The notes beneath the pieces were generated by a model. That model saw nothing but the letters and a program-made list of their open reading frames with translations, ran no database searches and was not told the DNA's origin. From Dehalococcoidia bacterium (lineage in GTDB: Bacteria; Chloroflexota; Dehalococcoidia; Lucifugimonadales; Lucifugimonadaceae), in contig CBDCPN010000019.1 of NCBI GenBank assembly GCA_965220275.1, positions 89,036 to 153,035 of the forward strand: 64,000 nucleotides of DNA. The letters are read 5' to 3'. The position numbers were made by a program, and so were the translations under genes. Positions 1 through 64,000 of the stretch are shown in pieces (position 1 is the first letter of the stretch; each line of letters starts with the position of its first letter).

Positions 1-106
1 ACACGCCGTCGAACCCTGCCTCCTCGGCGAGCCGGGCATGTTCTACAAGGACTTCGGGCTGGAATTGCTCGTGCCCGCAAAAGTAATGGAAGTCAACTTC
101 GCTCAT
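1..106 (-). CDS. Luciferase-like (LLM class, F420/flavin-dependent) oxidoreductase, N-terminal 35 codons only; gene runs off the window start
   Basis: Reverse complement of 1-106 reads MSEVDFHYFCGHEQFQPEVLVEHARLAEEAGFDGV. This matches the usual N-terminus of LLM/F420-dependent G6PDH-family oxidoreductases (EqF.P..L...A..AE.aGFD). It is too short to appear in the ORF track. Confidence 0.5.
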   Translation of the reverse strand, partial: MSEVDFHYFCGHEQFQPEVLVEHARLAEEAGFDGV

Positions 107-244
107 GGCCGACCCATCATCGCATATGGAGAGCGTAGAACGGCGTCAGCATGTTGCGTCCTCAATCGACGAACTGTTACGCTGGCGCGCGTTTTATTGC
201 TTGGGGTCGTAACATTCCCGGCTCTATTTTGCGGGATTCATATC

Positions 245-260
245 CGTGAATTTGTTCACG
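245..260. promoter_or_regulatory. Candidate operator: inverted repeat CGTGAA-N4-TTCACG in the divergent promoter region between the LLM gene and the ABC substrate-binding gene
   Basis: Perfect 6+6 bp inverted repeat read directly from the sequence. It lies about 70 nt upstream of the ATG at 331. No regulator gene is visible. Confidence 0.25.
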
Positions 261-330
261 AGACGAATTCTGTAGTTGCCCTTCCCCAACGGCTCTGGCC
301 ATCGGCCGGTGATCCTGAAAGGGGATCCTT

Positions 331-2226
331 ATGAATCGCAAATGGCAGTTAATCGTCCTCACACTAATTGGTGCGATGGCGTTGGTGATAGCGGCGTGCG
401 ACGGTGAAGACGAACCCGCGCAACCTACCTCTGCGCCTGCGCCTACTACAGCGCCCGCTCCCACTACGGCGCCTGCGCCAACGGAAAAGCCGGCGCCCAC
501 CGCGACCACGGCCGCGCCGACCGCGATGCCCGATAAAACGGACGAACCGGTCGCAAGGAACCGCACGCTGGTCCTGCCCATGGGCGGTTCGGTGATCGCC
601 AACAACGAAAACTTCAATCCGTACGCCCTCGGCAACCAGTTACAACGGTTTGTGCTGTCAAAGGGCTTCAACGAGATGATGTTCTACGGGAACCTCAATA
701 CGGGAGACCAGATCCCGTGGCAGGCTGAATCGTGGTCGCTGGCGTCGGACAGCAAGACCGTAACGATCAAGATTCGCGACGGCGTGGAGTGGAGCGACGG
801 GACGCCGTTTTCGGCGGATGACGTCGTCTTCACGATCACCGAGATCAACGGCGGCGGCTCCAGCCAGGGGAACCTCGTAAACGTGCCGTTCGAGACAGGG
901 GCCGTCGAGTCGATCACGGCGATTGATGCGTCGACGGTAGAACTGGTCCAGGTGAAACCCAACCCAAGGTGGTTCTGGAAGAACTTCGGCATAGCGCACG
1001 AAAACCACGTGCCGATGATGCCGAAGCACATCTGGGAAGGAAAGAACCTGGAAGAGTTCACGTTCTACGACCCGGACCAGGGCTGGCCGGTCAACACAGG
1101 CGCATTCAAGCTGTTCAGCACGAGTCCCCAGCAGATAATCTTCGACCGGAACGATGACTGGTGGGGCGAGGAATCCGGCTTCTGGACCGCAGCACGCGAG
1201 GTGGAACGGATGATCTTCGTTCCCAGCGGCGATGGTCAGGCGACCGCGCAGATGATCATCAACAACGAGGCTGAAACGAGCATCCTCAACGTGGGTGACT
1301 TCCTGGCGGCAAAGGCCCGAAACCCGAATCTCAGGTCATGGTTCCAGGAAGGCCCGATCTGGGGTCCGCCGGACGGATGCGTCTTCCGCTACACGCCGAA
1401 CAACCAGAAAGAGCCGTGGAACGATCCGGACATTCGGCGGGCATTGCAGTACGCCACCAACCGCGACCAGATAGTGGAACTGGCCATGGAAGGTTCGGTT
1501 AACACGGCTGTCCTGCCCTTCGCCGAGTACGGTGGCGTTCAGCAATACATCGAGCACGTGCAGGACCTGGTCGACGAGTACAACCCTGGTGAGTACAACC
1601 CTGAGAAGACTGCGGAAATCATGGAGTCCAAGGGGTATGAGAAAGACTCCGATGGGTTCTGGTCCAAGGACGGCGAACGCCTGACGTTTACGGTCAACTC
1701 GGCAGCCTGGCGCGATCACCACCTGCCGCCTGCCGTGCAGCAGTGGAGAGACGCTGGTTTCGACGTAGCGTCGAAGTCCTGGGACGGGGATAGCGCGATG
1801 GAGTCGCTGCTGTCGGGCGAATGGGACATCTACAACGAGGTCCACTGCGGCAGCCTGACCGACCCGTTCGAGACCCTGAACGACTTCCACTCGAAATGGT
1901 CCCGGCCGGAAGGCGAACCGCAGCCGTACAGGCACGCGACAAGCCGATACTCGAATCCTGAGTACGATGCCATCATCGACGAGATGGAAGCGATGGCGCC
2001 GTCTCCGGACGACCCTGCGTACATAGAACTGGTGCGGGCCGCGGTGGAGATCTTCCTCAGGGACGTGCCGGAAATCGTCTGGGGTGAAGAGCGACACGCC
2101 GTGACGTTCAATGAGACGTACTGGACCGGTTGGGCGACTGAGGAGAACCCGATCGCAGGCCCGTTCTTCTGCTGTTGGTCGTCTCCATACCTGATCATCC
2201 TGGAGTTGGAGGCAGCCCAGCCCTGA
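331..2226 (+). CDS. ABC transporter substrate-binding lipoprotein, family 5 (peptide/nickel, Opp/Dpp type)
   Basis: Signal peptide with lipobox (LVIAAC) followed by a Pro/Thr-rich linker (APAPTT repeats). The size (631 aa) and sequence are typical of family-5 SBPs. It is first in an operon with two permeases and two ATPases. Confidence 0.9.
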   Translation: MNRKWQLIVLTLIGAMALVIAACDGEDEPAQPTSAPAPTTAPAPTTAPAPTEKPAPTATTAAPTAMPDKTDEPVARNRTLVLPMGGSVIANNENFNPYALGNQLQRFVLSKGFNEMMFYGNLNTGDQIPWQAESWSLASDSKTVTIKIRDGVEWSDGTPFSADDVVFTITEINGGGSSQGNLVNVPFETGAVESITAIDASTVELVQVKPNPRWFWKNFGIAHENHVPMMPKHIWEGKNLEEFTFYDPDQGWPVNTGAFKLFSTSPQQIIFDRNDDWWGEESGFWTAAREVERMIFVPSGDGQATAQMIINNEAETSILNVGDFLAAKARNPNLRSWFQEGPIWGPPDGCVFRYTPNNQKEPWNDPDIRRALQYATNRDQIVELAMEGSVNTAVLPFAEYGGVQQYIEHVQDLVDEYNPGEYNPEKTAEIMESKGYEKDSDGFWSKDGERLTFTVNSAAWRDHHLPPAVQQWRDAGFDVASKSWDGDSAMESLLSGEWDIYNEVHCGSLTDPFETLNDFHSKWSRPEGEPQPYRHATSRYSNPEYDAIIDEMEAMAPSPDDPAYIELVRAAVEIFLRDVPEIVWGEERHAVTFNETYWTGWATEENPIAGPFFCCWSSPYLIILELEAAQP

Positions 2227-2272
2227 CGGAGCGTCTGAGGACGCGTAGTCAACGGCTCTGGGCAAACTGGGC

Positions 2273-2295
2273 GGCGCGGGGTTCGCCCCCGCGCC
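2273..2295 (+). terminator. GC-rich stem-loop after the SBP gene (possible intra-operon attenuator or mRNA stabiliser)
   Basis: GGCGCGGGG-TTCG(C)-CCCCGCGCC, a 9-bp stem about 45 nt after the stop codon, inside a 290-bp gap before the permease gene. There is no clear T-tract, so this is not a canonical intrinsic terminator. Confidence 0.35.
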
Positions 2296-2518
2296 GTCCC
2301 CCCTTGACCGCACATTGCCGAACGACCCGGCCGGCCGGCGCGGCGGGCTAGTAAACGTCGATTGGAATCGCCGGCGAGGCAAGTACCTGGCCGGACGCCC
2401 GTTCGAATAGGGCGCACTAGAATCCGGTCGGCGCGCGTCACCGGGCACGGGGGCAATACAATGAGCCCGGTTACCGGCGCCTTCACAGCGCCGAAGTCCG
2501 AATAACGCAAAATCTGCA

Positions 2519-3535
2519 ATGACTTTCGGCTACATAGGAAGACGCCTGGGGCTGTTCTGCATCATTGCCGTTGCAGCATTCAGCCTCAACTTCATGATCC
2601 CCCACATGTTGCCCGGGGACCCCATCCGGGAGCGGTTTACCACTCTCCAGGGTCATGGCGGCCAGTACAAGGCGGATGTTGACGAGCTGATAGCCATCTA
2701 CGAAAAGAAGTTCGGGTTCGACCAGCCGCTTTGGAAACAGTATCTGCGGTACTGGGGCGACGTGCTGCGCGGAGACCTCGGCAAGTCGGCATCGCACTTC
2801 CCGGCTGAAGTGACGACCATGCTCAGGATCACCCTGCCCTGGTCTGTGGGGCTCCTCGTCACTGCGACCGCCATATCCTTCGCGATCGGCACATTGTTGG
2901 GGGCGTTGCTGGCGTGGCCCGCCCTGCCCAGGGCGTTTCGCGGGAGTCTGACGAGCACGGTGCCGCTGATGATGGTCGCCGCGGCCATCCCATCATTCCT
3001 CATCGGTATAGTCCTCGTTTTCTTCTTCGTGATCATCTGGAACTTCTTCCCACCGGGCAGAGGCATCGCGGTCGGAGTCGAGGTGGGATTCAACTGGACC
3101 TCCATTGCCAGCATGATCGATCACGCCTTTTTGCCGGCCATGTCGATGGTGCTGGCAACGGCCGGACTCTATGCCCTGACCATGCGGGGGATGATGGTGA
3201 CAGTAATGGGCGAGGACTACATCACCCTTGCCAAGGCCAAGGGGTTGAAAGGCGCCCGCATATTCCTTTGGTACGCGCTGCGGACCGCCCTGCTACCCCA
3301 GGCAACGGCCCTGGCGTTGTCGATCGGCCACGTCGTCACCGGCTCGATCCTTGTCGAAACCGTGTTCGCCTACCCCGGCGTCGGGAATCTGTTGTTCGAG
3401 TCCATCCGCACTAACGACTTCTTCATGATCCAGGGCATCGCCGTAATTCTGATTCTCGCTACTGCGGTCTCCCTGCTACTGATGGACTTGCTCTACCCAC
3501 TGATAGATCCGCGAATCCGGGCGGGCCAAACGTAA
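2519..3535 (+). CDS. ABC transporter permease (DppB/OppB-like)
   Basis: 338-aa polytopic membrane protein with an N-terminus typical of the OppB family (GRRLGLF.. then LPGDP). Operon context. Confidence 0.9.
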   Translation: MTFGYIGRRLGLFCIIAVAAFSLNFMIPHMLPGDPIRERFTTLQGHGGQYKADVDELIAIYEKKFGFDQPLWKQYLRYWGDVLRGDLGKSASHFPAEVTTMLRITLPWSVGLLVTATAISFAIGTLLGALLAWPALPRAFRGSLTSTVPLMMVAAAIPSFLIGIVLVFFFVIIWNFFPPGRGIAVGVEVGFNWTSIASMIDHAFLPAMSMVLATAGLYALTMRGMMVTVMGEDYITLAKAKGLKGARIFLWYALRTALLPQATALALSIGHVVTGSILVETVFAYPGVGNLLFESIRTNDFFMIQGIAVILILATAVSLLLMDLLYPLIDPRIRAGQT

Positions 3536-3543
3536 ATCACGCA

Positions 3544-4437
3544 ATGCTCGAACAGGTCTCATATCTTTCATCCCAAATTCAGACTGGGTCGACGATCCGG
3601 GCCACCGCAGGCTGGGTCAACTCGAACCGCGTGCTCGCCGCTGGGCTCCTCATGGCGGCGGTCCTCTTGTTCATCGGTTACGTGGGCCCGTTTCTGGTCG
3701 ATCACGACAATGCACGCCTAGGAGCTGCAACTCCGCGGCAGCCACCCAGCGCAGCACACTTCTTCGGGACGGACGTGCAGGGCAGGGACCTGTGGACGTG
3801 GTGGGTCCTGGGAATGGGCCAGACCCTCAAAGTGGCGTTCATCGCCGGATTCCTGGGCACGGGCGCGGGGCTGATGCTTGGCCTCGCGGCCGGTTATTTC
3901 AGCGGACTGCTGGACTCATTCATCCGGACAATCAGCGATGTCGCGATCACCATCCCGGCCATCGCGATCCTTGTGCTCGTGGGCGCCGCGGTCCGGGAGA
4001 TGACAGTCGAGTTGATGGCCCTCATCGTGGCGTTTCTCACCTGGACACAGCCGACCAGGACCATACGCTCGCAGGTGCTCACGCTCAAAGAGCGGGCGTA
4101 CGTTCACGTCGCCAGGCTGAACGGGATGGAAGGGCTTGAGTTGGTCTTTCGGGAGATCATGCCGAATTTGCTTCCATTCCTCGCGACTCAGTTCGTTTGG
4201 GCATTCTCAGTCGCGGTCCTCGCCACGGTTGGGCTCGAAGCGCTTGGGCTCGGCCCCAAGAACGACGTCACGCTTGGTATGACCGTCTATTGGGCCAGGG
4301 CGTCCTCCGCTGTCTTGCGCAACATGTGGTGGTGGTGGGGACCTCCCATAGCCTCGATCGCAGTGATCTTCATAACCCTCTACATGTTGTCGATAGGCCT
4401 GGACCGATTCGCCAATCCAAGGCTGAGGCGCAACTGA
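3544..4437 (+). CDS. ABC transporter permease (DppC/OppC-like)
   Basis: 297-aa membrane protein. Contains the FGTD..GRD motif typical of OppC and a BPD-type transmembrane domain. Operon context. Confidence 0.9.
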   Translation: MLEQVSYLSSQIQTGSTIRATAGWVNSNRVLAAGLLMAAVLLFIGYVGPFLVDHDNARLGAATPRQPPSAAHFFGTDVQGRDLWTWWVLGMGQTLKVAFIAGFLGTGAGLMLGLAAGYFSGLLDSFIRTISDVAITIPAIAILVLVGAAVREMTVELMALIVAFLTWTQPTRTIRSQVLTLKERAYVHVARLNGMEGLELVFREIMPNLLPFLATQFVWAFSVAVLATVGLEALGLGPKNDVTLGMTVYWARASSAVLRNMWWWWGPPIASIAVIFITLYMLSIGLDRFANPRLRRN

Positions 4438-4441
4438 TTCC

Positions 4442-5491
4442 ATGACCACCCAAACGCAGGACAACAGGTCACCCACCGCCGGTTCCACCGCTTCGCCGGA
4501 AGACGGGATTGCGGGTGCGGCTGGTGACTGCGCCGTCCTCCAAGTCGAGGGCTTGCGCGTGCAGTACGGAACGCCCAGCGGGCCGGTCAAGGCCGTCGAC
4601 GGTGTCACCTTTGCCCTAAGGCCAGGGGAGCGATTCGGACTCGTAGGGGAATCGGGATCGGGCAAGACCACGACGGCATTCGCGCTCATGCGGCTGATCG
4701 AGCCCCCAGGCGAAATCACTGGAGGACGGGCCATCCTGGGGGGCGTAGATTTGCTGAAACTGTCCGACGAAAAGATGCGCCAAGCGCGCTTCGCTCAGAT
4801 CGCACTAATTCCGCAGGGGGCGATGAACTCGCTCAACCCGGTCATGCGCATAGGGCAGCAGGTGGCAGACACGATCAAGGCGCATGAATCCGGCTCGCGT
4901 GAACGGGGGCTCGAAGAACGCATCGGTGGGCTTCTGGAGTCGGTTGGACTATCGGTGGACGTCGGCCGAATGTACCCGCACGAGTTGAGCGGGGGAATGA
5001 AGCAGAGGGCCTGCATCGCGATGGCCATCTCACTTCGCCCTAGCGTAATTCTCGCTGACGAACCGACCAGCGCCCTGGACGTAGTCGTCCAACGCCAGGT
5101 TTTGCAGACTCTCAGACGCGTTCAGGAAGACTTGGGCGCATCGATCATCTTCGTGGGCCATGACATGGGACTGATGGCCCAATTCGTGGACCGCATCGGC
5201 GTGATGTACGCAGGCAAACTCGTGGAAATCGGCCCGGTAGAGGAGTTATTCACTCGTCCAAAGCACCCCTACACGCAATTGCTCATAGGAAGCCTCCCCA
5301 ACCTGGACTCCAAGGGCAGCCTCAGGGGAATCCCCGGCATGCCCCCATCGCTGCTGCGACCTCCCGGAGGATGCGCATTCCATCCCCGGTGCCCAAAGGT
5401 GTTGGACCACTGTCCCAATGTGACGCCAGAACTGCGCCAGGATGAGCCCGAACACTGGGTTTCGTGTCACCTCTTCGGAAGCGACCAATGA
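4442..5491 (+). CDS. ABC transporter ATP-binding protein (OppD/DppD-like)
   Basis: Walker A GESGSGKT, signature LSGGMKQR, Walker B ILADEPTSALD. The C-terminal oligopeptide-type extension carries a CX5CX6C...C motif. Confidence 0.92.
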   Translation: MTTQTQDNRSPTAGSTASPEDGIAGAAGDCAVLQVEGLRVQYGTPSGPVKAVDGVTFALRPGERFGLVGESGSGKTTTAFALMRLIEPPGEITGGRAILGGVDLLKLSDEKMRQARFAQIALIPQGAMNSLNPVMRIGQQVADTIKAHESGSRERGLEERIGGLLESVGLSVDVGRMYPHELSGGMKQRACIAMAISLRPSVILADEPTSALDVVVQRQVLQTLRRVQEDLGASIIFVGHDMGLMAQFVDRIGVMYAGKLVEIGPVEELFTRPKHPYTQLLIGSLPNLDSKGSLRGIPGMPPSLLRPPGGCAFHPRCPKVLDHCPNVTPELRQDEPEHWVSCHLFGSDQ

Positions 5492-6528
5492 CCGCGTTAC
5501 TGGAAGCTCGAAACGTGACGAAGGTCTTCGGCGGCGGGATGTTCCGGCGCAACCAGACCGTGGCGGTTGACAACATCTCGCTTGAATTGTCCGGAGACGA
5601 GCCGTCGGTCACCGTTGTGGCTGGTGAAAGCGGGAGCGGCAAGACCACGCTAGCCCGCCTGCTGCTGGGCATCATTCGACCCACCTCTGGCGAAGTGCTC
5701 TACAACGGGCAGGACATCGGAAAGTTGCGACGCGCGGAGCGAAAGAACTTCCGGCGGGAAATTCAGGCGGTCTTCCAGGACCCGTTCGAGTCTTATAACC
5801 CCTTCTACAAGGTCGACCACGTGATGACGGCGCCGGCTGCAAAATTTAATCTGGCCAGGACAAGCGCGGGTCGACGCAAACTTGTGGAAGAGGCGTTGGA
5901 AATGGTTGGGCTACGGCCCGACGAAACCTTGGGGCGATACCCGCACCAACTGAGCGGAGGCCAACGACAGCGGGTAATGGTGGCGCGCGCCCTGCTTTTG
6001 AGGCCGCGGATCATAGTGGCAGATGAAGCGGTCTCGATGGTGGACGCGTCGTTGCGGGCCACGATCCTGGAAAATCTGCTCACGCTCAATACGGAGTTCG
6101 GGATTTCTATCATCTACATCACGCATGACCTCACCACCGCTTACCAGGTGGGACAAAACATCGTCGTCCTCTACCAAGGGGCAATGGTCGAGGCGGGCGA
6201 CGTGGAGCTAGTCATAAAGGACCCCAAGCACCCCTACACGCAGCTTCTCGTAAGTTCGATTCCGCACCCGGACCCGAGCAGGACGTGGGACGAGGAGGAA
6301 GTGTCCGCGACGACCGGGCATTCCGACGGGGGTCGAGGGCAATGCCTGTTCGTGGACCGTTGTCTCCACGCCATGGACGTTTGCCGGGACCTGTCACCAC
6401 CCAAGTTCCAATTGGACGAGCGCAGAGCGGCGGCGTGCTTTCTGTACTCGGAACAGCCCACGCTCGAAGAAGGTAGTTTGAACAGACTTCTCAAGCCTAC
6501 TTCCGAAGCTGCAAGCCCCCATCCGTAG
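5488..6528 (+). CDS. ABC transporter ATP-binding protein (OppF/DppF-like)
   Basis: Walker A GESGSGKTT, signature LSGGQRQR, Walker B IVADEAVS. I chose the start at the ATG that overlaps the upstream stop (ATGA coupling) rather than the 5464 start in the ORF track. Confidence 0.9.
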   Translation: MTALLEARNVTKVFGGGMFRRNQTVAVDNISLELSGDEPSVTVVAGESGSGKTTLARLLLGIIRPTSGEVLYNGQDIGKLRRAERKNFRREIQAVFQDPFESYNPFYKVDHVMTAPAAKFNLARTSAGRRKLVEEALEMVGLRPDETLGRYPHQLSGGQRQRVMVARALLLRPRIIVADEAVSMVDASLRATILENLLTLNTEFGISIIYITHDLTTAYQVGQNIVVLYQGAMVEAGDVELVIKDPKHPYTQLLVSSIPHPDPSRTWDEEEVSATTGHSDGGRGQCLFVDRCLHAMDVCRDLSPPKFQLDERRAAACFLYSEQPTLEEGSLNRLLKPTSEAASPHP

Positions 6529-6611
6529 GAAAGTCGGCAAGGTGGCCATCGGCATTGGCGCCGCGTGTGAAGCCAAGGGCGAGTTGACGTACCTCTGTCC
6601 TGCCGACCGAA

Positions 6612-7463
6612 CTATTCGGGAATGAACCGGGCTCCCCTGATACCCAGGTCGAGACGCTCGATGCTGTGGCGGGAGCGCACGGTCACGTACAGGCTGGTGT
6701 CCCACCAGCACAGGTTGGTGACGTCCGTGCCTCCCATAGCGTAGCTGGCGAGCAGTTCGCCGCGGTCTACGTCCAACACGTCCACGGTGCCGTTCGAGAA
6801 TCGTGCGACCCAGAGCCGGGCGTGTTCGTCGAACGCAATGCCGTCGACCGTCGGACTGTCGAAATCGAACGCAACCCGCCGGTTCGACACGGCGCCGTCC
6901 TGGAGGTCGTAGGCAAGTACGTTGTTGTCGCGGGATACGGCAATGTACAGCCGGTCGCCGTCCGGGTGGACGGCTATCCCGTTCGGAAAGTCGAGACCCT
7001 CGTCCAGCAAGGTGACCTGGCCGGTGACACCGTTCGAACCTATCTCTACCCTGTAGATCTCGCCGCGAATTCCCATCGCCATCGGGCCCGGATCGGTGAA
7101 ATAGACGTTCCCGTCACGGTCAAGACACAGATCGTTGGGGCCCTTGAATGGGCGGCCCAGAAAGTTGTCCGCCAGTACCTCCTTCGCACGCGTCCTCGTG
7201 TCGAATCGGAGAATGCGGCGTCCGCCATTGTCGGTGACCACAATGTGCCCGCGCCCATCGTACTTGATACCGCCGGCGCTGCCGCCCGTGTGGACCCACA
7301 GGCTCACAGTGCCGTCTGGGGTAAGGCGTCCTATCGAGCCGTCCACTAGATAGTTGACGAAATAGAGATTCCCGCGATCGTCGAAGCCGGGACCTTCCGG
7401 AAAGACGATGTTGGCCACGACCGGGTGTGGCTTGATGTCCTGCGGATTTGGTATGTCGATCAT
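6612..7463 (-). CDS. SMP-30/gluconolactonase/LRE-family beta-propeller hydrolase
   Basis: Repeated propeller motifs (EGPGFDDRGNLYFV, PNDLCLDRDGNVYFTD, FPNGIAVHPDGDRLY) typical of the SMP-30/gluconolactonase family. Confidence 0.85.
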   Translation of the reverse strand: MIDIPNPQDIKPHPVVANIVFPEGPGFDDRGNLYFVNYLVDGSIGRLTPDGTVSLWVHTGGSAGGIKYDGRGHIVVTDNGGRRILRFDTRTRAKEVLADNFLGRPFKGPNDLCLDRDGNVYFTDPGPMAMGIRGEIYRVEIGSNGVTGQVTLLDEGLDFPNGIAVHPDGDRLYIAVSRDNNVLAYDLQDGAVSNRRVAFDFDSPTVDGIAFDEHARLWVARFSNGTVDVLDVDRGELLASYAMGGTDVTNLCWWDTSLYVTVRSRHSIERLDLGIRGARFIPE

Positions 7464-7515
7464 GTCGTGCGCTCCAGATGATCCCAGATTGATTGGAAGT
7501 TGCCGGGGTTACCGC

Positions 7516-8736
7516 CTACGCCGCCCTTTCAGGCAACCAGCCCCACGGGCGTGGTCCGGCGTCAGGCGCGATTACGCGCCCCTCTCGCACCGTCAGGCGC
7601 GGCGCAAGGGCCGCGTGGCGGATGCGCAGGACCCCTTCGAAATTGTCGCGGTAAATCCAGTCCCCCTCGACGTAATCCAGTACCGATATGTCAGCTTGCC
7701 GGCCCAGTGATATCGATCCTATACGGTCGGGCAAACCCAGAACTTCGGCCGGCCGTGCGGTGGTGCGCAGGACTACGTCTTCCAATGACATACCAAGCGC
7801 CATGAATTTATTCATGCACTCCGTGAGGCTGTGAATCGGCGACTGGCGGCCCGGTACGGTGAGATCAGAACTGATGGTGTCCGGCGCAAAGCCCTGGTCC
7901 AAGACTTTCCTTGCGCTGTCGAACGTGAAGTTCCGAATGCCCACGCCGGCATCGAAGACTACGCCGCGATCGCGGGCTCGCCTGGCCGACTCCAGGACAA
8001 TTCCGTCTTCGTCCAGCAAGGCGCCGACCTGGTGGCTGGTGGCGTGTGTAACGATGTCGCCGGACTCAAGCACTTGGTCGATCAGGAATGACGCCAACTC
8101 CCTAGCCGACTCGTCGTACGTAATGTAGTCGCCGACGTGGACCATTAGCGGCACGCCGCCGCCATCAGCGATCTTCTTGGCCAGTCGAGGCAATTCCGCG
8201 CCAAGGGTCGACACGGCCGGGCCAACCATGCGCACCTTGACGCCGCGTACGAGTCCATTGCTGCCGAGAACCGCCTGGATTCCTGCTTCGACATCGATGT
8301 CTTCCCGGCTGACGATTTCCGGAGCGTGAAAGATGCCCATCGTGGCCGCATGGAGAAATGAGATGACTCGGGTCTCGCAGGCCGGAACGACGAAACGGGC
8401 AAACCCTCCCAGGTTGTAAGCGCCAACCGAACCCGCATCCACAACGGTGGTCACGCCTCCCAGCACTCCCGCAATGTCCGGTTCCAAATAGAGATCGTCA
8501 TCGCCGATCTTGCGAAGCGGCCCGGCGACGTGCGTGTGAAGATCGATCAACCCCGGCACCACCAACGCCCCGGACGCATCAACCACGTTTGCAGCGCGCC
8601 GGCGGTCGATGCCGCGGCTGACTTCTGCTATTACGCCGTCGTTAACGGCGACGTCGGCCGCAGTGTCCAGGTTTCGGCCGGGGTCGAACACCCGGCCGCC
8701 GACGATAAGTAGGTCAAACATTTCTGATTCGCTCAA
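7516..8736 (-). CDS. Amidohydrolase-superfamily metallohydrolase (deacylase/dihydroorotase-like)
   Basis: N-terminus DLLIVGGRVFDP...VVPGLIDLHTHV carries the HxH metal motif of the amidohydrolase fold. 406 aa. Confidence 0.8.
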   Translation of the reverse strand: MSESEMFDLLIVGGRVFDPGRNLDTAADVAVNDGVIAEVSRGIDRRRAANVVDASGALVVPGLIDLHTHVAGPLRKIGDDDLYLEPDIAGVLGGVTTVVDAGSVGAYNLGGFARFVVPACETRVISFLHAATMGIFHAPEIVSREDIDVEAGIQAVLGSNGLVRGVKVRMVGPAVSTLGAELPRLAKKIADGGGVPLMVHVGDYITYDESARELASFLIDQVLESGDIVTHATSHQVGALLDEDGIVLESARRARDRGVVFDAGVGIRNFTFDSARKVLDQGFAPDTISSDLTVPGRQSPIHSLTECMNKFMALGMSLEDVVLRTTARPAEVLGLPDRIGSISLGRQADISVLDYVEGDWIYRDNFEGVLRIRHAALAPRLTVREGRVIAPDAGPRPWGWLPERAA

Positions 8737-8827
8737 GCTTCCGCTCCGCGGTCGACATTGGAGTAACTATGCAAGGGCATTTTCACGCATAATGCCACGG
8801 TCGGGCGCAGCCAATATTGATAAAGGA

Positions 8828-9919
8828 ATGTCGGTGAGCACAAAACAGGTCACCACCGTGTTGGGAGCGGTGGATGCCGATGCCCTCGGCGTGACCCTCA
8901 CGCACGAACATCTCCTGTACGACCACATAAGGTACGTGCGCGGGCCGGAGGATGTCGAAGCGGGAAAGGACGCCGGTGAAGTCGTCCGCATTGACCAGTT
9001 GGGCGCGCTCCATAGACGGGCGTCCATGATCGCCGACAACGGCCGCAATTACGACCCATACCTGGCCGCGAGAGAGGTTGAACGGTTCAAGGCTTCCGGT
9101 GGCGGCACGGTTGTAGACGTATCGTCACGGGGACTTGGGCGCGACGCCGCCGGGCTCAAAAAAGTCGCCGAGATGACCAATGTGAACATCGTAACTTGCT
9201 GCGGTTATTACAAAGTGGCGGGCCACCCGCCCGACATGGCAGAGCGGACCGTCGACGATATCGCAGCGGAATTCGTGCGGGAGTTGGAGGTGGGTATCGA
9301 CGACACGGGAGTACGCGCGGGAGTGATTGGCGAAATCGCAACCGGCGCGCCCTTGTACCACGTCCCGATGGATGTGTGGGACCTTCGAGATCACGAAGAT
9401 ATGGTGCCCAACGAGGTTAAGGTGCTGCGCGCGTCCGCACGTGCCAGCAATGAGACCGGCGCACCCATTTCCGTCCACATTTACAACTACCGTCCAAACA
9501 GGATGGCCCATCACGCCCTGGACATACTGGAGTCGGACGGCGCCAATCTAGAACGCGTAACAATTTGCCACCTGGACACCCGGCCCGACGCCGACTACGT
9601 CGCTTCGGTGGCTGACCGCGGCGCGTTCGTGGAATTCGACACGTTCGGCATGGAACAATACAGCGACGGAGGTTTCAGCCAAATGCCGCGCGACCTCGAG
9701 CGTATCGAGTTGATCATCGACACCATCGAGGGGGGGTACATCGACCACATTCTCGTATCTCAGGACATCTGCTGGAAGATGCTGCTGGTGGAGTACGGCG
9801 GATGGGGATTCGCACACATTTCGAATCACATTGAACCCCGGCTTCGACACCTGGGAGTCACGGATGAACAGATTCACAAGATCCGGGTAGCTAACCCTGC
9901 CCGCTGGCTGGCTCATTGA
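8828..9919 (+). CDS. Phosphotriesterase-family protein (PTE/PHP-like lactonase/hydrolase)
   Basis: GVTLTHEHLL metal-binding motif near the N-terminus and a TIM-barrel-sized protein. I moved the start to the ATG at 8828 (MSVSTKQ). The longer ORF from 8609 overlaps the divergent upstream gene. Confidence 0.85.
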   Translation: MSVSTKQVTTVLGAVDADALGVTLTHEHLLYDHIRYVRGPEDVEAGKDAGEVVRIDQLGALHRRASMIADNGRNYDPYLAAREVERFKASGGGTVVDVSSRGLGRDAAGLKKVAEMTNVNIVTCCGYYKVAGHPPDMAERTVDDIAAEFVRELEVGIDDTGVRAGVIGEIATGAPLYHVPMDVWDLRDHEDMVPNEVKVLRASARASNETGAPISVHIYNYRPNRMAHHALDILESDGANLERVTICHLDTRPDADYVASVADRGAFVEFDTFGMEQYSDGGFSQMPRDLERIELIIDTIEGGYIDHILVSQDICWKMLLVEYGGWGFAHISNHIEPRLRHLGVTDEQIHKIRVANPARWLAH

Positions 9920-10032
9920 CTTACCCGCAGGACTCGCCCTCAAGGCTTACCAATCGGACGAATTGATCCAACATCGAATTAACAGTTTTGGCCCCTCGGG
10001 AGGGAACCGGCTCAGGCAATTGGAGGCAACTG

Positions 10033-10959
10033 ATGAACAAGGCAGACAGCGAATACACGGCATACTTCAACGGCGAATGGATGCCGCTGAGCGAGGTCAA
10101 AATCCATCCGTTGGACTCAGGATTCACGGTTGGTGACGTGGTCTTCGACCTGGGTCGGACCTTCAGTGGCAAGAGCTTCCGCCTGAGGGAACACGTTGAA
10201 AGGCTCTACCGTTCGCTCAAGTTCGTCCGCATTGATCCCGGCATGTCGTTGGATGACATGATCGATCTGAGCGAGGAAGCCCTCCAGCGCAATGAACACC
10301 TCCGGGGTGAGGCTGAAGACCTGACTGTCAGGCAGTTCGTTACACGCGGGTTGGGCGCCGGCCGCCGGCGCCACCAGACATCAACGCCGACCGTCGGCGT
10401 GATCATCCAGCACGTCCAGTTCGGCGGGTTCGCGCACCTGTACGAGACCGGAGCGCACGGGGTCATAGCCCGAACCAGGAGCCACCCCGCCGAGACTATC
10501 GACCCCAAGATGAAGCACTACAGCCGGCTGAATTTCAACCTGGCGGAAATGGAAGCGGCTGACGTGGACCCAGACGGCTGGCCGATTCTCATGGATATGG
10601 ACGGGTACCTGACCGAGGGCACGGGGTACAACATGTTCCTCGTCTCGAACGGCGTGGTCAAAACTCCACAGGACAAGGCCATACTCCAGGGGGTGTCCCG
10701 AGGCATGGTGCTCGATCTTGCGGACCAACTCGAACTCGAAGCAGTCGAGGAGGACCTCCAGCCTTACGATCTCTACAACGCGGACGAGGCGTTCTTCACG
10801 GGCACCTCGCCTTGCGTGATGCCGGTCACGAAAGTGGACCACAGGCAAGTCGGCGACGGCCGCCCAGGCCCGATTACCAGCCAGCTGCTTGCGGCATGGG
10901 GCGAGTCGGTTGGTGTTGACATCGTCGGACAGGCGTTAGCCGGAGCAAAATCCGGTTAG
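10033..10959 (+). CDS. Class IV aminotransferase (branched-chain/D-amino-acid aminotransferase family)
   Basis: Motifs GFTVGDVVFD, EGTGYNMFLV and ILQGVSR are typical of fold-type IV PLP enzymes. GGAGG lies 5 nt upstream of the ATG at 10033. Confidence 0.85.
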   Translation: MNKADSEYTAYFNGEWMPLSEVKIHPLDSGFTVGDVVFDLGRTFSGKSFRLREHVERLYRSLKFVRIDPGMSLDDMIDLSEEALQRNEHLRGEAEDLTVRQFVTRGLGAGRRRHQTSTPTVGVIIQHVQFGGFAHLYETGAHGVIARTRSHPAETIDPKMKHYSRLNFNLAEMEAADVDPDGWPILMDMDGYLTEGTGYNMFLVSNGVVKTPQDKAILQGVSRGMVLDLADQLELEAVEEDLQPYDLYNADEAFFTGTSPCVMPVTKVDHRQVGDGRPGPITSQLLAAWGESVGVDIVGQALAGAKSG

Positions 10960-11001
10960 CCCACTTCGGACATGGACGCATAGAGACCGGGGACTTTGGT
11001 C

Positions 11002-11077
11002 TGGAGCGGCGGACGGGATTCGAACCCGCGACCCCCTGCTTGGAAGGCAGGCGCTCTGCCAGCTGAGCTACCACCGC
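11002..11077 (-). tRNA. tRNA-Gly (anticodon UCC), CCA encoded
   Basis: The reverse complement folds by hand into a 76-nt cloverleaf. Acceptor GCGGTGG/CCGCCGC, D arm GCTC/GAGC, anticodon stem CCTGC/GCAGG with loop CTTCCAA, T arm GCGGG-TTCGAAT-CCCGT. Confidence 0.93.
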
Positions 11078-11338
11078 GCCGTAGAAAGGTCTCTCGCACA
11101 TGCGTCGCCTGCGCAAGAATTGAGCCCGGATGAACCGGGCCTGAGTTCCAGCATAGTTGCGGGCGAAACCCAGGTCAACGCAAACGGTCCGCGGCCAGAC
11201 ACCCGTTTCGTATATGCCGCGTTGTCGACGACCTGACCCGCGCGAGTTCCACGCCTTAGACTCTATCCAATTGATGTCTGTTCCGCCTCGCGCCAGTGCG
11301 GGACTCCAATTCGAGGCCAGGATAATCCGGAGGTGAAC

Positions 11339-12112
11339 ATGCAACTCGCAGGACGTACAGCGCTGGTCACCGGCGCCAGTTCGGGAATCGGCCGGGCTAT
11401 TGCGATCGAGTTCGCCCGCGAGGGTGCGAACGTTGCGGTCGTAGATATTCGGGAAGCGCCCAAGCGCGGCATTTACCACGAACAAGACGTGACGACTACG
11501 ACCGCGCACGAGGTCGAACAACTCGGCGGCGAAGCGCAATTCCACGAAGTAGATGTGGCAGACGCCGGGCAACTTGGTCGCGCCATAGAAGCCACCGCGG
11601 ATGCGTTTGGTTCGTTAGACATCATCGTCAACAACGCCGGAATTCACGTACCCGCAGGCTTCGAGGAACTTCCGATCGAAGAGTGGGACAGGATCATCGC
11701 TGTCAACCTGCGTGCGGCGTACATTGGAATCAGGTCCGCCATTCCCCATCTCAAACGGTCCACACACGGCCGGATAATCCAGATCGGCTCGATCCATGGA
11801 TACGGCGGCGGACTCGGCCCTGCGTACCCGGCCACTAAGGCAGGCGTGACCAACATGGTCCGCGACGCGGCCGTCGAACTCGGGGCGCATGGCATCACCG
11901 CCAACACGATTTGGCCCGGCTATATCGAAACGGCAATCCAGGACTATCTCACCCCGGAAGACATCGCCGCGTACGAAGCTTCGGTCCCGCTCCCGCGACT
12001 AGGGTTACCGAAAGACATAGCCCGCGCGGCGGTCTTCCTGGCATCCGACGACGCAGAGTGGATTACAGGCGCCACTCTCGTCGTAGATGGCGGACACCTG
12101 GCCCGTACCTGA
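11339..12112 (+). CDS. SDR-family oxidoreductase (classical short-chain dehydrogenase)
   Basis: TGASSGIGRAIA Rossmann motif, NNAG motif, and YPATK for the catalytic Y-x3-K. GGAGG lies 5 nt upstream of the ATG at 11339. Confidence 0.9.
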   Translation: MQLAGRTALVTGASSGIGRAIAIEFAREGANVAVVDIREAPKRGIYHEQDVTTTTAHEVEQLGGEAQFHEVDVADAGQLGRAIEATADAFGSLDIIVNNAGIHVPAGFEELPIEEWDRIIAVNLRAAYIGIRSAIPHLKRSTHGRIIQIGSIHGYGGGLGPAYPATKAGVTNMVRDAAVELGAHGITANTIWPGYIETAIQDYLTPEDIAAYEASVPLPRLGLPKDIARAAVFLASDDAEWITGATLVVDGGHLART

Positions 12113-12267
12113 CCGAATCACCCGAATACGGGGTACGCGTGAGGTTGGCCCAACGAACCGGCGGGGATCCGACCGACAGCGCTTAACCGGTCCACCGTAC
12201 CTGAGCGGGGTTGTAAAATCCGGTGCGGCATCTTGACATCAATGCAATTAGGCATCATGATGTCTAC

Positions 12268-12525
12268 ATGAGAACTACACTAACGCTCGACGACGACATA
12301 GCGCGCTCCCTCAAAGAGCAGGCCAGGCTTCTCAACAAGCCGTTCAAGCAGGTGGTGAACGACACGCTGCGCCGCGGAATTTCGCCAGCAGTGGGGGAAA
12401 CGCGCGCCACGTACCGAGTTAAACCACTTAACGGCGGATTCGCCCCGGGCGTCGATCCGGAAAAGCTGAACCAGCTTAACGACGAGTTGGAGGTCGAGGA
12501 CTTTCTCCGGACCGACGCCGGGTGA
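12268..12525 (+). CDS. vapB: Type II antitoxin, VapB-like (ribbon-helix-helix type)
   Basis: 85 aa. MRTTLTLDDDIARSLKEQARL is a typical antitoxin N-terminus. Its stop overlaps the start of the downstream PIN-domain gene. Confidence 0.75.
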   Translation: MRTTLTLDDDIARSLKEQARLLNKPFKQVVNDTLRRGISPAVGETRATYRVKPLNGGFAPGVDPEKLNQLNDELEVEDFLRTDAG

Positions 12526-12947
12526 TAGTCCCCGACATCAACCTGCTGCTTTTCGCCCATAACGCCGGCGCCGAACAACACGACTCCGCAAGGCGGTGGT
12601 GGGAGGACCAGGTCAACGGCCCAATCAGCATCGGGCTACCGTGGGTCGTGACGACCGGCTTCATAAGGCTGCTCACCCACCCGAGGGTGCTCGACCGTCC
12701 CGCAACGCCCTCTCAGGCGATCGACTTTGTTGAAGAGTGGTTCCAGTTCCCCCACGTGACACCCATCAACCCAGGCGTCGACCACCTGTCCCGCGTCCGG
12801 CAATTCCTGGTCGCCGCAGGCGTCGGCGGTAATTTGACGACCGACGCCCACATCGCGGCGCTCGCCATTGAGTACCAGGCAGAAGTCCACTCCAACGACC
12901 GCGACTTCGGCCGGTTCCCCGGCCTGCGTTGGCGCAACCCCCTCTGA
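12522..12947 (+). CDS. vapC: Type II toxin, PIN-domain ribonuclease VapC
   Basis: 141 aa with PIN acidic residues in the expected places (VPDINLL, TDAHIAALA, SNDRDF). There is a 4-nt overlap with the antitoxin gene. Confidence 0.85.
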   Translation: MIVPDINLLLFAHNAGAEQHDSARRWWEDQVNGPISIGLPWVVTTGFIRLLTHPRVLDRPATPSQAIDFVEEWFQFPHVTPINPGVDHLSRVRQFLVAAGVGGNLTTDAHIAALAIEYQAEVHSNDRDFGRFPGLRWRNPL

Positions 12948-13009
12948 CAGTCGAAGACGCAACGCCCCTGCTTTCGCTACGCCTTTCCGGTGCGGGGCTG
13001 CCGGGTCAA

Positions 13010-14032
13010 CTAGACAGAAATGCCGGGGAAGAGCACCCACATCGGCTGTTGGCCGACGTACGCCGTCGTCAAGTGTGTGAGGCGCCCGGACGACGGGTCG
13101 ATTCGGTACGAAGCCAGTTCGCCGGATACTTGCCCGCCAACGAGCATGCACGAGCCTGAAGGATCAATGCCAAATGCGCGCGGTGTCTGAAGTGTGGGCT
13201 CTGCGCCCAGGTAGGTCAACGAACCACCATCGCCATCCACCGCGTACATCGCGATGCTGTCATGTCCGCGGTTGGACGCGTACAAGTTGCGGCCCGACGG
13301 GGTCATCCAGATCTGAGCGCACGAATTTTGGCCGTCAAAGCCACCTGGAAGGGTGGAAACGGTCTGGAAGGGCGTCAAAGTCCCCGCAGCGAGATCGAAG
13401 TGGTAGGCCGTGACGCTCGAGCCCTGCTCATTGTCGAAGTAAACGAATCTCCCATTGGGATGATACGCGTAATGGCGGGGACCGAGACCGTCCGGCTGAT
13501 CGACACGGGGCGGTTCGTTGTCGGACAGGAGTCCGGATTCGGGATCAAACAGGTACTGGAATATGGTATTTGACTCACCCACGTGAGGCAGAAATGTGTA
13601 CCTGTTCGTCGCGTCCAGGTTTATGCAGTGGGCCTTGGGGAGGGTATTCCTCCACAAGACGGGGTCGGGCAGTAGTTTCCCGGCTTCGTCGATAGCGTGC
13701 ACTGAAACAGCGCCTGCCGTGTAGTAGGCGGCCAGAAGGAACCGCCCTGCCCTGTCCGTGGAAATGAAACAGGGGTCCGAGACCAGATCGATCGACCCCA
13801 GGTGTTCGAGTTGGCCGTCGGTGGGATCGACGGCAAAAGTCGACATCTCGTTTACGGTTCGCCTGGCCGCATACAGCCGGCGACCATCCGGCGAAAGGGC
13901 GAGGGGGCCGGGGCCGCCGGGCGCTTGGGTTTCGCGAACTACTTCAAACTCGCCGCTGCTGCAATCAAGCGCGAGCGTTGCTATTTTGTCGTCGCCCGAC
14001 AGTGAGACATACGTGATCAGCCGGGATTCCAT
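13010..14032 (-). CDS. Lactonase-family 7-bladed beta-propeller protein (6-phosphogluconolactonase/YbhE-like)
   Basis: 340 aa with repeated blade motifs (GPRHYAYHPNGRFVY, RAFGIDPSGSCMLV) characteristic of the lactonase/muconate-cycloisomerase propeller family. Confidence 0.8.
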   Translation of the reverse strand: MESRLITYVSLSGDDKIATLALDCSSGEFEVVRETQAPGGPGPLALSPDGRRLYAARRTVNEMSTFAVDPTDGQLEHLGSIDLVSDPCFISTDRAGRFLLAAYYTAGAVSVHAIDEAGKLLPDPVLWRNTLPKAHCINLDATNRYTFLPHVGESNTIFQYLFDPESGLLSDNEPPRVDQPDGLGPRHYAYHPNGRFVYFDNEQGSSVTAYHFDLAAGTLTPFQTVSTLPGGFDGQNSCAQIWMTPSGRNLYASNRGHDSIAMYAVDGDGGSLTYLGAEPTLQTPRAFGIDPSGSCMLVGGQVSGELASYRIDPSSGRLTHLTTAYVGQQPMWVLFPGISV

Positions 14033-14073
14033 GGGTGTCCGCCTCTAACGGTTAAAACGTCGCGCGGGCCGCG

Positions 14074-15804
14074 TTACTCTGCGACTAACTGGTACTGATC
14101 GGCCGCCTTCCCGCCGGCGGGCAGTCCGAGAGGCATCTTGACGTCCAGCAATAGCGGCCTGCCCTCTTTTTCGACGGTTTCAAGGCCGTCGGCCACTGCG
14201 GCGCCAATCTTCGCTTCGTCATCCACTCGAATTCCCTCCACGCCGAAGGACTCCGCCAGCCCTACAACGTCGATTCCGTCCAGCACGACGCCTTCATAAC
14301 GGCCGCGCTTGTTCATCTCCCCTCCGGCCCCGTCGAACGCGCCCGCCACGATGCCGTAAGACCCGTTGTTGGGGACTACGTACAAGACCGGAATCCGGTG
14401 ATGGGCCGCCGACCAAAACGCCGAATCTGCGTAGTACACGGAACCGTCCCCAACGAGCCCTATCACGGGCAAGTCGGGAGCCGCCAGCTTCGCGCCGAGT
14501 GGGGCTCCCATACCGTAGCCCTCCGATCCTCCTGCGGGACGTATGTAGGTGACCGAACCGCCGTCCTCTTTGGCGTTGACGCACTCCAACGGTACTGCGA
14601 ACTGCTCAGTCGTTATCAGGCCGCCACCCGCTTGCTCAAGCGCGGAATCGATCGCGTCAAGAAGTGCAATGGGGCCGACCTGCCCGGAATCGAGGGCCTT
14701 GGGCTGCAACCGACTCCTGTGGGCCGCCTTTAGCGACGCTGCCTGTTCACGCGCCCATTCGCGCCTATCGTCGTAGCGGTCCGGTTCGAACTCGCTGCGT
14801 ACCAATTCGTTGAGCCGTTCAACCGTTCGCTTCTCATCCGCGTATACCGCCAGGTCCAGTTGAGGGATGTTTTTGAAGACGTCTACGTCCGACCCTATTG
14901 CAACAACGCTCTTGGCGCTGTCGAAAACATCGAAGTCACCTGCACTGCCGCTGCCACCGTGTCTCACGCCTATGCAGACAATGTGATCGGGGTTGAGATC
15001 AGCCACGGGTCCGCGGAAATATCCGCAGTGGAGCGGATGTGCGGGCGAGACACCTCTCAGGTCACCCCACATGGTTGCCACCGACGCACCAAAGTGTTCC
15101 GCCAGGGCGGTCACTGCCTTTTCACCGCCACTCTTCCATACACCGTCGCTGACGTAAATGAGCGGCCGCTCTGCTTCATGTAGGCCGCGCGCCAGCGCCT
15201 CCAGGTCGTCGTCCGACGGGTACCCCGCCCTTACGTCTCTGTCTGCGCCGTCGACAAGCCGGGTTGTCACCTCTTCGGTGCCAAGCATCCGATCGTAGAC
15301 GGCAAGGTGCACCGGCCCCATCGGCGGCGTGGTAGCGACCAGAATTGCGCGTTCTATCGCCGACGGCAGCCCCTCCGGCTCGATGACCGTCCAGTTGGCC
15401 TTCGTGAACGGCGCCGATATTAACGTGGGTCCGGCGTTGTGGCTTATGTCCAGCGCGACGCGGTCTGCAAAGCTGCCGGTATCTCCATGAAACGTCAGCA
15501 CCACCATGGGCAGGCCGCCGTTCCATACGTTGATCAACTGCCCCAGGCACTGGGCGAGGCCGGAGCCAAGGTGGACGGAAATTACTGACGGCTCTCCCCA
15601 TGCCTGGGAATATCCGCCAGCCATGGCCGTGACGGAACCTTCGTGCAACGCCAGGATGCCGTGGACCCTGTCATTCGCGTAAAGGGCGTCGAAAAACAGT
15701 GCTTCGCGGGAACCGGAGTTGTAGAAGAGGTGCTTGATTCCTGAGCGGGCAAGCTGCTCGACGATGATCTGCGACGGGTTACCGGTAAAGGTTTCGACGG
15801 CCAT
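14074..15804 (-). CDS. Thiamine-pyrophosphate-dependent enzyme (acetolactate synthase/benzoylformate decarboxylase-like)
   Basis: 576 aa with a three-domain ThDP layout. The C-terminal ThDP motif is GDGSVYY...VVPNNGSYG. Confidence 0.85.
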   Translation of the reverse strand: MAVETFTGNPSQIIVEQLARSGIKHLFYNSGSREALFFDALYANDRVHGILALHEGSVTAMAGGYSQAWGEPSVISVHLGSGLAQCLGQLINVWNGGLPMVVLTFHGDTGSFADRVALDISHNAGPTLISAPFTKANWTVIEPEGLPSAIERAILVATTPPMGPVHLAVYDRMLGTEEVTTRLVDGADRDVRAGYPSDDDLEALARGLHEAERPLIYVSDGVWKSGGEKAVTALAEHFGASVATMWGDLRGVSPAHPLHCGYFRGPVADLNPDHIVCIGVRHGGSGSAGDFDVFDSAKSVVAIGSDVDVFKNIPQLDLAVYADEKRTVERLNELVRSEFEPDRYDDRREWAREQAASLKAAHRSRLQPKALDSGQVGPIALLDAIDSALEQAGGGLITTEQFAVPLECVNAKEDGGSVTYIRPAGGSEGYGMGAPLGAKLAAPDLPVIGLVGDGSVYYADSAFWSAAHHRIPVLYVVPNNGSYGIVAGAFDGAGGEMNKRGRYEGVVLDGIDVVGLAESFGVEGIRVDDEAKIGAAVADGLETVEKEGRPLLLDVKMPLGLPAGGKAADQYQLVAE

Positions 15805-15985
15805 TTGGCGATGTTCCTCCGCCCGGTGGTGCAGGTTGATTCACCGGACGCACGACTGGTTATGTAATTCGCAGTCTGACGACCGCGAAAGTTTATACGG
15901 GCCAACCAATACGCGGGCGGCGCACATCGCCTCTATATCCCTTGGCAGGCATCGTGCCCAGGTTGCTTCGGATGACGATACGCGG

Positions 15986-16669
15986 CTATTCGGCGCGTTC
16001 GGCAGACAGCCCGGGGTATTCGCGGACCGCGGTCTCGTAGGAGTCCGGTGTATTGATGTCGAGACGCACGACCCGGCTGTCGAACTCGACTTGGTTCATC
16101 CGGTCTGCGTGGCGCCTCACGACCTCCCGAATTCCCTGGTTGGCTTCCGTTATGTCCAGCAGTTCCTGCCTAAGTCCGGCGTCGAAAACCAGTGGGTGCC
16201 CTCCTCTGCCCTGGAACCGCGGCGACGTGACCCTGGCGCCCGCATCGAGGTGGCTCTCGACTACCCGCTTTATCACCCAAGCCGGGCGCGGCTGATCCAC
16301 GGCCAGTATGACGATCGCTGCGGCTGTCACGCTGACCGCCCTGACCCCGGCACGGACCGATGTAGTCTTGCCCGATCTGAATTCCGGATTTGGAACGACG
16401 CGGACACCGGACGCCTCCAGGAAGAGCCGCGCCACGGCGTCACCTCCAGCTCCGCTTACCACGCACACCTCGTCTATGCCGCCGCTTAGCAACGACGTCA
16501 CCTGGTACTGGACCAGGGTCGTCCCCTCCCAGGCCAAAAGTGGTTTGGGCCGTCCCATGCGGGTCGACTCACCGGCGGCCAACAGGACGGCCGCGACGCA
16601 GGGTCGCGCATCCGAATCGCCGGATGCGAAGGACGGACCGGTTTCGGGCACAGAACCCGGCGTGGGCAA
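15986..16669 (-). CDS. MocA-like nucleotidyltransferase (molybdenum cofactor cytidylyltransferase family)
   Basis: LLAAGESTRMGRPKPLL motif typical of MobA/MocA. Located adjacent to xdhC. The start codon is uncertain. Confidence 0.75.
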   Translation of the reverse strand: MPTPGSVPETGPSFASGDSDARPCVAAVLLAAGESTRMGRPKPLLAWEGTTLVQYQVTSLLSGGIDEVCVVSGAGGDAVARLFLEASGVRVVPNPEFRSGKTTSVRAGVRAVSVTAAAIVILAVDQPRPAWVIKRVVESHLDAGARVTSPRFQGRGGHPLVFDAGLRQELLDITEANQGIREVVRRHADRMNQVEFDSRVVRLDINTPDSYETAVREYPGLSAERAE

Positions 16670-16679
16670 CCGCCCGCTC

Positions 16680-17840
16680 CTAGTCGCCTACCGCTGCAGG
16701 GACCCGCTGCTCTTTACCGGAACGGCGTTCAAGGTTTTGCTGAATCCGCTCCAAGTACCTGTCCTCGAGCTTCATCGAGCCGCCGTCGCCGCCAAGACGA
16801 AATGCCAGTATTTCGGCCATGATGCTGATCGCAATCTCTTCCGGCGTGCGGCCGCCGATGTCGAGGCCGATTGGAGCGTGGACCGCCTTGACCCTTTCGA
16901 CGGGCCACCCGCGCTGGAGTAACTCTTCGTAAATCAGGATGGTCTTGCGACGGCTGCCCAGCAGACCTACGTAGCTTGCCGGAGTTTCCATGGCCGCGGC
17001 CAGCGCCGCGTCGTCGTAACGGTGCCCGCGGGTTGCAACCACGATGAAGGTGTTGGCGTTGATCGGCAGGCCGCGAATGGTCTCAGCGTACTCGCCCGAC
17101 CTGACGATCTCCGCCTCCGGAAACCGTTCGACGTTGGCGAACTCTTCTCGGTCATCTACGACGTACAGGCGAAAGCCCACGCTCTTTGCAACCGTCGAAA
17201 TGGCCTTGCTGACGTGGCCGCCACCCACCAGGACAAGGGTCGGGGGCGTGGTGAACGCCTCGATGAAGTACTCGACACCGTCGTCTGCCACGACGTAGTC
17301 GTTCTTGCCCATGGCCATCAGTTCCCGGGCGCGCCTGGCGGCCTGCCGGTCGAACTGATCGTCTCCCAACGTTCCGACGGTCTCACCATCCTCCCGCACA
17401 AGCATCTTGTCGCCCACACGGAACGACGATCCTTCGGGCGCGGCCATCATGTTGGCGATGGCAACCGGTTTCCCGCCTTCGTATGCCGCGACAACCTCTT
17501 CGGCAAAGTCAAGATAGTCCGCGGACCTTCGAATCGGATCAATCAGGAAGTACATGGTCCCGCCGCAGACAAGACCGTCCTGTGCCGCCAGGTCCTCGTT
17601 TAGTTGGTAGTCCCGCATCTCGGCGGCGCCGCCCCGCTTCATGAGTTCTTGCGCGGCAAACCAGATGTCGCCCTCGACGCAACCGCCACCAAGGGTACCG
17701 ACACCGGACCCGTCAGACCTCACCAGCAGCTTGGCGCCCGGTTTCTGCGGCGTGGACCCCGAAGTGCGGACGACCGTTGCAACGGCGACGGTGCGCTCCT
17801 GCTTGAGTTCTTCGACTGCTGCCCGGAATACTGGTTCCAT
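16680..17840 (-). CDS. XdhC/CoxI-family molybdoenzyme maturation factor
   Basis: N-terminal XdhC domain (VATVVRTSGSTPQKPGAKLLV, GGGCVE) and a C-terminal Rossmann part (LVLVGGGHVSKA). Confidence 0.85.
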   Translation of the reverse strand: MEPVFRAAVEELKQERTVAVATVVRTSGSTPQKPGAKLLVRSDGSGVGTLGGGCVEGDIWFAAQELMKRGGAAEMRDYQLNEDLAAQDGLVCGGTMYFLIDPIRRSADYLDFAEEVVAAYEGGKPVAIANMMAAPEGSSFRVGDKMLVREDGETVGTLGDDQFDRQAARRARELMAMGKNDYVVADDGVEYFIEAFTTPPTLVLVGGGHVSKAISTVAKSVGFRLYVVDDREEFANVERFPEAEIVRSGEYAETIRGLPINANTFIVVATRGHRYDDAALAAAMETPASYVGLLGSRRKTILIYEELLQRGWPVERVKAVHAPIGLDIGGRTPEEIAISIMAEILAFRLGGDGGSMKLEDRYLERIQQNLERRSGKEQRVPAAVGD

Positions 17841-18033
17841 GGAGCGGTTGCCCCTTCCTGGTCAATTCGTGGGCCGAAAGGCCGGAGCGTCACGGCATCG
17901 GGCAACGCTGACGCGGCGTCAATCCCGATCCATTCCGTACTGAAATGAGAATAGCACAGCGACGCCAAACCTCAGTTGAGGCAGCAAATAGCAAACCGTC
18001 AGGCCGATGAATGGACCGGCGGGTCCGGGAGCC

Positions 18034-19131
18034 TTATATCAAGCGGTGCGGCTCCAACGCCTCGTAGTTCAACTCGATGCCCAGGCCCGGCCGGTCGGGC
18101 GCGTACACGTACCCGTCCTCGATGGTGAGCGTTTCCGTGTACATGTTCCCGTGCATCGGGTCGACGGAGTCGCGGTAGTACTCGAGGATCAACCCGTTCG
18201 AGATCGCCGTCACCAAGTGGATGTGTACCTCCTGGGCGCCGTGGGGCGCGATGTCGAGATCGTTGGCCTGCGCCAAGGCGGCAACCTTCATGAATTCCGT
18301 TACACCGCCCATGATAAGCGCGTCGGGCTGCAGGATGTCCACGGCGCGGTGGTTGATCATGTCCCGGAAGCCGTACCGCGTGTACTCGTTTTCGCCAGCC
18401 GCTACGGGTACGGAAGTCGACTGCGTTATCTCTCGTTGGCCGATGTAGTCATCCGGCTCCACCGGCTCCTCGAACCAGAAGAGGTCGTACTTTTCTGCCT
18501 TGCGGGCAAACTCGATCGCCTGGTAGTGGCGATAGGCGTTGTTGGCGTCGACCATCACCTTGACGTCGGGCCCGACGGTCTCGCGCACGACGCGCACCCG
18601 TTCGACATCGTCGTTTATCGGGACCGCGCCGATTTTCATCTTCACTGCGCGGGCGCCGAGTTCCATGTTTATTTCCATCTCCTCGGCGAGTTCCTTCAGC
18701 CCTTTCCCTTCCTCGTAGTAACCGCCCGCGATGTAGGTGTCGATCTTGTTCGAAAACCCGCCGAGCAGCTTGTACACCGGTAGCCCGGCGATCTTGCCCT
18801 TGAGGTCCCACAAAGCGATGTCGATGCCCGATATGACTCGGGTCGAGATCCCGCGTCTGCCCACCAGCTTTGGACGCCACATTTCGTACCAATGGCGTTC
18901 GTTGTCCAGCGGGTCGCGGCCGATGAGCACCTGTTTCAGGTGGTCGAGCATGGCCACACCGACGTCCGGCGCGTCCTGGATGGAGGCGCCAATGCCAAGG
19001 CCGGACACGCCTTCGTCGGTCTCAATGTGAATAACGTTCAGCCCACTGTGGGTGTATGTGTACAGGCCGTTGGTAATCGGCACTGCCCTCGGCCATCGGA
19101 AAACCTCGGACCGGACATCGGTAATCTTCAA
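18034..19131 (-). CDS. Enolase-superfamily enzyme (mandelate racemase/muconate lactonizing/sugar-acid dehydratase-like)
   Basis: 365 aa. MKITDV... capping domain, then barrel motifs VMVDANNAY, FEEP and AAGE for the metal ligands. Confidence 0.85.
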   Translation of the reverse strand: MKITDVRSEVFRWPRAVPITNGLYTYTHSGLNVIHIETDEGVSGLGIGASIQDAPDVGVAMLDHLKQVLIGRDPLDNERHWYEMWRPKLVGRRGISTRVISGIDIALWDLKGKIAGLPVYKLLGGFSNKIDTYIAGGYYEEGKGLKELAEEMEINMELGARAVKMKIGAVPINDDVERVRVVRETVGPDVKVMVDANNAYRHYQAIEFARKAEKYDLFWFEEPVEPDDYIGQREITQSTSVPVAAGENEYTRYGFRDMINHRAVDILQPDALIMGGVTEFMKVAALAQANDLDIAPHGAQEVHIHLVTAISNGLILEYYRDSVDPMHGNMYTETLTIEDGYVYAPDRPGLGIELNYEALEPHRLI

Positions 19132-19408
19132 GACGCTTGCTCCATCCTTGCGTCGCGGGCAGGTTCACAGGCCCGCGGTGGTTAAGATGAGAGAATACTA
19201 CCGGCGTACTGGCGGCAATGAAATCGTCCGGCGCCCAACGTCGCGTGGCGGTTTGCTGGACGTCGGCCTTCGCGGCGAAGGAACGCTCCCAGGCAATAAC
19301 CCCCGGCGAGCAAACAGCGCCGAGATCCGACTGACTTTCGGATCAGGAGTCTCACGGTACGTGAATTCGGACCCGATTCATTGCATACTGTAATCAGTTG
19401 CCTTGCGC

Positions 19409-19484
<76 letters not shown>

Positions 19485-19630
19485 AAGTGTACGGTTGACA
19501 GAACAGTCTTCGAACTCTGGCTCGGGGGTCTGTAATACCCGGCACCGCAGCTCCCGCGGCCCACGCCGGTTCTGTACGTTGGTAAGCTCTCTAGCGTGAG
19601 GGCCCGGCGCCACCAGGAGGAGGTCCAGCC

Positions 19631-20779
19631 ATGGTCGAGTGGCTTGGGATTGAGCACCTGTTCGAGCTTTCCACGGGAGATAAGGTCGCCGCCCTATTCA
19701 CCCCCCTCATAATCTTCATCGCCCTCTCGATCGCGACGGTGCTCCTGCCCGGCAAGTGGGTCCCCGGATACGCCACCGACGAAAGAACCGGCGAGCCCCG
19801 CAGGTACCGGCTCAACGGCCTCCTCGTCTTCGTCATCGCCAATCTCATCTGGGGCTTCGAGGTCATCCCAGGTCTGGGGCGCGATTGGTTCTACCGCACT
19901 TCGCTCTACGCAGTCGCCGGCGGCACCGGCTTCGCAGTGCTCTTCACGGCCATCGCCGTCTACACCCAGCCGAAGACCAGGGACCGCAACCCCTTTGTCG
20001 ACTTCTACGTGGGCCGCGTCCAGGAGATCCGCTTCTTCAACGACCGCCTCGACCTCAAGATGACCTTTTACGTTGTGGGCAGCACGATGCTCGGCATCAA
20101 TGCCATGTCGGGCGCGGCCTGGCACTACGAGCAGTTCAGCCCCACCAACGAAGTCAACCCCGGCGTCTTCGTCTACGCCGCCATTTTCACCTTCTACGTG
20201 TTCGACGACCACATCTTCGAGCGCGTCCGGCTCTACACCTATGACCTCATCCACGAGCGGATGGGCTTCAAGATGTTCTGGGGCGACAACATCGCCTACG
20301 GCTGGCTCTACATCCTCCCCCTGTACGGCATGGCCGCCTACCCCGACCCCGGCTTCTCGACCGCCTGGACCTACGTCTGGATCATCGGCGCCTCCGCCCT
20401 GTTCCTTGTCGGATGGGGCATAGCCCGGGGCGCCAACATCCAGAAGTACACCTTCAAGCGCTGGCCTGAACGCAAGTTCCTCGGGATCATCGAGCCCCGC
20501 TACATCCAGGCCGGCGACCGCAAGATCCTGACCAGCGGTTTCTGGGGCGTCGCCCGCCACTTCAACTACATGGGCGAGTTCCTCTTCGCCGTGGCGGTGG
20601 GCCTCTCCTTCGGATATTTTGGCGTCGCCTGGTCGTGGGCCTACCTGGCCTTCGCCGTCTGGTTGTTCACCTCGCGCCAGCGGCAGGACGACGTGGCCTG
20701 CGCCGAGAAGTACGGCCAGGAGAAGTGGGCCGAGTACCAGGAGAAGGTGCCGTACCGCATCATCCCCGGCATCTATTGA
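19631..20779 (+). CDS. ERG4/ERG24-family sterol reductase homologue (polytopic membrane NADPH reductase)
   Basis: 382-aa multi-TM protein. The C-terminus SGFWGVARHFNYMGEFLF ... SRQRQDDVACAEKYGQEKWAEYQEKVPYRIIPGIY matches the sterol reductase signature (..R..RD...C..KYG..W..Y...VPYR..P.IY), with a one-residue insertion. Confidence 0.8.
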   Translation: MVEWLGIEHLFELSTGDKVAALFTPLIIFIALSIATVLLPGKWVPGYATDERTGEPRRYRLNGLLVFVIANLIWGFEVIPGLGRDWFYRTSLYAVAGGTGFAVLFTAIAVYTQPKTRDRNPFVDFYVGRVQEIRFFNDRLDLKMTFYVVGSTMLGINAMSGAAWHYEQFSPTNEVNPGVFVYAAIFTFYVFDDHIFERVRLYTYDLIHERMGFKMFWGDNIAYGWLYILPLYGMAAYPDPGFSTAWTYVWIIGASALFLVGWGIARGANIQKYTFKRWPERKFLGIIEPRYIQAGDRKILTSGFWGVARHFNYMGEFLFAVAVGLSFGYFGVAWSWAYLAFAVWLFTSRQRQDDVACAEKYGQEKWAEYQEKVPYRIIPGIY

Positions 20780-21204
20780 TGCTGGCGGAGCCTGCGCCTG
20801 CGTTCGGGGCTAGTCCGTTTCCGCGCACGTCAGCAGGGGCTGGAGGTCGCCGACGACGAGGCGCGAGCGATGCTCGCCGAGCGTCGGGTGTTGCTGGACC
20901 GCGCGTAGACTGTCGCTGCCTTCGCCAAGGAGATGAGCGAGTTCCGGCAAACGAGCGCGACCACCGAGACGCGGGCGTTCGTGCGCTACTTCGTGAAGAA
21001 GATCATGGTCATCCCCGGCGCCGCTTCTATTCGCAACACGGCGCCTTTGCCGGACGACAGTCTTTTGGCCGGCCGGGCCAGCAAGATGTTAACCCTTGAA
21101 ACCTCGGTCCTGTCTACTGTCCACGTCGGTCCACGATCACTCCTCGCACTGCTATGTCTAAGGTCAGGCGTCCAGACGAAAATTTGAGCCTCTGCCTGGA
21201 ACTA

Positions 21205-22191
21205 CTACGCGCAAGCCGGGTCGTCGGCAGACCAGCGGTTGTAAGCGGGATCGTTTTCGCGGGCTAATCGCTCACGGGCCTGCCTCCAATCCTCTGCCCA
21301 CGCTTCGGCGTTGTGAAGCTCCGACTCCGGGTGTTCCCTGCTACGCGCAACGAACCCGGGGAATGCCGCTCTGCCTGTGTGTTGGCCAACGGGGTTGTAT
21401 CGCAGGTCCAGGCTCCACCTGATCCGGTTGCTGTTGTTCGGCAGCGAACCGTGACAGGTCAGCCGGTGCATAAATAGCGCGCTCCCTCGTCGCATCGGCA
21501 CTGGAATTGCGTCTCGGATTCGGAAGAGTTCATCCGGTATTTGCAGTCCGGACGGGGAGGTCGCCGTCCCTCCCGGGCAATGCTGGAACAGCCCTTCGGC
21601 GTGGCTTCGCGGCACCAGGTGGAGGCAACCGGCTTCCTCGTCAGCATCCCAGACGGGAATCCAGACCGTCAGTATGTCGGTATCGTCCGCCTCCTCAGTC
21701 ACGACTCCCCCGTCCTGGTGCCACGGCGTCGCGCCCAACTGGACTCCGCCTGTCTCAGGATTCACTGGGGTGAGCGCCTCGGGCGGCTTGAGACGTACGT
21801 GTTGCGTCGGGTTCGAGTAGATCTCAGGCCCGATGATCGACTCCACCGCGTCCAACAATGGCGAGGCGGTCAGGACGTCGAACACCGCCGGCCCATGCCA
21901 CATCGGGGTGTTGTACATGACGTTCCTTTGAGGCAAAGAAAAGTCGAAGTACTGGGCGTGCACCTTGCCGCTTTCCTGGTAGATCCTGGTCAGGCGCTCT
22001 CCGAACTCCATCCCATCGTACGTCGATGCGATCGCACCTTCTTCGAGTAACTCACAGGCAAGGTTATCCAGTACTTTTCCGTATTCCGCCTCAAGCGGAT
22101 CGAGAACCTCGTCAGGGTCGATCACGTCTTCGACCACCACGTAACCTTCCCGCTGAAAATGGTTCAGTTGTTCATCATTGAGCCGTGTCAT
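21205..22191 (-). CDS. Phytanoyl-CoA dioxygenase (PhyH)-family Fe(II)/2-oxoglutarate oxygenase
   Basis: N-terminal LNDEQLNHFQREGYVVVEDV, the WHQDG facial-triad HxD, and a distal His in CHGSLPN. Transcribed divergently from the PKS. Confidence 0.85.
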   Translation of the reverse strand: MTRLNDEQLNHFQREGYVVVEDVIDPDEVLDPLEAEYGKVLDNLACELLEEGAIASTYDGMEFGERLTRIYQESGKVHAQYFDFSLPQRNVMYNTPMWHGPAVFDVLTASPLLDAVESIIGPEIYSNPTQHVRLKPPEALTPVNPETGGVQLGATPWHQDGGVVTEEADDTDILTVWIPVWDADEEAGCLHLVPRSHAEGLFQHCPGGTATSPSGLQIPDELFRIRDAIPVPMRRGSALFMHRLTCHGSLPNNSNRIRWSLDLRYNPVGQHTGRAAFPGFVARSREHPESELHNAEAWAEDWRQARERLARENDPAYNRWSADDPACA

Positions 22192-22506
22192 GCAACTACG
22201 TCCTCAGTCAAAAATCCGTGATGTCGGGTCAGCATAGACCACGTTCGAAATCCTAGTAATACAACTCGGCCGATGTCAACGACATGTACTTGCCCGCTGC
22301 GTTGGCCCCAGCCAAACGAATAGTCGCCTCGGCTGCCTGGATGCGGAGCCGGGACCGGTGAGCCCCTCGCCTAATACGCCATAGGCGATGGCGTACACAT
22401 CCCAATTGGGCGAACCAACGAAAAACCCGAATGAGAACATCGTAATGACGGAATACAATTGAGAAGGTGTTGCTGAGAAGATGTCGCATCCGAAGAGAAG
22501 GACGTT

Positions 22507-25500
22507 ATGAAGATGGATGAACGGCTCGGTTCGCAGTCCGGCGAGCCCATCGCAATCGTGGGCATGGCGTGCAGGTTCCCGGGTGCGCCCGATGTAGACG
22601 CCTTCTGGCGCCTGCTTGAACGGGGTGAAAACGCGATTACCGAAGGCGTTCCCGGCTCAGGCGTCGGACGAATAGGTGAGTTTTACTCGGAGTCGGATAT
22701 TCAAAACGACGCCTCGCGGTTCGGGGCGTTCATCGATGGGATCGACCAATTTGATGCGGAGTTCTTCCGCATTTCGCCTGTCGAGGCTCAATTGCTGGAT
22801 CCTCAGCAGCGGCTGATGTTGGAAACGAGCTGGCAGGCCCTTGAGGACGCCGGTATTGACCCGGAGCGGCTGAAGGGTAGCCGCTCCGGGGTCTACATCG
22901 GCATCAGCAACATGGATTACCGCTTCATAAACATGGAATCCAGCCAGACCTCCGAGCCCGCCGCCAACCTCTACACGGTGAGCGGGACCTCCCTTAACAC
23001 CGCCGCCGGTCGGGTCGCCTTCGCCCTCGGACTTGAGGGTCCTGCAATGGCGGTGGACACCGCCTGTTCGTCCTCGCTGGTTGCGATCCACCAGTCCGTT
23101 TCGGCCCTGCAGCGGGGCGAGGCGAATCTGATCCTGGCCGGTGGGGTACAGGTAATTCTCTCCGGCCGGCTGACGGAGTTCCGCGCCAACGCCCGAATGT
23201 TATCGCCGGATGGCCAATGCAAGGCGTTCGACGCTTCAGCCAACGGTTTTGTTCGAGGCGAGGGCTGCGGCTTAGTGGTATTGAAGAGGCTCAGCGACGC
23301 GGAGGCTGACGGCGACCGAATCTGGAGCGTGATCCTTGGCTCCGCGCTCAACCAGGACGGGACCAGCACCGGACTCACGGTACCCAATGAACGGGCCCAG
23401 GCCGGCGTGATCGCCGACGCATTGGATCGCGCCGGTGTCGCTCCGTCTGAAGTGGACTACCTGGAAGCCCACGGCACGGGCACGGAGGTAGGCGACCCTA
23501 TCGAACTGAATGCCGCCGCGGCAGTGTACGGCGAAGGCAGGAATCCTGACCGCCCCCTGTTGGTCGGCTCCGTAAAAACGAATATCGGACACCTCGAGCC
23601 AACGGCCGGAGTCGCCGGTCTGATGAAGACTGTACTGTCGATTCAGAACCGGCAGATTCCCAAGCACCTGCACTTCCGGGACCCGAACCCGCGCCTGGAC
23701 TGGGACCGGCTGCCGGTAAAAATAGCCTCGGAACTGACCGAGTGGCCAGCCAGACCGGATCGTCCTCCGCGGGCGGGCATAAGCGCCTACGGGTGGTCGG
23801 GTACGAACGCCCACGTCATCGTCGAAGGTTACGGAGAGCCTGCCAACGGCTCCAACGCCGGTCGGGTTCCGTCGCGTCCCGTGGGCATCGCCCGAGCCGT
23901 TTCAGCCCCCCTGCAGGATTCGCCCAGCCGGGGAGAGTCGAATGGAGTCTGCATAGGAAGGCCTGCGAGGCTTCTACCTCTCTCGGCCAAGTCGAACGAA
24001 GCGCTGCAAGAGTTGTCGGGCCACTACCTTTCCTGGTTGGATGGGGGAACCGGAGAGTTCTCCCAAAACGGGTCTGTTGCGGGCCCGGACCTGGCAGACA
24101 TGGCCTGGACCGCAGGCGAAGGACGCAGCCACTTCGATTTCCGGGCCGGCGTGGTGTTCCGGGACATCGGTTCCCTGCGCGCCAACCTTGCTGAACTGGC
24201 GGCGTCGGATGATCCGCCGGAGATTCGCAAGGCATCGAAGGTGGCCTTTGCGTACACCGGCCAGGGCGTCCAGTGGCTGGGTATGGGAGAAGCCTTGTAC
24301 CAGTCCGAACCGGTGGCCCGCGCCGTGTTGGACCGTTGCGACCAGTTGATGCGTGAGGAGCGGGGAGCATCCCTGCTGGACGTGATGTTCGGCCGGCCCG
24401 AAGCGGCTGGCGATCTGGACGAACCGGCTTGGACACAACCGGCCGTATATGCCTTGGAATGTGCCCTTACCGCCCTATGGGCCAGCGTCGGAATCCGGCC
24501 GGACGTGGTGGTAGGCCACAGCCTTGGTGAAATCGCTGCGGCGCACACGGCAGGCGTGTTCTCCCTCGAAGACGGTCTACGGTTTGCCTGCACCCGTGGC
24601 GAATTGTTGGGATCTCTGCCGAGGGCCGGCGCCATGGCTGCGGTTTTCGCCCCGGCGAGCCGCGTATCTGAGGCAGTCGACGAATGGAATGAAGCCCACG
24701 CCGGCGCAGACATTTGTGTAGCCGTCGACAACGGTATGCACCAGGTGGTCAGTGGTCCCAAAGAGGAAGTCCACGCCTTTTCGGAGCATCTGGAGGCGTC
24801 CGCCGTAAACGTGACCCGCTTGCGGCCCAGCCCCGCCTACCACAGCCCGCTGGTAGAACCGGCTCTGGACGATTTGGAATCGTTTTTCTCTCACATCACG
24901 ATCAACCCCCCTGCCCTATCCCTGATCAGCAACATGACCGGCGGCGTCATGGGACCCGACGAAGCCCAGGATGGCCCCTACTGGCGACGCCACGCGCGTG
25001 AACCCGTGGCATTCCGCGATTGCGTGGCGACCCTGGCCGAATTGGGAGTGGACGCGGTAGTCGAGCTTGGCCCCCATCGCGTACTCGGCCCGCTTGTGTC
25101 CATGAACTGGCCGGAGGACGCAGGAAACGCCCAGCCCCCCGTCGTACTGCAAAGCCTTTTGCGCCCCTCCTTCGATGGGTCAGAACCCGAACGGGCCGAC
25201 GCCTTCGTACAGGCAGTGGCGGGCGCCTACGAAGCGGGCCTGCCCGTCTCCTTTGCCGGCCTGTTCGCCGGGGAGACCCGGCGACGGGTTGGTTTGCCGG
25301 GCTACCCGTTCCAGAGACGGCGGCACTGGGTAAAGCTGTCCGGGCGACGCCATCGCGCCGACGCCCATCCCCTGCTGGGTGTCCGGCACGAGTCACCGCG
25401 CGGTGAGATGATGTTCGAAACGGAGATGTCTCCTTTCGACCCGGACTGGCTTGACGATCATCGGGTTTACGGCCGGGTTGTCATGCCCGGCGCAGTCTAC

Positions 25501-28500
25501 GGCGCCATGGCAGCCTCGGTGTCCCTGGCCGACGGGACTGGTCCGGCGGTCGTCGAAGACTTGCAGTTGCACAACCCGCTGGTCTTCCCTGAGCAGGACG
25601 AAGAGAGCGAGTCTGACCCCCCAACACGACGGATGCAGTTAGTGCTGGATCCCTCCGAAAACAACCGACCACGCCATTTCGAAGTTTTCAGCAAAGGGGA
25701 GACTGAAGAGGCCTGGACCCTCCATGCGGAGGGAAGTTTGGCATCGAACGCGGCTAGATCGGGCAGTCAACAAGAGACTGACCTGGAAGCCTTGAAGGCA
25801 GGATTGCAACGGCAAGACCTGCGCGCCTACTACCAGGCCAAGGCGTCGACCGGTATCGACTTTGGCCCGCGTTTGCTTTCCCTGGAAGCCCTGTGGGGAC
25901 GCTCCGGCGAGGCGGTCGGCGATGTCGTCCTGCAGGACACCGGGGAAGGAATCGGGTCGTGGGTACACCCGTTGCTATTGGACGGCTGTTTCCAGGTACT
26001 TTCGGCGGCACGAGACCTGGCCGGCATGGGGTCAGGCGCAACCTACTTGCCTTTCGCCTGGGAGCGCCTGTCAGTGAACGGCCCGCTACCTGAGCGGTTG
26101 GTGTGCCATGCCCGAATGAGGGAAGTCGGTGGGGCAGCAGGCTCTGAACCCGCATCTTCTGAACAGCCGGAAACCCTGACCGGTGACCTGTGGTTCTACG
26201 ATTCAGAGGGAACTGCGCTTGGCGAATTGTCGGGGTTCATCGTAAAACGGGCGACGCGTGCTGCACTCCTATCCGCATCAGCGGGGTTGCAGGACATGCT
26301 CTACGAGACAGTCTGGCGGGAAAGCCCACTGCTAGACCGGTTGCAACCCGCCGACGCTCTTGCCGCACCGTCCACTGTCGCCACAGCCACCGGCACGTTT
26401 GGCGATTACCTTGCCCGCGAGGGAGTATCCCCGGAAGAGAGATCTGCTCTACTGGACGACCTCGAGCGGTTGTCTCGCGCCTACGCGCTCGCAGCCATGG
26501 ACCGGCTTGGCTGGGAGCGCCGACCGGGAGCGACTGTAGACCCTGAGTCACTGCGAGAACAGTTGAAGGTCCTCCCCGAACATTCAATATTGCTGGAGAG
26601 AATTCTGCGCCTGATGGCCGACGCGGGAATCCTGGACAGGGTCGGCGGAAATTACCTGGTCAAGATAGGCTCTGGAGACCCCCTGCCCGACAACACGCTG
26701 GCCGACCCCGATGCATTCAACGACCAGTTGACCGTGCAGCACCCCCACGGCTCCGTAGAGCTAGGGCTGTTGCGCAGAAGCGGAGGCGCGCTGGCCCCGG
26801 TGCTCCAGGGAGATACAGACCCCCTGTCCATCCTGTTCCCAAGGGAGGGGCCCGGCATTGCGGACTACTACTTCACCGCCCCAGCGTCTCGGGCTACAAA
26901 CCAGTTGCTGGGTGATGCCGTGGCTTCGGCCGTGGCCAACTGGCCGGAAGACCGGCCGTTGCGAATTCTGGAGGTGGGCGCCGGCACCGGGTCTGGTACT
27001 TCCGTAGTTTTGCCTGAACTGCAGCCCGGTAACTTCACTTACATGTTCACCGATATTTCGGCAGGGTTTTTCGCTGAAGCCGAGAACAGGTTTGGCGATT
27101 CGGAAGCCCCGCTGGAATACCGTGCCCTGGACATCGAGCGAAACCCCTGTGACCAGGGCTTTGATCTGCATGCCTATGACCTGGTTATCGCCGTCAATGT
27201 GCTGCATGCCACCCGAAACCTTGGAGAGACGCTGGCCAACTGCCGTGAGTTGATGGCGCCTTCGGGAAAGCTGATCGCGGTGGAAAACTTGCGGGGCCGG
27301 GGCTGGCAGGACATGGTGTTCGGGCAACTGGACGGCTGGTGGAGGTTCTCGGACGAATATCGCCCAGATCACGCACTCGCGTCGCCGCAGGTATGGCGGC
27401 GAGCCCTGGCCGATACCGGATTCGTGGAGTCGGCCGTCCTGGGAGGGGAGGCAGGGACAGACGAGAGGCCGATGGGGTCCGGAGTCGTCCTGGCCGAAGG
27501 GCCGCCTGAAGTCACGTGGCCGGCAGGGGCATGGGTGGTGGCCGGCGGCGGGGACAACGTTCCTGGAGAACTGGCGTCAGCCTTGGCGGACAAAAACCAG
27601 GCCGTAGTGCTGGCCGTCGCCGCAGCAGAAACCGGTAGAACTGCTGCCCCGGCGGGAATTCAGTGCGTGACAGTGGACCCGGACGACAGAAATTCCTGGC
27701 TCGACTTGTTGAATGGGCTGCCGGAGGACCTCCCACTGCGGGGCGTGGTGCATTGCTTCGCCACGGGAGGGCACGGAGTACAGGCTACTACGCAGGAAAT
27801 GGCGGAAGATGTCCGAACGGCCGGGCAGTCCGCCTTGACCCTTGCCCAGGCTTTGCAGGATGCAGACGTTTCGCTGGACAGTGGGTTTTGGTTGGTCACG
27901 GAAGGAGCGCAGGCACTGGAGCGGGACTACTTGCGCGAGAGTGCCGGCAATTTGGCCGGAGCCTCCCTGTGGGGACTGGGGAGGGTTGTGGCGCGGGAAG
28001 CAGCACATCTTTGTCCGCGGATGCTGGACCTGGACCCCGCGGATAAAACCCAGACAGATCACCTGGTCAATGAGCTGATGTTCCCCGACCCGGAAACTCA
28101 GGTAGCTTACCGGGACGGTCACCGCCTGGCAGCGCGCCTGGTCCGGAGTGGGTCGGCGAGAACAAGACTGGATTTGCCGGAAGAGCAAACCTGGCGCCTC
28201 ATGCCCGATGCAGAGGGAGCGTTGGAAGGACTGCACGCCGAACCAACGCAGCAACCGGACCTGCAGCCCGGGCAGGTGCGAGTGGAAGTGGAAGCAGCAG
28301 GCGTGAACTTCCTGGACGTGCTGCTCAGCCTCGGTGTCGTTGAATCGGCAGACCCTCGTCTGGGCGAAGAATTCTGCGGGCGGGTAGTGGAGGCGGCCCC
28401 GGACGTAACCGAGTTCGCCGCAGGCGACCGGGTGATCGGACTGGCCTTCGGCACATTTGGTCCAGAGGTCGTAACGCAGGCCGACCTGGTCGCGCCTGCC

Positions 28501-31500
28501 CCGGAGGGGATGTCGTCGGCAGCGCTGGCGACCATACCTTCGGCCTTCGTAAGCGCCGGGCTGAGTTTCGAAGAGGCTGACTTGAAACCCGGTGACCGCG
28601 TACTCATCCACACCGCCTCAGGCGGCGTGGGACTGGCTGCGGTCCAGTTGGCGCAGGCGGCAGGCCTCGAGGTATTCGCAACCGCAAGCGCCCCCAAGCG
28701 GCCATATCTCCGGTCATTGGGCATCGAGCACGTCTTCGATAGTCGAACAACCGGGTTCGGGCGGGAAATCCTGGAGGCCACCGGCGGCGTTGGCGTGAAC
28801 ATGGTGTTGAACAGCCTCACCGGTCCCGGGTTCATCGAGGACAGTCTGTCCTGCCTGGCTGACGGAGGCAGTTTCGTAGAGATGGGCAGGCGGGACATCT
28901 GGAACGCCGAGGAGATGGCAGCAGCGCGCCCCGATGTTTTCTATTACGTGCTGGAGTTGGATTGGCTAAAGAAAAATGACCCCGCCAGACCGGGATCCGT
29001 GCTGCGTGACGTGATGCAGATGATGACGTCAAGCGCATTGAAGCCGCTGGCACACACGCGATGGCCAATAGCCGAAGCCGGAGCCGCCATGGGGTTTATG
29101 CAATCGGCGAGGCACATCGGAAAGAACGTGCTCGTAATGCCGCCCGTCACCGGCGGTCAGTTGCGGCCTGATCGTACTTACCTGGTCACCGGAGGCATGG
29201 GGGGCATCGGCATCGAAGTGGCCAAGTGGCTCGCAGACCTCGGGGCCGGCGTGATAGTCCTGAATGGGCGCAGACCCCCGGACGATGAGGCCGAACAGGC
29301 CATAGAAGCCCTCAGGCAGCGCGGCGCCGACGTTCGGGTGGAGTTGGCCGACATGACCGACCCTGAAGCGGTTGATGCCATGTTGGCCCGCATTGATGCC
29401 GAAATGCCCGACATTGCCGGTGTCATCCACAGCGTGGGAGTGTTGTCAGACGCCGCGCTGGGCAACCAGACCTGGGAACGATTCGAACAGGTGTTGTGGC
29501 CCAAAATCCTGGGAGCGTGGCATCTGCACCGGGCCACCCTGGACCGCGATCTTGACCTGTTCGTCCTCTTCAGCAGCATTACCGGGGTTTTGGGTAACTC
29601 CGGTCAGGGCAACCACGCCGCGGCCAATACCTTCCTGGACCAACTTGCCGAGTACCGCAGATCTCTGGGACTTCCCGGCCAGGCGATAGCGTGGGGAGCC
29701 TGGTCAGGATTGGGTGAGGCCGAAGAACAGAGAGAAAGGATCGAACGGCAACTCGAATCATCGGGGACTGGCTGGATTAGTCCAAACCAGGGCCTCGACG
29801 CATTCGACCAGGTGGTCCGACGCGATCTGACCTCCTGCATGGTGGCGGCGGTGGATTGGCCGGTCTTCACCGAGAAATTTGAAGACGCCCCAAAATTCCT
29901 GGAAGACTTGATCACCAGCGGGTCGGAGTCTGAGGAGGACGACGCCGAGTCGTCCGGTCCGGTCGATCTGATGTCGGAGTTCAGGCAAAGCGCACCCGCG
30001 GACCGGCAAGGCGTGGTCGTTGCCTTCGTACAGCAGGAATTGCAGGCGGTGATGAGGATGCCGTCAGTACCTGCCCCGACGGTTGGTTTCTTCGAGTTGG
30101 GAATGGACTCATTGGTGGCGGTCGAGTTCCGCAACCGGTTGAACAGGTCCCTGGCGGGTGACTACGTAGTATCCAATACCGCTGTATTCGATTACCCGAC
30201 AGTCGACGACCTCGCACGCCATCTGTCGGAGGAACTCAACCAGGTGGCAGGGGACGAATCGCCTGAAGCAATCCAGGACAGTCCTGCCCGGGCGACCGTC
30301 CCGCCGGTAAGCCGCGATCCCCAGGAGGACGCCATAGCCATTGTGGGAATGGCCTGCCGCTTCCCCGGCGCGCCGGACCTTTCGGCTTATTGGGACCTGT
30401 TGGAAGCCGGGAGATCCGCAATAACGGACGGTAGACAGGACCGGGGGACCTGGGATGGCCTGACCGGAGACCCGGCCGCCAAGGACGCGGCTTACCGCAG
30501 GGGCGGTTTTGTCGAAGGGCTTGACCAATTTGACGCCAGGTTCTTCCGTATTGCGCCGATTGAAGCTCGAATGATGGACCCCCAGCAGCGGATGTTGCTG
30601 GAGACTAGTTGGCAAGCCCTGGAAGATGCCGCGATCAACCCGGACAGGCTTAGAGGCAGTCGCACCGGGGTCTATGCCGGGGTAGGCAGCGCCGAATACA
30701 GGGACCTCATTGCAGCAGGGGGACAGGAAGACAGTTACCTGGGAACGGCTGCAAGCGTGGCAGTGGGTCGAGTTGCCTTCGCCCTTGGCCTCGAGGGACC
30801 GGCTATGCCGGTGGATCTGGCATGCGCGTCATCCCTGGCCGCAGTGCACCAGGCGGCCGAGGCGCTTCGCCGGAGTGAAGTGGACCTGGCCATTGCCGGC
30901 GGCGTCAACGCGACTTTGTCGCAGGGGTTCACGAGGTTCCACAAGGACATAGGCATGTTGTCCGCCTCCGGACATTGCAACGCCTTCGACGCCGCTGCCG
31001 ACGGTTACATCCGGGGCGAAGGCTGTGGGGTAGTGGTCCTGAAACGGCTTGGCGATGCGGAAGCCGACGGCGACCGCATCTGGGGACTGATTAGAGGCTC
31101 AGCGGTCAACCAGAACGGCGCCAGCGCCGCGTTGACGGTGCCCAACGGCCCGGCCCAGGAACGGGTGATGGAGGCGGCCCGCACGCAGGCGGGCGTCAAC
31201 CCGTCCGATGTCGACTACCTGGAGGCGCACGCGGTGGGCTCGCAGTTGGGAGACCCTATTGAGCTTAATGCTGTCGCATCGGTTTACGGCAGAGAGCGCG
31301 ACAGTCAACGTCCACTTTTGATTGGAACGGTCAAGTCGAACATCGGACACGTTGAATGGGCGGCAGGAATAGCCGGTTTCATCAAGACCGTCCTCTCCAT
31401 GAAAAAGGGAGTGATTCCCGAGAGTCTGCACTTCAAAACCCCGAACCCAAACGTCAACTGGGAACAAGTACCGGTGAAAGTGACGTCCGGTCGAACAGTC

Positions 31501-32805
31501 TGGCCGACCGTCTCAGGTCGAGCGCCACTGGCTGGTGTAAACGCGTTTGGTCTTTCCGGAGCAAACGCGCACGTACTGGTCGAAGGCTATGGACCACCTG
31601 AGGCTGAGGCCGAAATGAGTAACGGCGCCCGTTTACCAATTGGTAGTCCACTGGCAATTCCGGCTTCACTCGCGGAATCGGTTAACGATGATTCCAGGTC
31701 CGCGGAAGGAATGGCGGCTCGTGCCACCCGTCTGTTGCCGCTATCGGGCAAGTCAGAAGGCGCGCTTCGTGATCTCGCGGGTAGGTACTTGTCATGGCTA
31801 GGAGGAAATTCAGAGGAATTGCGTCTTGAAGGCGCTGCTGCCGACTCGGCCCTTGCAGACATGGCCTGGACAGCCGGAGAGGGACGGAGTCATTTCGAAT
31901 TCCGGTCGGGCCTCGTGTTCCGTGATGCTGCCCATTTGCAAGCAAAACTGGAAGCCCTCGCTGAAGCCGTCAAACCCTCGCAGACGACGATTCAAACGGC
32001 CGCGAAAGTGGCTTTTCTCTACGGAGGCCAGGGCGGCCGGTGGAAGGAAACTGCAGAGACCCTGTACTTGGCGGAACCTGTGGTGCGCGAAGTATTGGAT
32101 CGTTGCGATCGACTGTCACGCGACGAGATGGACTTTTCCCTGCTGGAGGCAATGTTCGGCCAACCCGACGACTCCGGGATTCCTGCCGACCTGGCCTGGC
32201 AGGCGCCGGCCGTCTATGCGTTCGAATGCGCGCTCACTGAACTTTGGGCAGGAGTGGGGGTACGGCCCACAGTGGTTTTGGGCCGCGGTACCGGTGAGAT
32301 CGCGGCGGCACAGGCGGCCGGAGTCCTAACTCTGGAAGATGGGCTGCGGGTCGCGTTGCAAGTGGGCAGGCCCGAATCGTCACTACCGACGATAGACGCG
32401 TTGCCGCCGGCCCTCACGTGGGTCAGCAGCGCAACCGGGCGCGTATTGCAACCGGACGAAAAGCTGGACCAGGACCACTGGAGAAACCTAGCTCAGCCGA
32501 CACAGCACTTCAGCCAGTGCATCCAGACGTTGTCTGAGTTGCACGTGGACGCGATCGTGGAGGTCGGAACCCAGGGTCTCCGTTCAGACGTAACGCCCCC
32601 TCGACCGGAGTCTCGCGAAAACGGGCGAAAACCGGTCTTGATTGAATCCACGTTTGGCAACGGCTACGGAGGTTTCGTGAAAGCCGTGGGGGCAGCATAT
32701 GAAGCCGGACTGTCGATTTCTTTCAAGGGGTTATTCGCCGGTGAGACGCGGCGGCGAGTTTCGTTGCCTGCATATCCGTTCCAGCGAAAGCGGTTCTGGA
32801 TCTAG
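22507..32805 (+). CDS. Type I polyketide synthase, 3432 aa: KS-AT-DH-cMT-(psiKR)-ER-KR-ACP-KS-AT0. It has no C-terminal ACP or TE.
   Basis: All domain motifs were read from the translation. KS1: DTACSSS(C187), EAHGTGT(H322), NIGHLE(H362). AT1: GHSLGE(S672), AYHS. DH: HRVYGRVVMP(H985), DFGP, LLDGCFQ. cMT: ILEVGAGTGSGT. ER: HTASGGVGLAAVQLA. KR: TGGMGGIG, WPK, FSS, but NHAAAN. ACP: LGMDSL(S2535). KS2: DLACASS(C2773), EAHAVGS(H2908), NIGHVE(H2948). AT2 has GRGTGE in place of GHSxGE. Confidence 0.95.
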   Translation: MKMDERLGSQSGEPIAIVGMACRFPGAPDVDAFWRLLERGENAITEGVPGSGVGRIGEFYSESDIQNDASRFGAFIDGIDQFDAEFFRISPVEAQLLDPQQRLMLETSWQALEDAGIDPERLKGSRSGVYIGISNMDYRFINMESSQTSEPAANLYTVSGTSLNTAAGRVAFALGLEGPAMAVDTACSSSLVAIHQSVSALQRGEANLILAGGVQVILSGRLTEFRANARMLSPDGQCKAFDASANGFVRGEGCGLVVLKRLSDAEADGDRIWSVILGSALNQDGTSTGLTVPNERAQAGVIADALDRAGVAPSEVDYLEAHGTGTEVGDPIELNAAAAVYGEGRNPDRPLLVGSVKTNIGHLEPTAGVAGLMKTVLSIQNRQIPKHLHFRDPNPRLDWDRLPVKIASELTEWPARPDRPPRAGISAYGWSGTNAHVIVEGYGEPANGSNAGRVPSRPVGIARAVSAPLQDSPSRGESNGVCIGRPARLLPLSAKSNEALQELSGHYLSWLDGGTGEFSQNGSVAGPDLADMAWTAGEGRSHFDFRAGVVFRDIGSLRANLAELAASDDPPEIRKASKVAFAYTGQGVQWLGMGEALYQSEPVARAVLDRCDQLMREERGASLLDVMFGRPEAAGDLDEPAWTQPAVYALECALTALWASVGIRPDVVVGHSLGEIAAAHTAGVFSLEDGLRFACTRGELLGSLPRAGAMAAVFAPASRVSEAVDEWNEAHAGADICVAVDNGMHQVVSGPKEEVHAFSEHLEASAVNVTRLRPSPAYHSPLVEPALDDLESFFSHITINPPALSLISNMTGGVMGPDEAQDGPYWRRHAREPVAFRDCVATLAELGVDAVVELGPHRVLGPLVSMNWPEDAGNAQPPVVLQSLLRPSFDGSEPERADAFVQAVAGAYEAGLPVSFAGLFAGETRRRVGLPGYPFQRRRHWVKLSGRRHRADAHPLLGVRHESPRGEMMFETEMSPFDPDWLDDHRVYGRVVMPGAVYGAMAASVSLADGTGPAVVEDLQLHNPLVFPEQDEESESDPPTRRMQLVLDPSENNRPRHFEVFSKGETEEAWTLHAEGSLASNAARSGSQQETDLEALKAGLQRQDLRAYYQAKASTGIDFGPRLLSLEALWGRSGEAVGDVVLQDTGEGIGSWVHPLLLDGCFQVLSAARDLAGMGSGATYLPFAWERLSVNGPLPERLVCHARMREVGGAAGSEPASSEQPETLTGDLWFYDSEGTALGELSGFIVKRATRAALLSASAGLQDMLYETVWRESPLLDRLQPADALAAPSTVATATGTFGDYLAREGVSPEERSALLDDLERLSRAYALAAMDRLGWERRPGATVDPESLREQLKVLPEHSILLERILRLMADAGILDRVGGNYLVKIGSGDPLPDNTLADPDAFNDQLTVQHPHGSVELGLLRRSGGALAPVLQGDTDPLSILFPREGPGIADYYFTAPASRATNQLLGDAVASAVANWPEDRPLRILEVGAGTGSGTSVVLPELQPGNFTYMFTDISAGFFAEAENRFGDSEAPLEYRALDIERNPCDQGFDLHAYDLVIAVNVLHATRNLGETLANCRELMAPSGKLIAVENLRGRGWQDMVFGQLDGWWRFSDEYRPDHALASPQVWRRALADTGFVESAVLGGEAGTDERPMGSGVVLAEGPPEVTWPAGAWVVAGGGDNVPGELASALADKNQAVVLAVAAAETGRTAAPAGIQCVTVDPDDRNSWLDLLNGLPEDLPLRGVVHCFATGGHGVQATTQEMAEDVRTAGQSALTLAQALQDADVSLDSGFWLVTEGAQALERDYLRESAGNLAGASLWGLGRVVAREAAHLCPRMLDLDPADKTQTDHLVNELMFPDPETQVAYRDGHRLAARLVRSGSARTRLDLPEEQTWRLMPDAEGALEGLHAEPTQQPDLQPGQVRVEVEAAGVNFLDVLLSLGVVESADPRLGEEFCGRVVEAAPDVTEFAAGDRVIGLAFGTFGPEVVTQADLVAPAPEGMSSAALATIPSAFVSAGLSFEEADLKPGDRVLIHTASGGVGLAAVQLAQAAGLEVFATASAPKRPYLRSLGIEHVFDSRTTGFGREILEATGGVGVNMVLNSLTGPGFIEDSLSCLADGGSFVEMGRRDIWNAEEMAAARPDVFYYVLELDWLKKNDPARPGSVLRDVMQMMTSSALKPLAHTRWPIAEAGAAMGFMQSARHIGKNVLVMPPVTGGQLRPDRTYLVTGGMGGIGIEVAKWLADLGAGVIVLNGRRPPDDEAEQAIEALRQRGADVRVELADMTDPEAVDAMLARIDAEMPDIAGVIHSVGVLSDAALGNQTWERFEQVLWPKILGAWHLHRATLDRDLDLFVLFSSITGVLGNSGQGNHAAANTFLDQLAEYRRSLGLPGQAIAWGAWSGLGEAEEQRERIERQLESSGTGWISPNQGLDAFDQVVRRDLTSCMVAAVDWPVFTEKFEDAPKFLEDLITSGSESEEDDAESSGPVDLMSEFRQSAPADRQGVVVAFVQQELQAVMRMPSVPAPTVGFFELGMDSLVAVEFRNRLNRSLAGDYVVSNTAVFDYPTVDDLARHLSEELNQVAGDESPEAIQDSPARATVPPVSRDPQEDAIAIVGMACRFPGAPDLSAYWDLLEAGRSAITDGRQDRGTWDGLTGDPAAKDAAYRRGGFVEGLDQFDARFFRIAPIEARMMDPQQRMLLETSWQALEDAAINPDRLRGSRTGVYAGVGSAEYRDLIAAGGQEDSYLGTAASVAVGRVAFALGLEGPAMPVDLACASSLAAVHQAAEALRRSEVDLAIAGGVNATLSQGFTRFHKDIGMLSASGHCNAFDAAADGYIRGEGCGVVVLKRLGDAEADGDRIWGLIRGSAVNQNGASAALTVPNGPAQERVMEAARTQAGVNPSDVDYLEAHAVGSQLGDPIELNAVASVYGRERDSQRPLLIGTVKSNIGHVEWAAGIAGFIKTVLSMKKGVIPESLHFKTPNPNVNWEQVPVKVTSGRTVWPTVSGRAPLAGVNAFGLSGANAHVLVEGYGPPEAEAEMSNGARLPIGSPLAIPASLAESVNDDSRSAEGMAARATRLLPLSGKSEGALRDLAGRYLSWLGGNSEELRLEGAAADSALADMAWTAGEGRSHFEFRSGLVFRDAAHLQAKLEALAEAVKPSQTTIQTAAKVAFLYGGQGGRWKETAETLYLAEPVVREVLDRCDRLSRDEMDFSLLEAMFGQPDDSGIPADLAWQAPAVYAFECALTELWAGVGVRPTVVLGRGTGEIAAAQAAGVLTLEDGLRVALQVGRPESSLPTIDALPPALTWVSSATGRVLQPDEKLDQDHWRNLAQPTQHFSQCIQTLSELHVDAIVEVGTQGLRSDVTPPRPESRENGRKPVLIESTFGNGYGGFVKAVGAAYEAGLSISFKGLFAGETRRRVSLPAYPFQRKRFWI
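22543..23832 (+). other. PKS domain: ketosynthase 1 (Cys-His-His triad intact)
   Basis: Runs from EPIAIVGMACRFPG to NAHVIVEGY. The Cys codon is at 23065-23067. Confidence 0.9.
24238..25095 (+). other. PKS domain: acyltransferase 1 (active; GHSLGE suggests malonyl-type, but the specificity motif is the atypical AYHS)
   Basis: FAYTGQG, GHSLGE (Ser codon 24520-24522), AYHS and VELGPH. The post-AT linker YPFQRRRHW follows. Confidence 0.85.
25366..26275 (+). other. PKS domain: dehydratase (motifs intact)
   Basis: HPLLG, HxxxGxxxxP (His codon 25459-25461), a G.DFGP motif and LLDGCFQ. Confidence 0.85.
26848..27430 (+). other. PKS domain: C-methyltransferase (SAM-dependent)
   Basis: LRILEVGAGTGSGT (motif I), followed by DLVIAVNVLHAT and GKLIAVE. 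It sits between DH and ER, as in methylating highly reducing PKSs. Confidence 0.85.
28190..29141 (+). other. PKS domain: enoylreductase (MDR type, NADPH motif intact)
   Basis: GQVRVEVEAAGVNFLD and HTASGGVGLAAVQLAQAAG. Confidence 0.85.
29172..29715 (+). other. PKS domain: ketoreductase catalytic subdomain. Lys and Ser are present, but the catalytic Tyr position is His.
   Basis: TYLVTGGMGGIGIEVAKWL, LSD (B-type-like), WPK and FSS. GQGNHAAAN has codon CAC at 29614-29616, where canonical KRs have Y in the YAAAN motif. Confidence 0.8.
30004..30237 (+). other. PKS domain: integrated ACP
   Basis: FFELGMDSLVAVEFRNRL. The phosphopantetheine Ser codon is at 30109-30111. Confidence 0.88.
30328..31590 (+). 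other. PKS domain: ketosynthase 2 (Cys-His-His retained)
   Basis: Runs from DAIAIVGMACRFPG to NAHVLVEGYG. The Cys codon is at 30823-30825. Flanking linkers are near-duplicates of those around KS1. Confidence 0.88.
32005..32580 (+). other. PKS domain: degenerate, truncated acyltransferase (AT0)
   Basis: GRGTGE (32281-32298) aligns to GHSxGE, so the nucleophile Ser is replaced by Gly and the His by Arg. There is no xAxHS motif. The domain is about 95 aa shorter than AT1. The post-AT linker YPFQRKRFWI is retained as the protein C-terminus. Confidence 0.75.
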
Positions 32806-32911
32806 GTACGAGCCCCAACGTGAAGGCGTCGGCCGGTTACTTACCTGCACAATCGTTTGCTATGCTAGTCTTCGTTTACCAAAGCCAATCATAATCGGAG
32901 GATTTGCGCAC

Positions 32912-33142
32912 ATGGCCTCGACCGAAGAAAGAGTCCGAAAGCTCGTTAGTGACAACCTGGAAGTAGACTTGCCGTCGGATCTGAACGTCTCCCTTGGTGA
33001 CCTCGGTGTGTCATCCATGGACATCGTCTCATTCGGGAGAGTCGTAGCTAAAGATTTCGACATCTCATTCACTGCCGAGGACTGTGCCAACGTGAATACC
33101 GTTCAGGGTTTGGTAGAGCACATCGACGGTCAGGCTGCCTGA
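32912..33142 (+). CDS. Discrete acyl carrier protein (ACP-A)
   Basis: 76 aa with an LGVSSMD phosphopantetheine attachment motif. GGAGGA lies 9 nt upstream of the ATG at 32912. The ORF-track extension back to 32699 overlaps the end of the PKS gene and was discarded. Confidence 0.85.
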   Translation: MASTEERVRKLVSDNLEVDLPSDLNVSLGDLGVSSMDIVSFGRVVAKDFDISFTAEDCANVNTVQGLVEHIDGQAA

Positions 33143-33172
33143 CTCAGCCCTCCACCGGGCGCCCGACATACA

Positions 33173-33883
33173 GTGTCCGCAGACACCGCCGGGTGCTGGT
33201 GGAGCCCGTTCAGGACGGTTGGCAACGCCACCGTCATACATGTTGATCTGAACCGTCACGCCGCCCGTGAATCACAGGGCGTGGCGTGGTTGGACGACGA
33301 AGAAGTCTCCCGGTCGCGGCTTTTCAGGCATGCTGGCGCGCGGCGCCAGTTCGTGTTGTGCCGCGCCGCGCTGCGCGCCATACTCTGCGGCAAACTCGGC
33401 TGCAAAAACGACCGGCTCTCGTTCGGCCTAACCGGCCACGGCAAGCCTTTCGCCGTGGTCCGGGGGAGCAAGGCGCCGGTCAGTTTCAGTGTGAGTCACA
33501 GCGGCAAGCACGGGCTGATCGCTATTGCGCCGGGAGGGCGACTCGGCGTGGATGTCGAAGAGCCCGTCGCCCGTCGCGATTTGGACGGGCTGATTGCAAC
33601 TCTGTTTGGGCCCGATGAACGTGCGGAACTGGATGCGTTAAGCGGAGAAAGTAAACTCCGCCTGTTTTTGGATTACTGGACAATCAAAGAGGCTCTGATC
33701 AAGGCGCTGGGTACCGGCCACAGAGTGGACGTGTCCAAGTTCCAGGTACCTGCAAAAATGCGGGATCGGGACCCGATCGGCATTTTCCGGTTCTCGCACT
33801 TACCAGACGTTCCCTGGCGAGTAGAGAATCTCGGCAATGAAGACTTCGCCGCTGCACTTGCCGTTGAAGTAAAACCTGTATGA
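33173..33883 (+). CDS. Sfp-type 4'-phosphopantetheinyl transferase
   Basis: Motifs GKPF, FSVSHSG, GVDVE and WTIKEALIKALG. The start codon (GTG at 33173) is uncertain. Confidence 0.85.
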   Translation: MSADTAGCWWSPFRTVGNATVIHVDLNRHAARESQGVAWLDDEEVSRSRLFRHAGARRQFVLCRAALRAILCGKLGCKNDRLSFGLTGHGKPFAVVRGSKAPVSFSVSHSGKHGLIAIAPGGRLGVDVEEPVARRDLDGLIATLFGPDERAELDALSGESKLRLFLDYWTIKEALIKALGTGHRVDVSKFQVPAKMRDRDPIGIFRFSHLPDVPWRVENLGNEDFAAALAVEVKPV

Positions 33884-33899
33884 TCGTCTTCTGCATTAG

Positions 33900-34856
33900 A
33901 TGAGTCGGCAGTCTCCTTCCCGCGTCGCAAGGAAGATCAGCAAATTCTCCATGTCTCTAGACCCCGCTTGGGAACTGCCCAAGCCTCTTTCCACGCATGA
34001 CGTTCAGGTGGACGACGACACCGTCATCGTCCTGAGGCGCCACGGCAATCCGGACGGCCCGCGACTCGTCATGAGCCACGGAAACGGCCTTGCGATCGAC
34101 CTCTATTACCCCTTCTGGTCCAGGTTGACCGGCGAATTCGACCTGATTGTCTACGACCAACGAAACCATGGCTGGAACGAACTGAGCATGCTCGAAAACC
34201 ACAACGTCCCCACCCTGGTCGCCGATCATGACGCCGTTCTCGAAGCAATAGACGACAAATACGGCCTGAAGCCTCAAGTTGGGGTTTTCCACTCTGTATC
34301 CGCCCTGGTGTCGCTCCTGTCGCCTGTTCGGGGAGTTCACTACTCTGCCCTCGTACTGTTCGACCCCCCTCTTTGCAAGCCCGGAAGAAGCCACAAGGAG
34401 TTCGAGGCCGCGGCCGTTCGCGCCGCGGGGTTCGCTCGCAACAGGACCGAGAAATTCCGAAGCAGGGAGCAGTTTTCTGACTTTCTTCCGTTCCTGCCTC
34501 CCTTCCAACGCTTTGCGCCCGGCGTCTTTGAACTCATGGCCGGTACGACGCTTCGTGAGCGCAACGGCGAACAAGGCTACGAACTGCGTTGCCCCGCCGC
34601 GTACGAAGCTCAGATGATCGACTACGCCAGCGTCTTCGGAGTGGCGGTGAACTTCGACACGCTGACGTGCCCGGTGAAGGTAATCGGAGCCGATCCCACC
34701 CTGCCCTATTCGTATCTACCTACGCTGGATATGACTGACATCCTGAGCGTGAACTACGATTTTCTGCCCGAAGCGACTCACTTTCTCCAACTCGAGAGGC
34801 CGGAAGCGTGCGCGGAGGTTATGCGGGAGTTCCTCAACCGGATCGAGTTCGGTTGA
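33900..34856 (+). CDS. Alpha/beta-fold hydrolase (candidate chain-release or acyl-transfer enzyme)
   Basis: An HGNG oxyanion-type motif early in the protein. The nucleophile-elbow region is VFHSVSA (atypical: Ser retained, flanking Gly residues not). The C-terminal EATHFLQLERPE is typical of the fold. Confidence 0.7.
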   Translation: MSRQSPSRVARKISKFSMSLDPAWELPKPLSTHDVQVDDDTVIVLRRHGNPDGPRLVMSHGNGLAIDLYYPFWSRLTGEFDLIVYDQRNHGWNELSMLENHNVPTLVADHDAVLEAIDDKYGLKPQVGVFHSVSALVSLLSPVRGVHYSALVLFDPPLCKPGRSHKEFEAAAVRAAGFARNRTEKFRSREQFSDFLPFLPPFQRFAPGVFELMAGTTLRERNGEQGYELRCPAAYEAQMIDYASVFGVAVNFDTLTCPVKVIGADPTLPYSYLPTLDMTDILSVNYDFLPEATHFLQLERPEACAEVMREFLNRIEFG

Positions 34857-34916
34857 GCGACCACTACCCGGACTGACGCCCGGGACCGACAGCGTCTCCG
34901 GGCCGCTTCGGCTGGG

Positions 34917-36344
34917 GTGAATAACGCCAGCGAATTTTTTGGGGATTCGTGGTCAATGGCAACCGGCCGGAAAAAGACGAAGTTGCGCCGCATAGCCATA
35001 GTTGGAGGCGGCATTTCCGGGTTGGGGGCGGCATGGGCTATGAACCGGCACCCGGACCGTTTTGACTTCCGCCTGTATGAGGCCCAGTCTCGAATCGGCG
35101 GGAACGCAGTAACGGCGGATATGCCGCAAGATGACGGCTCTTCAATCCCGTTCGACATTTCCGTCACCGCCTGCATCCCATCCGTATATCACCACATCCT
35201 CCTCCTGATGCAGCGGTACGGCATCGATCTGGTCGACACCAGGTTCAGCTACAGCGTGAAGTACCGCGGCCAGGTATACGCCCACGACTTCGACTCTGAG
35301 ATCAGGGAACAGCTACAACCAGAGATCGCAAAGTTCCAGCGGATCTTGAAACGCCTGCACTGGTTCGGCGCTCTGAGCCGGTCCCGGTCAAAGTGCGTGA
35401 ACGCCCTCAACCCGCTCAACTACGTGAGCATGGGCACCGTCCTGAACCTCGCAGGACTATCCGGGGATTTTCGCTACAAGGTGCTGAAGCCCATGTTCGT
35501 CAATTTCCTGATGGCGACCAATGTGTTCGACATGCCGGCCGCCCTTTTCGCCAGGTATCTCGAATTCTTCGACATTGAGACCGCCACGACGATGCACACC
35601 TGGGACAGGGGAACACGGAACATCTACGAACACTTGTCCGCCGACTTCAGGGACAAGATATACCTCAACCGTCCTGTACGAAAAGTGTATCGACGGCCTT
35701 TCGGGGTTGAGATCGAAGACGAAAATGGCGTTAAGGAAACCTATGACGACGTGATATTTGCGTGTAACGCAAATCAGACCTTGATGATCCTGGACAAGCC
35801 CACGTTATTGGAGCGATACACACTCTCCTCGGTCCGTTATGAAAGTGAACTACACAACCACACGCTTGTTCACTGGGACTCGTCAGTACTGCCGGATAAC
35901 GAAGTGAGGCCGTTGGAAACGCGTAGCAATCACATAGAACAATACGGCGTGAGACCAGACAACTATGAAATCACCTACATCATGCACAACCAGCAGCCAT
36001 GGGTCAGCCGGTCAGACAAGCCGTGCCTGGTAACTTACAACCCCATAAGTGAGATAGATCGCGGAAAAGTCGTCGGGAGGTGGTGGTTCCAACACATCGT
36101 GCATGACGTTCGCCATGTCGCACTGCTGATTCCTATGTTCCGGTTCATCCAGGGCAAGCGCCGGACCTGGCACTGCGGCGCTCACACGCTGGTCAACAGC
36201 CAGGAGACATGTTTCGTAAGCGGGCTCGCAGCAGCGAAGCAGATCGGCGCTGATTATCCGTTCGAAGACCCCGAGGCGAGGCGGTCCTTCAACTACTACG
36301 GGGGCATCATGTTTGGGTGGCGCTTCAAAAAGGCCAAGGGCTGA
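34917..36344 (+). CDS. FAD/NAD(P)-binding oxidoreductase, amine-oxidase/phytoene-desaturase-like (COG2907 type)
   Basis: RIAIVGGGISGLGAAWAM...YEAQSRIGGN dinucleotide-binding motif. 475 aa. The start may instead be the ATG at 34956. Confidence 0.75.
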   Translation: MNNASEFFGDSWSMATGRKKTKLRRIAIVGGGISGLGAAWAMNRHPDRFDFRLYEAQSRIGGNAVTADMPQDDGSSIPFDISVTACIPSVYHHILLLMQRYGIDLVDTRFSYSVKYRGQVYAHDFDSEIREQLQPEIAKFQRILKRLHWFGALSRSRSKCVNALNPLNYVSMGTVLNLAGLSGDFRYKVLKPMFVNFLMATNVFDMPAALFARYLEFFDIETATTMHTWDRGTRNIYEHLSADFRDKIYLNRPVRKVYRRPFGVEIEDENGVKETYDDVIFACNANQTLMILDKPTLLERYTLSSVRYESELHNHTLVHWDSSVLPDNEVRPLETRSNHIEQYGVRPDNYEITYIMHNQQPWVSRSDKPCLVTYNPISEIDRGKVVGRWWFQHIVHDVRHVALLIPMFRFIQGKRRTWHCGAHTLVNSQETCFVSGLAAAKQIGADYPFEDPEARRSFNYYGGIMFGWRFKKAKG

Positions 36345-36613
36345 ATACAGCGGCCCACCCTGCGGCCCGTGGTGAACCTCAGACCGCATCTTTGTATCGC
36401 GGAATACGTGCAGTCGTGCCGCCTTGCATCGCGAATGAACGAACACTCACACTCCCGTATACGCGGTGAAGCGGACGCGACGTTGACGCGCGACGACGGC
36501 GAACAGGCATACCCTGCGCGTTTCCCGAAATTCATCCACCCGTCAGTCAAAACTCCATAAGTTACAATTAATTCAGTTACGGCACGCGGGCTCGTTCCAC
36601 GCATTGAGACCGA

Positions 36614-38668
36614 TTGGCCAGGCGCGGAGAGATGGCACTTTCAACACTTCCAACAACCGATGCGCCAGATGAGTCAACCCATCAGCTGAGCCTGCCAGAA
36701 GAACTCATCCTTTCGCTCCTCAACGAGGAGAGCGGCTACTTCCACCAGGTGCCTGGCTGGAATTTGAACTGCGCCGTCATCGGCGCCGTCCTTGCGGAAC
36801 TCTCGCTTAGGTCGCACATAGACACGGACATGGAGGCCCTTTTCCTCCTGAACCGGACGGAAACGGGTGATCCAGCACTGGATCCTATCCTCGCCGAAAT
36901 CACGAGCGGTCCTGCTCGGCGTAACGCCCAATTCTGGATCGAAAAGCTTGCCCCCCATGCTGAGTCGATCATTGATTTGACTTTGCAGCGGTTAGTAGAC
37001 CTTAACGTTCTGGAATATCACGACGGCGATTTCTACACGCTGGCACGCGGCGCCGGGCAGTTGGGACCGCCAGACGGCTCCCAACCGGGCGCCGGCGCAG
37101 AGTTTGTCAAGACGCGGATCAGCAGGGCCATTTTCGAGAACGAGATCCCTCACCCTCGCGACGTAATCATCATCTGCCTGATCAACACATGCGATGTGTT
37201 TCGGTTTATGTTCCAACTGGACGAAGAATCTGAGGAACGCATCGAGTTCATTTGCAAGATGGACCTGATCGGCCGGTCGATCGCCGCCGCTGTCGCCGAA
37301 AACCTCGCCGGTCCGTTGCTTCGACATTCGGCATTGTCTAAAGAAATTCCGGCTGTCTCCCTGCGCAAGTTGGCGCTCCATCCACATATACGCAGCGGCA
37401 ACGTTCCCGCGCTGTTCGCGGACCTCGCGCATGAGTACGGACCGGTGTTCCAGGTCCGTCCACCTTTTGCCAAGCCCATGATCATCCTGGCCGGGTTGGA
37501 GACCAATCGCTGGGTGCACCGGCGAGGGCGCATGTACCTGAGAACCAGGGACTATTTTGCTGACTTCGAAGCTGTCTACGGTGCGTCGGGGGTTTTGCCA
37601 TCCCTGGACGGCGCCGATCACTTCCGCCTCCGTAAGTCTCTGGGACCGGCCTACTCGCGGGGGCGGCTCGAAGGGCAATTGGACCAACTCTACGCCCAAT
37701 TCCGCGGACATGTCGCCGACTGGAAGGTTGGCGACAACTTAAATGCGACCAGCATGTGCAGGCAGATTGTCAATGCTCAGCTTTCGCCGCTCTTCATCAG
37801 CGTGGATTCTCAGGACATCTTCGAAGACCTGACGAAGTACAAGGAACGGGCGCTCAGCACGCACGTATTGAAGATCCTGCCCAAATTCATGCTCAAGACC
37901 CCGGGCATGAGACGCCGCGCGAAGTCGATCGATACATTGCTTGAACGCGTCCAGAACGTCCACACGTCCGCCCAACGTTCCGAAACAAGTCGTGACCTGG
38001 CGGACGACTTGCTGAGCCTGCACGCGAGCGATCCGCAATTCGTTCCCGAGTCGAATTTGCGATTCGCGCTTTCGGCCGCGCTGATCGCCAGCGTGTACCT
38101 CGGCGACGCCCTCAGCTTCGCGGTGTACGCGATGGCGGCGCAGCCTGAGATCTACCGCAAGATCCAGGATGAAGCTGACGCCCTGTTCGACAACGGAGAT
38201 CCGGCCGGCAATGACTTCAAACCTGCCAATATTGACGTCACGCACCGCTTTCTCATAGAGACCTTGCGGATGTACCCGATCGTCCCGATGTCCGTCCGGA
38301 ACGTGATGAATTCTTGCGTGGTTGAGGGCTACGAAATACCCGTCGGATCGCGGATCTTCATCGCCCAATCCGCTTCACATTACATGGACGATATCTTCCC
38401 TGACCCCCACACGTTTGATATCGACCGCTATCTGCCGCCGCGCAATGAGCACCTCAGCCCGGGATATGCGCCGTACGGGCTTGGCACCCACATGTGCCTC
38501 GGCTCCCGGTGGATGCAACTGCAAATGGCCATCAACGTACTCATGCTCGCCCACTATTTCAATGTCGAAGTCAGCCCTTCAAACTACAAGCTCAAGATCA
38601 ATCCAATACCGTCCATGAAACCGAGCAAGAAGCTGAGGTTCCGCATCGCGGAGCGGAGACGGAATTAG
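36614..38668 (+). CDS. Fusion protein: N-terminal GPP34/GOLPH3-like domain plus C-terminal cytochrome P450
   Basis: N-terminal part: LSLPEELILSLLNEESG, AVIGAVLAELSLRS and TGDPALDP match the bacterial GPP34 family pattern. C-terminal part: ExxR (ETLR), PDPHTFDIDRY, and heme loop PYGLGTHMCLG (Cys codon 38495-38497). The start is uncertain (TTG at 36614 or ATG at 36632). Confidence 0.85.
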   Translation: MARRGEMALSTLPTTDAPDESTHQLSLPEELILSLLNEESGYFHQVPGWNLNCAVIGAVLAELSLRSHIDTDMEALFLLNRTETGDPALDPILAEITSGPARRNAQFWIEKLAPHAESIIDLTLQRLVDLNVLEYHDGDFYTLARGAGQLGPPDGSQPGAGAEFVKTRISRAIFENEIPHPRDVIIICLINTCDVFRFMFQLDEESEERIEFICKMDLIGRSIAAAVAENLAGPLLRHSALSKEIPAVSLRKLALHPHIRSGNVPALFADLAHEYGPVFQVRPPFAKPMIILAGLETNRWVHRRGRMYLRTRDYFADFEAVYGASGVLPSLDGADHFRLRKSLGPAYSRGRLEGQLDQLYAQFRGHVADWKVGDNLNATSMCRQIVNAQLSPLFISVDSQDIFEDLTKYKERALSTHVLKILPKFMLKTPGMRRRAKSIDTLLERVQNVHTSAQRSETSRDLADDLLSLHASDPQFVPESNLRFALSAALIASVYLGDALSFAVYAMAAQPEIYRKIQDEADALFDNGDPAGNDFKPANIDVTHRFLIETLRMYPIVPMSVRNVMNSCVVEGYEIPVGSRIFIAQSASHYMDDIFPDPHTFDIDRYLPPRNEHLSPGYAPYGLGTHMCLGSRWMQLQMAINVLMLAHYFNVEVSPSNYKLKINPIPSMKPSKKLRFRIAERRRN
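36686..37300 (+). other. GPP34/GOLPH3-like domain of the P450 fusion (approximate borders)
   Basis: See the parent CDS. The pattern LPEEL.L..L.eesG ... GAVLAELsLr ... TGDP.LD ... W is the hallmark of GPP34-family proteins. Confidence 0.7.
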
Positions 38669-38711
38669 TGTGCTGAGGGCAGCCCGTCAGGCCGGGCAAT
38701 AAGCAGACTGC

Positions 38712-39749
38712 CTAATGGGGCTTGCGGGCCAGGAAACAATATAACGGCGTGAAGACCCCGGCCCTGCCGCCCGCAACATAGGCGTTGGCGGTACGGTCCA
38801 GCAATCTGACAACGTCTGCGGAGCCATTAGGGAACACCCCCAGTTTTTCGGCCAGCCTGGTCGCGCCAATGATCGCCTTGCGGCCCAGCGGAATCCTGCG
38901 AAGTGCGTTGCCCAGCGTTCCGTGCCTGGTCTCCATGGGCTGGTACCACGGCGTGGTCGGGCCGTTCTCCCCTATCGCCCGGTCAATCCCCTCGATCACC
39001 TCAAATCCCACCGATTCGAGCGCCCGGTTCACCTCGCCCGTTGTCGCAATGTCCTTGAGGGCGATGCCTTGCATCAGATCACGCTTGATGACGCGGTGCC
39101 GGTTATCGTCGGGATCGAACTTGTCCGTCATGCACATTTCCTGACCCCAGAAGAGGGCTCCCGGTTTCAGCACGCGGTAGATTTCGGCAAACGCTGCCAT
39201 CTTGTCCGGTGCATGGCAAGTCGATTCGATCGCGTAACCCCTGTCGAACGTGTCGTCCGTGACGGCGTCCATGTCCGTGAAGCTGCACGCGAGGTAATCG
39301 ATCATGTGGTCGAGCCCCGCTTCGGCATTCAACGATTTCGCCTTTTCCAGCTGGACTTCACTGTTGTTTACCCCGACGACCCTGACACCGGACTCTCGGG
39401 CCACACGACGCATCGGGCCACCGATCCCGCATCCGACGTCCACTACTGTCATGCCCTTCCGCAACTCCAGCTTGCCGATCATCAGCCGCTGATGCCGAAT
39501 CTTGGATTCTGCCAGGGTCTCCCCGGGCGATAACGGCGCAAAGTGCAGGGACTCGCCCCAACCGAACACCATGAAATCGCTGCAGAGGTCGTAATACTCC
39601 TTGACGGTTTCGGTGTGGTCATAGCCTCTCGCACCACCATCTTCCGCGGACGCTCTCTCTATCCAACCGTCGTATCGTTGGACTCGACCGGAAACGTCCG
39701 ACCCGCGGTATGCGGCCTTCAGGCCGTTGTACAGTTCACGAATTTGCAT
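38712..39749 (-). CDS. Sterol 24-C-methyltransferase (ERG6/SMT)-like SAM-dependent methyltransferase
   Basis: Aligns by eye along its whole length with yeast ERG6. EYYDLCSDFMVFGWGESLHF matches FYEYGWGSSFHF. VVDVGCGIGGP matches LDVGCGVGGP. YAIESTCHAP matches YAIEATCHAP. The C-terminal tail is VAGGRAGVFTPLYCFLARKP. Confidence 0.85.
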   Translation of the reverse strand: MQIRELYNGLKAAYRGSDVSGRVQRYDGWIERASAEDGGARGYDHTETVKEYYDLCSDFMVFGWGESLHFAPLSPGETLAESKIRHQRLMIGKLELRKGMTVVDVGCGIGGPMRRVARESGVRVVGVNNSEVQLEKAKSLNAEAGLDHMIDYLACSFTDMDAVTDDTFDRGYAIESTCHAPDKMAAFAEIYRVLKPGALFWGQEMCMTDKFDPDDNRHRVIKRDLMQGIALKDIATTGEVNRALESVGFEVIEGIDRAIGENGPTTPWYQPMETRHGTLGNALRRIPLGRKAIIGATRLAEKLGVFPNGSADVVRLLDRTANAYVAGGRAGVFTPLYCFLARKPH

Positions 39750-39989
39750 GAGCGCCCTTCAATTAGACAGAGGCAAGTGGTTTGTTCGCCCGAGCAATGC
39801 ATAGATGAAACCGGACAGAATGCGGAAATCCGTCATCGCGGGCAAAGACATAGTTTGCTCCTCTTATGCCCGGTCTCACGTTTCGCGCCAGGATCGCCGA
39901 CTTGCAGCGACTCTTGCTGTAGCCGATCGACGGAGTTGAGAATATTACTGTCGGCATCACCGGCGATAGCGCACCCAAGTACCGGTTCA

Positions 39990-41063
39990 TCACGCCGTCC
40001 CGTTGGCGTCGCTACGGCCTGGACCATCCCCAATCCGGGGGTCAGGATAAAACTGCGTGCAATAGGCGCGGAAGGGCATGATCTCGCCATCGGAACGGCA
40101 CAGACGCGGACGGGACTCGTAGCGCTTGCTGCGCCAGATAATCTCATCCTGCAGGACATCTGCCTTTTGCATGATTGAGATGAACTTGTTCATCACGGGC
40201 GCGCGTAGCCCGACTGGCAGAAACCCCAACCCTGCTACCCACCGTCTGGGTCCCCGTATCTCCTTGACCTGCGAGACCAGGTTCATGTCGATGAGTGTGC
40301 CATCGACGGGCGTCGCCAGGACCCATAGGCGCATGTCCATCCCGATGGACCGCTCCCTGATCTCTACGAACGAGTAGCCAAGGCCATGGATATGGGCGGT
40401 GGCTGCGACGTCAAAAGTGAGCGACGCAATTTTAGCGATCTTCTGCGTTCTTCTGAAATTGAAGCTGCTCAGGAGGTAGGCGCCGTCCACCGACACTTCA
40501 CTATCCCGGTCCACGCTGTCGTAGCCGTGGACGTAGCGCAAATGGCCCACGTCCACCGAGTTTTCTGTCGTCTCCTGGGGATGTCCCGGAAAGCGGAGAG
40601 TTTTGATCTCGATGTCGCACCACCCCTCCTGGTCGGGAGGGTCTTCCGGCAGGTCCCACTGCGGCTCCCTGCCGTCCATCCCCCACCAGGCAAAGATGAG
40701 ACCGCCAATTTCCCGCGTCGGGAAAACCCTCAACCTCGCTGTCCTGGGCGGTTCGGAGTAAGGCGTGGCGACGCACTGGCCAACCGTGTCGAACTCGTAG
40801 CCGTGGAAGGGACAGACGAGCCGGCCCTGGCATACCTTGCCGCCCGCGTCCGGCCCCATGTCGGCGCCCAGGTGCGGGCAATAGGCCCCGGCCACGCAGA
40901 CTTTTCCGCCATCGTCGATCCAGATGACGGTGTTTTCGCCCATCCAGGTCTTCTGCATGAGCTTGGCCTTCAACAAAGCCTTTCGGCTTTCGACGAAGAA
41001 CCAGCCCTCTGGAAACGGGGATAACGTCTTTGCGTACGTAAATGTCCTACGTCCCGTGGACAT
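39990..41063 (-). CDS. Rieske [2Fe-2S] non-heme-iron oxygenase, KshA/Neverland-like
   Basis: Rieske motif CPHLGADM-x-CPFHGYEF and mononuclear iron motif ENSVDVGHLRYVH (EN..D..H....H). 357 aa. No partner reductase or ferredoxin is adjacent. Confidence 0.85.
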   Translation of the reverse strand: MSTGRRTFTYAKTLSPFPEGWFFVESRKALLKAKLMQKTWMGENTVIWIDDGGKVCVAGAYCPHLGADMGPDAGGKVCQGRLVCPFHGYEFDTVGQCVATPYSEPPRTARLRVFPTREIGGLIFAWWGMDGREPQWDLPEDPPDQEGWCDIEIKTLRFPGHPQETTENSVDVGHLRYVHGYDSVDRDSEVSVDGAYLLSSFNFRRTQKIAKIASLTFDVAATAHIHGLGYSFVEIRERSIGMDMRLWVLATPVDGTLIDMNLVSQVKEIRGPRRWVAGLGFLPVGLRAPVMNKFISIMQKADVLQDEIIWRSKRYESRPRLCRSDGEIMPFRAYCTQFYPDPRIGDGPGRSDANGTA

Positions 41064-41428
41064 TGATCAAGATTCCTTACTTGGGTCTGCAGGCAGCGAC
41101 CGTGCCAGGCAACGCCCGCAAATCACGTGCCTCCCCAACGACTACGATTTCGCGGCGTCAGCGCCTGCAACACAGCCACTGGCTAACATTTTAACTACGG
41201 CTGCGCCCGGCGACCCTCGAAAGGGTCGACCACTTCTCGGTCGAATCGCGATTCTTCCGTAGTACAGTATGCCTCCGGCCTGACCAACTTCTGCATTGCC
41301 CGGTTGGCCGGGGTCAATCTGTGCCGGTCCACCGGTGTTCGTCCCGGGGCATGACGCCCACAACCTCTCCGGCGGGCTGACCAGGTTGTCATGATCGGCC
41401 CGCAAACTCTCATAGAAAGGAATCCGGC

Positions 41429-42271
41429 ATGAATTCGTCGCGAAGACCCGTCGCCGTTGTGGTGGGAGCAACGTCGAAGTGGCAGTCAGACGGGCGTAAC
41501 ACGCACATGATCCACGGCAAGACGCTCGACGATAGCGAACTGCCCGTCGGGGTGCGTTGGGGCGTTGGAGGCGCCGTCGCCCTGAAGTTTGCGTCACAGG
41601 GCTTCTTCACGGTTCTAACCACCCGCAAGGCGTCAAACGCCTCCGCGCTGGCCGAGGGCATACGGCAACAGGGCGGCGAAAGCATGATCGTCGAGATGGA
41701 CCTGGCGTCACGGGACTCCATATCAAATGCGTTCGCCGGGATACGGGAACAGGTCGGCGATCCGCACGCGCTGGTCTACAACGCCGGCTATCTGGAGGGG
41801 CGGGACCTCCCGCCGGAGAAGGAACTGCTGGAGCACATCCCGTACGAAATGTTTGAAACCGCGCACCACATCTCCAGCAGCGGACCGTTCCTGGTAGCCA
41901 AGGAAGTCTTGCCCGCGATGCGGGAGCGGGGAGAAGGCTCCTTCCTGATTTCGAACAACGCGTGGTCTTTGCGTGGCAAGAAGCGGTACACCGGCGAGTC
42001 GTTCTATTACCCGCGGGTGATGATGCGGACGTTGGCACAAGTGTTGACGGAGGAGTACTCCGAGCACGGCGTGCACGTTGCAAATGTGGTTATAGACGGC
42101 ACCATCGATTCACCGGGGACACGAGCCCTCCCGCGATTCCAGGAGCGCCCCGAGTTGCTCATTAATCCCGCCCAAATAGCCGAAGCCTTCTACTATCTCC
42201 ACACGCAGGACAAGTCCTGCTGGACGCACGAAATCCAGTTGACCCCATATTCCACGAAACCCAGTGTCTAG
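41429..42271 (+). CDS. Atypical SDR-like NAD(P)-dependent oxidoreductase
   Basis: Rossmann start VAVVVGATSKW, then an insertion of about 27 aa before GVGGAVALKFA. The region aligned to the catalytic Y-x3-K reads FYYPRVMMR, with no Lys. Transcribed divergently from the Rieske oxygenase gene. Confidence 0.65.
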   Translation: MNSSRRPVAVVVGATSKWQSDGRNTHMIHGKTLDDSELPVGVRWGVGGAVALKFASQGFFTVLTTRKASNASALAEGIRQQGGESMIVEMDLASRDSISNAFAGIREQVGDPHALVYNAGYLEGRDLPPEKELLEHIPYEMFETAHHISSSGPFLVAKEVLPAMRERGEGSFLISNNAWSLRGKKRYTGESFYYPRVMMRTLAQVLTEEYSEHGVHVANVVIDGTIDSPGTRALPRFQERPELLINPAQIAEAFYYLHTQDKSCWTHEIQLTPYSTKPSV

Positions 42272-42397
42272 CTTTCGACGTTCTTTAGCGGCACCGCCCC
42301 TTTTGGTTGTCCTGCGGCCAGCCATGGAACGTGATGTGACTGACGTAGAATGCCGTGACCCCGGACGAATTCTGAGATCGTCCCAGGGTCATCGAAC

Positions 42398-44125
42398 ATG
42401 AACGAGTCAATTCGTTACGAGGCCGAAGAGGCGTGCCCGCCCATGGTGGCCCTGGGAGTCGGACTCCAGGGCGCAATATTCGGGCTCGCGCCACTCGTGC
42501 TCATCGTGGCGATTACCGCCCGGGCCGGAGGTCAAGACGAAAGTTACCTGTCGTGGGCGGTGTTCGCGGCGCTCATCATCGCCGGGTGCCTGACAGCGCT
42601 CCAGGCCAGCCGGATCTGGCGACTTGGAGCCGGGCACATCCTCATCATGGGGGCCACGCCCAATTTCGTCGCGATCTCCGTTCTGGCGTTGACGGCTGGG
42701 GGCCCTGCTTTGCTGTCGAGCCTCATAGTCGTGTCCTCGTTGGCGTATCTCGCGCTCGCATTATGGCTCCCGCTTCTGCGCCGAATCATCACCCCAGTTG
42801 TTTCCGGCACGGTGTTGATGCTGATCGCCGTTTCAGTCCTGCCGGTTGCGCTGGACAGAGTCCAGGAGACTGCCGAAGGCGCGCCCGCCGCCGCCGGCCC
42901 GGTTGTCGCTGCAGTAACGCTGGCGATGATCGTTGGTCTTGCGATGCGTGTCTCCGGGGCCTGGCGGCTCTGGTCGCCGATCATCGGGATTGGAGTCGGC
43001 TGCGTAGTGGCGGCGTTGTTCGGAGCGTATGAGATTCAACGGGTGATCGATGCGCCCTGGTTCGGGACGTCCGGAGCCGGGTTTGCCGGATTCGACCTTA
43101 CGCCCGACGCAAGTTTCTGGGCGCTCCTGCCGGTGTTCGTAGTTGTGATGCTTGTGGGAGGCATCAAGAACATCGGGGACAGCGTCGCGATCCAGCAGGC
43201 CTCGAGGCGCGCACCGAGGGTCACCGACTTTCGCCTGGTACAGAGTTCGCTCAAGACGAATTGGCTGGGCATACTGACGTCCGGCATTGCAGGGACTCCA
43301 CCTACAACCGTCTATTCCTCGTCCAGCGTGTCCCTCGCCAACCTGACCGGAGTCGCAGCGCGTAACGTCGGGTACGTCATCGGCGGCGTATTCATCCTGC
43401 TGGCGTTGTTCCCGAAACTGCCGGCGGTATTGTTGACCATACCCGCCCCCGTCATGGGAGCGTACATACTGATGGCGATCGGCCTGATCTTCGTTGAAGG
43501 CATACGGACGGTCGTCCAGGCCGGACTGGACGCCCAGAAGGTAATGGTGGTCGCTATTGCGTTCTCGTTGGGCGCAGGCATCGAGAATCAGACCATTTTT
43601 GCCGACCTTGTGGGAGGTACGTGGGGCGGACTGCTCGACAACGGCATGCTGGTTGGCGCCCTGGCCGCCATACTGATGACCGTCTTCCTGGACCTGACGA
43701 ACCCCCGCAAAGGAGGTCGCCTGCAGGTCAAGCTGGACGCGACCGCGCTACCCCAGATCGACAAATTCGTCCGTGATCATGCGGCCAGGCTCGGCTGGAA
43801 CCCGGCAGCCACCGAGCGGCTCAGTTCGGCCGCGGAGGAGACGCTCTTGACGCTGGTCCAGGCGGGAGAGGACCGCCCCGGCGATGATGCGCCAAGCCTG
43901 ATAGTCGTCACACGGCCCGACGCGGGACAGGTCGAGATGGAGTTCCTGGCCGTCTTTGACGAAGAAAACCTAGAGGACCGGCTGGCGTACTTGAGCGAAG
44001 AGACGGAGGGGGTGGAGGAGGGCGAAATTTCCCTCCGCCTGCTGCGGCACCACGCATCGTCCGTCCAACACCAGAAGTATTACGGCCTGGACATCGTCAC
44101 CGTGCAGGTCAAGGGCTCGCGTTAA
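42398..44125 (+). CDS. NCS2/SLC23-like (xanthine/uracil/vitamin C permease family) transporter with a soluble C-terminal extension of about 140 aa
   Basis: About 430 aa of polytopic membrane domain with NCS2-like organisation, followed by the hydrophilic tail RLQVKLDATALPQIDKFVRDHAARLGW...VTVQVKGSR. Confidence 0.65.
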   Translation: MNESIRYEAEEACPPMVALGVGLQGAIFGLAPLVLIVAITARAGGQDESYLSWAVFAALIIAGCLTALQASRIWRLGAGHILIMGATPNFVAISVLALTAGGPALLSSLIVVSSLAYLALALWLPLLRRIITPVVSGTVLMLIAVSVLPVALDRVQETAEGAPAAAGPVVAAVTLAMIVGLAMRVSGAWRLWSPIIGIGVGCVVAALFGAYEIQRVIDAPWFGTSGAGFAGFDLTPDASFWALLPVFVVVMLVGGIKNIGDSVAIQQASRRAPRVTDFRLVQSSLKTNWLGILTSGIAGTPPTTVYSSSSVSLANLTGVAARNVGYVIGGVFILLALFPKLPAVLLTIPAPVMGAYILMAIGLIFVEGIRTVVQAGLDAQKVMVVAIAFSLGAGIENQTIFADLVGGTWGGLLDNGMLVGALAAILMTVFLDLTNPRKGGRLQVKLDATALPQIDKFVRDHAARLGWNPAATERLSSAAEETLLTLVQAGEDRPGDDAPSLIVVTRPDAGQVEMEFLAVFDEENLEDRLAYLSEETEGVEEGEISLRLLRHHASSVQHQKYYGLDIVTVQVKGSR

Positions 44126-44364
44126 CCCGGCTCAACGTCAAGGCGGGTTCAAGCAACCGGACCCCACTCGAGGATGTCTCGAACCCGGGGCCGGTCTACC
44201 AATACCCTTACGACACTGCCCATAAAAGTAGTCGCGTCGGTGAATTCTCTTTCCATTTCCTGATGTCTGGTACCAGAATGCCGATCACAATGAATTGACC
44301 CGACTGTTTACTTTGGTATGCTTTCGTTTTGATACTGCAAATCTTTATTGAAGGACTTGCCCAC

Positions 44365-44610
44365 ATGGCATCGAACGCAGACCGAATCCGACAGCTCGTA
44401 GCTGACAACCTTGAAGTGGATGGCCAGCCGGTTAAACTGCCCCCGGACATGGATGTCCCACTGACTGACCTTGGCGTTTCATCCATGGATGTCGTCTCAT
44501 TCGCGAAAGTCGTCTCTAAAGAGTTCGACGTGACGTTCGCTCCCGAAGACTGCGTGAACTTGAAGACCCTCAAGGCCCTGCTCGAACACCTCGATTCCCA
44601 GGCTGCCTGA
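44365..44610 (+). CDS. Discrete acyl carrier protein (ACP-B), paralogue of ACP-A
   Basis: 81 aa with an LGVSSMD motif. Roughly 60% identical by eye to the ACP at 32912-33142. The last ~20 nt before the ATG and a TATGCT...TTCGTTT box are also shared. Confidence 0.8.
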   Translation: MASNADRIRQLVADNLEVDGQPVKLPPDMDVPLTDLGVSSMDVVSFAKVVSKEFDVTFAPEDCVNLKTLKALLEHLDSQAA

Positions 44611-44796
44611 TCCCCTCCGCTCAGCAGCGCCCGTCCGACTCCGCCCACACGAGCAGGCGGAGTCGTTTCATGTGATCACGCGCTGCAGCACACTTTCACG
44701 ACAAACTCATTTTGGGCGTGACCTGCTGGGGTGCAGGCAGGCGCGCGACTCTGACGTGAGCAACGCTGTGGTGCCCCGAGCCATTTGAACGACGGG

Positions 44797-46113
44797 CTAA
44801 ACGACGCCCTCTGCGCGCAGGGCGTGCAATGCCCTCTCGAAGCCGTCGATAGTGTCGTCGATGTCCTGTTCTTCGTGGGCTGCGGACACAATGAAGCCTA
44901 TGCCGCCCATCATGTCTATCCCCTCGTTGAGCATGGCGAGTTTCAGAGGCCCTGACTGTGCCGCGGTCCGCTCGGCCAATACCGAGTGGGGCACAGTGCT
45001 GTTTTCGCCCGGGCCCTCGCTTTCCGCTCCGAGGACGACGTGAATTATTGAAGCGATGCCGTGGACGTGCCCGGTCACCTCGGTCCGCCCCAGCGCGTCA
45101 CGCATGCCTGCCTTCAGCCGTTCGGCCATTGCGTCGGCGCGTTCGTTGACCGGTTCGTTCGCCACCATCTCCAGGCAGGCAATCCCGGCGGTAGCGGACA
45201 ACGGATTCGCAATGAATGTCCCAGGATGCGACATGTAGTTGGAATGATTGCCGGGCGCCAACAGGTCCATGATCTCGGACTTGCCCGCCACCGCTCCGCC
45301 GGGCAAACCGCCCGCCACGATCTTCGCCATAGTGGTCAGGTCAGGCATGATGCCAAATCTGCCCTGGGCCCCTCCCCTTGACAGCCGGAAAGCCGTGATT
45401 ACCTCGTCCATGATCATCACTACGCCGCGGCTGGCGGTGATTTCCCGGACGCTTTCGAGGAATGTGGGGTTGTCGACCGGGAACTGGCCCCAGTGTGCGC
45501 CCGTAGGTTCCATGATCACGGCGGCAATGTCCGGGTCTTCGTCCAGCGCCCGCGCCAGTTCGTCAATGTCCGGCTCGACGACAACAACGGTTGAAAGGGC
45601 TTCTCTAGGGATTCCCACCTGCGTGTTTATGCCCGAGTCCGACGAAACGTAGTCGTGCCAGCCATGGAAGTGCTCACGGAATTTCACTATCTTGTTCTTC
45701 CCGGTAAAGGCGCGGGAAAGGCGGATCGCCAGGAGAGTGGATTCCGTACCCGAAGACGTAAACCGGACTTTTTCGGCAGAAGGGATCAGGCCGCTGACGA
45801 GTTCAGCCCACTGTAGTTCCTGCGGGGTTGCCGCTCCCATGTGGGTACCCTTCGCCAGGCGTTCGCCAAGGGCCTCGTTGATCCTGGGATGTGAATGCCC
45901 CAGGATGAGAGCGCCGTAACCCATCATGAAGTCCACGATCTCGTTTCCGTCCACGTCCCACTTGCGGCCGCCCTCAGCGTGTTCGACATAGACGGGATGC
46001 GGGCGCAGCGGGCGCGACAGGTGCGCTCCGTTGGGGATTACCGAGTAACCCCTTTCGCTCAGCTGTCCAGACGTTCGGAATTTTTCCGCATACCGCTCGA
46101 CTATCGTTGACAT
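44797..46113 (-). CDS. Class III (fold-type I) PLP aminotransferase, glutamate-1-semialdehyde aminomutase-like
   Basis: MDEVITAFRLSRGG and TTMAKIVAGG (PLP Lys) motifs. I set the start at the ATG at 46113 (MSTIVERY), which has GGGAGGG upstream. Confidence 0.88.
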   Translation of the reverse strand: MSTIVERYAEKFRTSGQLSERGYSVIPNGAHLSRPLRPHPVYVEHAEGGRKWDVDGNEIVDFMMGYGALILGHSHPRINEALGERLAKGTHMGAATPQELQWAELVSGLIPSAEKVRFTSSGTESTLLAIRLSRAFTGKNKIVKFREHFHGWHDYVSSDSGINTQVGIPREALSTVVVVEPDIDELARALDEDPDIAAVIMEPTGAHWGQFPVDNPTFLESVREITASRGVVMIMDEVITAFRLSRGGAQGRFGIMPDLTTMAKIVAGGLPGGAVAGKSEIMDLLAPGNHSNYMSHPGTFIANPLSATAGIACLEMVANEPVNERADAMAERLKAGMRDALGRTEVTGHVHGIASIIHVVLGAESEGPGENSTVPHSVLAERTAAQSGPLKLAMLNEGIDMMGGIGFIVSAAHEEQDIDDTIDGFERALHALRAEGVV

Positions 46114-46342
46114 CTTCTTGCCCTCCCGATTGGTCCAGGCGCCAGCATCAAATTGGCGACGGGACTTGGCCACCGGTTATTCGAATGTGCGGCCGGGTTT
46201 GGACCTGGGCCCGAAGCCCTGGTTCGCCCCGGAGTCCCGCCAACTTTAACAGGGGCTGGCCAATCATCGATATCCGCGTGAGTTCAGTCGGACTACACTG
46301 AAGTCGCCTTGGAATATCCATGCCGGTTCGCAACCCACCGGA

Positions 46343-47413
46343 TTGAGGGAGACGCATATGCGAGGCAAGTTGACGGTCGCCGCGATAATGCCGGACGGCA
46401 GGATCGGGTTGGTTGAGGAGGACATTCCCGAGACGACTGACGGTTGCGTACTGCTCGAGGTCAAGAGCTCTCTCGTAAGCCCGGGCACGGAAGTGTCGGG
46501 ATGGCGCGGCCTCGCAAGGAATTACTCCACCGGCGGGTCCGGTGGCCGCCCGACGCCTTTCGGCTACTCGAACGCGGGAGTCGTGGTGGAGACCGGCGCG
46601 GGGGTGAAGGGGTTGAGGTCGGGCGACCGGGTTGCGGCCATCGGAGGTGGTTACGCCAGGCACGCCACCCACGCCCTCGTGCCGCAGAACCTGTGCGTGG
46701 CCTTGCCGGACGGCGTTACCTTCGACCAGGGCGCCTACGCGATGCTCGCAACGACGGCTGTACACGCCCTGCGGCGCGGCGATCCCGGCTTCGGCGAGTT
46801 CTCCTGCGTCGTCGGGCTTGGTCTGCTGGGCCAACTGACGGCCAGGATGTACCAACTCGCCGGAAATTTCGTCATCGGCTGGGATACGATCCCGCAGCGT
46901 AGACGCATAGCTGCCGAATGGGGAATCGACGCCGTGGTTGACCCCGGCCGTGAGGACGAAGCGGATGCGACCCTGGCCTTCACAAGAGGCGGCGGCCTGG
47001 ACTCGGCCGTCGTGGCATTCGGGGGTGACGCGACCGGTGCGGTGGCCCAGTTGACCCGGTGCATGAAGGTCGCGCCGGACGGCCACCAGATGGGCCAGAT
47101 CACGGTGGTCGGCGGCGCGAAGATAGACCTGCCCGCTACTCTTTGGAACGTGGATATTCGGCGGGCGTCGAGGACCGGCCCCGGCTACCATGACGAGGCT
47201 TGGGAGCGCGGCAAAGATTACCCCCCGGTATTCACGCGCTGGACCACGCAGACCAACCTGGAACTGTGCATGAGGCTCATCGGCGAAGGTAAGTTGGATG
47301 TCGACTGCCTCACCACACACCGGGTCCCGCTGGAAAGTGCCGAAGAAGAGATTGCCGCCGTCATCGACGACCCCGACGAAATACTGGGCCTGGTCTTCCA
47401 GATGAACCGTTGA
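46343..47413 (+). CDS. Medium-chain (zinc-type) alcohol dehydrogenase/reductase family protein
   Basis: GroES-like N-terminal domain, then the Rossmann motif VVGLGLLGQL. 356 aa. Confidence 0.7.
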   Translation: MRETHMRGKLTVAAIMPDGRIGLVEEDIPETTDGCVLLEVKSSLVSPGTEVSGWRGLARNYSTGGSGGRPTPFGYSNAGVVVETGAGVKGLRSGDRVAAIGGGYARHATHALVPQNLCVALPDGVTFDQGAYAMLATTAVHALRRGDPGFGEFSCVVGLGLLGQLTARMYQLAGNFVIGWDTIPQRRRIAAEWGIDAVVDPGREDEADATLAFTRGGGLDSAVVAFGGDATGAVAQLTRCMKVAPDGHQMGQITVVGGAKIDLPATLWNVDIRRASRTGPGYHDEAWERGKDYPPVFTRWTTQTNLELCMRLIGEGKLDVDCLTTHRVPLESAEEEIAAVIDDPDEILGLVFQMNR

Positions 47414-47464
47414 CTTCTGGGCCACCCAACGACCCTGCAATCACGAACCTATGGAAACGAACGC

Positions 47465-48115
47465 ATGAACCAAGGACCACTGAAACTGTGCATGTTGTCC
47501 GGCTCATTCGAGTACGACTCCGAGAGCTCGCTGGCCTTATTCCGCGACTACATCGAGAGGGAGTGCCTGGTGAGCGCGGAACTCGTCGTCTACCGTTCCG
47601 AAGACGACCGTCAATCCCTGTCCGTCATCGAAGATACCGATGTCCTGCTGGTGTTCACCCGTCGGTTGAATGTCGACGGCGAGGAGTTGGAACGGTTCAT
47701 GGCCTACTGCCGCGCGGGAAGGCCCATCGTGGGAGTGAGGACCGCAAGCCACGCGTTCCAGAACTGGCTCGATTTCGACCGTGAAGTGCTGGGCGGTAAC
47801 TACAACATGCACTGGGACCACGGTCCAATCGCCCACGTCAGGTTCGAGCCAGCCGCGGAAGGCCACCCAATCGTGGAAGGCGTTTCCGAGTTCAGTTCCG
47901 CGGGTGGTCTCTACCGCAACACGGGTATCTCGGCCGATGCCACGCTGCTCATGAGCGCCAGCACGGACGATCACGATGAGCCCGTTACCTGGACCCGTAC
48001 ACACGCAGGCGGCCGTGTCTTCTACACGTCGTTGGGCCACCAGGCGGAGTTCCTGGACACCAATTTCCTCCGCATGCTGGCGAACGCTGTCATGTGGTGT
48101 GGGGGAAGGATTTAG
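47465..48115 (+). CDS. ThuA-domain (trehalose-utilisation/class I glutamine-amidotransferase-like) protein
   Basis: 216 aa. GGRVFYTSLGHQAEF and ANAVMWCGG are typical ThuA C-terminal motifs. Confidence 0.75.
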   Translation: MNQGPLKLCMLSGSFEYDSESSLALFRDYIERECLVSAELVVYRSEDDRQSLSVIEDTDVLLVFTRRLNVDGEELERFMAYCRAGRPIVGVRTASHAFQNWLDFDREVLGGNYNMHWDHGPIAHVRFEPAAEGHPIVEGVSEFSSAGGLYRNTGISADATLLMSASTDDHDEPVTWTRTHAGGRVFYTSLGHQAEFLDTNFLRMLANAVMWCGGRI

Positions 48116-48119
48116 AGAG

Positions 48120-48718
48120 GCGGGAGGTTGTAGCCGCGCAGCGCACCAGGGCCGTTCGCGAACGGCCCCTACGGGGGTGTTTGGTGAACGGGCGGTGTGT
48201 GATTGTGTGGATGGGGCTGAAGGGGGTAGCCGCGCCCGTCCTGCGCCCCACCGTGGTCCCCGATCGGAGTCGGGGAAGACGGGTTGGGAGAATGCCGGAT
48301 GTGGGTAAGGTTCGGCAGGTTGGTGGGGTAGCCGCGCCCACCTGGGTCCCCGATCGGAGTCGGGGAAGACGGGGTACGGGGGTCAGGGAAGACGATGGAG
48401 GGTGATGGTGAGATAGCCACGCACAGCCCCAGGGCCGTTCGCGAACGGTCCCTACGGGGGAGTTGTTGGCCGGCGTGGGTGTATGGCTGTGGCAAGTTGG
48501 TGGGGGTAGCCGCGTCGCCAATCTGCCCCGGCGGGTGCCCACAAGAGGCACACCTACAGGGGAAGATTAGGCCAGCGTTGGGGTGTGAATGTGTGACAGG
48601 TTGGAGGGGATAGCCGCGCCCCCCGGGGTCCCCGATCGGAGTCGGGGAAGACGAGGTGTGGGGGTCCGGCACGACCCGAGAGGGATGTGTGATGGACTGG
48701 ATGGGGGGATGAATTCAG
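48120..48718. repeat. Tandem array of six ~85-104 bp degenerate units, each with a TAGCCGCGC core, a hairpin and a G/T-rich tail
   Basis: Cores are at 48131, 48227, 48329, 48414, 48507 and 48611. Hairpin type A is TCCCCGA-TCGGAG-TCGGGGA (48257-76, 48347-66, 48629-48). Type B is the 20-nt palindrome GGGCCGTTCGCGAACGGCCC (48149-68; one mismatch at 48432-51). Type C is GTGCC-CACAAGA-GGCAC (48535-51). Confidence 0.8.
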
Positions 48719-48877
48719 GCGCCTCTTGAACGTTCCTTATTCTGATTGGAGCCGAAAATACCGAAATTCCATTCCACCGCCACCCGTATACGCCCCATTT
48801 GAATTAGCCTGTGCACCCTGACCAGGACCTGACGAAGTGTTCGGCGATAATGGCTGCCTATCTGGGGAGGAAATGAG

Positions 48878-49717
48878 ATGCTTGCAGATCTTTCAGGCAG
48901 GACGGCGCTCGTTACTGGCGGAGGCCAGGGAATTGGTCGAGGCATCGTCCTCAAGCTGGCCGAACAGGGTGCGGACATCGCCATCGCGGACATCAACGAT
49001 GAGGGCGCAGTCGCGGTCGCGGATGAGGTCAAGGCGTTCGACCGCCAGGGCATGGCCGTCCACATGGACGTGACCGACAGCGCCTCAGTGGACCAGTGCG
49101 TCGAGGACGTGATCGCCGGGTTCGGGCATCTCGACATCCTCGTTAATAACGCCGGCGTAGGCCGGTTGCCGGGCAATTCGGGGTCAGGCCTCGATGACGA
49201 TTGGGAAGCGAACTGGAACGCTGTGATGGACATAAACGTGCAGGGCATCATGCGCTGCACGAAGGCCGTCCTGGGTCACTTCATGGAGAGGAAATACGGG
49301 AAGATCATCAACACGGCGTCCGGGGCGGGTCGAGGGCCGATATGGTGGGGGCCGCCAAAGGGCCTGGCAGGGATGGGTAATCCATACGGGCCGTCGAAAG
49401 CAGCGGTCATCAACTACACCCAGTACGTGGCGGCCAGCGTCGCTGAGCACAACATCAACGTGAACGCCATTTGCCCCGGTCAGGTCTGGACCGCCTTCCA
49501 CGAACCGTCCATCACGGCGATGAAAAGTCAGGACAAGTCGCTCTCCGAAAAGGACTCCCACGAACTATTCGCAGAGAATGCCCTGGACCTCGTTCCTCTT
49601 GGGAGGGAACAGACCCCTGAGGAGATAGGCAACCTCGTAGCGTTTCTCGTATCGGACGACGCCAGTTCCATCACGGGCCAATCGATCCACATAGACGGCG
49701 GCCAGAGGATGATCTGA
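48878..49717 (+). CDS. SDR-family oxidoreductase
   Basis: TGGGQGIGRGI, NNAG and YGPSK motifs. Confidence 0.88.
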   Translation: MLADLSGRTALVTGGGQGIGRGIVLKLAEQGADIAIADINDEGAVAVADEVKAFDRQGMAVHMDVTDSASVDQCVEDVIAGFGHLDILVNNAGVGRLPGNSGSGLDDDWEANWNAVMDINVQGIMRCTKAVLGHFMERKYGKIINTASGAGRGPIWWGPPKGLAGMGNPYGPSKAAVINYTQYVAASVAEHNINVNAICPGQVWTAFHEPSITAMKSQDKSLSEKDSHELFAENALDLVPLGREQTPEEIGNLVAFLVSDDASSITGQSIHIDGGQRMI

Positions 49718-49766
49718 CGGCCGATCAATCGACCGACTCCCGGGTTGCACCGGCCATCAAAGGTAT

Positions 49767-50885
49767 ATGCGCATGAAGATCAAAGACCTGACCCTCACCA
49801 TGTTCAAGTGGGAGGACATCCCCAGGCAACTCCCCAAGCGGCACACGGGTCAGACGGGCACTGCCAGCCAGATCGCGCTCGTCACCATCACCACCGACCA
49901 AGGGATCCAGGGCCACGGGTTCCTCGGTACTTCCGGGCACAGCGCCGAGATGGACGCCGGTACCCTCATCCGCTACCTGAAGCCGGTTGTCATGGAACAA
50001 AACCCGCTCGACCGGGAACGGCTGCACGAGGTGATGTCCGACCTGTACCGCAATACGTCTATGCGGGCCATCGGCGCTGTCGACGTCGCCCTTTGGGACA
50101 TCGCCGGCAAGGCCGCCGGCCTTCCCATTTACCAGTTGCTTGGCTCCTACCGTGACTCCATTCCGGCATACGCCAGTTCGCCGCGCCTCGGCTCGGTGGA
50201 AGAGTACGTGGAAGAAGCGACGGGGATTCAGGCAGCCGGGTGGGCGGCGTACAAGATCCATCCACCGGCCGTAGACATCGAAGAGGACATAGAGATATGC
50301 CGGGCCGTGCGGGAAGCCGTCGGAGATGAATACCGCCTAATGTTGGACTCGATCTGGGCTTACGCCTACCCGCAGGCGCTGAGGGTCGGCAAGGCGATAC
50401 AGGACCTCGACTACTACTGGTACGAAGACCCCCTGGCCGGGGACGACATCTACAACTACATAAAACTAAAGTCCAGCCTCGATATTCCCATAATGGCCAC
50501 CGAGCACTCGCCGGGCGGGTTCACGGCGTATGGTCCGTGGCTGATGTCGCAGGCGACCGACTACTTGCGCGGCGACGTGGCGGTGAAGGGCGGCATCACT
50601 CCGGTGATGAAGACCGCGCATTTGGCGGAAGCCTTCCACATGAACTACGAGATTCACCACGGCGGCAACTCCCTGAACAACGTGGCGAACCTCCACGCCA
50701 CCATGGCCATCAAGAACACCGAGTTCTTCGAAGTCATTCTGCCCGCGGGCGCACAAAAATACGGCCTGGTGGAGGACATCGAGCCTGATGAAAACGGCAT
50801 GGTCCATGCGATCAACGGACCCGGCCTGGGCGCGCAGATTGACTTCGGCCTGATCGAATACAACAAAGTGGCGGTGCTGACCTGA
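49767..50885 (+). CDS. Enolase-superfamily enzyme (mandelate racemase/muconate lactonizing family)
   Basis: MKIKDLTL capping domain, ALWDIAGKAAGLPIYQLLG, and barrel acidic ligands (MLDSIWAY, YEDP, ATEH). Confidence 0.85.
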   Translation: MRMKIKDLTLTMFKWEDIPRQLPKRHTGQTGTASQIALVTITTDQGIQGHGFLGTSGHSAEMDAGTLIRYLKPVVMEQNPLDRERLHEVMSDLYRNTSMRAIGAVDVALWDIAGKAAGLPIYQLLGSYRDSIPAYASSPRLGSVEEYVEEATGIQAAGWAAYKIHPPAVDIEEDIEICRAVREAVGDEYRLMLDSIWAYAYPQALRVGKAIQDLDYYWYEDPLAGDDIYNYIKLKSSLDIPIMATEHSPGGFTAYGPWLMSQATDYLRGDVAVKGGITPVMKTAHLAEAFHMNYEIHHGGNSLNNVANLHATMAIKNTEFFEVILPAGAQKYGLVEDIEPDENGMVHAINGPGLGAQIDFGLIEYNKVAVLT

Positions 50886-50925
50886 TCTCACGCATCCCGC
50901 CTGACTTATAAAGGGGCGAACAAAG

Positions 50926-52857
50926 GTGGAAAAACCCAAACCTCCCTGCATCGCCGTGATGCGGGACGTGATGATCCCGATGCGTGACGGCGTGCGCCTC
51001 GCAGCAGATGTCCACCTGCCCGCGGCGGACGACGGCGGCCCGGCCGGTGGCCCCTTCCCCGCCCTCCTGATACGCACGTCCTGGGACAAGTCGAACGAGG
51101 AATGGGACGAGGTGCGGGACTATTACCCGCGCCGGGGGTATGCGCTCGTCATCCAGGACCTGCGCTCACGGTTCAAGTCAGAGGGCGACGGGCGCTACTA
51201 CCACACGGCGAACCCGTGGGAAGGCGAAGACGGCTACGACACGGTCGAGTGGACCGCCGCGCAACCGTGGTGCAGCGGTCCGGTCGGCACGCTCGGCAGT
51301 TCGCACCGCGGCATCGTCCAGACCGTGATGGCGTTACACCGGCCTCCCCACCTCGGCGCGCAGTGGGTCGAGCAGGCGCCCACCAACATCTACGCGCACG
51401 AGGCGCGCGAGGGCGGCGCGATGGCCCTCCACATGGCGGCCGCGATCCACAACCACGCGCTCGACGCACAGGAGTTGCGGGACAACCCCGAGGGCGTGCG
51501 GCGGGTGATCGAGACGTTTCGCAACATGGGCGAGTGGCTCGCCAGCACGCCGTGGAAGCGCGGCGAGACCGGACTGGCCGAAGCCCCCTGCCTGGAAGAG
51601 ACTCTCTTCAATTACTACCAGCGCGGCGAATACGACGAGTGGTGGGCCAACGAAAACAACGACCAGGAACCCTACCTTGACCGCCACGCCGACCTGCCCG
51701 TGGCCATATCAGGCGGTTGGTGGGACCCGTTCTCCGATGCTTCGACCAGGCTCTTCGCCGAGTTGAAACGGCGAAACGAGAATCCGGTCCGCCTGGTGAT
51801 GGGGCCGTGGGCGCACGGCGGGATGCGCAGCGACGCCTCGCACGAAGGAGACGCCGACTATGGCGCCGACGCACCTTGGGGGATGGCGGAGTTCAACCGC
51901 GTTCGGGGTCGCTGGTACGACCGCTGGCTGAAGGGGGAGGACAACGGTGTCGAAGACGAACCGCCGGTGCTGATCTTCGTGATGGGAGGCGGCGACGGGA
52001 CGAAGAATGCCGATGGCCGCCTGAACCACGGCGGCGTATGGCGGGCCGAGCCGGACTGGCCGATCGCGAGGACCCGGCAGTTACAGCTTTACTTGAGCCG
52101 GGACGGCGCGCTCACGAAAGTGTCTCCGGATACGAACGAACCGCCACTCACCTACACCTATGACCCCGAAAACCCGGTCCCGTCGTTGGGCGGCAACATG
52201 GCGTCCTTCAGCGCGCTGCCGAAGCCGGAGGACGGCGGCCCTGTATTCGACGAGATCCCGCCGTTCGGCGAACGCGCCGCGGCCGTGTTGCCGCACGTGA
52301 TTTCAACCGTGCCGACGGGGCCGATGCACCAGCGGGAACGGCCGGACCTGGTCGGCTGTCGCCCGCCGTGGCCGTTGCTCGCCGACAGGCCGGAAGTCCT
52401 GGCGTTCGAGACGCCGCCCCTCGAGGAGGACGTAGAGGTGACCGGGCCGATCACGGTCCGCCTGTGGGTCTCGTCGTCGGCCCCCGATACCGATTTCACG
52501 GCCAAGCTGCTTGACATATACCCGCCCAACGCCGACTACCCAGACGGGTATCACCTGAACCTGGTGGACTCCATCCTGCGCTGTCGCTACAGGGAGTCGT
52601 GGACCGGACCGGTCATGATGGAACCAGGCGAGGTCTACCCGATAACCCTTGCCCTGCCCCCGACATGCAACCTGTTCAAGGCCGGCCACCGCATTCGCCT
52701 GGACATCTCCAGCAGCAATTTCCCCCGCTTCGACGTGAACCCCAACACCGGCGAGGCCATGGGCCGCCACACTCGTCTCCAGATCGCTCAAAACTCGGTC
52801 TTCGTCGATCAGCGACACCCGTCCCACGTCATTTTGCCGGTCATTCCTCCGGCCTGA
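50926..52857 (+). CDS. CocE/NonD-family (S15 X-Pro dipeptidyl-peptidase-like) hydrolase
   Basis: MRDGVRLAADVHLP at the N-terminus, GYALVIQDLRSRFKSEG, nucleophile region GTLGSSHRG, and a C-terminal beta-sandwich domain with IRLDISSSNFPRFD. Confidence 0.85.
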   Translation: MEKPKPPCIAVMRDVMIPMRDGVRLAADVHLPAADDGGPAGGPFPALLIRTSWDKSNEEWDEVRDYYPRRGYALVIQDLRSRFKSEGDGRYYHTANPWEGEDGYDTVEWTAAQPWCSGPVGTLGSSHRGIVQTVMALHRPPHLGAQWVEQAPTNIYAHEAREGGAMALHMAAAIHNHALDAQELRDNPEGVRRVIETFRNMGEWLASTPWKRGETGLAEAPCLEETLFNYYQRGEYDEWWANENNDQEPYLDRHADLPVAISGGWWDPFSDASTRLFAELKRRNENPVRLVMGPWAHGGMRSDASHEGDADYGADAPWGMAEFNRVRGRWYDRWLKGEDNGVEDEPPVLIFVMGGGDGTKNADGRLNHGGVWRAEPDWPIARTRQLQLYLSRDGALTKVSPDTNEPPLTYTYDPENPVPSLGGNMASFSALPKPEDGGPVFDEIPPFGERAAAVLPHVISTVPTGPMHQRERPDLVGCRPPWPLLADRPEVLAFETPPLEEDVEVTGPITVRLWVSSSAPDTDFTAKLLDIYPPNADYPDGYHLNLVDSILRCRYRESWTGPVMMEPGEVYPITLALPPTCNLFKAGHRIRLDISSSNFPRFDVNPNTGEAMGRHTRLQIAQNSVFVDQRHPSHVILPVIPPA

Positions 52858-52940
52858 TCCGCGCCCGGAGAATTTTGCGTAACTTCAGTGTGTCTCACTA
52901 CAACACCCCGCCCCTCTTACCCAGACCCTTCGCTTCGCTC

Positions 52941-53006
52941 GAGGGTGACGTGAGTGGGTGCTTAGCGTGACGTGTGAGAGTGCTCAGGGTGACGTGAAGT
53001 GAAGGA
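52941..53006. repeat. Three tandem 22-bp direct repeats with core GTGACGTG (iteron-like or transcription-factor array)
   Basis: GTGACGTG occurs at 52945, 52967 and 52989, with exactly 22-bp spacing. The unit consensus is roughly AGGGTGACGTGAGTGAGTGCTC. Located in the intergenic region upstream of the scramblase-like gene. Confidence 0.7.
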
Positions 53007-53253
53007 TCACTGTACGCGGAGACAGTTCCGCAAAGGTCTCTGGGGGAGAGGGGGTTTTGCAAGGGTCTCACCCGGGAGAGGGCATTCCTGGGAATACCCG
53101 GCCGACCGGGTCCGACCTTCCTGTGCTGTTTCCCTGTTTCATCACCATTGATATGGACAGGGTGTTCTACCATGGAAGGCCACATCCGACGCCACGATGA
53201 GCCCACAGGGCGGGGAATCCAAGACGGCCCCCGACCAGGCATTGGAGAAGAAC

Positions 53254-53850
53254 ATGCAGATCGATTTGGCCAATCACTCAGAGTTGATGATCAGGCAGAG
53301 GGTCGAGCGACTGGAGGCGTTCACCGGTTTCGAGACGGCAAATCGATACACGGTCATGACGCCCGAGGGCGAGGAGTTGTTCTACGCCCAGGAAGAGTCG
53401 GGCACGATTGGCCGCCTATTCCTGAAGAGCCACCGGCCCCTGACACTCCGCATCACCGACCGCAGCGGAAACGACGTGCTGGTCTCCAACAGGAGTTTCT
53501 TCTGGTTCTTCTCACACCTGCACGTCAAGGATGCGGAAGGGCGACACCTGGGTTCCCTCAGGCGACGGTTCTCTTTCCCGACGCGCAAGGTCACAGTCGA
53601 AGGGCCCAGCGGACAACCGATTGCGGAGATACGCGGACCGCTACTGAAACCCAAGACCTTCATGGTCTACCGTCAGGAACGGGAGATCGGCCGGGTCACG
53701 AAGCAGTGGAGCGGCCTGATGAAGGAGGCGTTCACGGACGCTGACACCTTCAAGCTCGAGTTAAACAGCCCAGGACTGGACAGGGACCTGGCTCCAATGA
53801 TGCTGGCGGCGGCTTTCGCGATCGACCTGGACTTCTTCGAGTCCGGCTAA
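53254..53850 (+). CDS. Phospholipid scramblase (PLSCR)-family protein homologue
   Basis: LEAFTGFETANRYTVMTPEGEELFYAQEES....R......RPLTLRITD..GNDVL matches the scramblase family core, and the C-terminus is a hydrophobic helix. I chose the start at the ATG at 53254 with GGAGAAG upstream. Confidence 0.7.
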   Translation: MQIDLANHSELMIRQRVERLEAFTGFETANRYTVMTPEGEELFYAQEESGTIGRLFLKSHRPLTLRITDRSGNDVLVSNRSFFWFFSHLHVKDAEGRHLGSLRRRFSFPTRKVTVEGPSGQPIAEIRGPLLKPKTFMVYRQEREIGRVTKQWSGLMKEAFTDADTFKLELNSPGLDRDLAPMMLAAAFAIDLDFFESG

Positions 53851-54037
53851 CGGACGCCTGAAGAGGGCAACAGGTAAGACTGGCCAGAGGGTGTTTCAAT
53901 AATCCCTTCGCCGGTGACCGGGAGAGGGTTAGAGCCTGCCCCGTACTTGATGCGGGAGTGAGGCCATAGCGTGAAATCGTAGGTCCTTCATTTGATACAA
54001 CGATTCCGGTTGCCCGGCGTTTCGCCCTCACCTTAAT

Positions 54038-54055
54038 CCTCTCCCCCAGGAGAGG
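54038..54055. terminator. Stem-loop CCTCTCC-CCCA-GGAGAGG between convergent genes (possible bidirectional terminator, or a REP-like element)
   Basis: 7-bp perfect stem read from the sequence. It lies between the stop of the scramblase-like gene (53850) and the stop of the minus-strand PTE gene (54141). It belongs to the same GGGAGAGG motif family seen at 53044, 53074 and 53920. Confidence 0.3.
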
Positions 54056-54140
54056 AAGTGGTTTAGCCGAGTGACTTTTGAAGCAGGCTCTTCCTGGGTA
54101 TCCCCGGCTGGTACTGGTCGGGCGCGTCGAACGCCGGTGG

Positions 54141-55193
54141 TCAGACCAGGGTGAGCACGTTGGCGGGATTGTCCACCGTGATTGCCCGGATCTCGTCCTC
54201 GGAAAACCCTTTTCGCCGCATCACGGGGACTATGTTCTCCAGGATGTGGCCGTAGCCGTGTCCGCCGTATTGCACGAGCCGGTGCTTCACGGCGATGTCC
54301 TGCCCGATTACGACCCTGTCCACATAGCCGGCGTCGGCGATGTGCCTGATGAATTCCAGTCTTTGTGCGTCGCTGGGCATGTCGAAATCGGCGAGTGGGT
54401 AGTACGACCCTTCATTTCCGAACAGGTCCCACTCGAGGTAGCAGCCTGATGCTGCGATGCTTCGTAGCAGGTCGAAGTCAAACACAGTCCTGTCCAGGTG
54501 CCCCATGATCACGCGGGATATGTCCGCGCCGCCGTCCGACAGGATTTCCAGTATTTGAGCGGGCGCGTCAGGATGGCGCCCCGGGTGGATCAGTATGGCC
54601 GCGCCGGTCTCCTTCTGCGCGATGGCTGACGCGAGCAGGGACTTTCGTTCGTTGGCCGTCAGCGGCCACGTGCATCCCACCTCGCCGATGATTCCGGCCT
54701 TGACGCCGGTGTCGCCGGCGCCGTCCGTGAAGTCGGCGACAATCTCGTGGGCCAGGTTCTCCACGCTCCGCTCATCCATACCGTCGGGATGGACCACGTC
54801 CACGTAGAAGCCCGCGCCCATCACGATATGCACCCCTGATTCACGGGAAATTCGGGCCAGGGCGTCGGGATTCCGCCCGAAACAGGACGTGGTCGTCTCC
54901 ACGATTCCGCCGCCGCCGGCATCCCGGTAGAACTTGAGTTCGCTGACGGTGGTTTCGGGGTCCATCAGGGTCAAATTAGGGCGGTTGCTGTAGTAGTTGC
55001 GCCTTATCCATCCCAGGTTCTCCAGCGATATCGGGGCATCTTCGAGTTCTGCAGACGGCACGTCCCTGGCAGGCCGAAACATGAACGAGAAGTCGATGTA
55101 GAGGTGCTCGTGGGTCGTTGTTGGGCCGAGCTCCGACGGCGGGATCGGTCCCAGGACGGTCTGTATGAGACCCCGATTTTGTGTTGCTGGCAT
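54141..55193 (-). CDS. Phosphotriesterase-family protein (second PTE/PHP paralogue)
   Basis: TTTHEHLYIDF metal motif and a 350-aa TIM-barrel-sized protein, with later GIIGEVG and ILIHPG motifs. Confidence 0.85.
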   Translation of the reverse strand: MPATQNRGLIQTVLGPIPPSELGPTTTHEHLYIDFSFMFRPARDVPSAELEDAPISLENLGWIRRNYYSNRPNLTLMDPETTVSELKFYRDAGGGGIVETTTSCFGRNPDALARISRESGVHIVMGAGFYVDVVHPDGMDERSVENLAHEIVADFTDGAGDTGVKAGIIGEVGCTWPLTANERKSLLASAIAQKETGAAILIHPGRHPDAPAQILEILSDGGADISRVIMGHLDRTVFDFDLLRSIAASGCYLEWDLFGNEGSYYPLADFDMPSDAQRLEFIRHIADAGYVDRVVIGQDIAVKHRLVQYGGHGYGHILENIVPVMRRKGFSEDEIRAITVDNPANVLTLV

Positions 55194-55369
55194 CGAGCCG
55201 TTCCTCGTAGTAGGGTGGGCCGCAAGCGTAGCACGAAGAATTCAGGCGACAGTCATGGCCTCGACCGTTCGCCGTTCATGTTTAGACGCTGTCCGGAAGG
55301 CCCGAATCTGTATCCGCCGCTTAGGCGTCGCGGAATGCGAACCGACCCGATAAGCAAGAGATCCAAACG

Positions 55370-56503
55370 TTGAAATTCGCTGCATTTACCACGGTCGCAG
55401 CCTCGGCCGGAGAAGCCACCGACGCCGTCGGTCTGCTGGACAACCTCAGGCGTCAAACGGTCCTTGCCGAGGAACTGGGCTTCGAGGCCATGTGGCTTGG
55501 GGAGCACCACTTCGGGCCCTACGGAGCCGGTGACATTCCGAACCCGATCCTGCTCGGGGCGGACCTGGCGGCCCGGACATCCCGGATTCGCATCGGGCAG
55601 ATGGCGAACATCGCTCCGTGGTGGCATCCGATACGGCTTGCCGAGGATCTGGCGATCCTGGACAACATGACCGGGGGTCGCGTGGACGTCGGCTTCGGCA
55701 GAGGGGTCTGGCCTTATGAGGGGCCGCAGTTCCATGCGAATGCGGACCCGCGAAAGGACAAGGAGAACCGGGAACTGTTCCGGGAGACGGTGGAGATCGT
55801 GCGGGAGATATGGACCAACGAGTACTTTTCGTACCGCGGGACCAACTACACCTTCCCGGCGGACGACACCGTTTTTTCGCATCCCCTGTACCCGTCGAAT
55901 CCCGCATGGCAGGACGGGGACCGGGTGACGAAGCTGCGCGTTACTCCCAGGCCGTTCCAGAAGCCACACCCTCCGATGTGGATGACCGTCTCCACAGACC
56001 GTTCCGTGACGACCGCGGCTGAAATGGGACTGAAGGCGTGCTACTGGCAGCCCCCGGCCCTCAGGATCAGGCGCCGCATGGAACTCTACGCACGGGTCAG
56101 GACCGAATTGGAGGGAAGGCCGTTCGCCGTGGGGGAAGAACAGGCGGTCATGCGCTCGACGTACGTCTCGTCTTCGATGGAACAGGCGCGGCGCGAGGCG
56201 GAAGAGGCCATCATGTCTGCCTTCATCTTCAACGACCCATTCCGCGGCAGACAGGTCTTCACCAACCCTGACGAGGCATTGGCCCCCGACGTCAAGCTGG
56301 ACTGGGATTTCCTGGAGCCGCGCACGCTGTTGGTGGGTTCCCCGGAGAACGTGGTTGAGAAGGTCCAGGAGTTGCAGGAGGTCTGCAACCTCAACTACCT
56401 GTTAGTCGATTTCTCGCACATGGGCCTGTCGTTGAGCCAGTCGCTGACGAACCTTGAGACCTTTGCAACTAAGGTAATGCCAAGATTTGCAGGCGATGGC
56501 TGA
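55370..56503 (+). CDS. Luciferase-like (LLM class) flavin/F420-dependent monooxygenase/oxidoreductase
   Basis: MKFAAF...AEELGFEAMWLGEHHF is a typical LLM N-terminus. 377 aa with a TTG start. Confidence 0.85.
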   Translation: MKFAAFTTVAASAGEATDAVGLLDNLRRQTVLAEELGFEAMWLGEHHFGPYGAGDIPNPILLGADLAARTSRIRIGQMANIAPWWHPIRLAEDLAILDNMTGGRVDVGFGRGVWPYEGPQFHANADPRKDKENRELFRETVEIVREIWTNEYFSYRGTNYTFPADDTVFSHPLYPSNPAWQDGDRVTKLRVTPRPFQKPHPPMWMTVSTDRSVTTAAEMGLKACYWQPPALRIRRRMELYARVRTELEGRPFAVGEEQAVMRSTYVSSSMEQARREAEEAIMSAFIFNDPFRGRQVFTNPDEALAPDVKLDWDFLEPRTLLVGSPENVVEKVQELQEVCNLNYLLVDFSHMGLSLSQSLTNLETFATKVMPRFAGDG

Positions 56504-56602
56504 AGTAGGGAGGGCGCGTTCACGGGCCTTGCACGATCTCTCGCGATAGAGTTCATTGGCGTCTCCACTATCCACAGTCAGCGCCATGTCCAAGGAACCG
56601 AA

Positions 56603-57355
56603 GTGACTGATCAAACCAGCCTGAAAGACGAACTTAAGGCCCAGTGGGAGGCGATGGCGGAGGACTGGATAAAACAGGCCCAGGATTCCGAGTCGTCGCA
56701 CCGCGAAGCCATGCTTGATGGATGGATGCTCGATGCCGTGGGGAACGTGTCTGGCCGAAAGGTGATCGACCTCGGATGCGGCGAGGGTCGGTTCAGCCGG
56801 ATGCTCGCCGAGAGAGGCGCGGTGGTGACCGGTGTGGACCTATGCCGGCCATTCATCGAGTTCGCCAGGGAGCATCGCGTCTCCGACGAGTCCTACCTGA
56901 TCGGAGACATGGAGGACCTCCACGGGGTGTCCAGCGGCGAGTTCGATCTCGCTGTCTCATACGTGACCCTCGTCGACGTACCTGACATGGACAGCGCTGT
57001 GCGAGAGGCCTTTCGGGTCCTGCGCCGCGGCGGGCGATTCGTCGTCTGCAATCTTCACCCGATGGTATCGGCGAGTCCCGGCTGGATCAGGCAGGGAAAC
57101 CGGCAGATGCACTATCCGGTCGATCGCTACTTCGACGAGGGAGAGCGTGATATCTCGCGACGGGAAGACATGCCTTGGACCAACTTCCACCGGACGTTGT
57201 CAACGCAGTTTCACACGTTTCTTGGCGCTGGCTTCACGGTCGAAGACATACGGGAGCCCACGCCGACTGCCGAGCAAGCCGCGCGGTACCCGATCGTCAG
57301 CGATAACCTCCGGGTACCGGAGTTCATCATCTTCATCCTTCGCAAACCCGAATAA
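56603..57355 (+). CDS. Class I SAM-dependent methyltransferase
   Basis: VIDLGCGEGRFS motif I, followed by GGRFVVCNLHP. Confidence 0.85.
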   Translation: MTDQTSLKDELKAQWEAMAEDWIKQAQDSESSHREAMLDGWMLDAVGNVSGRKVIDLGCGEGRFSRMLAERGAVVTGVDLCRPFIEFAREHRVSDESYLIGDMEDLHGVSSGEFDLAVSYVTLVDVPDMDSAVREAFRVLRRGGRFVVCNLHPMVSASPGWIRQGNRQMHYPVDRYFDEGERDISRREDMPWTNFHRTLSTQFHTFLGAGFTVEDIREPTPTAEQAARYPIVSDNLRVPEFIIFILRKPE

Positions 57356-57385
57356 CCTCCAAGTGTCTGAAATGAGGAGACTTTG

Positions 57386-58138
57386 ATGCCAATCGACGGC
57401 GAATTGTCCGGCAAAGTTGCCCTAATCACCGGCGCGAGCAGGGGAATCGGCAAGGCCATTGCCGTCGGCTACGCTGCCGCAGGCGCGAGCGTTTGCTGCG
57501 TTGCCAGGACTGAGTCCGTTCTGGCTCGCACGGCGGCCGAAATTCAACGAACCGGCGGCTCTGCGGTAGCCGTCCCAGCCGACGTCATGGACTACGATTC
57601 AGTCGTCCGCGCGTTCGAAGTTGCCGCCCGCGAGTTAGGCGGAGTCGACATCGTCGTCATCAACGCCGGGGGCAATTCTGACGATAGCGATGACATTGAA
57701 AGCGGCAGTCCGGACCAGTGGATAGGCACCATCGAGTTGAACCTGTCAGGCGCCTACTATACGGCGAAGGCGGCGATACCCCATCTGAAACAGCGAGGAG
57801 CCGGGAAGATCATCACGGTCGGATCAGGCCTTGGCCGTCGCGGCAGGCCGGGCATGTCGGCATACGCGTCGTCGAAGGCCGGACTCTCCATGCTCACACG
57901 TGTACTCGCGCTGGAACTGTGGCAGCACAAGATCAGCGTCAACGAGCTGATTCCGGGCCCTGTCCTCACTGATCTCGTCGCCCAATCGTATGCCCAGGAC
58001 CCCAGGTCCGTCTTCCAGGACGACAGCGAGTGGGTCAAGACCCCCGAAGACGTCGTACCCCTCGCCCTGTACATGGCCACCCAGCCGGTAAAAGGCCCCA
58101 CCGGCCAGACCTTCAGCCTGATGCGGCGGGATATGTGA
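57386..58138 (+). CDS. SDR-family oxidoreductase. Its last 52 codons are duplicated 1.7 kb downstream.
   Basis: TGASRGIGKAIA, NAGG and YASSK motifs. GAGGAG lies 6 nt upstream of the ATG at 57386. Confidence 0.88.
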   Translation: MPIDGELSGKVALITGASRGIGKAIAVGYAAAGASVCCVARTESVLARTAAEIQRTGGSAVAVPADVMDYDSVVRAFEVAARELGGVDIVVINAGGNSDDSDDIESGSPDQWIGTIELNLSGAYYTAKAAIPHLKQRGAGKIITVGSGLGRRGRPGMSAYASSKAGLSMLTRVLALELWQHKISVNELIPGPVLTDLVAQSYAQDPRSVFQDDSEWVKTPEDVVPLALYMATQPVKGPTGQTFSLMRRDM

Positions 58139-58140
58139 GG
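57980..58140 (+). repeat. Direct repeat copy 1 (3' end of the SDR gene, including the stop codon and 2 more nt)
   Basis: 161 bp, about 90% identical to 59658-59818 by manual alignment (16 differences). Confidence 0.9.
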
Positions 58141-58335
58141 GGGGATCGCTGATAGGAACACGACAATTCGGCTGCATCGTCCCAAGACGGCCAGCCCACG
58201 TCGTCCTGCCCGTGATACCCCGGCCTGGGGCAAGTGTCTGCATACCGGCACGGGTTGCCTGTAGGAAGCGCTTCAAGCGGCATCGCCCCCCAGTCAGGCC
58301 CTGATGGACTCGCGTATTTAGTGCCCTTAATGCAG

Positions 58336-58364
58336 TTGACTAAATTTAGCTCTGGGAGTAAATT
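58336..58364 (+). promoter_or_regulatory. Sigma-70-like promoter candidate, TTGACT-17 nt-TAAATT, upstream of the ATPase gene
   Basis: Read from the sequence in an AT-rich stretch about 35 nt upstream of the ATG at 58398. A GAGG is present 11 nt before the ATG. Confidence 0.4.
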
Positions 58365-58397
58365 TACATTATTGAATAAGCAGAGGTAAATATCGAC

Positions 58398-59600
58398 ATG
58401 GCCGACTTTTCAAACCCCTTTCGTCCAGGCGCCGGCCACAGGCCGCCCTATCTGGCTGGGCGGGGGGCGGAACGCGAAGAATTCGTCCGGCTGCTCCAGC
58501 AAAGTACGATTCTGGAAAACATGGTGCTAACCGGGCTTCGAGGAGTAGGTAAGACGGTGCTCCTCGACTCATTCAAGCCCTTGGCCACACAACACGGGTG
58601 GCTGTGGGTCGGGACCGACCTTTCGGAATCTACAAGCATCAGCGAGGACAGTTTGGCAATTCGACTCTTCACGGATCTGTCGCCTGTCACATCGGACGTG
58701 GTCGTGGCTACCGAGGAGGTACGCCACATCGGATTCGCTTCCGGCTCAGAGCGCGTCCAACACAGGCTCAGCTACGAGGCCCTCATAGATGCCTACGACC
58801 GCATACCGGGCCTATCGCTGGACAAGGTCAAAGGGGTACTGGAATCCGCATGGAGCGGTCTGTCGAAGTCGGGGCACATACGCGGCGTCATATTCGCGTA
58901 CGACGAGGCGCAAAATCTCACAGATCAGGCGGCCAAAGAGCATTATCCGCTGTCCATGCTGCTCGACTGTTTCCAGTCTCTGCAAAGACAGGGTCTCCCC
59001 TTGATGCTCGTCTTGACCGGTCTTCCGACGTTGTTCCCCAAGCTCGTTGAGGCGAGGACCTACTCGGAGCGAATGTTCAGGGTTGTTTTTCTACAAAGCC
59101 TTGACCGACAGGAAAGTGAAGAGGCAATTCGCAAGCCTGTTCAAGACACTGCGTGTCCGGTACGCCTAAGCGACAGTTCAGTCGAAACGATCATCGCAAT
59201 GTCGGGAGGCTATCCATACTTCATACAGTTCATATGCAGGGAGGTTTATGACGTTTTCATTCAAAGAATCGACAAGGGTGAACGTGCGTCAGTTCCCGCC
59301 GCGGAGATCGAACAGAAACTAGACACCGATTTCTTTTCCGGGCGATGGGCGCGCGCAACCGACCGCCAAAGGGAGTTGATGATAGTGATTTCCCGCCTCG
59401 ACAGTAGCGACAGTGAGTTCACGGTCCAGGAAGTGGTCCAGGAATCCAGGCGAGTGCTGGACAAACCGTTCGGCAGCAGCCATGTCAGTCAAATGCTCGC
59501 GGCGCTCGCGTCACAGGGACTGGTGTACAAGAATCGACATGGCAAATACTCATTCGCAGTGCCGCTGCTGGGTCGATTCATAAGACGGCAGGCACAGTGA
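58398..59600 (+). CDS. AAA+/ORC-like P-loop ATPase with a C-terminal winged-helix-like domain (function unknown)
   Basis: NPFRPGAGHRPPYLAGRGAEREEF, then Walker A GLRGVGKT and Walker B-like VIFAYDEAQ. The C-terminal region (TDRQRELMIVISRL...LASQGLVYKNRHGKYSF) looks like a wHTH. G+C is lower than in the neighbouring genes by eye. Confidence 0.7.
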   Translation: MADFSNPFRPGAGHRPPYLAGRGAEREEFVRLLQQSTILENMVLTGLRGVGKTVLLDSFKPLATQHGWLWVGTDLSESTSISEDSLAIRLFTDLSPVTSDVVVATEEVRHIGFASGSERVQHRLSYEALIDAYDRIPGLSLDKVKGVLESAWSGLSKSGHIRGVIFAYDEAQNLTDQAAKEHYPLSMLLDCFQSLQRQGLPLMLVLTGLPTLFPKLVEARTYSERMFRVVFLQSLDRQESEEAIRKPVQDTACPVRLSDSSVETIIAMSGGYPYFIQFICREVYDVFIQRIDKGERASVPAAEIEQKLDTDFFSGRWARATDRQRELMIVISRLDSSDSEFTVQEVVQESRRVLDKPFGSSHVSQMLAALASQGLVYKNRHGKYSFAVPLLGRFIRRQAQ

Positions 59601-59657
59601 CTATCGAATCTTCGTGAGCCCCCGTACCTGTCTGCTTCGGTCCGCTTTAAACCACTC

Positions 59658-59818
59658 GCTCAGTCGTACGCCCAGGACCCCAGGTCCGTCTTTCAGGACG
59701 ACAGCGAGTGGGTCAAGACCCCTGAAGACTTCGTACCCCTCGCTCTGTATATGGCCACTCAGCCCGAGAAGGGCCCTACCGGCCAGACCTTCAGCCTGAT
59801 GAGACGGGATATGTGAGG
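59658..59818 (+). pseudogene. Detached 3' fragment (52 codons plus stop) of an SDR gene; direct repeat copy 2
   Basis: Translates in frame to AQSYAQDPRSVFQDDSEWVKTPEDFVPLALYMATQPEKGPTGQTFSLMRRDM*. It differs from the intact gene's C-terminus at 2 residues only, and no start codon or N-terminal part precedes it. Confidence 0.85.
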
Positions 59819-59840
59819 TGGATTCCAACCAGGACGGGCC

Positions 59841-60656
59841 TTACATCGGCGCCTGGCCGATTACCGCGTAGATTCGGTGAGGTACCTGCAGTATGTCGCC
59901 GGGGAATCGGTCAGCCAGCATGGTCGCGTGGGCGCGGTCGAACTTCTCCACCTCATCAGGAGTGAGAGACGCCCCTATGCCGGCGCTTGCCCGGATGCGG
60001 CCCCTCCAGGCGACTGTCGTATAGGGGATCTGGAGGTCGTACTCGAAGCTATTGACCTCCACGAATCCTCCCTGATTGACCTCGTCGATCCACACTGGGT
60101 GTCGTCCGGCGCCTCCGTAGAGTGTCCAACGTGGATTGGCGCTTCGTATGAGTTCCTCGGTTGCCTCTGGAACGCTGCCCGGCAATGGAAGCCAGTCCAG
60201 CGACGCAATTACGAGGTGTCCTCCCGGCGTCAGGACTCGCAAGGCCTCTTTGATGGCCGACGTCGAGTCGAACCACCACCAGCACTGCCCGGCGATCACC
60301 AGGTCAACGGACTGCGAAGGCAACCCGGTGGATTCGGCCGTTGTGTTTACGTAGTCCACGTAAACACCAGCTGCTTTGTCTAAATTCTGGGCCTCCCGCG
60401 TAATTGCTTCAGAGGGGTCGATTCCGATTACCTTGCTTGCGCCTCGGATCGCGAGTTCCCGGGCCACAGTCCCGGTACCCGTGCCAAAATCAACTGCCCG
60501 TGCGCCTTGGATGGCAACACCGTGTCGCTCCAGTTTGGTGAAGAAACTGTCTGGGAAGCCCGCCCGATACTGCGCGTAGTCGGCAGCCGTCTTGCCGAAG
60601 TCGACTCCTTCCATCTGACGGGCTCGCGGAGTGGGGTCGTAGTTACTAAGGTCCAT
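59841..60656 (-). CDS. Class I SAM-dependent methyltransferase
   Basis: AVDFGTGTGTVAREL motif I, followed by GGHLVIASLDW. Confidence 0.85.
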   Translation of the reverse strand: MDLSNYDPTPRARQMEGVDFGKTAADYAQYRAGFPDSFFTKLERHGVAIQGARAVDFGTGTGTVARELAIRGASKVIGIDPSEAITREAQNLDKAAGVYVDYVNTTAESTGLPSQSVDLVIAGQCWWWFDSTSAIKEALRVLTPGGHLVIASLDWLPLPGSVPEATEELIRSANPRWTLYGGAGRHPVWIDEVNQGGFVEVNSFEYDLQIPYTTVAWRGRIRASAGIGASLTPDEVEKFDRAHATMLADRFPGDILQVPHRIYAVIGQAPM

Positions 60657-60763
60657 CCGGCTTACTCGCAGCCGTGTATCGTCTAGGTTCGTTCACCAAC
60701 TATGTTCGCGTCCGGCAAGGCAAACGCAACCAGGAATTCGAATTCGGTTCTCATCATGCTCCC

Positions 60764-61504
60764 ATGCTAGACCCTTTCGACTTCCTGTTTACGGCCCTTG
60801 TGCTAGGCGTTGCTGCGTTCATCATCGGCGCCATCGGGTTCGGCTTCGGCCTGACGACCACGCCGTTTCTGCTTCTCTACCTCGACCCCCAGACTGTCGT
60901 GATCGTGGTCAACGCAGTCGCGATCCTGGCATTCGGCCTCATGCTGTTCGAGACCCGACGGGAGGTGCGCTATCGGGAACTAACGCCCGTGGCGGTCGCC
61001 GGCGTTCTGGGCGTGCCGGTCGGGGTTTACGCCCTCAGCGAGCTGGACCCGCACGCGCTTCGTATCGGCATCGCGGCGCTCGTACTGGCGCTCACGGTCC
61101 TCGTAATCGTCAATAGAAACTGGCGGGTCCCGAAGCCACGGGTCACCGGCCCCGTGACCGGTTTCTGCGCCTCAGCCCTCGTCGCCGGCCTTGCGATCGG
61201 TGGCCCTCTACTCGTCCTCTACCTGCTTGGGCGCGGGATGGGGCGGCAGGGCGTGCGGGCGTCGATGTCGTTCCTCTTCGTCATCATGTACAGCACCGCC
61301 CTTGCGGGCTACGCAATCCAGGGCCTGGTAACCACCGACCGCCTGCTCCTCACGGCCGCAGCCATTCCCGCGGTCGCCGCCGGTTACTGGCTTTCGGTTC
61401 GCCTCACGGGAAGAATGAACGCCACCGTCTTTCGACGGGTCGTAGTCACCGTCATCGCAGGGACGAGCATTCTCGTCCTGGCGCGGGAAGTGCTGGCGCT
61501 GTAG
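60764..61504 (+). CDS. TauE/SafE (TSUP, DUF81) family anion exporter/permease
   Basis: 246-aa polytopic membrane protein with the GFGFG..TTPFLL motif typical of the TSUP family. I chose the start at the ATG at 60764. Confidence 0.8.
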   Translation: MLDPFDFLFTALVLGVAAFIIGAIGFGFGLTTTPFLLLYLDPQTVVIVVNAVAILAFGLMLFETRREVRYRELTPVAVAGVLGVPVGVYALSELDPHALRIGIAALVLALTVLVIVNRNWRVPKPRVTGPVTGFCASALVAGLAIGGPLLVLYLLGRGMGRQGVRASMSFLFVIMYSTALAGYAIQGLVTTDRLLLTAAAIPAVAAGYWLSVRLTGRMNATVFRRVVVTVIAGTSILVLAREVLAL

Positions 61505-61566
61505 CCGAGCCGATCTGCCGTCAACAGACCGCCATCATGCTATCGTTCGGCGCGGGAGGCATACTC

Positions 61567-62439
61567 ATGACCAAGCTGGAGTTCGTCGACACACACATCC
61601 ACCTGTACGACATGCAGCACCCGGAGTTGCAGTACGGCCACTGGCACCCGACCGAGCCGCATCCGGTCATGGGGTGGCAGATTCGGAAACTCGCCGAGAA
61701 CAACTACGTCGCCGAGGACTACATCGCCGAGACCCGCGACGCCAACGTCACCAAGGCGGTCCACGTGCAGGCCGCCTTCGGCAACCCCGACCCGGTGACG
61801 GAGACCGAGTGGTTGCAGGAAGCGGCCGACCGTACAGGGTTCCCGCACGGAATCGTGGCGCACGCCGACCTGCGCGACCCCGGCGTTGAAGCCGTACTCG
61901 AACGCCACTGCGAGGATCCCAACATGCGCGGCATCCGCGACTTCTCATACGGCGACTACCTGGTCGAGCCGGACTACCACCGCGGCTTCGCCCTACTCGA
62001 AAAGTTCAACCTGGTGTCCAGCATGCCCGCCGAGTGGCAACACATGGAGGACCTGCGGAACCTGGCGAACAAGTTCCCGAACATCCTCATCGTCGTCGAT
62101 CACACCGCCTTTCCGACGGAGCGCACGGACGAGTACTTCGAGAACTGGAAGAAGGGCATCGCCATCGCGGCCACATGCGACAACATCCGCTGGAAGATTT
62201 CCGGCCTCGGCATGGCCGACCACACCTGGACGATCGACAGCATCAGGCCCTACGTGCTCACGTCCATCGAAACGATGGGCATAGACCGTTGCTTCTTCGC
62301 CACCAACTGGCCGGTCGACAAGATTTTCAGCACCTACGACGAACTCATAGACGCCTACACGGAACTAATCTCGGGCTTCAGCCAGGACGAACAGACCGCC
62401 CTATTCTCCAAAACGGCCGAGGAGATTTACCGCATCTGA
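61567..62439 (+). CDS. Amidohydrolase-2-family metal-dependent hydrolase/decarboxylase
   Basis: FVDTHIHLYD HxH motif at the N-terminus, a later VVDH motif, and FFATNWPVD near the C-terminus. Confidence 0.8.
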   Translation: MTKLEFVDTHIHLYDMQHPELQYGHWHPTEPHPVMGWQIRKLAENNYVAEDYIAETRDANVTKAVHVQAAFGNPDPVTETEWLQEAADRTGFPHGIVAHADLRDPGVEAVLERHCEDPNMRGIRDFSYGDYLVEPDYHRGFALLEKFNLVSSMPAEWQHMEDLRNLANKFPNILIVVDHTAFPTERTDEYFENWKKGIAIAATCDNIRWKISGLGMADHTWTIDSIRPYVLTSIETMGIDRCFFATNWPVDKIFSTYDELIDAYTELISGFSQDEQTALFSKTAEEIYRI

Positions 62440-62458
62440 CGGGCACCCTACACCTGCA

Positions 62459-63145
62459 TTACTGCGTGCCGTCGTAAGGGCGCCTCGCGGCTCTTGCAAT
62501 AACGACAAGTGCGACGACGGTCGTCGCGGCAATGCAAATGCTACGGATGTCGGACGAGTGAGCGGTGATCTGAGAATCGGCCCGCTCCTGCGGCTCAACC
62601 GAAGTGAATTCATGAGACTTGCCTGGCACTGCAGCAATTGTGGGCCTGTATCCGGCAACCAATTGGTACGTCGAACGGAAAGCCTTGTACAAGATGAATA
62701 GGGACATCACCAGGCCGCTCCACGCCAGAGGCTCCCACCACCATCGGCCGTCGGGAAGTTCACCAATTGAAGATGCCCAACTTACGGTGAATCCGAACCA
62801 TACGAAAAACCACAGGAGTGGCGAAAGAATTGGGAAAGTTTGTAGAGGCCACGTACTAAGCATCGGAACAATGGAACTGAGAACGAGCATAAACGCTAGT
62901 ACAAATAGTGCACCGGCAATCACCATGACTACGATATCTGGGATGGCTGGAATCGGCACAATAAGAAAATTGGAATTTTGCCTTTCGTCCTCTGGCAGTT
63001 GCAGAGCCCGTGCCAGCAAGAAAACACCTCCAAGTGCGACCACAGCACTGCTAGCGAGCCAATCTTCTCTTAATACTGAATTTTCTTTTGACTCCAATTT
63101 CCCAAGATCCCTCACTGTGTCGGGTTTGTCAACATTCTCACCCAT
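62459..63145 (-). CDS. Hypothetical integral membrane protein (no recognisable family)
   Basis: 228-aa ORF with 4-5 hydrophobic segments and clearly lower G+C than its neighbours. No motif was recognised. Its coding status rests on ORF length and hydrophobicity periodicity only. Confidence 0.5.
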   Translation of the reverse strand: MGENVDKPDTVRDLGKLESKENSVLREDWLASSAVVALGGVFLLARALQLPEDERQNSNFLIVPIPAIPDIVVMVIAGALFVLAFMLVLSSIVPMLSTWPLQTFPILSPLLWFFVWFGFTVSWASSIGELPDGRWWWEPLAWSGLVMSLFILYKAFRSTYQLVAGYRPTIAAVPGKSHEFTSVEPQERADSQITAHSSDIRSICIAATTVVALVVIARAARRPYDGTQ

Positions 63146-63188
63146 TGAGGTTCCAATTGAGGAGGGTTTGTCACTGCTGTTCGAAACC

Positions 63189-64000
63189 CTAGTAGTCCCG
63201 CAACGCCCCGTCGCTGGTGATGATCGGGTGCCGGTAATTTATTTGCGGCGGGTGGTGCTTCAGCGCCTCTTCGTTTAACTCGATGCCGATGCCCGGGGTG
63301 TCCGGCACTACCAGGTGCCCGTCCTCGAGCTTCAGTGGTTCTTTGACCAGGTCGCGTTTGGGCGCCTCGTACTCGGTACCCGTGTACTCCTGTATCGCCA
63401 CGTTGTGGATCGCGGCGTCCAGTTGCACGCACGAAGCCGTCATCACCGGTGAACACGGGTTGTGCGGGACCATGCCCACGTAGCTCGCCTCCGCAAGCGC
63501 GGCGATCTTCTTCAGGTTCGTGAAGCCGCCCGCAACGCTGATGTCCGGCCGCACGTACGCCGACCCGTTTTTGTTCAGCAGGTCTCGGAACTGGTAGATC
63601 GTGTACAGCCGCTCGCCGGAGGCCACCGGTATCGGGATGTTGTTGGCGACGTGGGCCATGGCGTCGATGTTGTCCGGCTCAATCGGGTCCTCGAAGAAGA
63701 ACAGCCCGTACGGCTCCAGCGCCCTGCCCGCCCCTATCGCCTCGGCCGGCGTCAACCGGTTCACGACGTCGATCATCAGGTCCAGTTCCGGCCCGACCGC
63801 GTTTCGAACGGCCTCGGTGTACGCCACCATCTTCCGGATGACTCCCTGGAACGAATTCGGCAGCCCCCGCTCAAACGGGTCGAGCGGATAGAACCGCAAC
63901 GCCGTGTACCCCTCTTCGGCCAGCCGCACCGCATTGTCGGCCATCTCCTCCGGCGAATCGCCAACCACGTGAACGTAAACGCGCACGCGCTCCCGCGTCG
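63189..64000 (-). CDS. Enolase-superfamily sugar-acid dehydratase-like protein (galactonate dehydratase family), N-terminus outside the window
   Basis: RERVRVYVHV...PEEMADNAVRLAEEGYTALRF, FFEDP, ASGERLYT, and the C-terminal DGHLVVPDTPGIGIELNEEAL. The reading frame stays open to the window edge. Confidence 0.85.
   Translation of the reverse strand, partial: TRERVRVYVHVVGDSPEEMADNAVRLAEEGYTALRFYPLDPFERGLPNSFQGVIRKMVAYTEAVRNAVGPELDLMIDVVNRLTPAEAIGAGRALEPYGLFFFEDPIEPDNIDAMAHVANNIPIPVASGERLYTIYQFRDLLNKNGSAYVRPDISVAGGFTNLKKIAALAEASYVGMVPHNPCSPVMTASCVQLDAAIHNVAIQEYTGTEYEAPKRDLVKEPLKLEDGHLVVPDTPGIGIELNEEALKHHPPQINYRHPIITSDGALRDY

Follow-up and report, generated by a model that had tools for sequence, protein, structure and literature searches.

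What a GOLPH3/Vps74-like domain is doing on a bacterial cytochrome P450 is the question raised by one gene within a stretch of 64,000 nucleotides of Dehalococcoidia DNA (referred to here as the window). The gene lies in an uninterrupted open reading frame at 36614..38668 on the plus strand. Its true start is probably the ATG, because this codon is preceded by GGAG and yields a product identical to a database protein (P0001); residue numbers used below (A486, Y489 etc.) refer to this 678-residue form. An initial annotation had described a GPP34 domain fused in frame to a P450, and both Pfam domains were found far above their cut-offs, the GPP34 match at residues 27–229 covering profile positions 1–200 of 201 (85.3 bits against a cut-off of 29.1) and the p450 match at residues 259–665 scoring 129.8 bits against a cut-off of 23. 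The fusion gene is real and not an artefact, because it has 577 relatives in at least 8 phyla and because the linker between its domains is conserved. The chance of a frameshift or of an assembly join of two genes, for which 37300–37360 had been singled out as the interval to check, is negligible, given that the reading frame is open throughout 37280–37400, that linker residues are invariant or nearly so in 70 homologs, and that the same architecture recurs in hundreds of independent assemblies, closed chromosomes among them. Neither prediction nor direct reading of the N-terminus revealed a signal peptide, and no transmembrane segment was predicted in the fusion protein.

Table 1. Positions in the window of the fusion gene, its domains and motifs, and genes in its surroundings.
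Feature	Coordinates	Strand	Basis or remark
ERG4/ERG24-family sterol reductase	19631..20779	+	Pfam PF01222, E 2.5e-37; 16 kb upstream
FAD amine-oxidase-family enzyme, LkcE-like / fatty-acid-isomerase-like	34917..36344	+	directly upstream; Pfam; PDB
GPP34-P450 fusion gene	36632..38668	+	678 aa from ATG, stop at 38668; alternative start TTG 36614 gives 684 aa
GPP34 (GOLPH3/Vps74-like) domain	36692..37300	+	Pfam PF05719, E 7.7e-24
In-frame interdomain linker, conserved	37301..37387	+	translation; homolog alignment
Cytochrome P450 domain	37388..38608	+	Pfam PF00067, E 1.6e-37
I-helix segment ALIASVYLGD	38078..38107	+	translation; alignments to CYP51, CYP184A1
K-helix ExxR motif ETLR	38258..38269	+	translation; E543, R546 invariant
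Heme loop PYGLGTHMCLG with cysteine ligand	38471..38503	+	translation
Sterol C-24 methyltransferase (SMT)	38712..39749	-	Pfam CMAS + Sterol_MT_C
Rieske [2Fe-2S] oxygenase, KshA-type catalytic domain	39990..41063	-	Pfam Rieske + KshA_C
Short-chain dehydrogenase	41429..42271	+	Pfam

Database searches for the same architecture, a check proposed in the initial annotation, returned more than 120 homologs at 72–100% identity in a protein database, the 577 relatives being found among GTDB species-representative genomes. The best 80 of the 577 relatives' loci are all from metagenome-assembled genomes (MAGs), assigned to Dehalococcoidia/Chloroflexota, Nitrospirales, Binatia, Latescibacterota, Thermodesulfobacteriota, Gemmatimonadota, Opitutia, and Rhodothermaceae. 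The relatives' MAGs carry bin names of sponge studies (SB06xx, APA, RHO1, COS), and the metagenome matches with an identifiable source (Ga0209021, LXNJ01) are sponge metagenomes, from Aplysina and Petrosia. The bacterium of the window is itself most likely a Dehalococcoidia symbiont, as judged from 87% identity to a Dehalococcoidia MAG. Fusions of this kind have been published: Ferreira et al. 2025 (Microbiome 13:4, PMC11706023) grouped 656 GPP34+P450 proteins from sponge symbionts as 'GPP34_L', one of the few families reported to be sponge-symbiont-specific across many phyla, and reported, for the GPP34 family, a strong enrichment among sponge symbionts and no occurrence in their free-living sister lineages. 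The window's gene, a GPP34+P450 polypeptide of the type found in sponge-associated bacteria, is a member of GPP34_L, with which it agrees in domain order, length (about 675 aa), habitat signal, and breadth across phyla. The architecture having been published in 2025, the suggestion that such a fusion was unknown therefore fails as a claim of novelty. That study left the P450 active site and the flanks of the GPP34_L genes unexamined; what looks new beyond it is the sterol neighbourhood, the non-canonical I-helix, and the missing PI4P arginines.

Profile comparisons identify the GPP34 domain as a true homologue of GOLPH3/Vps74. A single-sequence phmmer search of the N-terminal domain against the PDB gave no match, and a profile search was needed; the domain profile matched GOLPH3 (3kn1) at E 3e-7 and Vps74 (2zii) at 1.4e-4 (HMMER), and hhalign paired the domain with GOLPH3 at a probability of 94.5%. 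When a model of the N-terminal domain (a weak one, AF2 pLDDT 43) was submitted to Foldseek, GOLPH3 and Vps74 were the only matches below E 0.1, three of them at 2e-3 or lower. The likeness to GOLPH3/Vps74 (PDB 3kn1, 2zih) comprises the helical core and the beta-hairpin. The fusion domain differs from both in that it does not contain the WNPLKLHYQL insert, is covalently joined to its presumed client enzyme, and operates without a Golgi/COPI context.

The PI4P pocket of GOLPH3, which we take from structural work of 2009 to consist of W81, R90, R171, and R174, is altered in the fusion domain. Two independent alignments to GOLPH3 (HMMER and hhalign) place I50, E111, and I114 opposite R90, R171, and R174, respectively, so that three of the four contacts are replaced, while W81 pairs in the hhalign alignment with W43, which is invariant. 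This replacement is family-wide, the R90 equivalent never being Arg or Lys among 42 representatives of the fused family. The domain is also strongly acidic, with a net charge of -18 and a pI of approximately 4.4, whereas the GOLPH3 core is slightly basic (+2, pI 8.3). Because the three arginines are replaced and the charge is -18, binding of PI4P or of another anionic headgroup by the GPP34 domain is unlikely. These data run counter to the proposal of the initial annotation that GPP34 forms a lipid-headgroup-dependent peripheral anchor, standing in for the transmembrane helix at the N-terminus of P450s in eukaryotes. Tethering of the enzyme would be favored if its sterol substrate is embedded in the membrane, no transmembrane segment is present elsewhere in the protein, and the beta-hairpin with its aromatic residues (F134, W/Y135, L137) is conserved; the anionic membranes of bacteria should, however, repel so acidic a domain, and we consider such an anchor unlikely. 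A role for the GPP34 domain in Fe-S or redox chemistry was also considered, the domain being acidic like a ferredoxin and containing three clade-invariant cysteines (C47, C187, C208). This role was rejected because the cysteines are not kept more widely: conservation of C187 and C208 does not extend to divergent fused relatives, nor that of C47 and C208 to the stand-alone GPP34.

The P450 domain is basic (net charge +8) and has an intact heme site. Translation bore out the description of a complete P450 core: the ExxR motif and the PERF-type motif FDIDRY are present and conserved, and within the Cys-ligand loop G616, L617, G618, H620, C622, L623, and G624 are invariant across the homolog alignment. 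The I-helix departs from the canonical pattern. A486-S487-V488-Y489-L490 corresponds to A-G-x-D-T, so that Y489 takes the place of the acid and L490 that of the alcohol, in disagreement with (A/G)Gx(D/E)T, and the helix has one residue fewer than that of the AGxDT relatives. The initial annotation had correctly noted the absence of the acid-alcohol pair, but its register, IASVYL, was off by one relative to the ASVYL that aligns with AGxDT. The sequence ASVYLG is invariant within the clade. In a family alignment of 99 representatives, some distant members carry a CYP51-like AGxHT, and most relatives at 37% identity or less carry AGxDT; because these relatives mostly keep the motif, the alignment indicates that the loss of the pair is genuine and derived (D to Y and T to L).

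Other P450s without the acid-alcohol pair are CYP74 allene oxide synthase, the isomerases CYP8A1 and CYP5A1, the CYP152 peroxygenases, and EryF. The fusion P450 shares with them the missing Asp/Glu-Thr pair, but no sequence kinship was detected with any of these P450s, and it contains neither the heme-loop insertion of CYP74 nor the Arg-Pro of CYP152; the likeness is a lead as to chemistry and not a family assignment. Y489 and D492, both invariant, are separated by one turn of the helix and might together provide another route for proton relay, in which case ordinary monooxygenation would be possible.

By sequence, the nearest solved P450s in the PDB are CYP51 and CYP184A1, at approximately 20% identity. 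When the PDB sequence and Foldseek searches are taken together (the full-length AF2 model is moderate, pLDDT 67.9), the closest solved structures are Methylococcus CYP51, CYP184A1, and CYP725A4, these being sterol, terpenoid, and fatty-acid P450s. CYP51 (PDB 6mcw, 7jj1, 7snm) is the best PDB sequence match and one of the highest-ranking structural matches, it shares the sterol context, and the CYP51-ferredoxin fusion of Methylococcus capsulatus is likewise a bacterial P450 with an accessory domain, although the domain fused to the window's P450 has no redox cofactor. By the rules of P450 nomenclature, membership in CYP51 calls for at least 40% identity to members of that family. The fusion P450 shares 17–22% (approximately 21%) with CYP51, has Y-L where CYP51 has H-T and so is without the AGxHT(S) signature, and is found in the same clusters as separate, true CYP51 genes (loci L001 and L033); its assignment to CYP51 was rejected on these grounds.

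The conserved neighborhood of sterol genes, which the initial annotation had overlooked, offers the best clue to function. We examined the neighbors within 10 kb of the fusion gene at 84 loci. A Rieske/KshA_C gene was present at 71 of these, an SMT gene at 63, an MMPL/sterol-sensing-type transporter at 55, and an LkcE-like flavoenzyme at 39; at least one of the four was found at 78 loci and all four at 27. Where an SMT gene is present, it typically lies approximately 55 bp downstream of the fusion gene. De novo clustering of all neighboring ORFs yielded no other family of comparable frequency, and no ferredoxin or reductase conserved near the fusion gene. Pfam-labelled contexts in Nitrospira, in Dehalococcoidia, and on a 'Deltaproteobacteria' contig are consistent with the module, the Nitrospira locus additionally containing an SE-OSC fusion, a second P450, and ERG24. 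That the module is common to many phyla at unusually high identity points to spread by horizontal transfer. Two divergent fused relatives, P0140 and P0124, do not adjoin sterol genes, and the sterol link is therefore a property of this clade and not of the whole fused family.

The module overlaps with the sterol clusters described from sponge symbionts (Brown et al. 2023, PMC10070321; Kelly et al. 2022, PMC9531527), with which it shares the same organisms, the same SMT genes, and evidence of horizontal transfer. Petrosia ficiformis contig LXNJ01000389 (our locus L094) contains SMT, flavoenzyme, GPP34-P450, MMPL, and Rieske genes. Brown et al. 2023 (PMC10070321) assayed its SMT, and of the 10 SMTs from symbionts that they tested, 8 methylated desmosterol. 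JGIcombinedJ30088_10000835, the scaffold from Aplysina that carries the propylating SMT, was not among the hits of our metagenome scan for the fusion, and three of our loci (L033, L086, L089) have a gene order that matches the order on this scaffold. Both papers (PMC10070321, PMC9531527) list ERG1/7/11/24/6 and sdmA/B, and mention neither GPP34, its P450, the KshA-like Rieske protein, nor MMPL as parts of a module.

The reading we favor, though with some reserve, is that the fusion is a cytoplasmic sterol-tailoring P450 in which GPP34 serves as an adaptor, and not as a PI4P anchor or a secreted effector. The protein would be a cytoplasmic, heme-competent P450 and the marker gene of a small multi-phylum module composed of the fusion, an SMT, and a KshA-like Rieske oxygenase, often together with an MMPL transporter and an LkcE-like flavoenzyme. 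Its substrate would be a sterol, either host-derived or self-made; what the synteny establishes is association and not a reaction. The P450 may carry out a non-standard oxidative step, such as a desaturation, the rearrangement of an oxygenated intermediate, or a substrate-assisted hydroxylation, and this putative step may cooperate with side-chain methylation. The acidic GPP34 domain would bind no phosphoinositide and would act as an adaptor that tethers the enzyme to membrane-associated sterol machinery, on the model of GOLPH3/Vps74, which bind the basic tails of client enzymes; an adaptor role toward client enzymes is possibly common to both. Sponge symbionts also contain GPP34 fused to a Rieske domain and GPP34 fused to an ABC ATPase (PMC11706023), and these fusions fit such a role for membrane-proximal enzymes.

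The neighborhood also bears on the possibility that the P450 acts upon a non-sterol lipid, either the methyl-branched fatty acids of an adjacent polyketide synthase (PKS) or a terpenoid, and that the sterol genes are its neighbors only by virtue of a shared mobile island. Directly upstream in the window are a Sup-like type I PKS of 3432 amino acids, a PPTase, and a hydrolase; CYP184A1, which ranks high among the structural matches, has a crystal structure with oleic acid; the relatives of the flavoenzyme include a fatty-acid isomerase; and the divergent P0124 is found beside an RND efflux system. We nevertheless regard this possibility as improbable, given that accessory genes of the PKS are next to the module only in the window and in three related loci, that the SMT, Rieske, and MMPL neighbors are conserved across phyla, and that a steroid hydroxylase is the nearest match to the Rieske partner. 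The restricted adjacency led us to reject a functional connection with the Sup-like PKS.

The sole published interpretation, that of Ferreira et al. 2025, is that GPP34 proteins, the P450-fused form included, are secreted effectors that bind PI4P of the host phagosome and block its maturation. The enrichment in sponge symbionts and the absence from free-living sister lineages (PMC11706023) are in its favor, as are the genuine homology to GOLPH3/Vps74 and the invariant W43 opposite W81. The interpretation depends, however, on residues that we found not to be conserved: the positions of R90, R171, and R174 are I, E, and I, the first of them without a basic residue in any of the 42 representatives, and the net charge of the domain is unfavorable as well. 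Furthermore, there is no signal peptide, a fused heme enzyme requires cytoplasmic electron donors, and sterol enzymes and a membrane transporter lie in close synteny with the fusion (78/84 loci); PMC11706023 nowhere mentions sterols or methyltransferases. We consider an effector role quite improbable for the fusion.

If the favored reading of a sterol-tailoring P450 is extended, the fusion may, more tentatively, represent an unrecognised oxidative enzyme of a mobile sponge sterol side-chain pathway, with non-canonical chemistry and, as its partners, the methyltransferase, Rieske oxygenase, flavoenzyme, and transporter encoded next to it; bacterial GPP34 domains would then be adaptors in lipid metabolism and not PI4P sensors. 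Were this true, both the symbiosis-factor hypothesis now in print and the account of how the GOLPH3 family arose would have to be recast, and more enzymes would enter the debate over the bacterial share in sponge sterol biomarkers. The module places GPP34_L beside sterol C-24 methyltransferases, which joins research on symbiosis factors to that on bacterial sterol alkylation, the latter bearing on the reliability of 24-isopropylcholestane as an animal biomarker. Should the P450 chemistry prove unusual, the fusion would define a new family of sterol-modifying P450s, and with four or five genes the module is a candidate set for heterologous reconstitution.

The flavoenzyme of the window matched LkcE (E 7e-26) and 2b9w in the PDB. 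The SMT gene is convergent with the fusion gene, with 43 bp between the stop codons. The best PDB match of the Rieske protein was KshA (E 2e-20), and its identification as SdmA, the bacterial sterol C-4 methyl oxidase, was rejected on this basis and on a score of 32 bits against a cut-off of 600 for the NCBIfam SdmA model; true sdmA homologs in sponge clusters share 44–47% identity with Methylococcus MCA1016. No MMPL homologue above the search threshold was found in the 64-kb window. The short-chain dehydrogenase is linked to the module only in three related loci (L006, L007, L047), and its membership in the module is doubtful. In 12 other loci, a homolog of the ERG4/ERG24-family reductase lies no more than 10 kb from the fusion gene.

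The GPP34 and P450 regions lie within a single forward-strand open reading frame that opens at a TTG (36614) and ends at 38668. We place the gene start at the ATG at 36632 because homologs are about 675 aa long, the identical database protein P0001 (678 aa) starts at this ATG, and a GGAG precedes it. Both domains, predicted in frame by the initial annotation, were found by Pfam-A well beyond their cut-offs. A frameshift or assembly join would make the fusion an artefact; this objection fails because the junction (37280–37400) is open on translation and the linker residues are invariant or near-invariant in an alignment of 70 homologs. The GPP34-P450 fusion is thus real.

Positions of the features discussed (window coordinates unless a compared locus, L, or protein residues are named)
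Feature	Position	Strand	Remarks
GPP34-P450	36632-38668	+	678 aa
GPP34 (PF05719)	aa 27-229 of 684-aa ORF		whole profile covered; E 7.7e-24
p450 (PF00067)	aa 259-665 of 684-aa ORF		E 1.6e-37
ERG4/ERG24-family sterol reductase	19631-20779	+	16 kb upstream of GPP34-P450
PhyH-family dioxygenase	21205-22191	-	
Type I polyketide synthase (PKS)	22507-32805	+	3432 aa
Phosphopantetheinyl transferase	33173-33883	+	follows PKS
Alpha/beta hydrolase	33900-34856	+	follows transferase
FAD amine-oxidase-family enzyme	34917-36344	same as GPP34-P450	upstream; best PDB relatives LkcE, 2b9w
Sterol C-24 methyltransferase (SMT)	38712-39749	convergent	downstream; Sterol_MT_C
Rieske oxygenase	39990-41063	convergent	downstream; KshA_C
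Epoxidase-cyclase fusion	L001 13995-17465	-	1156 aa
Stand-alone GPP34	L004 12901-13524	+	207 aa
LppX_LprAFG-family lipoprotein	L024 18307-19095	-	example
MFS transporter	L080 15743-17221	-	example
Divergent GPP34-P450, P0140	L099 8001-10067; L100 3237-5303		TARA scaffold

More than 120 database proteins, 72–100% identical, share this two-domain Pfam architecture. With each GTDB species represented by one genome, 577 relatives were found; the closest (87%) is from a Dehalococcoidia metagenome-assembled genome (MAG), which makes that class the probable source of the window. The best 80 of the 577 are all from MAGs, the majority Dehalococcoidia/Chloroflexota, with Nitrospirales, Binatia, Latescibacterota, Thermodesulfobacteriota, Gemmatimonadota, Opitutia and Rhodothermaceae also represented. 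Metagenome matches include assemblies from Aplysina aerophoba (Ga0209021) and Petrosia ficiformis (LXNJ01), sponge hosts identified from the supplementary tables of Brown et al. The fusion had seemed novel at first, a view superseded by Ferreira et al. 2025 (Microbiome 13:4; PMC11706023), who described the architecture as GPP34_L in 656 proteins, monophyletic and exclusive to sponge symbionts. The window gene is a correctly observed member of this family. The architecture may not be exclusive to sponge symbionts, contrary to the publication, given P0140 on a TARA metagenome scaffold. P0140 is 37% identical in the P450 domain, has a canonical AGLDT I-helix, and has no sterol genes nearby.

The heme-thiolate enzyme is intact. 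The cysteine-ligand loop (PYGLGTHMCLG), ExxR (ETLR) and PERF-type (FDIDRY) motifs are all present and conserved, in agreement with the complete P450 of the initial annotation. The nearest solved structures by sequence were Methylococcus CYP51 (E 8e-24), CYP184A1 and taxadiene hydroxylase, and Foldseek with a full-length AF2 model (pLDDT 67.9) returned the same set at 17–22% identity; the domain falls outside CYP51 and represents a P450 family of its own. HMMER aligned the CYP51 I-helix AGHHTS to ASVYLG within the window I-helix ALIASVYLGD, of which A483, L484, A486, S487, Y489, L490, G491 and D492 are invariant in 70 homologs. We then searched the P450 domain against 1.84 billion representative proteins and aligned 99 full-length relatives. 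Nearly all relatives at or below 37% identity, fused and unfused, have AG(L/I/M)DT, occasionally AGxHT; two intermediates, P0130 and P0132 (39% and 43% identity), have AGHYT; and the window clade, with other relatives down to about 41%, has A(S/A)(V/I)Y(L/I/V)G, one residue shorter. This pattern indicates that loss of the acid-alcohol pair (D→Y489, T→L490) is real and evolutionarily derived. The absence of the pair had been proposed from an alignment by eye, the register of which was off by one residue. Y489 and D492 are spaced one helical turn apart and could provide a substitute proton relay, so an inability to activate O2 is not proven.

Membership of the N-terminal domain in the GPP34 family is secure. 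Its profile, searched against the PDB, matched Vps74 and GOLPH3 (the latter at E 3e-7), hhalign gave a probability of 94.5%, and these two proteins were the sole significant Foldseek matches to a weak domain-only model. The PI4P pocket of GOLPH3 is formed by W81, R90, R171 and R174, as in the 2009 structures. Both alignments place I50, E111 and I114 at the three arginines, W81 alone being retained (W43, by hhalign). No basic residue stands at the R90 position in any of 42 fused-family representatives, most of which carry Asp or Glu at the R171 position. The domain has a net charge of −18 and a pI of about 4.4 (median charge −19.5 in 70 homologs), compared to +2 and 8.3 for the GOLPH3 core; the attached P450 domain is basic (+8). 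The protein contains neither a signal peptide nor a transmembrane segment. Taken together, these features speak against PI4P or anionic-lipid binding of the canonical kind. In the model of Ferreira et al., GPP34 proteins are secreted, bind PI4P and act as effectors that stop phagosomes from maturing; for the P450-fused long form this model is undermined by the mostly replaced PI4P residues, the strong acidity and the missing signal peptide. The lipid-headgroup-dependent anchor of the initial annotation is undermined by the same arginine replacements and charge.

The genomic context leads away from both of these interpretations. We compared 84 loci, each extending at most 10 kb to either side of the gene. 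A Rieske/KshA_C gene was found in 71, an SMT in 63 (usually some 55 bp away from the stop codon), an MMPL/Patched/sterol-sensing-type transporter in 55 and the flavoenzyme in 39; at a 50% identity threshold, 78 loci had at least one of the four and 27 had all. Pfam-labelled gene calls on independent contigs agreed with this picture. When all neighbouring ORFs were clustered against one another, without bias towards any family, no further family reached a comparable frequency. The window Rieske oxygenase has steroid 9-alpha-hydroxylase KshA as its best PDB relative (E 2e-20). The Nitrospira module borders a fusion of squalene epoxidase with oxidosqualene cyclase, together with ERG24, another P450 and another SMT. 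In one Nitrospira sponge MAG (L001) this fusion is a single protein adjoining a CYP51-like P450 and ERG24, consistent with the tables of Brown et al. 2023 (PMC10070321), where ERG1 and ERG7 match the same gene. Petrosia ficiformis contig LXNJ01000389 (L094) carries SMT, flavoenzyme, GPP34-P450, MMPL and Rieske genes, and its SMT was assayed by Brown et al., who found that 8 of 10 symbiont SMTs methylated desmosterol. Module neighbours are 56–92% identical across phyla, which suggests horizontal movement of the module, in line with the argument of Kelly et al. 2022 (PMC9531527) for the core sterol cluster. Neither of these two papers mentions GPP34 or describes the P450 of the module (the lone 'P450' in Kelly et al. 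is within a reference title), sterols are nowhere mentioned by Ferreira et al., and our literature search found no paper linking GPP34 with sterol genes.

GPP34-P450 is a P450 covalently joined to a GOLPH3-like domain without a phosphoinositide site, embedded in a conserved module of SMT, steroid-type Rieske oxygenase, transporter and flavoenzyme. We consider it somewhat probable that the protein functions within this sterol module, and place considerably less confidence in any specific reaction or in the adaptor detail. The substrate would be a sterol, and the oxidative step would cooperate with side-chain alkylation, candidate reactions being desaturation, conversion of a Rieske-oxygenated intermediate, or substrate-assisted hydroxylation. 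By analogy with client-tail binding by GOLPH3/Vps74, the acidic GPP34 domain may be an adaptor that places the enzyme at membrane-associated sterol machinery; Ferreira et al. also reported rare proteins in which GPP34 is joined to a Rieske domain or to an ABC ATPase, and these fit such a role. Counting against the sterol-module reading, the clustering of the 84 loci found no conserved ferredoxin or reductase nearby, and fused relatives of greater divergence lie away from sterol genes. Three results, namely the synteny with sterol genes, the derived state of the I-helix, and the acidic GPP34 domain lacking a PI4P site, provide a concrete, testable alternative to the sole published hypothesis and connect GPP34_L to the debate on bacterial sterol alkylation and sponge biomarkers.

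Several further features of the loci were observed. The ERG4/ERG24-family reductase is an additional sterol gene on the window contig; it and the PhyH-family dioxygenase have ordinary metabolic genes on one side and the PKS on the other. The first PKS module is KS-AT-DH-cMT-ER-KR-ACP and the second is KS-AT; both give CurL-like matches for KS-associated linkers. The enzyme resembles the 'Sup' PKS, which occurs throughout sponge symbionts and is believed to produce methyl-branched fatty acids. Outside the window, the PKS accessory genes border the GPP34-P450 module in just three related loci. The flavoenzyme relative 2b9w is a Propionibacterium fatty-acid isomerase. Chloroflexota loci repeatedly contain, near the module, an MFS transporter and a lipoprotein of the LppX_LprAFG family (16–17 loci); the two resemble the mycobacterial LprG/P55 lipid-export pair, a hint that the module product is moved to the cell surface. 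Within the same P450 family, P0196 (872 aa) carries a tandem pair of GPP34 domains ahead of the P450, and P0259 has a P450 followed by two cyclic-nucleotide-binding domains, as apparently does P0260, judged from its sequence. On the 'Deltaproteobacteria' contig L004, GPP34-P450 is followed after about 900 bp by the gene for a stand-alone GPP34 protein with 32% identity to the fused domain, so both forms can share one locus.

What the first reader, a model, noticed from the sequence alone, without database searches (positions are those of the whole stretch)
38712..39749. Bacterial ERG6-like sterol C-24 methyltransferase with Phe at the position of the second Tyr in the YEYGWG motif
The 345-aa protein aligns by eye with yeast ERG6 along its full length. 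The matches are region I (FMVFGWGESLHF against FYEYGWGSSFHF), the SAM motif (VDVGCGIGGP), YAIESTCHAP, and the SMT-specific C-terminal domain ending in ..FTPLYCFLARKP. SMTs are classically eukaryotic. Bacterial homologues have been reported, mainly from uncultured bacteria, and they matter for interpreting 24-alkyl sterane biomarkers.

In region I the residue aligned with the second Tyr of yeast YEYGWG is Phe. As I recall, the Tyr-to-Phe change at that position in yeast lets the enzyme perform a second methyl transfer. That could hint at 24-ethyl or 24-propyl products here. This last point is inference from memory.
Basis: partly seen in the sequence, partly recalled or inferred. Interest (0 to 1): 0.8.

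Follow-up and report, generated by a model that had tools for sequence, protein, structure and literature searches.

The report
Sponge-symbiont variant of sterol methyltransferase
The gene is a real ERG6-type sterol methyltransferase homologue, but it belongs to a distinct clade found so far only in sponge-associated bacteria, whose sterol pocket is remodelled, which is paired with a sponge-symbiont-only GPP34–P450 gene, and whose one tested close relative did not methylate the standard sterols, so its true substrate is open.

Summary
The ORF at 38712-39749 (-) encodes 345 aa, 37% identical to yeast ERG6 over 329 aa. It has the SAM motif, Region III and a Sterol_MT_C domain (54.8 bits against a cutoff of 21.7).

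- The yeast gain-of-function change is Y81F, the first Tyr of YEYGWG. Here position 81 is Met and position 83 is Phe.
- Position 249 is Ile. Gly249 is required for propylation, and G249I in a propylating enzyme gave only C28 sterols.
- Two of the 25 residues invariant in functional SMTs differ (T78S, F89L), and Tyr223 is Gln.

The M81/L89/Q223/I249 signature marks a separate clade with 100% NJ bootstrap. The clade is under purifying selection (dN/dS about 0.17). Relatives occur in 482 GTDB species across at least six phyla at 72-86% identity, and every metagenome hit I could trace comes from a sponge.

The gene is usually paired tail-to-tail with the GPP34-P450 fusion, reported as exclusive to sponge symbionts. 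A KshA-like Rieske oxygenase, an FAD oxidoreductase and a sterol-sensing-domain MMPL transporter are often nearby.

A 72%-identical orthologue appears to be Brown et al.'s "A. aerophoba 10000835 2 of 2", which was inactive on desmosterol and 24-methylenecholesterol.

Best reading: a neofunctionalised SMT-family enzyme acting on a sterol-type lipid other than those two substrates.

The parts
38712..39749 (-). SMT/ERG6-family SAM-dependent methyltransferase, 345 aa, of the M81/L89/Q223/I249 sponge-symbiont clade
   Evidence: ORF. Pfam class I MT plus Sterol_MT_C at 54.8 bits. 37% identity to ERG6. Clade signature and 100% NJ bootstrap. dN/dS about 0.17.
39540..39578 (-). Region I (aa 58-70, DFMVFGWGESLHF). 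In yeast numbering: M81, V82, F83, G84-W85-G86, L89, H90, F91
   Evidence: Alignment to ERG6. Across family members position 81 is Met in 117/118, and position 83 is F in 100, W in 9, Y in 6 and L in 3.
38718..38900 (-). Sterol_MT_C domain (aa 284-344)
   Evidence: Pfam PF08498, 54.8 bits against a cutoff of 21.7. G333, L341, G352, F357 and P359 are all kept.
36614..38668 (+). GPP34 (GOLPH3-like) plus cytochrome P450 fusion, convergent with the methyltransferase. The two stop codons are 43 bp apart.
   Evidence: Pfam GPP34 85 bits and p450 130 bits. Closest solved structures are bacterial CYP51 at E about 8e-24. It is not a CYP51 orthologue. Present in 67/95 loci with full flanks, and convergent within 300 bp in 55. 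Also next to the 40%-identical clade member in L145. This architecture is reported as exclusive to sponge symbionts (PMC11706023).
39990..41063 (-). Rieske [2Fe-2S] oxygenase with a KshA-type C-terminal domain, upstream of and co-directional with the methyltransferase
   Evidence: Pfam Rieske plus KshA_C. Best PDB matches are 3-ketosteroid 9alpha-hydroxylase KshA at E = 2e-20. Only 32 bits to the SdmA NCBIfam model against a cutoff of 600. Present in 60/95 loci.
34917..36344 (+). FAD-dependent amine-oxidase-family oxidoreductase upstream of the P450
   Evidence: Pfam Amino_oxidase. Best PDB matches are LkcE at E = 7e-26 and a fatty-acid isomerase-like 'putative aminooxidase'. Present in 38/95 loci.
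19631..20779 (+). ERG4/ERG24-family sterol C=C reductase homologue. It may belong to an extended cassette, separated here by the PKS block.
   Evidence: Pfam ERG4_ERG24 at 129 bits. Best PDB match is a Delta14-sterol reductase at E = 1e-32. In L032, L043, L050, L053 and L080 the orthologue (59-62% identity) lies beside the FAD oxidoreductase, 6-8 kb from the methyltransferase.

Best explanation
The gene encodes a catalytically intact, divergent member of the sterol methyltransferase (ERG6/SMT) family. It belongs to a clade known so far only from sponge-associated bacteria, which has spread among phyla by horizontal transfer.

It works as one half of a conserved gene pair with the GPP34-P450 fusion. 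A KshA-like Rieske oxygenase, an FAD oxidoreductase, an ERG4/24-type reductase and a sterol-sensing-domain MMPL transporter often accompany the pair.

The likely chemistry is that of the family. The methyl group of SAM is transferred to a nucleophilic carbon (an isolated C=C or an enol) of a sterol- or triterpenoid-type lipid. That lipid is either made by the symbiont or taken from the sponge.

The residues that canonical SMTs use to hold the side-chain carbocation and fix the outcome are replaced: Y81 to M, F89 to L, Y223 to Q and position 249 to I. The native substrate or the position methylated therefore probably differs from the desmosterol / 24-methylenecholesterol C-24/C-28 reactions. 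One possibility is a sterol first modified by the partner P450 or Rieske enzyme. Another is a different olefin such as Delta25.

Shown: family membership, intact motifs, purifying selection, the clade signature, the synteny, the sponge-only sources of the hits and the cross-phylum similarity.

Inferred: the substrate class, the altered regiochemistry and the roles of the partner enzymes.
For: Family and integrity:
- Sterol_MT_C plus a class I MT fold.
- 37% identity to ERG6 over 329 aa.
- 23 of the 25 residues invariant in functional SMTs are retained.
- Median dN/dS is 0.17 over 78 pairs.

Distinct clade:
- M81, L89, Q223 and I249 are each present in at least 75 of 79 family members.
- About 100 other 50%-identity SMT representatives almost all carry Y81, F89 and Y223.
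- The clade, including P0125, P0127 and P0129, has 100% NJ bootstrap support.

Coupling:
- GPP34-P450 is present in 67/95 loci and is tail-to-tail within 300 bp in 55. Rieske is present in 60, MMPL/SSD in 54 and the FAD oxidoreductase in 38.
- The pair persists even at 40% methyltransferase identity (L145).

Sterol link:
- The partners' closest characterised relatives are CYP51, KshA and a Delta14-sterol reductase.
- The transporter resembles HpnN/BstA/Patched-type sterol-sensing-domain proteins.
- In a sponge Nitrospira, the pair abuts a complete sterol cluster of SMT, SMO-OSC, CYP51, ERG24, SdmA and SdmB.

Not canonical:
- The Nitrospira orthologue is 72% identical to the query.
- It matches Brown et al.'s gene JGIcombinedJ30088_100008359, '2 of 2', by gene order and by identity to ERG6.
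- That gene is listed under 'No activity'.

Precedent: nematode STRM-1, an SMT-family enzyme lacking the Region I aromatics, methylates C-4 of 3-keto sterols (PMC6997595).
Against: - No member of the clade has a demonstrated activity, so the substrate class rests on homology and gene neighbourhood.
- The single negative assay could reflect poor expression in E. coli. Eleven of the SMTs tested by that laboratory were inactive, and some of those have no obvious sequence deviation.
- The equivalence of the assayed protein with L143 SMT2 is inferred. It was not verified residue by residue.
- No OSC lies in this 64-kb window. Among 142 loci, only the Nitrospira genotype has one within 10 kb.
- 25 of 95 loci have none of the partner genes nearby.
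- The NJ tree is unrooted and its deeper nodes are unresolved.
Confidence: 0.5

Rival explanations
1. It is an ordinary sterol C-24 methyltransferase. It makes 24-methyl(ene) sterols from Delta24 sterols of the symbiont or the host. The inactive orthologue simply failed to express or fold in E. coli.
For: - Full-length similarity to ERG6 and a Sterol_MT_C domain.
- 23 of the 25 functional-SMT residues are retained, including GWG, H90, F91, the SAM motif, Y192, E195 and G217.
- An ERG4/24-type reductase that could reduce a 24(28)-methylene lies in the window and beside the cassette in five other loci.
- Sponge-associated Dehalococcoidia are reported to carry OSC-CYP51-ERG24 clusters elsewhere in their genomes (PMC9531527).
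- Several canonical-looking SMTs were also inactive in the same assay system.
Against: - Y81, F89 and Y223 are near-universal in about 100 SMT representatives but are replaced clade-wide here.
- F89 and T78 belong to the set invariant in all functional SMTs.
- The orthologue was reported inactive on both standard substrates.
- In several genomes this type sits a few kb from a canonical SMT paralogue, which argues against redundancy.
- Ethyl or propyl products are disfavoured by Ile249.
Confidence: 0.27
2. It methylates a non-sterol lipid. Candidates are an unsaturated fatty-acyl or polyketide chain from the neighbouring PKS, with the FAD oxidoreductase acting on the product. An acyclic or other terpenoid of the sponge holobiont is also possible.
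For: - In this window the gene lies 6 kb from a 3432-aa PKS with a PPTase and a hydrolase.
- It also scores against the CMAS (mycolic acid cyclopropane synthetase) Pfam family at 66 bits.
- The FAD enzyme's PDB relatives are LkcE and a fatty-acid isomerase-like protein.
- From memory, SMT-like enzymes of Botryococcus methylate squalene and botryococcene, so the fold is not restricted to sterols.
Against: - The PKS is near the gene in only 3 of 95 loci, all but one being close relatives of the window. That adjacency is therefore lineage-specific.
- The conserved partners (CYP51-like P450, KshA-like Rieske, ERG4/24, sterol-sensing-domain transporter) point to polycyclic triterpenoids.
- The pair is embedded in a sterol cluster in Nitrospira.
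Confidence: 0.13
3. Together with GPP34-P450 it is a host-directed effector. The GPP34 domain targets PI4P-rich host membranes, as proposed for phagosome evasion, and the two enzymes remodel host membrane sterols there rather than bacterial lipids.
For: - GPP34-P450 is reported as exclusive to sponge symbionts and was proposed to modulate phagocytosis (PMC11706023).
- The pairing with this methyltransferase is tight and ancient.
- All traced hits come from sponges, and the genes have spread horizontally across phyla.
Against: - No secretion signal or secretion-system linkage was examined or seen.
- P450 and Rieske enzymes need bacterial redox partners, and SAM is cytoplasmic.
- The associated MMPL transporter suggests lipid movement across the bacterial envelope instead.
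Confidence: 0.07
4. It is a decaying or non-catalytic SMT paralogue.
For: One orthologue is reported inactive. Residues otherwise invariant in functional SMTs are lost.
Against: - dN/dS is about 0.17.
- The SAM motif, E195, G217 and the C-terminal domain are fully conserved in 79/79 sequences.
- Relatives occur in 482 species representatives.
- The clade-specific substitutions are themselves conserved.
Confidence: 0.03

Closest known systems
'Aplysina aerophoba meta JGIcombinedJ30088_10000835 2 of 2' (gene ..._100008359) of Brown et al. 2023 / Brown & Welander 2025, represented here by L143 8109-9143 in a sponge Nitrospira MAG
   Same: - 72% identical over the full length.
- Same M81/L89/Q223/I249 signature.
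- Same tail-to-tail partner, with the GPP34-P450 genes 74% identical, and a KshA-type Rieske gene upstream of the methyltransferase on the same strand.
   Different: - It has Tyr at position 83 rather than Phe.
- It sits beside a full de novo sterol cluster, and its Rieske neighbour is reduced to a 97-aa remnant.
- It was reported inactive on desmosterol and 24-methylenecholesterol.
- Its identity with the assayed protein is inferred from gene order and from the 42.36% / about 35% identities to ERG6.
Functional bacterial sterol C-24 methyltransferases (Brown et al. 2023), for example the propylating A. aerophoba symbiont SMT '1 of 2' (L143 10001-11032) and the Chlamydiae SMT
   Same: - Same family and domain pair.
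- Bacterial and sponge-associated.
- Similar distance to ERG6. Those enzymes are 35-42% identical to ERG6 and the query is 37%.
   Different: - Only about 43% identical to the query.
- Those enzymes keep an aromatic residue at 81, plus F89 and Y223, and the propylating ones have G249.
- The query clade separates from them with 100% NJ bootstrap support.
Saccharomyces cerevisiae ERG6 (zymosterol C-24 methyltransferase)
   Same: Collinear alignment at 37% identity. Regions II and III and the C-terminal domain are conserved.
   Different: - Region I reads FMVFGWGESLHF against FYEYGWGSSFHF.
- Region IV reads GALFWGQ against GGTFAVY.
- Position 249 is Ile against Asp.
- The N-terminal 20 or so residues are absent.
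Caenorhabditis elegans STRM-1 sterol C4alpha-methyltransferase (PMC6997595)
   Same: An SMT-family enzyme whose Region I lacks the signature aromatic residues and whose regiochemistry has changed. It is a precedent for neofunctionalisation within the family.
   Different: It is eukaryotic. No sequence comparison was made here. It acts on 3-keto sterols at C-4, and nothing shows that this clade does the same.
GPP34_L (GPP34 + cytochrome P450) proteins of sponge symbionts (PMC11706023)
   Same: The neighbour at 36614-38668 has exactly this architecture. Both gene families have been found only in sponge-associated bacteria, and both occur across several phyla.
   Different: That paper proposes a PI4P-binding, phagocytosis-modulating role. 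It does not mention sterols or methyltransferases at all (0 occurrences). The linkage to an SMT-like gene is not described there.

Membership tests
Sterol methyltransferase (ERG6/SMT) family | Class I SAM-dependent methyltransferase fold with the Region II motif D125-x-G-x-G-x-x-G-P133 | tested here: met
   VDVGCGIGGP is present. Pfam Methyltransf_11/25/31 hits. D125, G127, G129, G132 and P133 are conserved in 79/79 family members.
Sterol methyltransferase (ERG6/SMT) family | SMT-specific C-terminal domain (Pfam Sterol_MT_C, PF08498) | tested here: met
   54.8 bits against a gathering score of 21.7 at aa 284-344. G333, L341, G352, F357 and P359 are present.
Sterol methyltransferase (ERG6/SMT) family | Region I aromatic signature Y81-E-(Y/F/W)83-G-W-G-x-x-F89-H-F, thought to stabilise the side-chain carbocation | tested here: not met
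   The query reads M81-V-F83-G-W-G-E-S-L89-H-F. G84, W85, G86, H90 and F91 are kept, but Y81 and F89 are replaced clade-wide. About 100 other SMT representatives almost all have Y81 and F89.
Sterol methyltransferase (ERG6/SMT) family | Region III (Y192...E195) and Region IV (G217; Y223) | tested here: inconclusive
   Y192, E195 and G217 are conserved. Y223 is Gln in 76/79 family members.
Sterol methyltransferase (ERG6/SMT) family | The 25 residues invariant among all experimentally functional SMTs (Brown & Welander 2025) | tested here: not met
   23 of 25 are present. T78 is S here (S, G or N across the family) and F89 is L.
Sterol methyltransferase (ERG6/SMT) family | SAM-dependent methylation of a Delta24 or Delta24(28) sterol | not testable with these tools
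   There is no assay here. The inferred orthologue, 72% identical, is listed as inactive on desmosterol and 24-methylenecholesterol.
Sterol methyltransferase (ERG6/SMT) family | Phylogenetic placement among SMTs rather than other methyltransferases | tested here: met
   The 150 best hits among 1.84 billion representatives are SMT-like. The named ones include rice cycloartenol C-24 methyltransferase and 'sterol methyltransferase' of Ca. Poriferisocius. Within the family the query forms its own clade with 100% NJ bootstrap, and its position relative to eukaryotic SMTs is unresolved.
Ethylating / propylating bacterial SMTs | Gly at position 249, which is necessary for C30 products. Only A, S, N or T at this position still allow C29. 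| tested here: not met
   Ile249 in the query and in 75/79 family members. The G249I mutant of the Chlamydiae SMT made only C28 sterols.
Ethylating / propylating bacterial SMTs | Phe at position 81 and/or 83 of Region I | tested here: met
   F83 is present and M81 is not Phe. The authors state this feature is not sufficient on its own.
De novo bacterial sterol biosynthesis cluster (OSC-CYP51-ERG24-SdmAB with SMT) | Co-location with oxidosqualene cyclase and the C-14 / C-4 demethylation genes | tested here: not met
   There is no OSC, CYP51, SdmA or SdmB orthologue in the 64-kb window. Among the 142 family loci found by the two collection scans, only L088 and L089 have them; both carry the Nitrospira cluster also seen in L143. 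The rest of the genome could not be searched.
SMT-like / GPP34-P450 cassette of sponge symbionts (defined here) | M81-type methyltransferase immediately adjacent to a GPP34+P450 fusion gene, commonly with a KshA-like Rieske gene and an FAD oxidoreductase gene | tested here: met
   In the window, P450 at 36614-38668 (+) converges on the methyltransferase at 38712-39749 (-). The Rieske gene is at 39990-41063 (-) and the FAD oxidoreductase at 34917-36344 (+). The same arrangement is seen in most loci.
SdmA (bacterial sterol C-4 demethylase Rieske oxygenase), considered for the neighbour at 39990-41063 | Score above the NCBIfam equivalog cutoff, or orthology to an SdmA from a sterol cluster | tested here: not met
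   32 bits against a cutoff of 600. It carries a KshA_C domain rather than a VanA_C domain. No tblastn match to the Nitrospira SdmA at E <= 1e-15 covering at least half of it.

The most novel reading that the evidence does not exclude
The M81/L89/Q223/I249 clade is the missing 'unconventional' sterol side-chain methyltransferase of sponge holobionts. It would alkylate a position other than C-24/C-28, for example C-26/C-27 of Delta25 sterols. That chemistry underlies the aplysterol- and 26-methylstigmastane-type skeletons. It would work together with the GPP34-P450 and Rieske enzymes.

If so, bacterial symbionts rather than the sponge would supply part of the chemistry behind demosponge sterane biomarkers. 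The GPP34-P450 'symbiosis factor' would then be a sterol-tailoring enzyme. PMC12541326 states that it is still not established whether the relevant SMTs reside in the sponge, its symbionts or both.
Probability: 0.12. Interest if true: 0.9.

Novelty: new variant of a known kind. Interest (0 to 1): 0.56.

Why it matters
Bacterial SMTs are already known and are central to the dispute over 24-isopropylcholestane and 26-methylstigmastane as the oldest animal biomarkers.

This gene represents a very widespread SMT subfamily, with relatives in 482 species representatives, that has so far turned up only in sponge-associated bacteria. KEGG- or Pfam-based surveys count it as 'SMT1/ERG6'. Yet its sterol-pocket residues are changed, and its one assayed relative was inactive. 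Counts of 'bacterial C-24 methyltransferases' in sponge microbiomes may therefore be inflated by a paralogue with a different, unknown job.

The conserved pairing with the sponge-symbiont-exclusive GPP34-P450 fusion gives a concrete, testable biochemical context for a proposed symbiosis factor: tailoring or transport of a sterol-like lipid. It also nominates a candidate for sponge-type sterol alkylations whose enzymes are unknown.

Tried and rejected
Hypotheses tested and rejected:
- Methyltransferase as part of the adjacent PKS cluster. Rejected as the general explanation because the PKS is nearby in only 3/95 loci.
- Rieske neighbour as SdmA, and P450 as CYP51. Rejected.
- tRNA-Met at 19409-19484 as an island integration site. 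No att-like repeat of the tRNA was found elsewhere in the window.

Look-ups that gave nothing:
- Exact look-up of my recalled ERG6 sequence failed. I validated it instead against 32 numbered residues from the literature.
- Look-up of the window protein's own contig found nothing on record.
- I searched the supplements of both Brown papers for the motif strings, to see whether this clade appears in their alignment. The alignment is stored as an unreadable OCR table. I therefore rebuilt the propylating SMT from the OCR-damaged codon-optimised DNA, found the real protein (P0325, 94% identical despite the OCR errors) and recovered its contig.
- None of the other contigs named as 'no activity' (LXNJ01004423, LXNI01006544, LXNI01016685) appeared among the 62 metagenome loci. 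I cannot say whether they belong to this clade.

Not attempted:
- Structure prediction. The tool returns no coordinates, and no SMT structure exists in the PDB. The one entry named '24-sterol C-methyltransferase', 6f5z, matches only the methyltransferase core at E = 3e-7.
Full report
**1. The observation**

The minus-strand ORF at 38712-39749 starts with ATG and encodes 345 aa. A GAAGGG lies about 8 nt upstream of the start.

Pfam finds class I methyltransferase domains and, at aa 284-344, the SMT-specific Sterol_MT_C domain. It scores 54.8 bits against a gathering score of 21.7.

I recalled the yeast ERG6 sequence from memory. An exact look-up did not find it. It does carry the stated residue at all 32 numbered positions given by Brown & Welander 2025, so it is in register where it matters. 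BLASTP of the query against it gives 37% identity over 329 aa, E = 3e-75. Experimentally active bacterial SMTs fall in the same range, 35-42%.

**2. The Tyr-to-Phe argument**

In yeast numbering Region I is Y81-E-Y83-G-W-G. The mutation that lets ERG6 add a second methyl is Y81F, the first Tyr.

A December 2025 preprint gives the hint some support. Phe83 is native in a propylating Chlamydiae SMT, and F83Y lowered its C30 products from 27% to 4%.

The same study points the other way on three counts:
- Gly249 is necessary for propylation. Ten further substitutions at 249, including Ile, abolished C30. Only A, S, N and T kept C29. The query has Ile249.
- Of the 25 residues invariant in all functional SMTs, the query keeps 23. 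T78 is Ser and F89 is Leu.
- Tyr223, another position tied to product outcome in yeast, is Gln.

By the only published sequence rubric, a prediction of 24-ethyl or 24-propyl products is not supported.

**3. A distinct clade**

The query has over 1,700 homologues in the word-indexed search, and the best 120 are all 77-88% identical. In 79 family sequences, M81 occurs in 75, F83 in 72, L89 in 76, Q223 in 76 and I249 in 75. A wider census gives Met81 in 117/118, with position 83 as F in 100, W in 9, Y in 6 and L in 3. Met81 is therefore the hallmark of the clade, not Phe83.

An exhaustive HMMER scan of 1.84 billion 50%-identity representatives returned about 110 full-length SMT-like proteins. Nearly all carry Y81, F89 and Y223. 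Only the query's relatives (P0124, P0125, P0127, P0129, P0134, P0204) share Leu89 and, where that part of the protein is present, Gln223; Met81 is replaced by Thr in the deepest member, P0129.

In an NJ tree of 106 sequences over 326 columns with 200 bootstraps, the clade {family, P0125, P0127, P0129} has 100% support. Its relation to other SMTs is unresolved, with support of 18% or less.

Median dN/dS against 78 relatives is 0.17. The SAM motif, E195 and the C-terminal residues are invariant. The protein is therefore under selection as an enzyme.

**4. Where the clade lives**

The GTDB scan found relatives in 482 species representatives. The best 80 are mostly Dehalococcoidia/Chloroflexota MAGs. 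The closest is 86% identical and its flanking genes are up to 96% identical, so the window is from a Dehalococcoidia. Alphaproteobacteria, Acidimicrobiia and Thermodesulfobacteriota also appear. Dadabacteria and Nitrospira carry it as well.

In the metagenome collection of 241 million records, all 62 loci lie on contigs from sponge metagenomes, wherever I could identify the source:
- The LXNJ, LXNI, JGIcombinedJ30088 and Ga0209021/754/544 prefixes are named as Petrosia, Sarcotragus and Aplysina in Brown's papers.
- MKWU carries a 100%-identical copy of the Aplysina Nitrospira cluster.

The scan uses exact peptide patterns from the query, so it sees close relatives only.

Identity does not follow taxonomy. 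An Acidimicrobiales copy is closest to a Dehalococcoidia copy at 85%. Synonymous divergence between phyla is only 0.48-1.03. This indicates horizontal spread within sponge microbiomes.

**5. Gene neighbourhood**

In the window, the FAD oxidoreductase (34917-36344, +) and GPP34-P450 (36614-38668, +) converge on the methyltransferase. The two stop codons are 43 bp apart. A KshA-type Rieske oxygenase (39990-41063, -) lies upstream on the methyltransferase's strand.

Presence among the 95 related loci with at least 8 kb on both sides:

| Neighbour | Loci | Note |
|---|---|---|
| GPP34-P450 | 67 | tail-to-tail within 300 bp in 55 |
| KshA-like Rieske | 60 | |
| MMPL transporter, ~826 aa | 54 | sterol-sensing / Patched domains, HAE3/HpnN-like |
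| FAD oxidoreductase | 38 | |
| ERG4/ERG24 homologue | 5 | |
| Large PKS | 3 | |

The deepest clade member, P0129 at 40% identity, also sits next to a GPP34-P450. The pair is therefore old.

The partners' nearest characterised relatives are steroid enzymes:
- bacterial CYP51 for the P450, E about 8e-24
- KshA for the Rieske protein, E = 2e-20
- a Delta14-sterol reductase for the ERG4/24 homologue at 19631-20779, E = 1e-32

They are not orthologues of the biosynthetic CYP51 or SdmA.

The window holds no OSC. Only one genotype among the 142 loci has one within 10 kb. Sponge Dehalococcoidia are nonetheless reported to carry OSC-CYP51-ERG24 clusters elsewhere in their genomes (PMC9531527). The source of the sterol, symbiont or host, is therefore open.

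**6. Link to published experiments**

I rebuilt the propylating 'A. aerophoba 10000835 1 of 2' protein from OCR-damaged DNA in the preprint supplement. The real protein is P0325, 94% identical to my reconstruction. I then fetched its contig from a sponge Nitrospira MAG (L143).

The gene order there is: GPP34-P450, SMT2, a 97-aa KshA_C remnant, SMT1, SMO-OSC fusion, CYP51, ERG24, SdmA, SdmB, MMPL. This matches genes 9 and 11-16 of Brown et al.'s cluster.

SMT1 is 42.357% identical to ERG6, against their published 42.36%. SMT2 is 34.9% identical, against their 35.16% for gene 9. Their Supplementary Table 4 names gene 9 as '2 of 2'. The preprint's alignment figure lists '2 of 2' under 'No activity'. 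Their Fig. [quoted passage not shown]

SMT2 is 72% identical to the query and has M81, L89, Q223 and I249. Its P450 neighbour is 74% identical to the window's.

A member of this clade has therefore very probably been assayed and found inactive on the two standard substrates. Two caveats apply. The identity is inferred, and negative lysate assays are weak evidence. Several canonical-looking SMTs were also inactive in that system.

**7. Interpretation**

Membership of the SMT family is secure. Membership of the functional class 'sterol C-24 methyltransferase' is not. The Region I aromatic signature and the set of residues invariant in functional SMTs were tested and are not fully met, and the activity is untested here.

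The most economical reading is a neofunctionalised SMT paralogue working with GPP34-P450, and often the Rieske, FAD and ERG4/24 enzymes and an SSD transporter, on a sterol-type lipid. Three points support this:
- STRM-1 shows that loss of Region I aromatics can accompany a new methylation site within the family.
- Canonical SMT paralogues sit a few kb away in L012, L036, L038 and L143, which argues against redundancy.
- The paper describing GPP34-P450 as exclusive to sponge symbionts proposes a phagocytosis role and never mentions sterols or methyltransferases. This linkage appears to be undescribed in the literature I could search.

**8. Verdict**

- Observation: confirmed.
- Interpretation: partly supported.
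- Novelty: a new variant of a known kind.
- Interest: moderate to high for sponge-symbiosis and biomarker specialists. It does not come from the Phe83 argument. It comes from the clade's remodelled pocket, its sponge-only occurrence so far, its pairing with GPP34-P450, and the likelihood that it inflates 'bacterial SMT' counts while doing something else.

Noticed in passing
window 22507-32805 (+), with 33173-33883 and 33900-34856: A 3432-aa mono-modular type I PKS (KS-AT-DH-cMT-ER-KR-ACP followed by a second KS/AT) with a PPTase and an alpha/beta hydrolase. From memory, the architecture recalls the 'Sup' PKSs of sponge symbionts linked to methyl-branched fatty acids. It lies near the methyltransferase cassette only in L001, L026 and L006.
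   Followed up: partly
window 19409-19484 (+) and 19631-20779 (+): A tRNA-Met lies directly upstream of the ERG4/ERG24 homologue. In five other loci, ERG4/24 sits beside the FAD oxidoreductase. Here the PhyH and PKS block (21205-34856) therefore looks inserted between them. No att-like repeat of the tRNA was found in the window.
   Followed up: partly
window 53197-53850 (+): A 217-aa ORF matches the phospholipid Scramblase family (PF03803, 145 bits). As far as I recall this is a chiefly eukaryotic family, so it is another possible eukaryote-like gene in this symbiont.
   Followed up: no
L012 17223-18251 (-), L036 14438-15511 (-), L038 14423-15439 (-): Canonical SMT paralogues (Y81, Y83, F89, Y223, Gly249) lie 3.4-6.2 kb from the M81-type gene in the same cassette. 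Gly249 makes them candidates for multiple methylations, although they lack Phe at 81 and 83.
   Followed up: partly
L005 and L007 (both on CBDEGP010000002.1): Two M81-type copies lie about 110 kb apart on one Dehalococcoidia contig, neither with the usual partner genes nearby. 25 of the 95 loci with full flanks lack all partner genes.
   Followed up: no
L143 9236-9529 (-): A 97-aa KshA_C-only remnant sits between the two Nitrospira SMT genes. It is 54% identical to the window's Rieske protein, so the cassette's Rieske gene has decayed where the pair abuts a full sterol cluster.
   Followed up: partly
Dadabacteria proteins MXZ13762.1 (P0113) and MXZ13775.1 (P0298, a member of the P0135 cluster); both clusters list a 198-kb contig: A third kind of SMT-like paralogue, with Region I 'FCERGWG..IHF', has an accession number 13 above that of the M81-type protein in Ca. 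Dadabacteria. The two genes are therefore probably about 13 genes apart on the same contig. Sponge symbionts may carry several divergent SMT-like lineages.
   Followed up: no
window 34917-38668: The FAD oxidoreductase (GC 0.553) and GPP34-P450 (GC 0.577) are lower in GC than the rest of the window (about 0.61). This weakly fits horizontal acquisition. Cross-phylum dS for the methyltransferase is only 0.48-1.03.
   Followed up: partly
window 8609-9919 (+) and 54141-55193 (-): There are two phosphotriesterase-family (PF02126) genes. The window also holds three enolase-superfamily (MR_MLE) genes, at 18034-19131, 49767-50885 and 63189-63986.
   Followed up: no

What the first reader, a model, noticed from the sequence alone, without database searches (positions are those of the whole stretch)
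39990..42271. Divergent pair of a KshA/Neverland-like Rieske oxygenase and an atypical SDR, possibly SdmA/SdmB-like sterol ring chemistry
The Rieske protein has CPHLGA...CPFHGYEF and EN..D..H....H. This motif pair is shared by the steroid-acting Rieske oxygenases: 3-ketosteroid 9-alpha-hydroxylase KshA, cholesterol 7-desaturase Neverland/DAF-36, and the bacterial C-4 demethylase component SdmA.

The divergently transcribed SDR-like protein is unusual. About 27 residues are inserted inside the glycine-rich dinucleotide motif (GATSKW...GVGGAVA), and the Y-x3-K Lys appears to be missing (FYYPRVMMR). No ferredoxin or reductase for the Rieske enzyme is encoded nearby.

The 365-bp shared promoter region contains a 7-bp-stem hairpin (41211-41228) and a 12-bp palindrome (41243-41254).
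Basis: partly seen in the sequence, partly recalled or inferred. Interest (0 to 1): 0.6.

Follow-up and report, generated by a model that had tools for sequence, protein, structure and literature searches.

The report
Sponge-symbiont sterol-type Rieske oxygenase, unrelated SDR
The Rieske gene is an intact steroid-type (KshA-fold) oxygenase from a gene set shared among sponge-dwelling bacteria that most likely modifies and moves sterols; the odd dehydrogenase next to it is a chance neighbour, and the two are not a bacterial C-4 sterol demethylase pair.

Summary
Both genes and all quoted motifs are present at the stated coordinates. The hairpin and palindrome are no more than chance gives and are not conserved.

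The Rieske protein (39990-41063, minus strand) keeps every cofactor ligand. Its closest solved relative is KshA (76 bits; predicted fold TM 0.75). It is not SdmA. It scores 32-33 bits on the SdmA model (cut-off 600) and 30.7 bits against a genuine sponge-symbiont SdmA. One related genome (G451) carries both a canonical SdmB-SdmA-ERG24-CYP51-OSC cluster and a separate copy of this Rieske.

Over 80 related loci, all from sponge or coral symbiont genome bins, its neighbours are a GPP34-P450 fusion (73), an MMPL/sterol-sensing-domain transporter (60), a sterol methyltransferase (54) and an amine-oxidase-like flavoprotein (51). The SDR is adjacent in only two. Of 20 sampled genomes of the same order that hold a match to the Rieske, only the window's own has an oxidosqualene cyclase. 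The set therefore most likely tailors host-derived sterols.

The SDR belongs to a separate, very conserved family. It has no similarity to SdmB and usually sits beside a luciferase-like oxidoreductase.

The regiochemistry of the Rieske enzyme remains unknown. This scan has already reported the same Rieske gene set on other DNA.

The parts
39990..41063 (-). Rieske non-heme iron oxygenase, KshA fold (Rieske domain plus KshA_C catalytic domain), 357 aa, intact
   Evidence: Pfam Rieske 56.6 bits and KshA_C 82.9 bits. KshA is the best PDB match at 76 bits. Model pLDDT 76.5, Foldseek TM 0.75 to KshA5. C62 H64 C84 H87 D171 H174 H179 D306 are invariant in 27 homologues.
41429..42271 (+). Atypical classical-type SDR, 280 aa. 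It has a conserved insert of about 27 aa in the Gly-rich loop and F/L...R in place of Y-x3-K. It is not a conserved partner of the Rieske gene.
   Evidence: adh_short 76 bits. Thousands of 280-aa homologues at 81-93% identity. Family alignment A2. Alignment to 3h7a. Adjacent to the Rieske in only L001 and L002 of 80 loci. A luciferase-like oxidoreductase follows it elsewhere.
41064..41428 (.). 365-bp divergent spacer. The hairpin (41211-41228) and palindrome (41243-41254) are at chance level. Only a short block around 41256-41273 (TCCGTAGTACAGTATGCC) is kept in L001 and L002.
38712..39749 (-). ERG6-type sterol methyltransferase, a member of the conserved gene set
   Evidence: Sterol_MT_C 54.8 bits. 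Within 8 kb of the Rieske in 54 of 80 loci. 17 of 18 SMT-positive genomes of the order sample also have the Rieske.
36614..38668 (+). GPP34 domain fused to a CYP51-related cytochrome P450, the most constant partner of the Rieske gene
   Evidence: Pfam GPP34 and p450. CYP51 gives the best PDB matches, at only 87 bits. Present in 73 of 80 loci. All 18 P450-positive genomes of the order sample have the Rieske.
34917..36344 (+). Amine-oxidase-like FAD protein, a member of the conserved gene set
   Evidence: Pfam Amino_oxidase. Best PDB match is LkcE, E 7e-26. Present in 51 of 80 loci.
19631..20779 (+). ERG4/ERG24-family sterol reductase homologue, an occasional member of the gene set
   Evidence: Pfam ERG4_ERG24 129 bits. 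A 60-63% homologue lies 1-6 kb from the Rieske in 9 of 80 loci.

Best explanation
The Rieske gene encodes a catalytically competent, KshA-fold mono-oxygenase or desaturase. Its substrate is a sterol or a closely similar polycyclic lipid.

It belongs to a gene set that is passed horizontally among sponge-associated bacteria (here Dehalococcoidia and Acidimicrobiia). The other members are a GPP34-P450 fusion, an ERG6-type methyltransferase, an amine-oxidase-like flavoprotein and an MMPL-type transporter with a sterol-sensing domain. An LppX-like lipoprotein and an ERG4/24 reductase are sometimes added.

Proposed mechanism, inferred and not shown:
1. Sterols, mostly taken from the host because nearly all carriers lack a cyclase, are brought to the enzymes by the transporter.
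2. The Rieske enzyme receives electrons from a general cellular ferredoxin/reductase and hydroxylates or desaturates the sterol.
3. The P450, flavoprotein, methyltransferase and reductase carry out further tailoring.
4. The product is returned to the membrane or exported.

The divergently transcribed SDR is not part of this. It belongs to a separate, highly conserved family that landed next to the Rieske gene only in this lineage.

Shown here: cofactor ligands, fold, synteny, co-occurrence, absence of a cyclase in carriers, and coexistence with genuine SdmA. Inferred: the substrate class and the order of steps. Unknown: the position attacked.
For: Cofactor ligands are invariant. KshA is the top relative by sequence and by fold.

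Neighbour counts over 80 loci:
- GPP34-P450: 73
- RND/MMPL with Patched and sterol-sensing-domain matches: 60
- SMT: 54
- Flavoprotein: 51
- LppX-like lipoprotein: 14
- ERG4/24: 9

In a sample of 101 genomes of the same order, 20 have a match to the Rieske. All 18 P450-positive genomes and 17 of 18 SMT-positive genomes are among them. Rieske and P450 are broken together in G051 and G063.

The cyclase was found only in G000 among those 101 genomes. It was found in none of five further carriers, which include complete chromosomes.

G451 has the canonical SdmB-SdmA-ERG24-CYP51-SE::OSC cluster and, separately, AmOx-Rieske-GPP34-P450.

Acidimicrobiia sequences nest inside Dehalococcoidia sequences in the tree.

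In G000 the two homologues of the transporter flank the cyclase on contig C12.
Against: - No biochemical data exist for any member of this Rieske family.
- I could not place it against Neverland/DAF-36, because no reference sequence was reachable.
- The sterol assignment rests on the family resemblance of the neighbours. The sterol-sensing-domain match of the transporter is weak (E 2.4e-10) and such matches also occur in hopanoid and mycobacterial lipid pumps.
- A Sup-type PKS lies 7 kb away in this window.
- No electron-transfer partner is encoded nearby.
Confidence: 0.72

Rival explanations
1. One reading: the Rieske enzyme and the SDR form an SdmA/SdmB-like pair that oxidises and removes the C-4 methyl groups of sterols made by the bacterium.
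For: SdmA is the best NCBIfam match of the Rieske protein. G000 has an oxidosqualene cyclase but no canonical SdmA, SdmB or CYP51, so a substitute would be needed if sterols were made de novo.
Against: - The SdmA match is 32-33 bits against a cut-off of 600 and covers only the N-terminal half. Against a real SdmA it is 30.7 bits.
- The SDR has no similarity to SdmB and is adjacent in 2 of 80 loci.
- 19 of 20 carriers in the order sample lack a cyclase.
- G451 has genuine SdmAB and this Rieske together.
- In G000 the squalene-epoxidase part next to the cyclase is broken.
Confidence: 0.04
2. The enzyme is a true catabolic KshA: a 3-ketosteroid 9-alpha-hydroxylase that opens ring B so the symbiont can consume host steroids. 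This is what was proposed for divergent sponge 'KshA' clusters by Holert et al. 2018 (PMC5790920).
For: KshA is the closest characterised relative by sequence and fold. Holert et al. report KshA-like clusters found only in sponge genome bins. Most carriers lack a cyclase, so the substrate is exogenous.
Against: - Identity to KshA is only 22% in the fold-based (Foldseek) alignment.
- No KshB-type reductase was found. The genome has two FNR-type NAD_binding_1 matches and five Fer2 matches, none at the same place.
- None of the recurring neighbours in 80 loci is a ring-cleavage or beta-oxidation gene. They are a methyltransferase, a P450, a flavoprotein and transporters. A methyltransferase adds carbon, which is tailoring, not degradation.
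Confidence: 0.1
3. The gene set acts on a non-sterol lipid. Candidates are methyl-branched fatty acids or polyketides from the neighbouring Sup-type PKS (methylase plus flavin desaturase plus oxygenase, as in furan fatty acid synthesis), or hopanoids.
For: The flavoprotein is of the type found beside cyclopropane and methyl fatty acid synthases, and its best PDB matches are the PKS-associated LkcE and a fatty acid isomerase. The methyltransferase also matches CMAS. A PKS, a PPTase and ACPs lie 5-17 kb away in this window. MMPL and LppX-type proteins move non-sterol lipids in mycobacteria (my own knowledge).
Against: - The PKS accompanies the Rieske in only 2 of 80 loci.
- The methyltransferase has the Sterol_MT_C domain.
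- The P450's best matches are CYP51.
- ERG4/24 homologues recur.
- The SMT/P450 pair is embedded in canonical sterol clusters in L122 and L123.
- Four of five carriers checked have no squalene-hopene cyclase.
Confidence: 0.12

Closest known systems
KshA, oxygenase component of 3-ketosteroid 9-alpha-hydroxylase (M. tuberculosis 2ZYL/4QCK; Rhodococcus KshA1/KshA5 4QDC-4QDF)
   Same: Same two-domain architecture (Rieske plus KshA_C). Same metal ligands, including the C-terminal D-x3-W motif. It is the best relative by sequence (76 bits) and by fold (TM 0.75).
   Different: Only 22% identity. No KshB partner. No catabolic neighbours. Linked instead to a methyltransferase, a P450 fusion and transporters.
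SdmA/SdmB, the bacterial sterol C-4 demethylase (Methylococcus MCA1016/1017; sponge-symbiont copies in L122 and L177)
   Same: SdmA is also a Rieske oxygenase acting on sterols, and it occurs in sponge-symbiont sterol clusters beside the same SMT/GPP34-P450 pair.
   Different: 30.7-33 bits only, restricted to the N-terminal half. The SdmB partner is absent. Both coexist in G451. Carriers mostly lack a cyclase.
Neverland/DAF-36/DES7 cholesterol 7-desaturases of animals and ciliates
   Same: From my own knowledge they share the Rieske plus KshA_C-type architecture and act on exogenous 3-beta-hydroxysterols without ring cleavage. That matches the tailoring context here.
   Different: Those enzymes are membrane-anchored eukaryotic proteins.
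Sponge-only 'KshA' clusters IV/V of Holert et al. 2018 (PMC5790920), and GPP34_L proteins of Ferreira et al. 2025 (PMC11706023)
   Same: Both are divergent KshA-like proteins, or GPP34-P450 fusions, reported only from sponge symbiont genome bins.
   Different: Those papers read them as catabolic enzymes and as host-manipulating effectors respectively. Neither reports the Rieske-P450-SMT-transporter linkage. I could not check whether clusters IV/V are this family.
PDB 3h7a, a Rhodopseudomonas palustris short-chain dehydrogenase of unknown function (for the SDR)
   Same: It is the best solved relative (66 bits) and it also lacks the catalytic Tyr, having Phe there.
   Different: 3h7a keeps the Lys and has no insert in the Gly-rich loop.

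Membership tests
Rieske non-heme iron oxygenase, KshA-like alpha subunit | Rieske [2Fe-2S] ligands C-x-H ... C-x2-H | tested here: met
   C62, H64, C84, H87 are present and invariant in 27 homologues. Pfam Rieske 56.6 bits.
Rieske non-heme iron oxygenase, KshA-like alpha subunit | Mononuclear iron 2-His-1-carboxylate site plus bridging Asp | tested here: met
   D171, H174, H179 and D306 align to the corresponding KshA motifs and are invariant.
Rieske non-heme iron oxygenase, KshA-like alpha subunit | KshA_C catalytic domain and overall fold | tested here: met
   PF19298 82.9 bits against a cut-off of 23.3, covering positions 2-207 of 207. Foldseek TM 0.72-0.76 to the KshA structures.
KshA (3-ketosteroid 9-alpha-hydroxylase) | Cognate KshB-type reductase (FNR domains fused to a plant-type ferredoxin) | tested here: not met
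   No Fer2 or NAD_binding_1 match in the window. No place in the genome has both.
KshA (3-ketosteroid 9-alpha-hydroxylase) | Embedded among steroid ring- and side-chain-degradation genes | tested here: not met
   The recurring neighbours in 80 loci are a P450 fusion, a transporter, SMT, a flavoprotein, an LppX-like lipoprotein and an MFS transporter.
KshA (3-ketosteroid 9-alpha-hydroxylase) | 9-alpha-hydroxylation of 3-keto-4-ene steroids | not testable with these tools
   Needs an enzyme assay.
SdmA (4-beta-methylsterol monooxygenase) | Full-length match to NCBIfam NF052579 (cut-off 600 bits) | tested here: not met
   32-33 bits, model positions 9-174 only. A genuine sponge-symbiont homologue scores 410 bits over the full length.
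SdmA (4-beta-methylsterol monooxygenase) | Adjacent SdmB (extended SDR of the HpnA type) and a cyclase in the genome | tested here: not met
   The neighbouring SDR scores -1.1 bits against SdmB. A cyclase was found in 1 of 20 carriers.
SdmA (4-beta-methylsterol monooxygenase) | Being the only sterol-type Rieske oxygenase of a sterol producer | tested here: not met
   G451 has SdmA (407 bits) in its sterol cluster and this Rieske (59% identity) elsewhere.
Neverland/DAF-36 cholesterol 7-desaturase | Clustering with animal and ciliate 7-desaturases in a phylogeny; 7,8-desaturation of cholesterol | not testable with these tools
   No reference sequence was reachable and no solved structure turned up.
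Classical SDR (for the 280-aa protein) | Rossmann fold with a T-G-x3-G-x-G loop, N-N-A-G, and the catalytic Ser...Tyr-x3-Lys | tested here: inconclusive
   adh_short 76 bits, YNAG is present, and the Rossmann core is modelled. However, the Gly loop is split by a conserved insert of about 27 aa, and F/L192 and R196 stand at the Tyr and Lys positions.
SdmB / SdmC sterol demethylase reductase | Extended SDR matching NF052578 | tested here: not met
   No significant similarity to the SdmB of L122. NF052578 is not among the 25 best NCBIfam matches shown.

The most novel reading that the evidence does not exclude
The Rieske enzyme, perhaps together with the flavoprotein, is a Neverland-style desaturase or hydroxylase. 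It re-activates finished host sterols, which lack the double bond a methyltransferase needs. The variant SMT, the P450 and the reductase of the gene set can then build unusual alkylated or oxygenated 'sponge' sterols, which the transporter returns to the host.

This would fit one pattern seen here. The same SMT/GPP34-P450 pair sits without this Rieske inside the de novo clusters L122 and L123, where the intermediates still carry the 24-ene. In cyclase-less symbionts it sits with the Rieske and flavoprotein.

Symbionts without any sterol synthesis of their own would then shape the sterol profile used as a sponge biomarker.
Probability: 0.15. Interest if true: 0.8.

Novelty: new variant of a known kind. 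Interest (0 to 1): 0.42.

Why it matters
Sponge sterols with unusual side chains underpin the claim that 24-isopropylcholestane marks the earliest animals. It is disputed whether the sponge or its bacteria make them.

Published work has looked at symbiont methyltransferases inside complete sterol pathways. The gene set described here is more widespread in the genomes sampled and sits mostly in symbionts that cannot cyclise squalene. It points to modification of host sterols as a second route.

The Rieske enzyme is the least understood step of that set. It is also an uncharacterised branch of the small group of steroid-acting Rieske oxygenases.

For the finding as written, the practical result is negative. 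The proposed SdmA/SdmB-like pair does not exist.

Tried and rejected
1. SdmA/SdmB reading: rejected on score, partner identity, synteny, missing cyclase and coexistence in G451.

2. A regulatory role for the hairpin and palindrome: rejected as chance-level and not conserved.

3. A Rosetta-stone link through the 645-aa relative P0288. Its N-terminal extension has no Pfam match and no similarity to the window's GPP34 domain.

4. Naming the 30-55% relatives found in the representative library. The sources give no useful names, and the plasmid records offer only generic 'Rieske 2Fe-2S' annotations at about 30% identity. No labelled phylogeny with KshA, Neverland and SdmA could therefore be built.

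5. The search for the Brown et al. contig JGIcombinedJ30088_10000835 did not return it. It did give an equivalent cluster, L122.

7. I did not run a fold search on the SDR model. The insert and two other loops have pLDDT below 50.
Full report
**What is in the sequence**

The two ORFs exist as described. One is a 357-aa Rieske protein at 39990-41063 on the minus strand. The other is a 280-aa SDR-like protein at 41429-42271 on the plus strand. A 365-bp spacer separates them.

All quoted motifs are present. The hairpin (41211-41228) and the palindrome (41243-41254) are also there. However, a hairpin of that size appears in 12% of shuffles of the spacer and such a palindrome in 10%. Neither survives in the two relatives that share this spacer, L001 and L002. 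In those relatives only a short block around 41256-41273 is kept. The consensus scan finds no promoter-like or terminator-like site.

No plant-type ferredoxin domain or FNR-type reductase domain lies in the window.

**The Rieske protein**

Pfam gives Rieske plus KshA_C, the latter over its whole length at 82.9 bits.

- The best solved relatives are the KshA proteins of Rhodococcus and M. tuberculosis (76-71 bits). These matches include the C-terminal D-x3-W...FY segment that carries the third iron ligand.
- SxtT/GxtA, the dicamba demethylase and others follow at 54 bits and below.
- An AlphaFold model (pLDDT 76.5, pTM 0.80) matches KshA best (TM 0.72-0.76, 22% identity), ahead of GxtA/SxtT and DdmC.
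- The Rieske ligands C62, H64, C84, H87, the bridging D171 and the iron ligands H174, H179, D306 are invariant in 27 homologues.

The enzyme looks functional. The iron motif itself is generic to Rieske oxygenases (my own knowledge), so it does not single out steroid enzymes.

**Not SdmA**

The SdmA equivalog model scores 32-33 bits against a cut-off of 600, and only over the N-terminal half.

I recovered a genuine sponge-symbiont SdmB-SdmA-ERG24-CYP51-SE::OSC cluster (L122; SdmA 410 bits over the full length, SdmB 267 bits). It is of the kind described by Brown et al. 2023 (PMC10070321). The window's Rieske scores 30.7 bits against that SdmA. The window's SDR scores -1.1 bits against that SdmB.

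SdmB is an extended SDR of the HpnA type. The window's SDR is a classical-type SDR.

The decisive case is G451, a genome of the same class. On one contig it carries SdmB-SdmA-ERG24-CYP51 next to an intact SE::OSC fusion. On another contig it carries flavoprotein-Rieske-GPP34-P450, with a 59% identical copy of this Rieske. The two Rieske enzymes are therefore not interchangeable.

**The real partners**

All 80 best related loci come from sponge (one from coral) symbiont genome bins of Dehalococcoidia/Chloroflexota and Acidimicrobiia.

| Neighbour within 8 kb of the Rieske | Loci of 80 |
|---|---|
| GPP34-P450 fusion | 73 |
| ~820-aa MMPL protein with Patched and sterol-sensing-domain matches | 60 |
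| ERG6-type methyltransferase | 54 |
| Amine-oxidase-like flavoprotein | 51 |
| LppX/LprG-like lipoprotein | 14 |
| MFS transporter | 14 |
| ERG4/24 homologue | 9 |
| The SDR | 2 (L001, L002, the closest relatives) |

No ferredoxin or reductase recurs.

In a sample of 101 genomes of the same order:

- 20 have a match to the Rieske.
- All 18 genomes with the P450 fusion, and 17 of 18 with the SMT, are among them.
- In G051 and G063 both the Rieske and the P450 are fragmentary (broken or truncated), which suggests joint decay.
- The SDR is in 7 genomes, 5 of them carriers. Where both positions are on one contig they lie 0.14 to 1.6 Mb apart.

Acidimicrobiia sequences nest within Dehalococcoidia sequences in a quick tree. 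This fits transfer between phyla.

**Where the substrate comes from**

An oxidosqualene cyclase was found in only one of the 101 order genomes (the window's own) and in 2 of 401 genomes of the phylum. It was found in none of five further carrier genomes, which include complete chromosomes. The closest relative, G104, has only a squalene-hopene cyclase. No canonical SdmA was found in any of them.

Most carriers therefore cannot make sterols. The substrate is most likely host sterol. That makes C-4 demethylation pointless, because host sterols are already demethylated.

The window's own genome is a partial exception. Contig C12 has a cyclase flanked by two copies of the transporter and a second GPP34-P450 paralogue. 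However, the squalene-epoxidase part upstream of the cyclase is interrupted by a frame change and an in-frame TAG. No CYP51 or SdmAB was found.

**Catabolism or tailoring**

Holert et al. 2018 (PMC5790920) reported sponge-only KshA-like clusters and read them as steroid degradation. The context here argues otherwise. A methyltransferase, a P450, a flavoprotein of the lipid-desaturase/isomerase type (best PDB matches LkcE and a fatty acid isomerase), a reductase and transporters form a tailoring-and-transport set. No ring-cleavage or beta-oxidation genes recur.

I put tailoring of sterols at about 0.7, catabolic KshA at 0.1, a non-sterol lipid substrate at 0.12, and the SdmA/SdmB reading at 0.04.

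Which carbon is attacked is open. The KshA relationship suggests hydroxylation of the ring system. The Neverland precedent suggests desaturation. Neither could be tested here.

**The SDR**

It belongs to a family of 280-aa proteins with 81-93% identity to the query. The search scored 8000 candidates and all of them matched. Mean column identity in a sample of 26 is 91%, and the insert is conserved.

The best solved relative is 3h7a. In that alignment F192 (F or L across the family) stands at the catalytic Tyr position and R196 at the Lys position. The AlphaFold model has a confident Rossmann core but pLDDT below 50 for the insert.

Elsewhere the gene is followed by a luciferase-like oxidoreductase. 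Its function is unknown. Nothing ties it to sterols.

**Literature and earlier notes**

Ferreira et al. 2025 (PMC11706023) catalogued the GPP34-P450 fusions as sponge-symbiont-specific and proposed host manipulation. They mention rare GPP34-Rieske fusions but no sterol link. Kelly et al. 2022 (PMC9531527) and Brown et al. 2023 describe de novo sterol clusters in sponge symbionts.

Earlier reports of this scan, on other genomes, reached the same reading of the Rieske gene set. Earlier first-reader notes recorded the same insert-bearing SDR in unrelated contexts. My synteny, co-occurrence and SdmA comparisons test those readings independently and agree with them.

**Limits**

- No labelled phylogeny with Neverland and KshA clades could be built.

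Noticed in passing
own genome contig C12, locus L094:5801-17469 (outside the window): A second sterol-type locus: a GPP34-P450 paralogue (54% identical), an MMPL/SSD transporter, an oxidosqualene cyclase (711 bits on TIGR03463), and a squalene-epoxidase part homologous to the SE::OSC fusions of L122 and G451, followed by a second transporter. The epoxidase part is split by a frame change near L094:13177-13316 and an in-frame TAG at 12762. This is either decay or an assembly error.
   Followed up: partly
own genome contig C6, locus L095:4139-12589: A complete-looking hopanoid cluster: HpnE, HpnD, HpnC, squalene-hopene cyclase, HpnA, HpnH. A second SMT paralogue (46%) lies elsewhere on C6 at about 197819-198736.
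   Followed up: partly
window 41429-42271 and loci L103-L108: The insert-bearing SDR family is unusually conserved: 77-93% identity across the homologues found, always 280-282 aa. It often sits next to transposase genes and ankyrin-repeat proteins, and directly upstream of a 354-aa luciferase-like oxidoreductase. This suggests a mobile two-gene unit of unknown function in sponge symbionts.
   Followed up: partly
genomes G051, G052, G063 (order sample): The Rieske gene is in pieces with internal stops in G052 and G063, and reduced to a 115-residue piece in G051. In G051 and G063 the GPP34-P450 is also fragmentary (broken or truncated). This looks like joint decay of the gene set.
   Followed up: no
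G451, loci L178/L180 (C4:221515-225018): A third arrangement: another SMT paralogue (38-45%) immediately followed by a 457-aa Rieske protein only 30% identical to the window's. SMT-Rieske pairing has therefore arisen more than once.
   Followed up: no
window 41256-41273: The only part of the Rieske/SDR spacer kept in L001 and L002 is TCCGTAGTACAGTATGCC, with core CGTAGTACA. It may be a promoter or an operator. No sigma-70 consensus fits.
   Followed up: partly
window 19631-22191: An ERG4/24-family reductase homologue lies next to a convergently oriented PhyH-type Fe(II)/2-oxoglutarate dioxygenase, just upstream of the Sup-type PKS. The dioxygenase may be a further lipid-tailoring enzyme.
   Followed up: no
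window 34000-40000: G+C is 57-59% over the flavoprotein, P450 and SMT genes, against 61-64% in much of the window. This fits acquisition by transfer.
   Followed up: no
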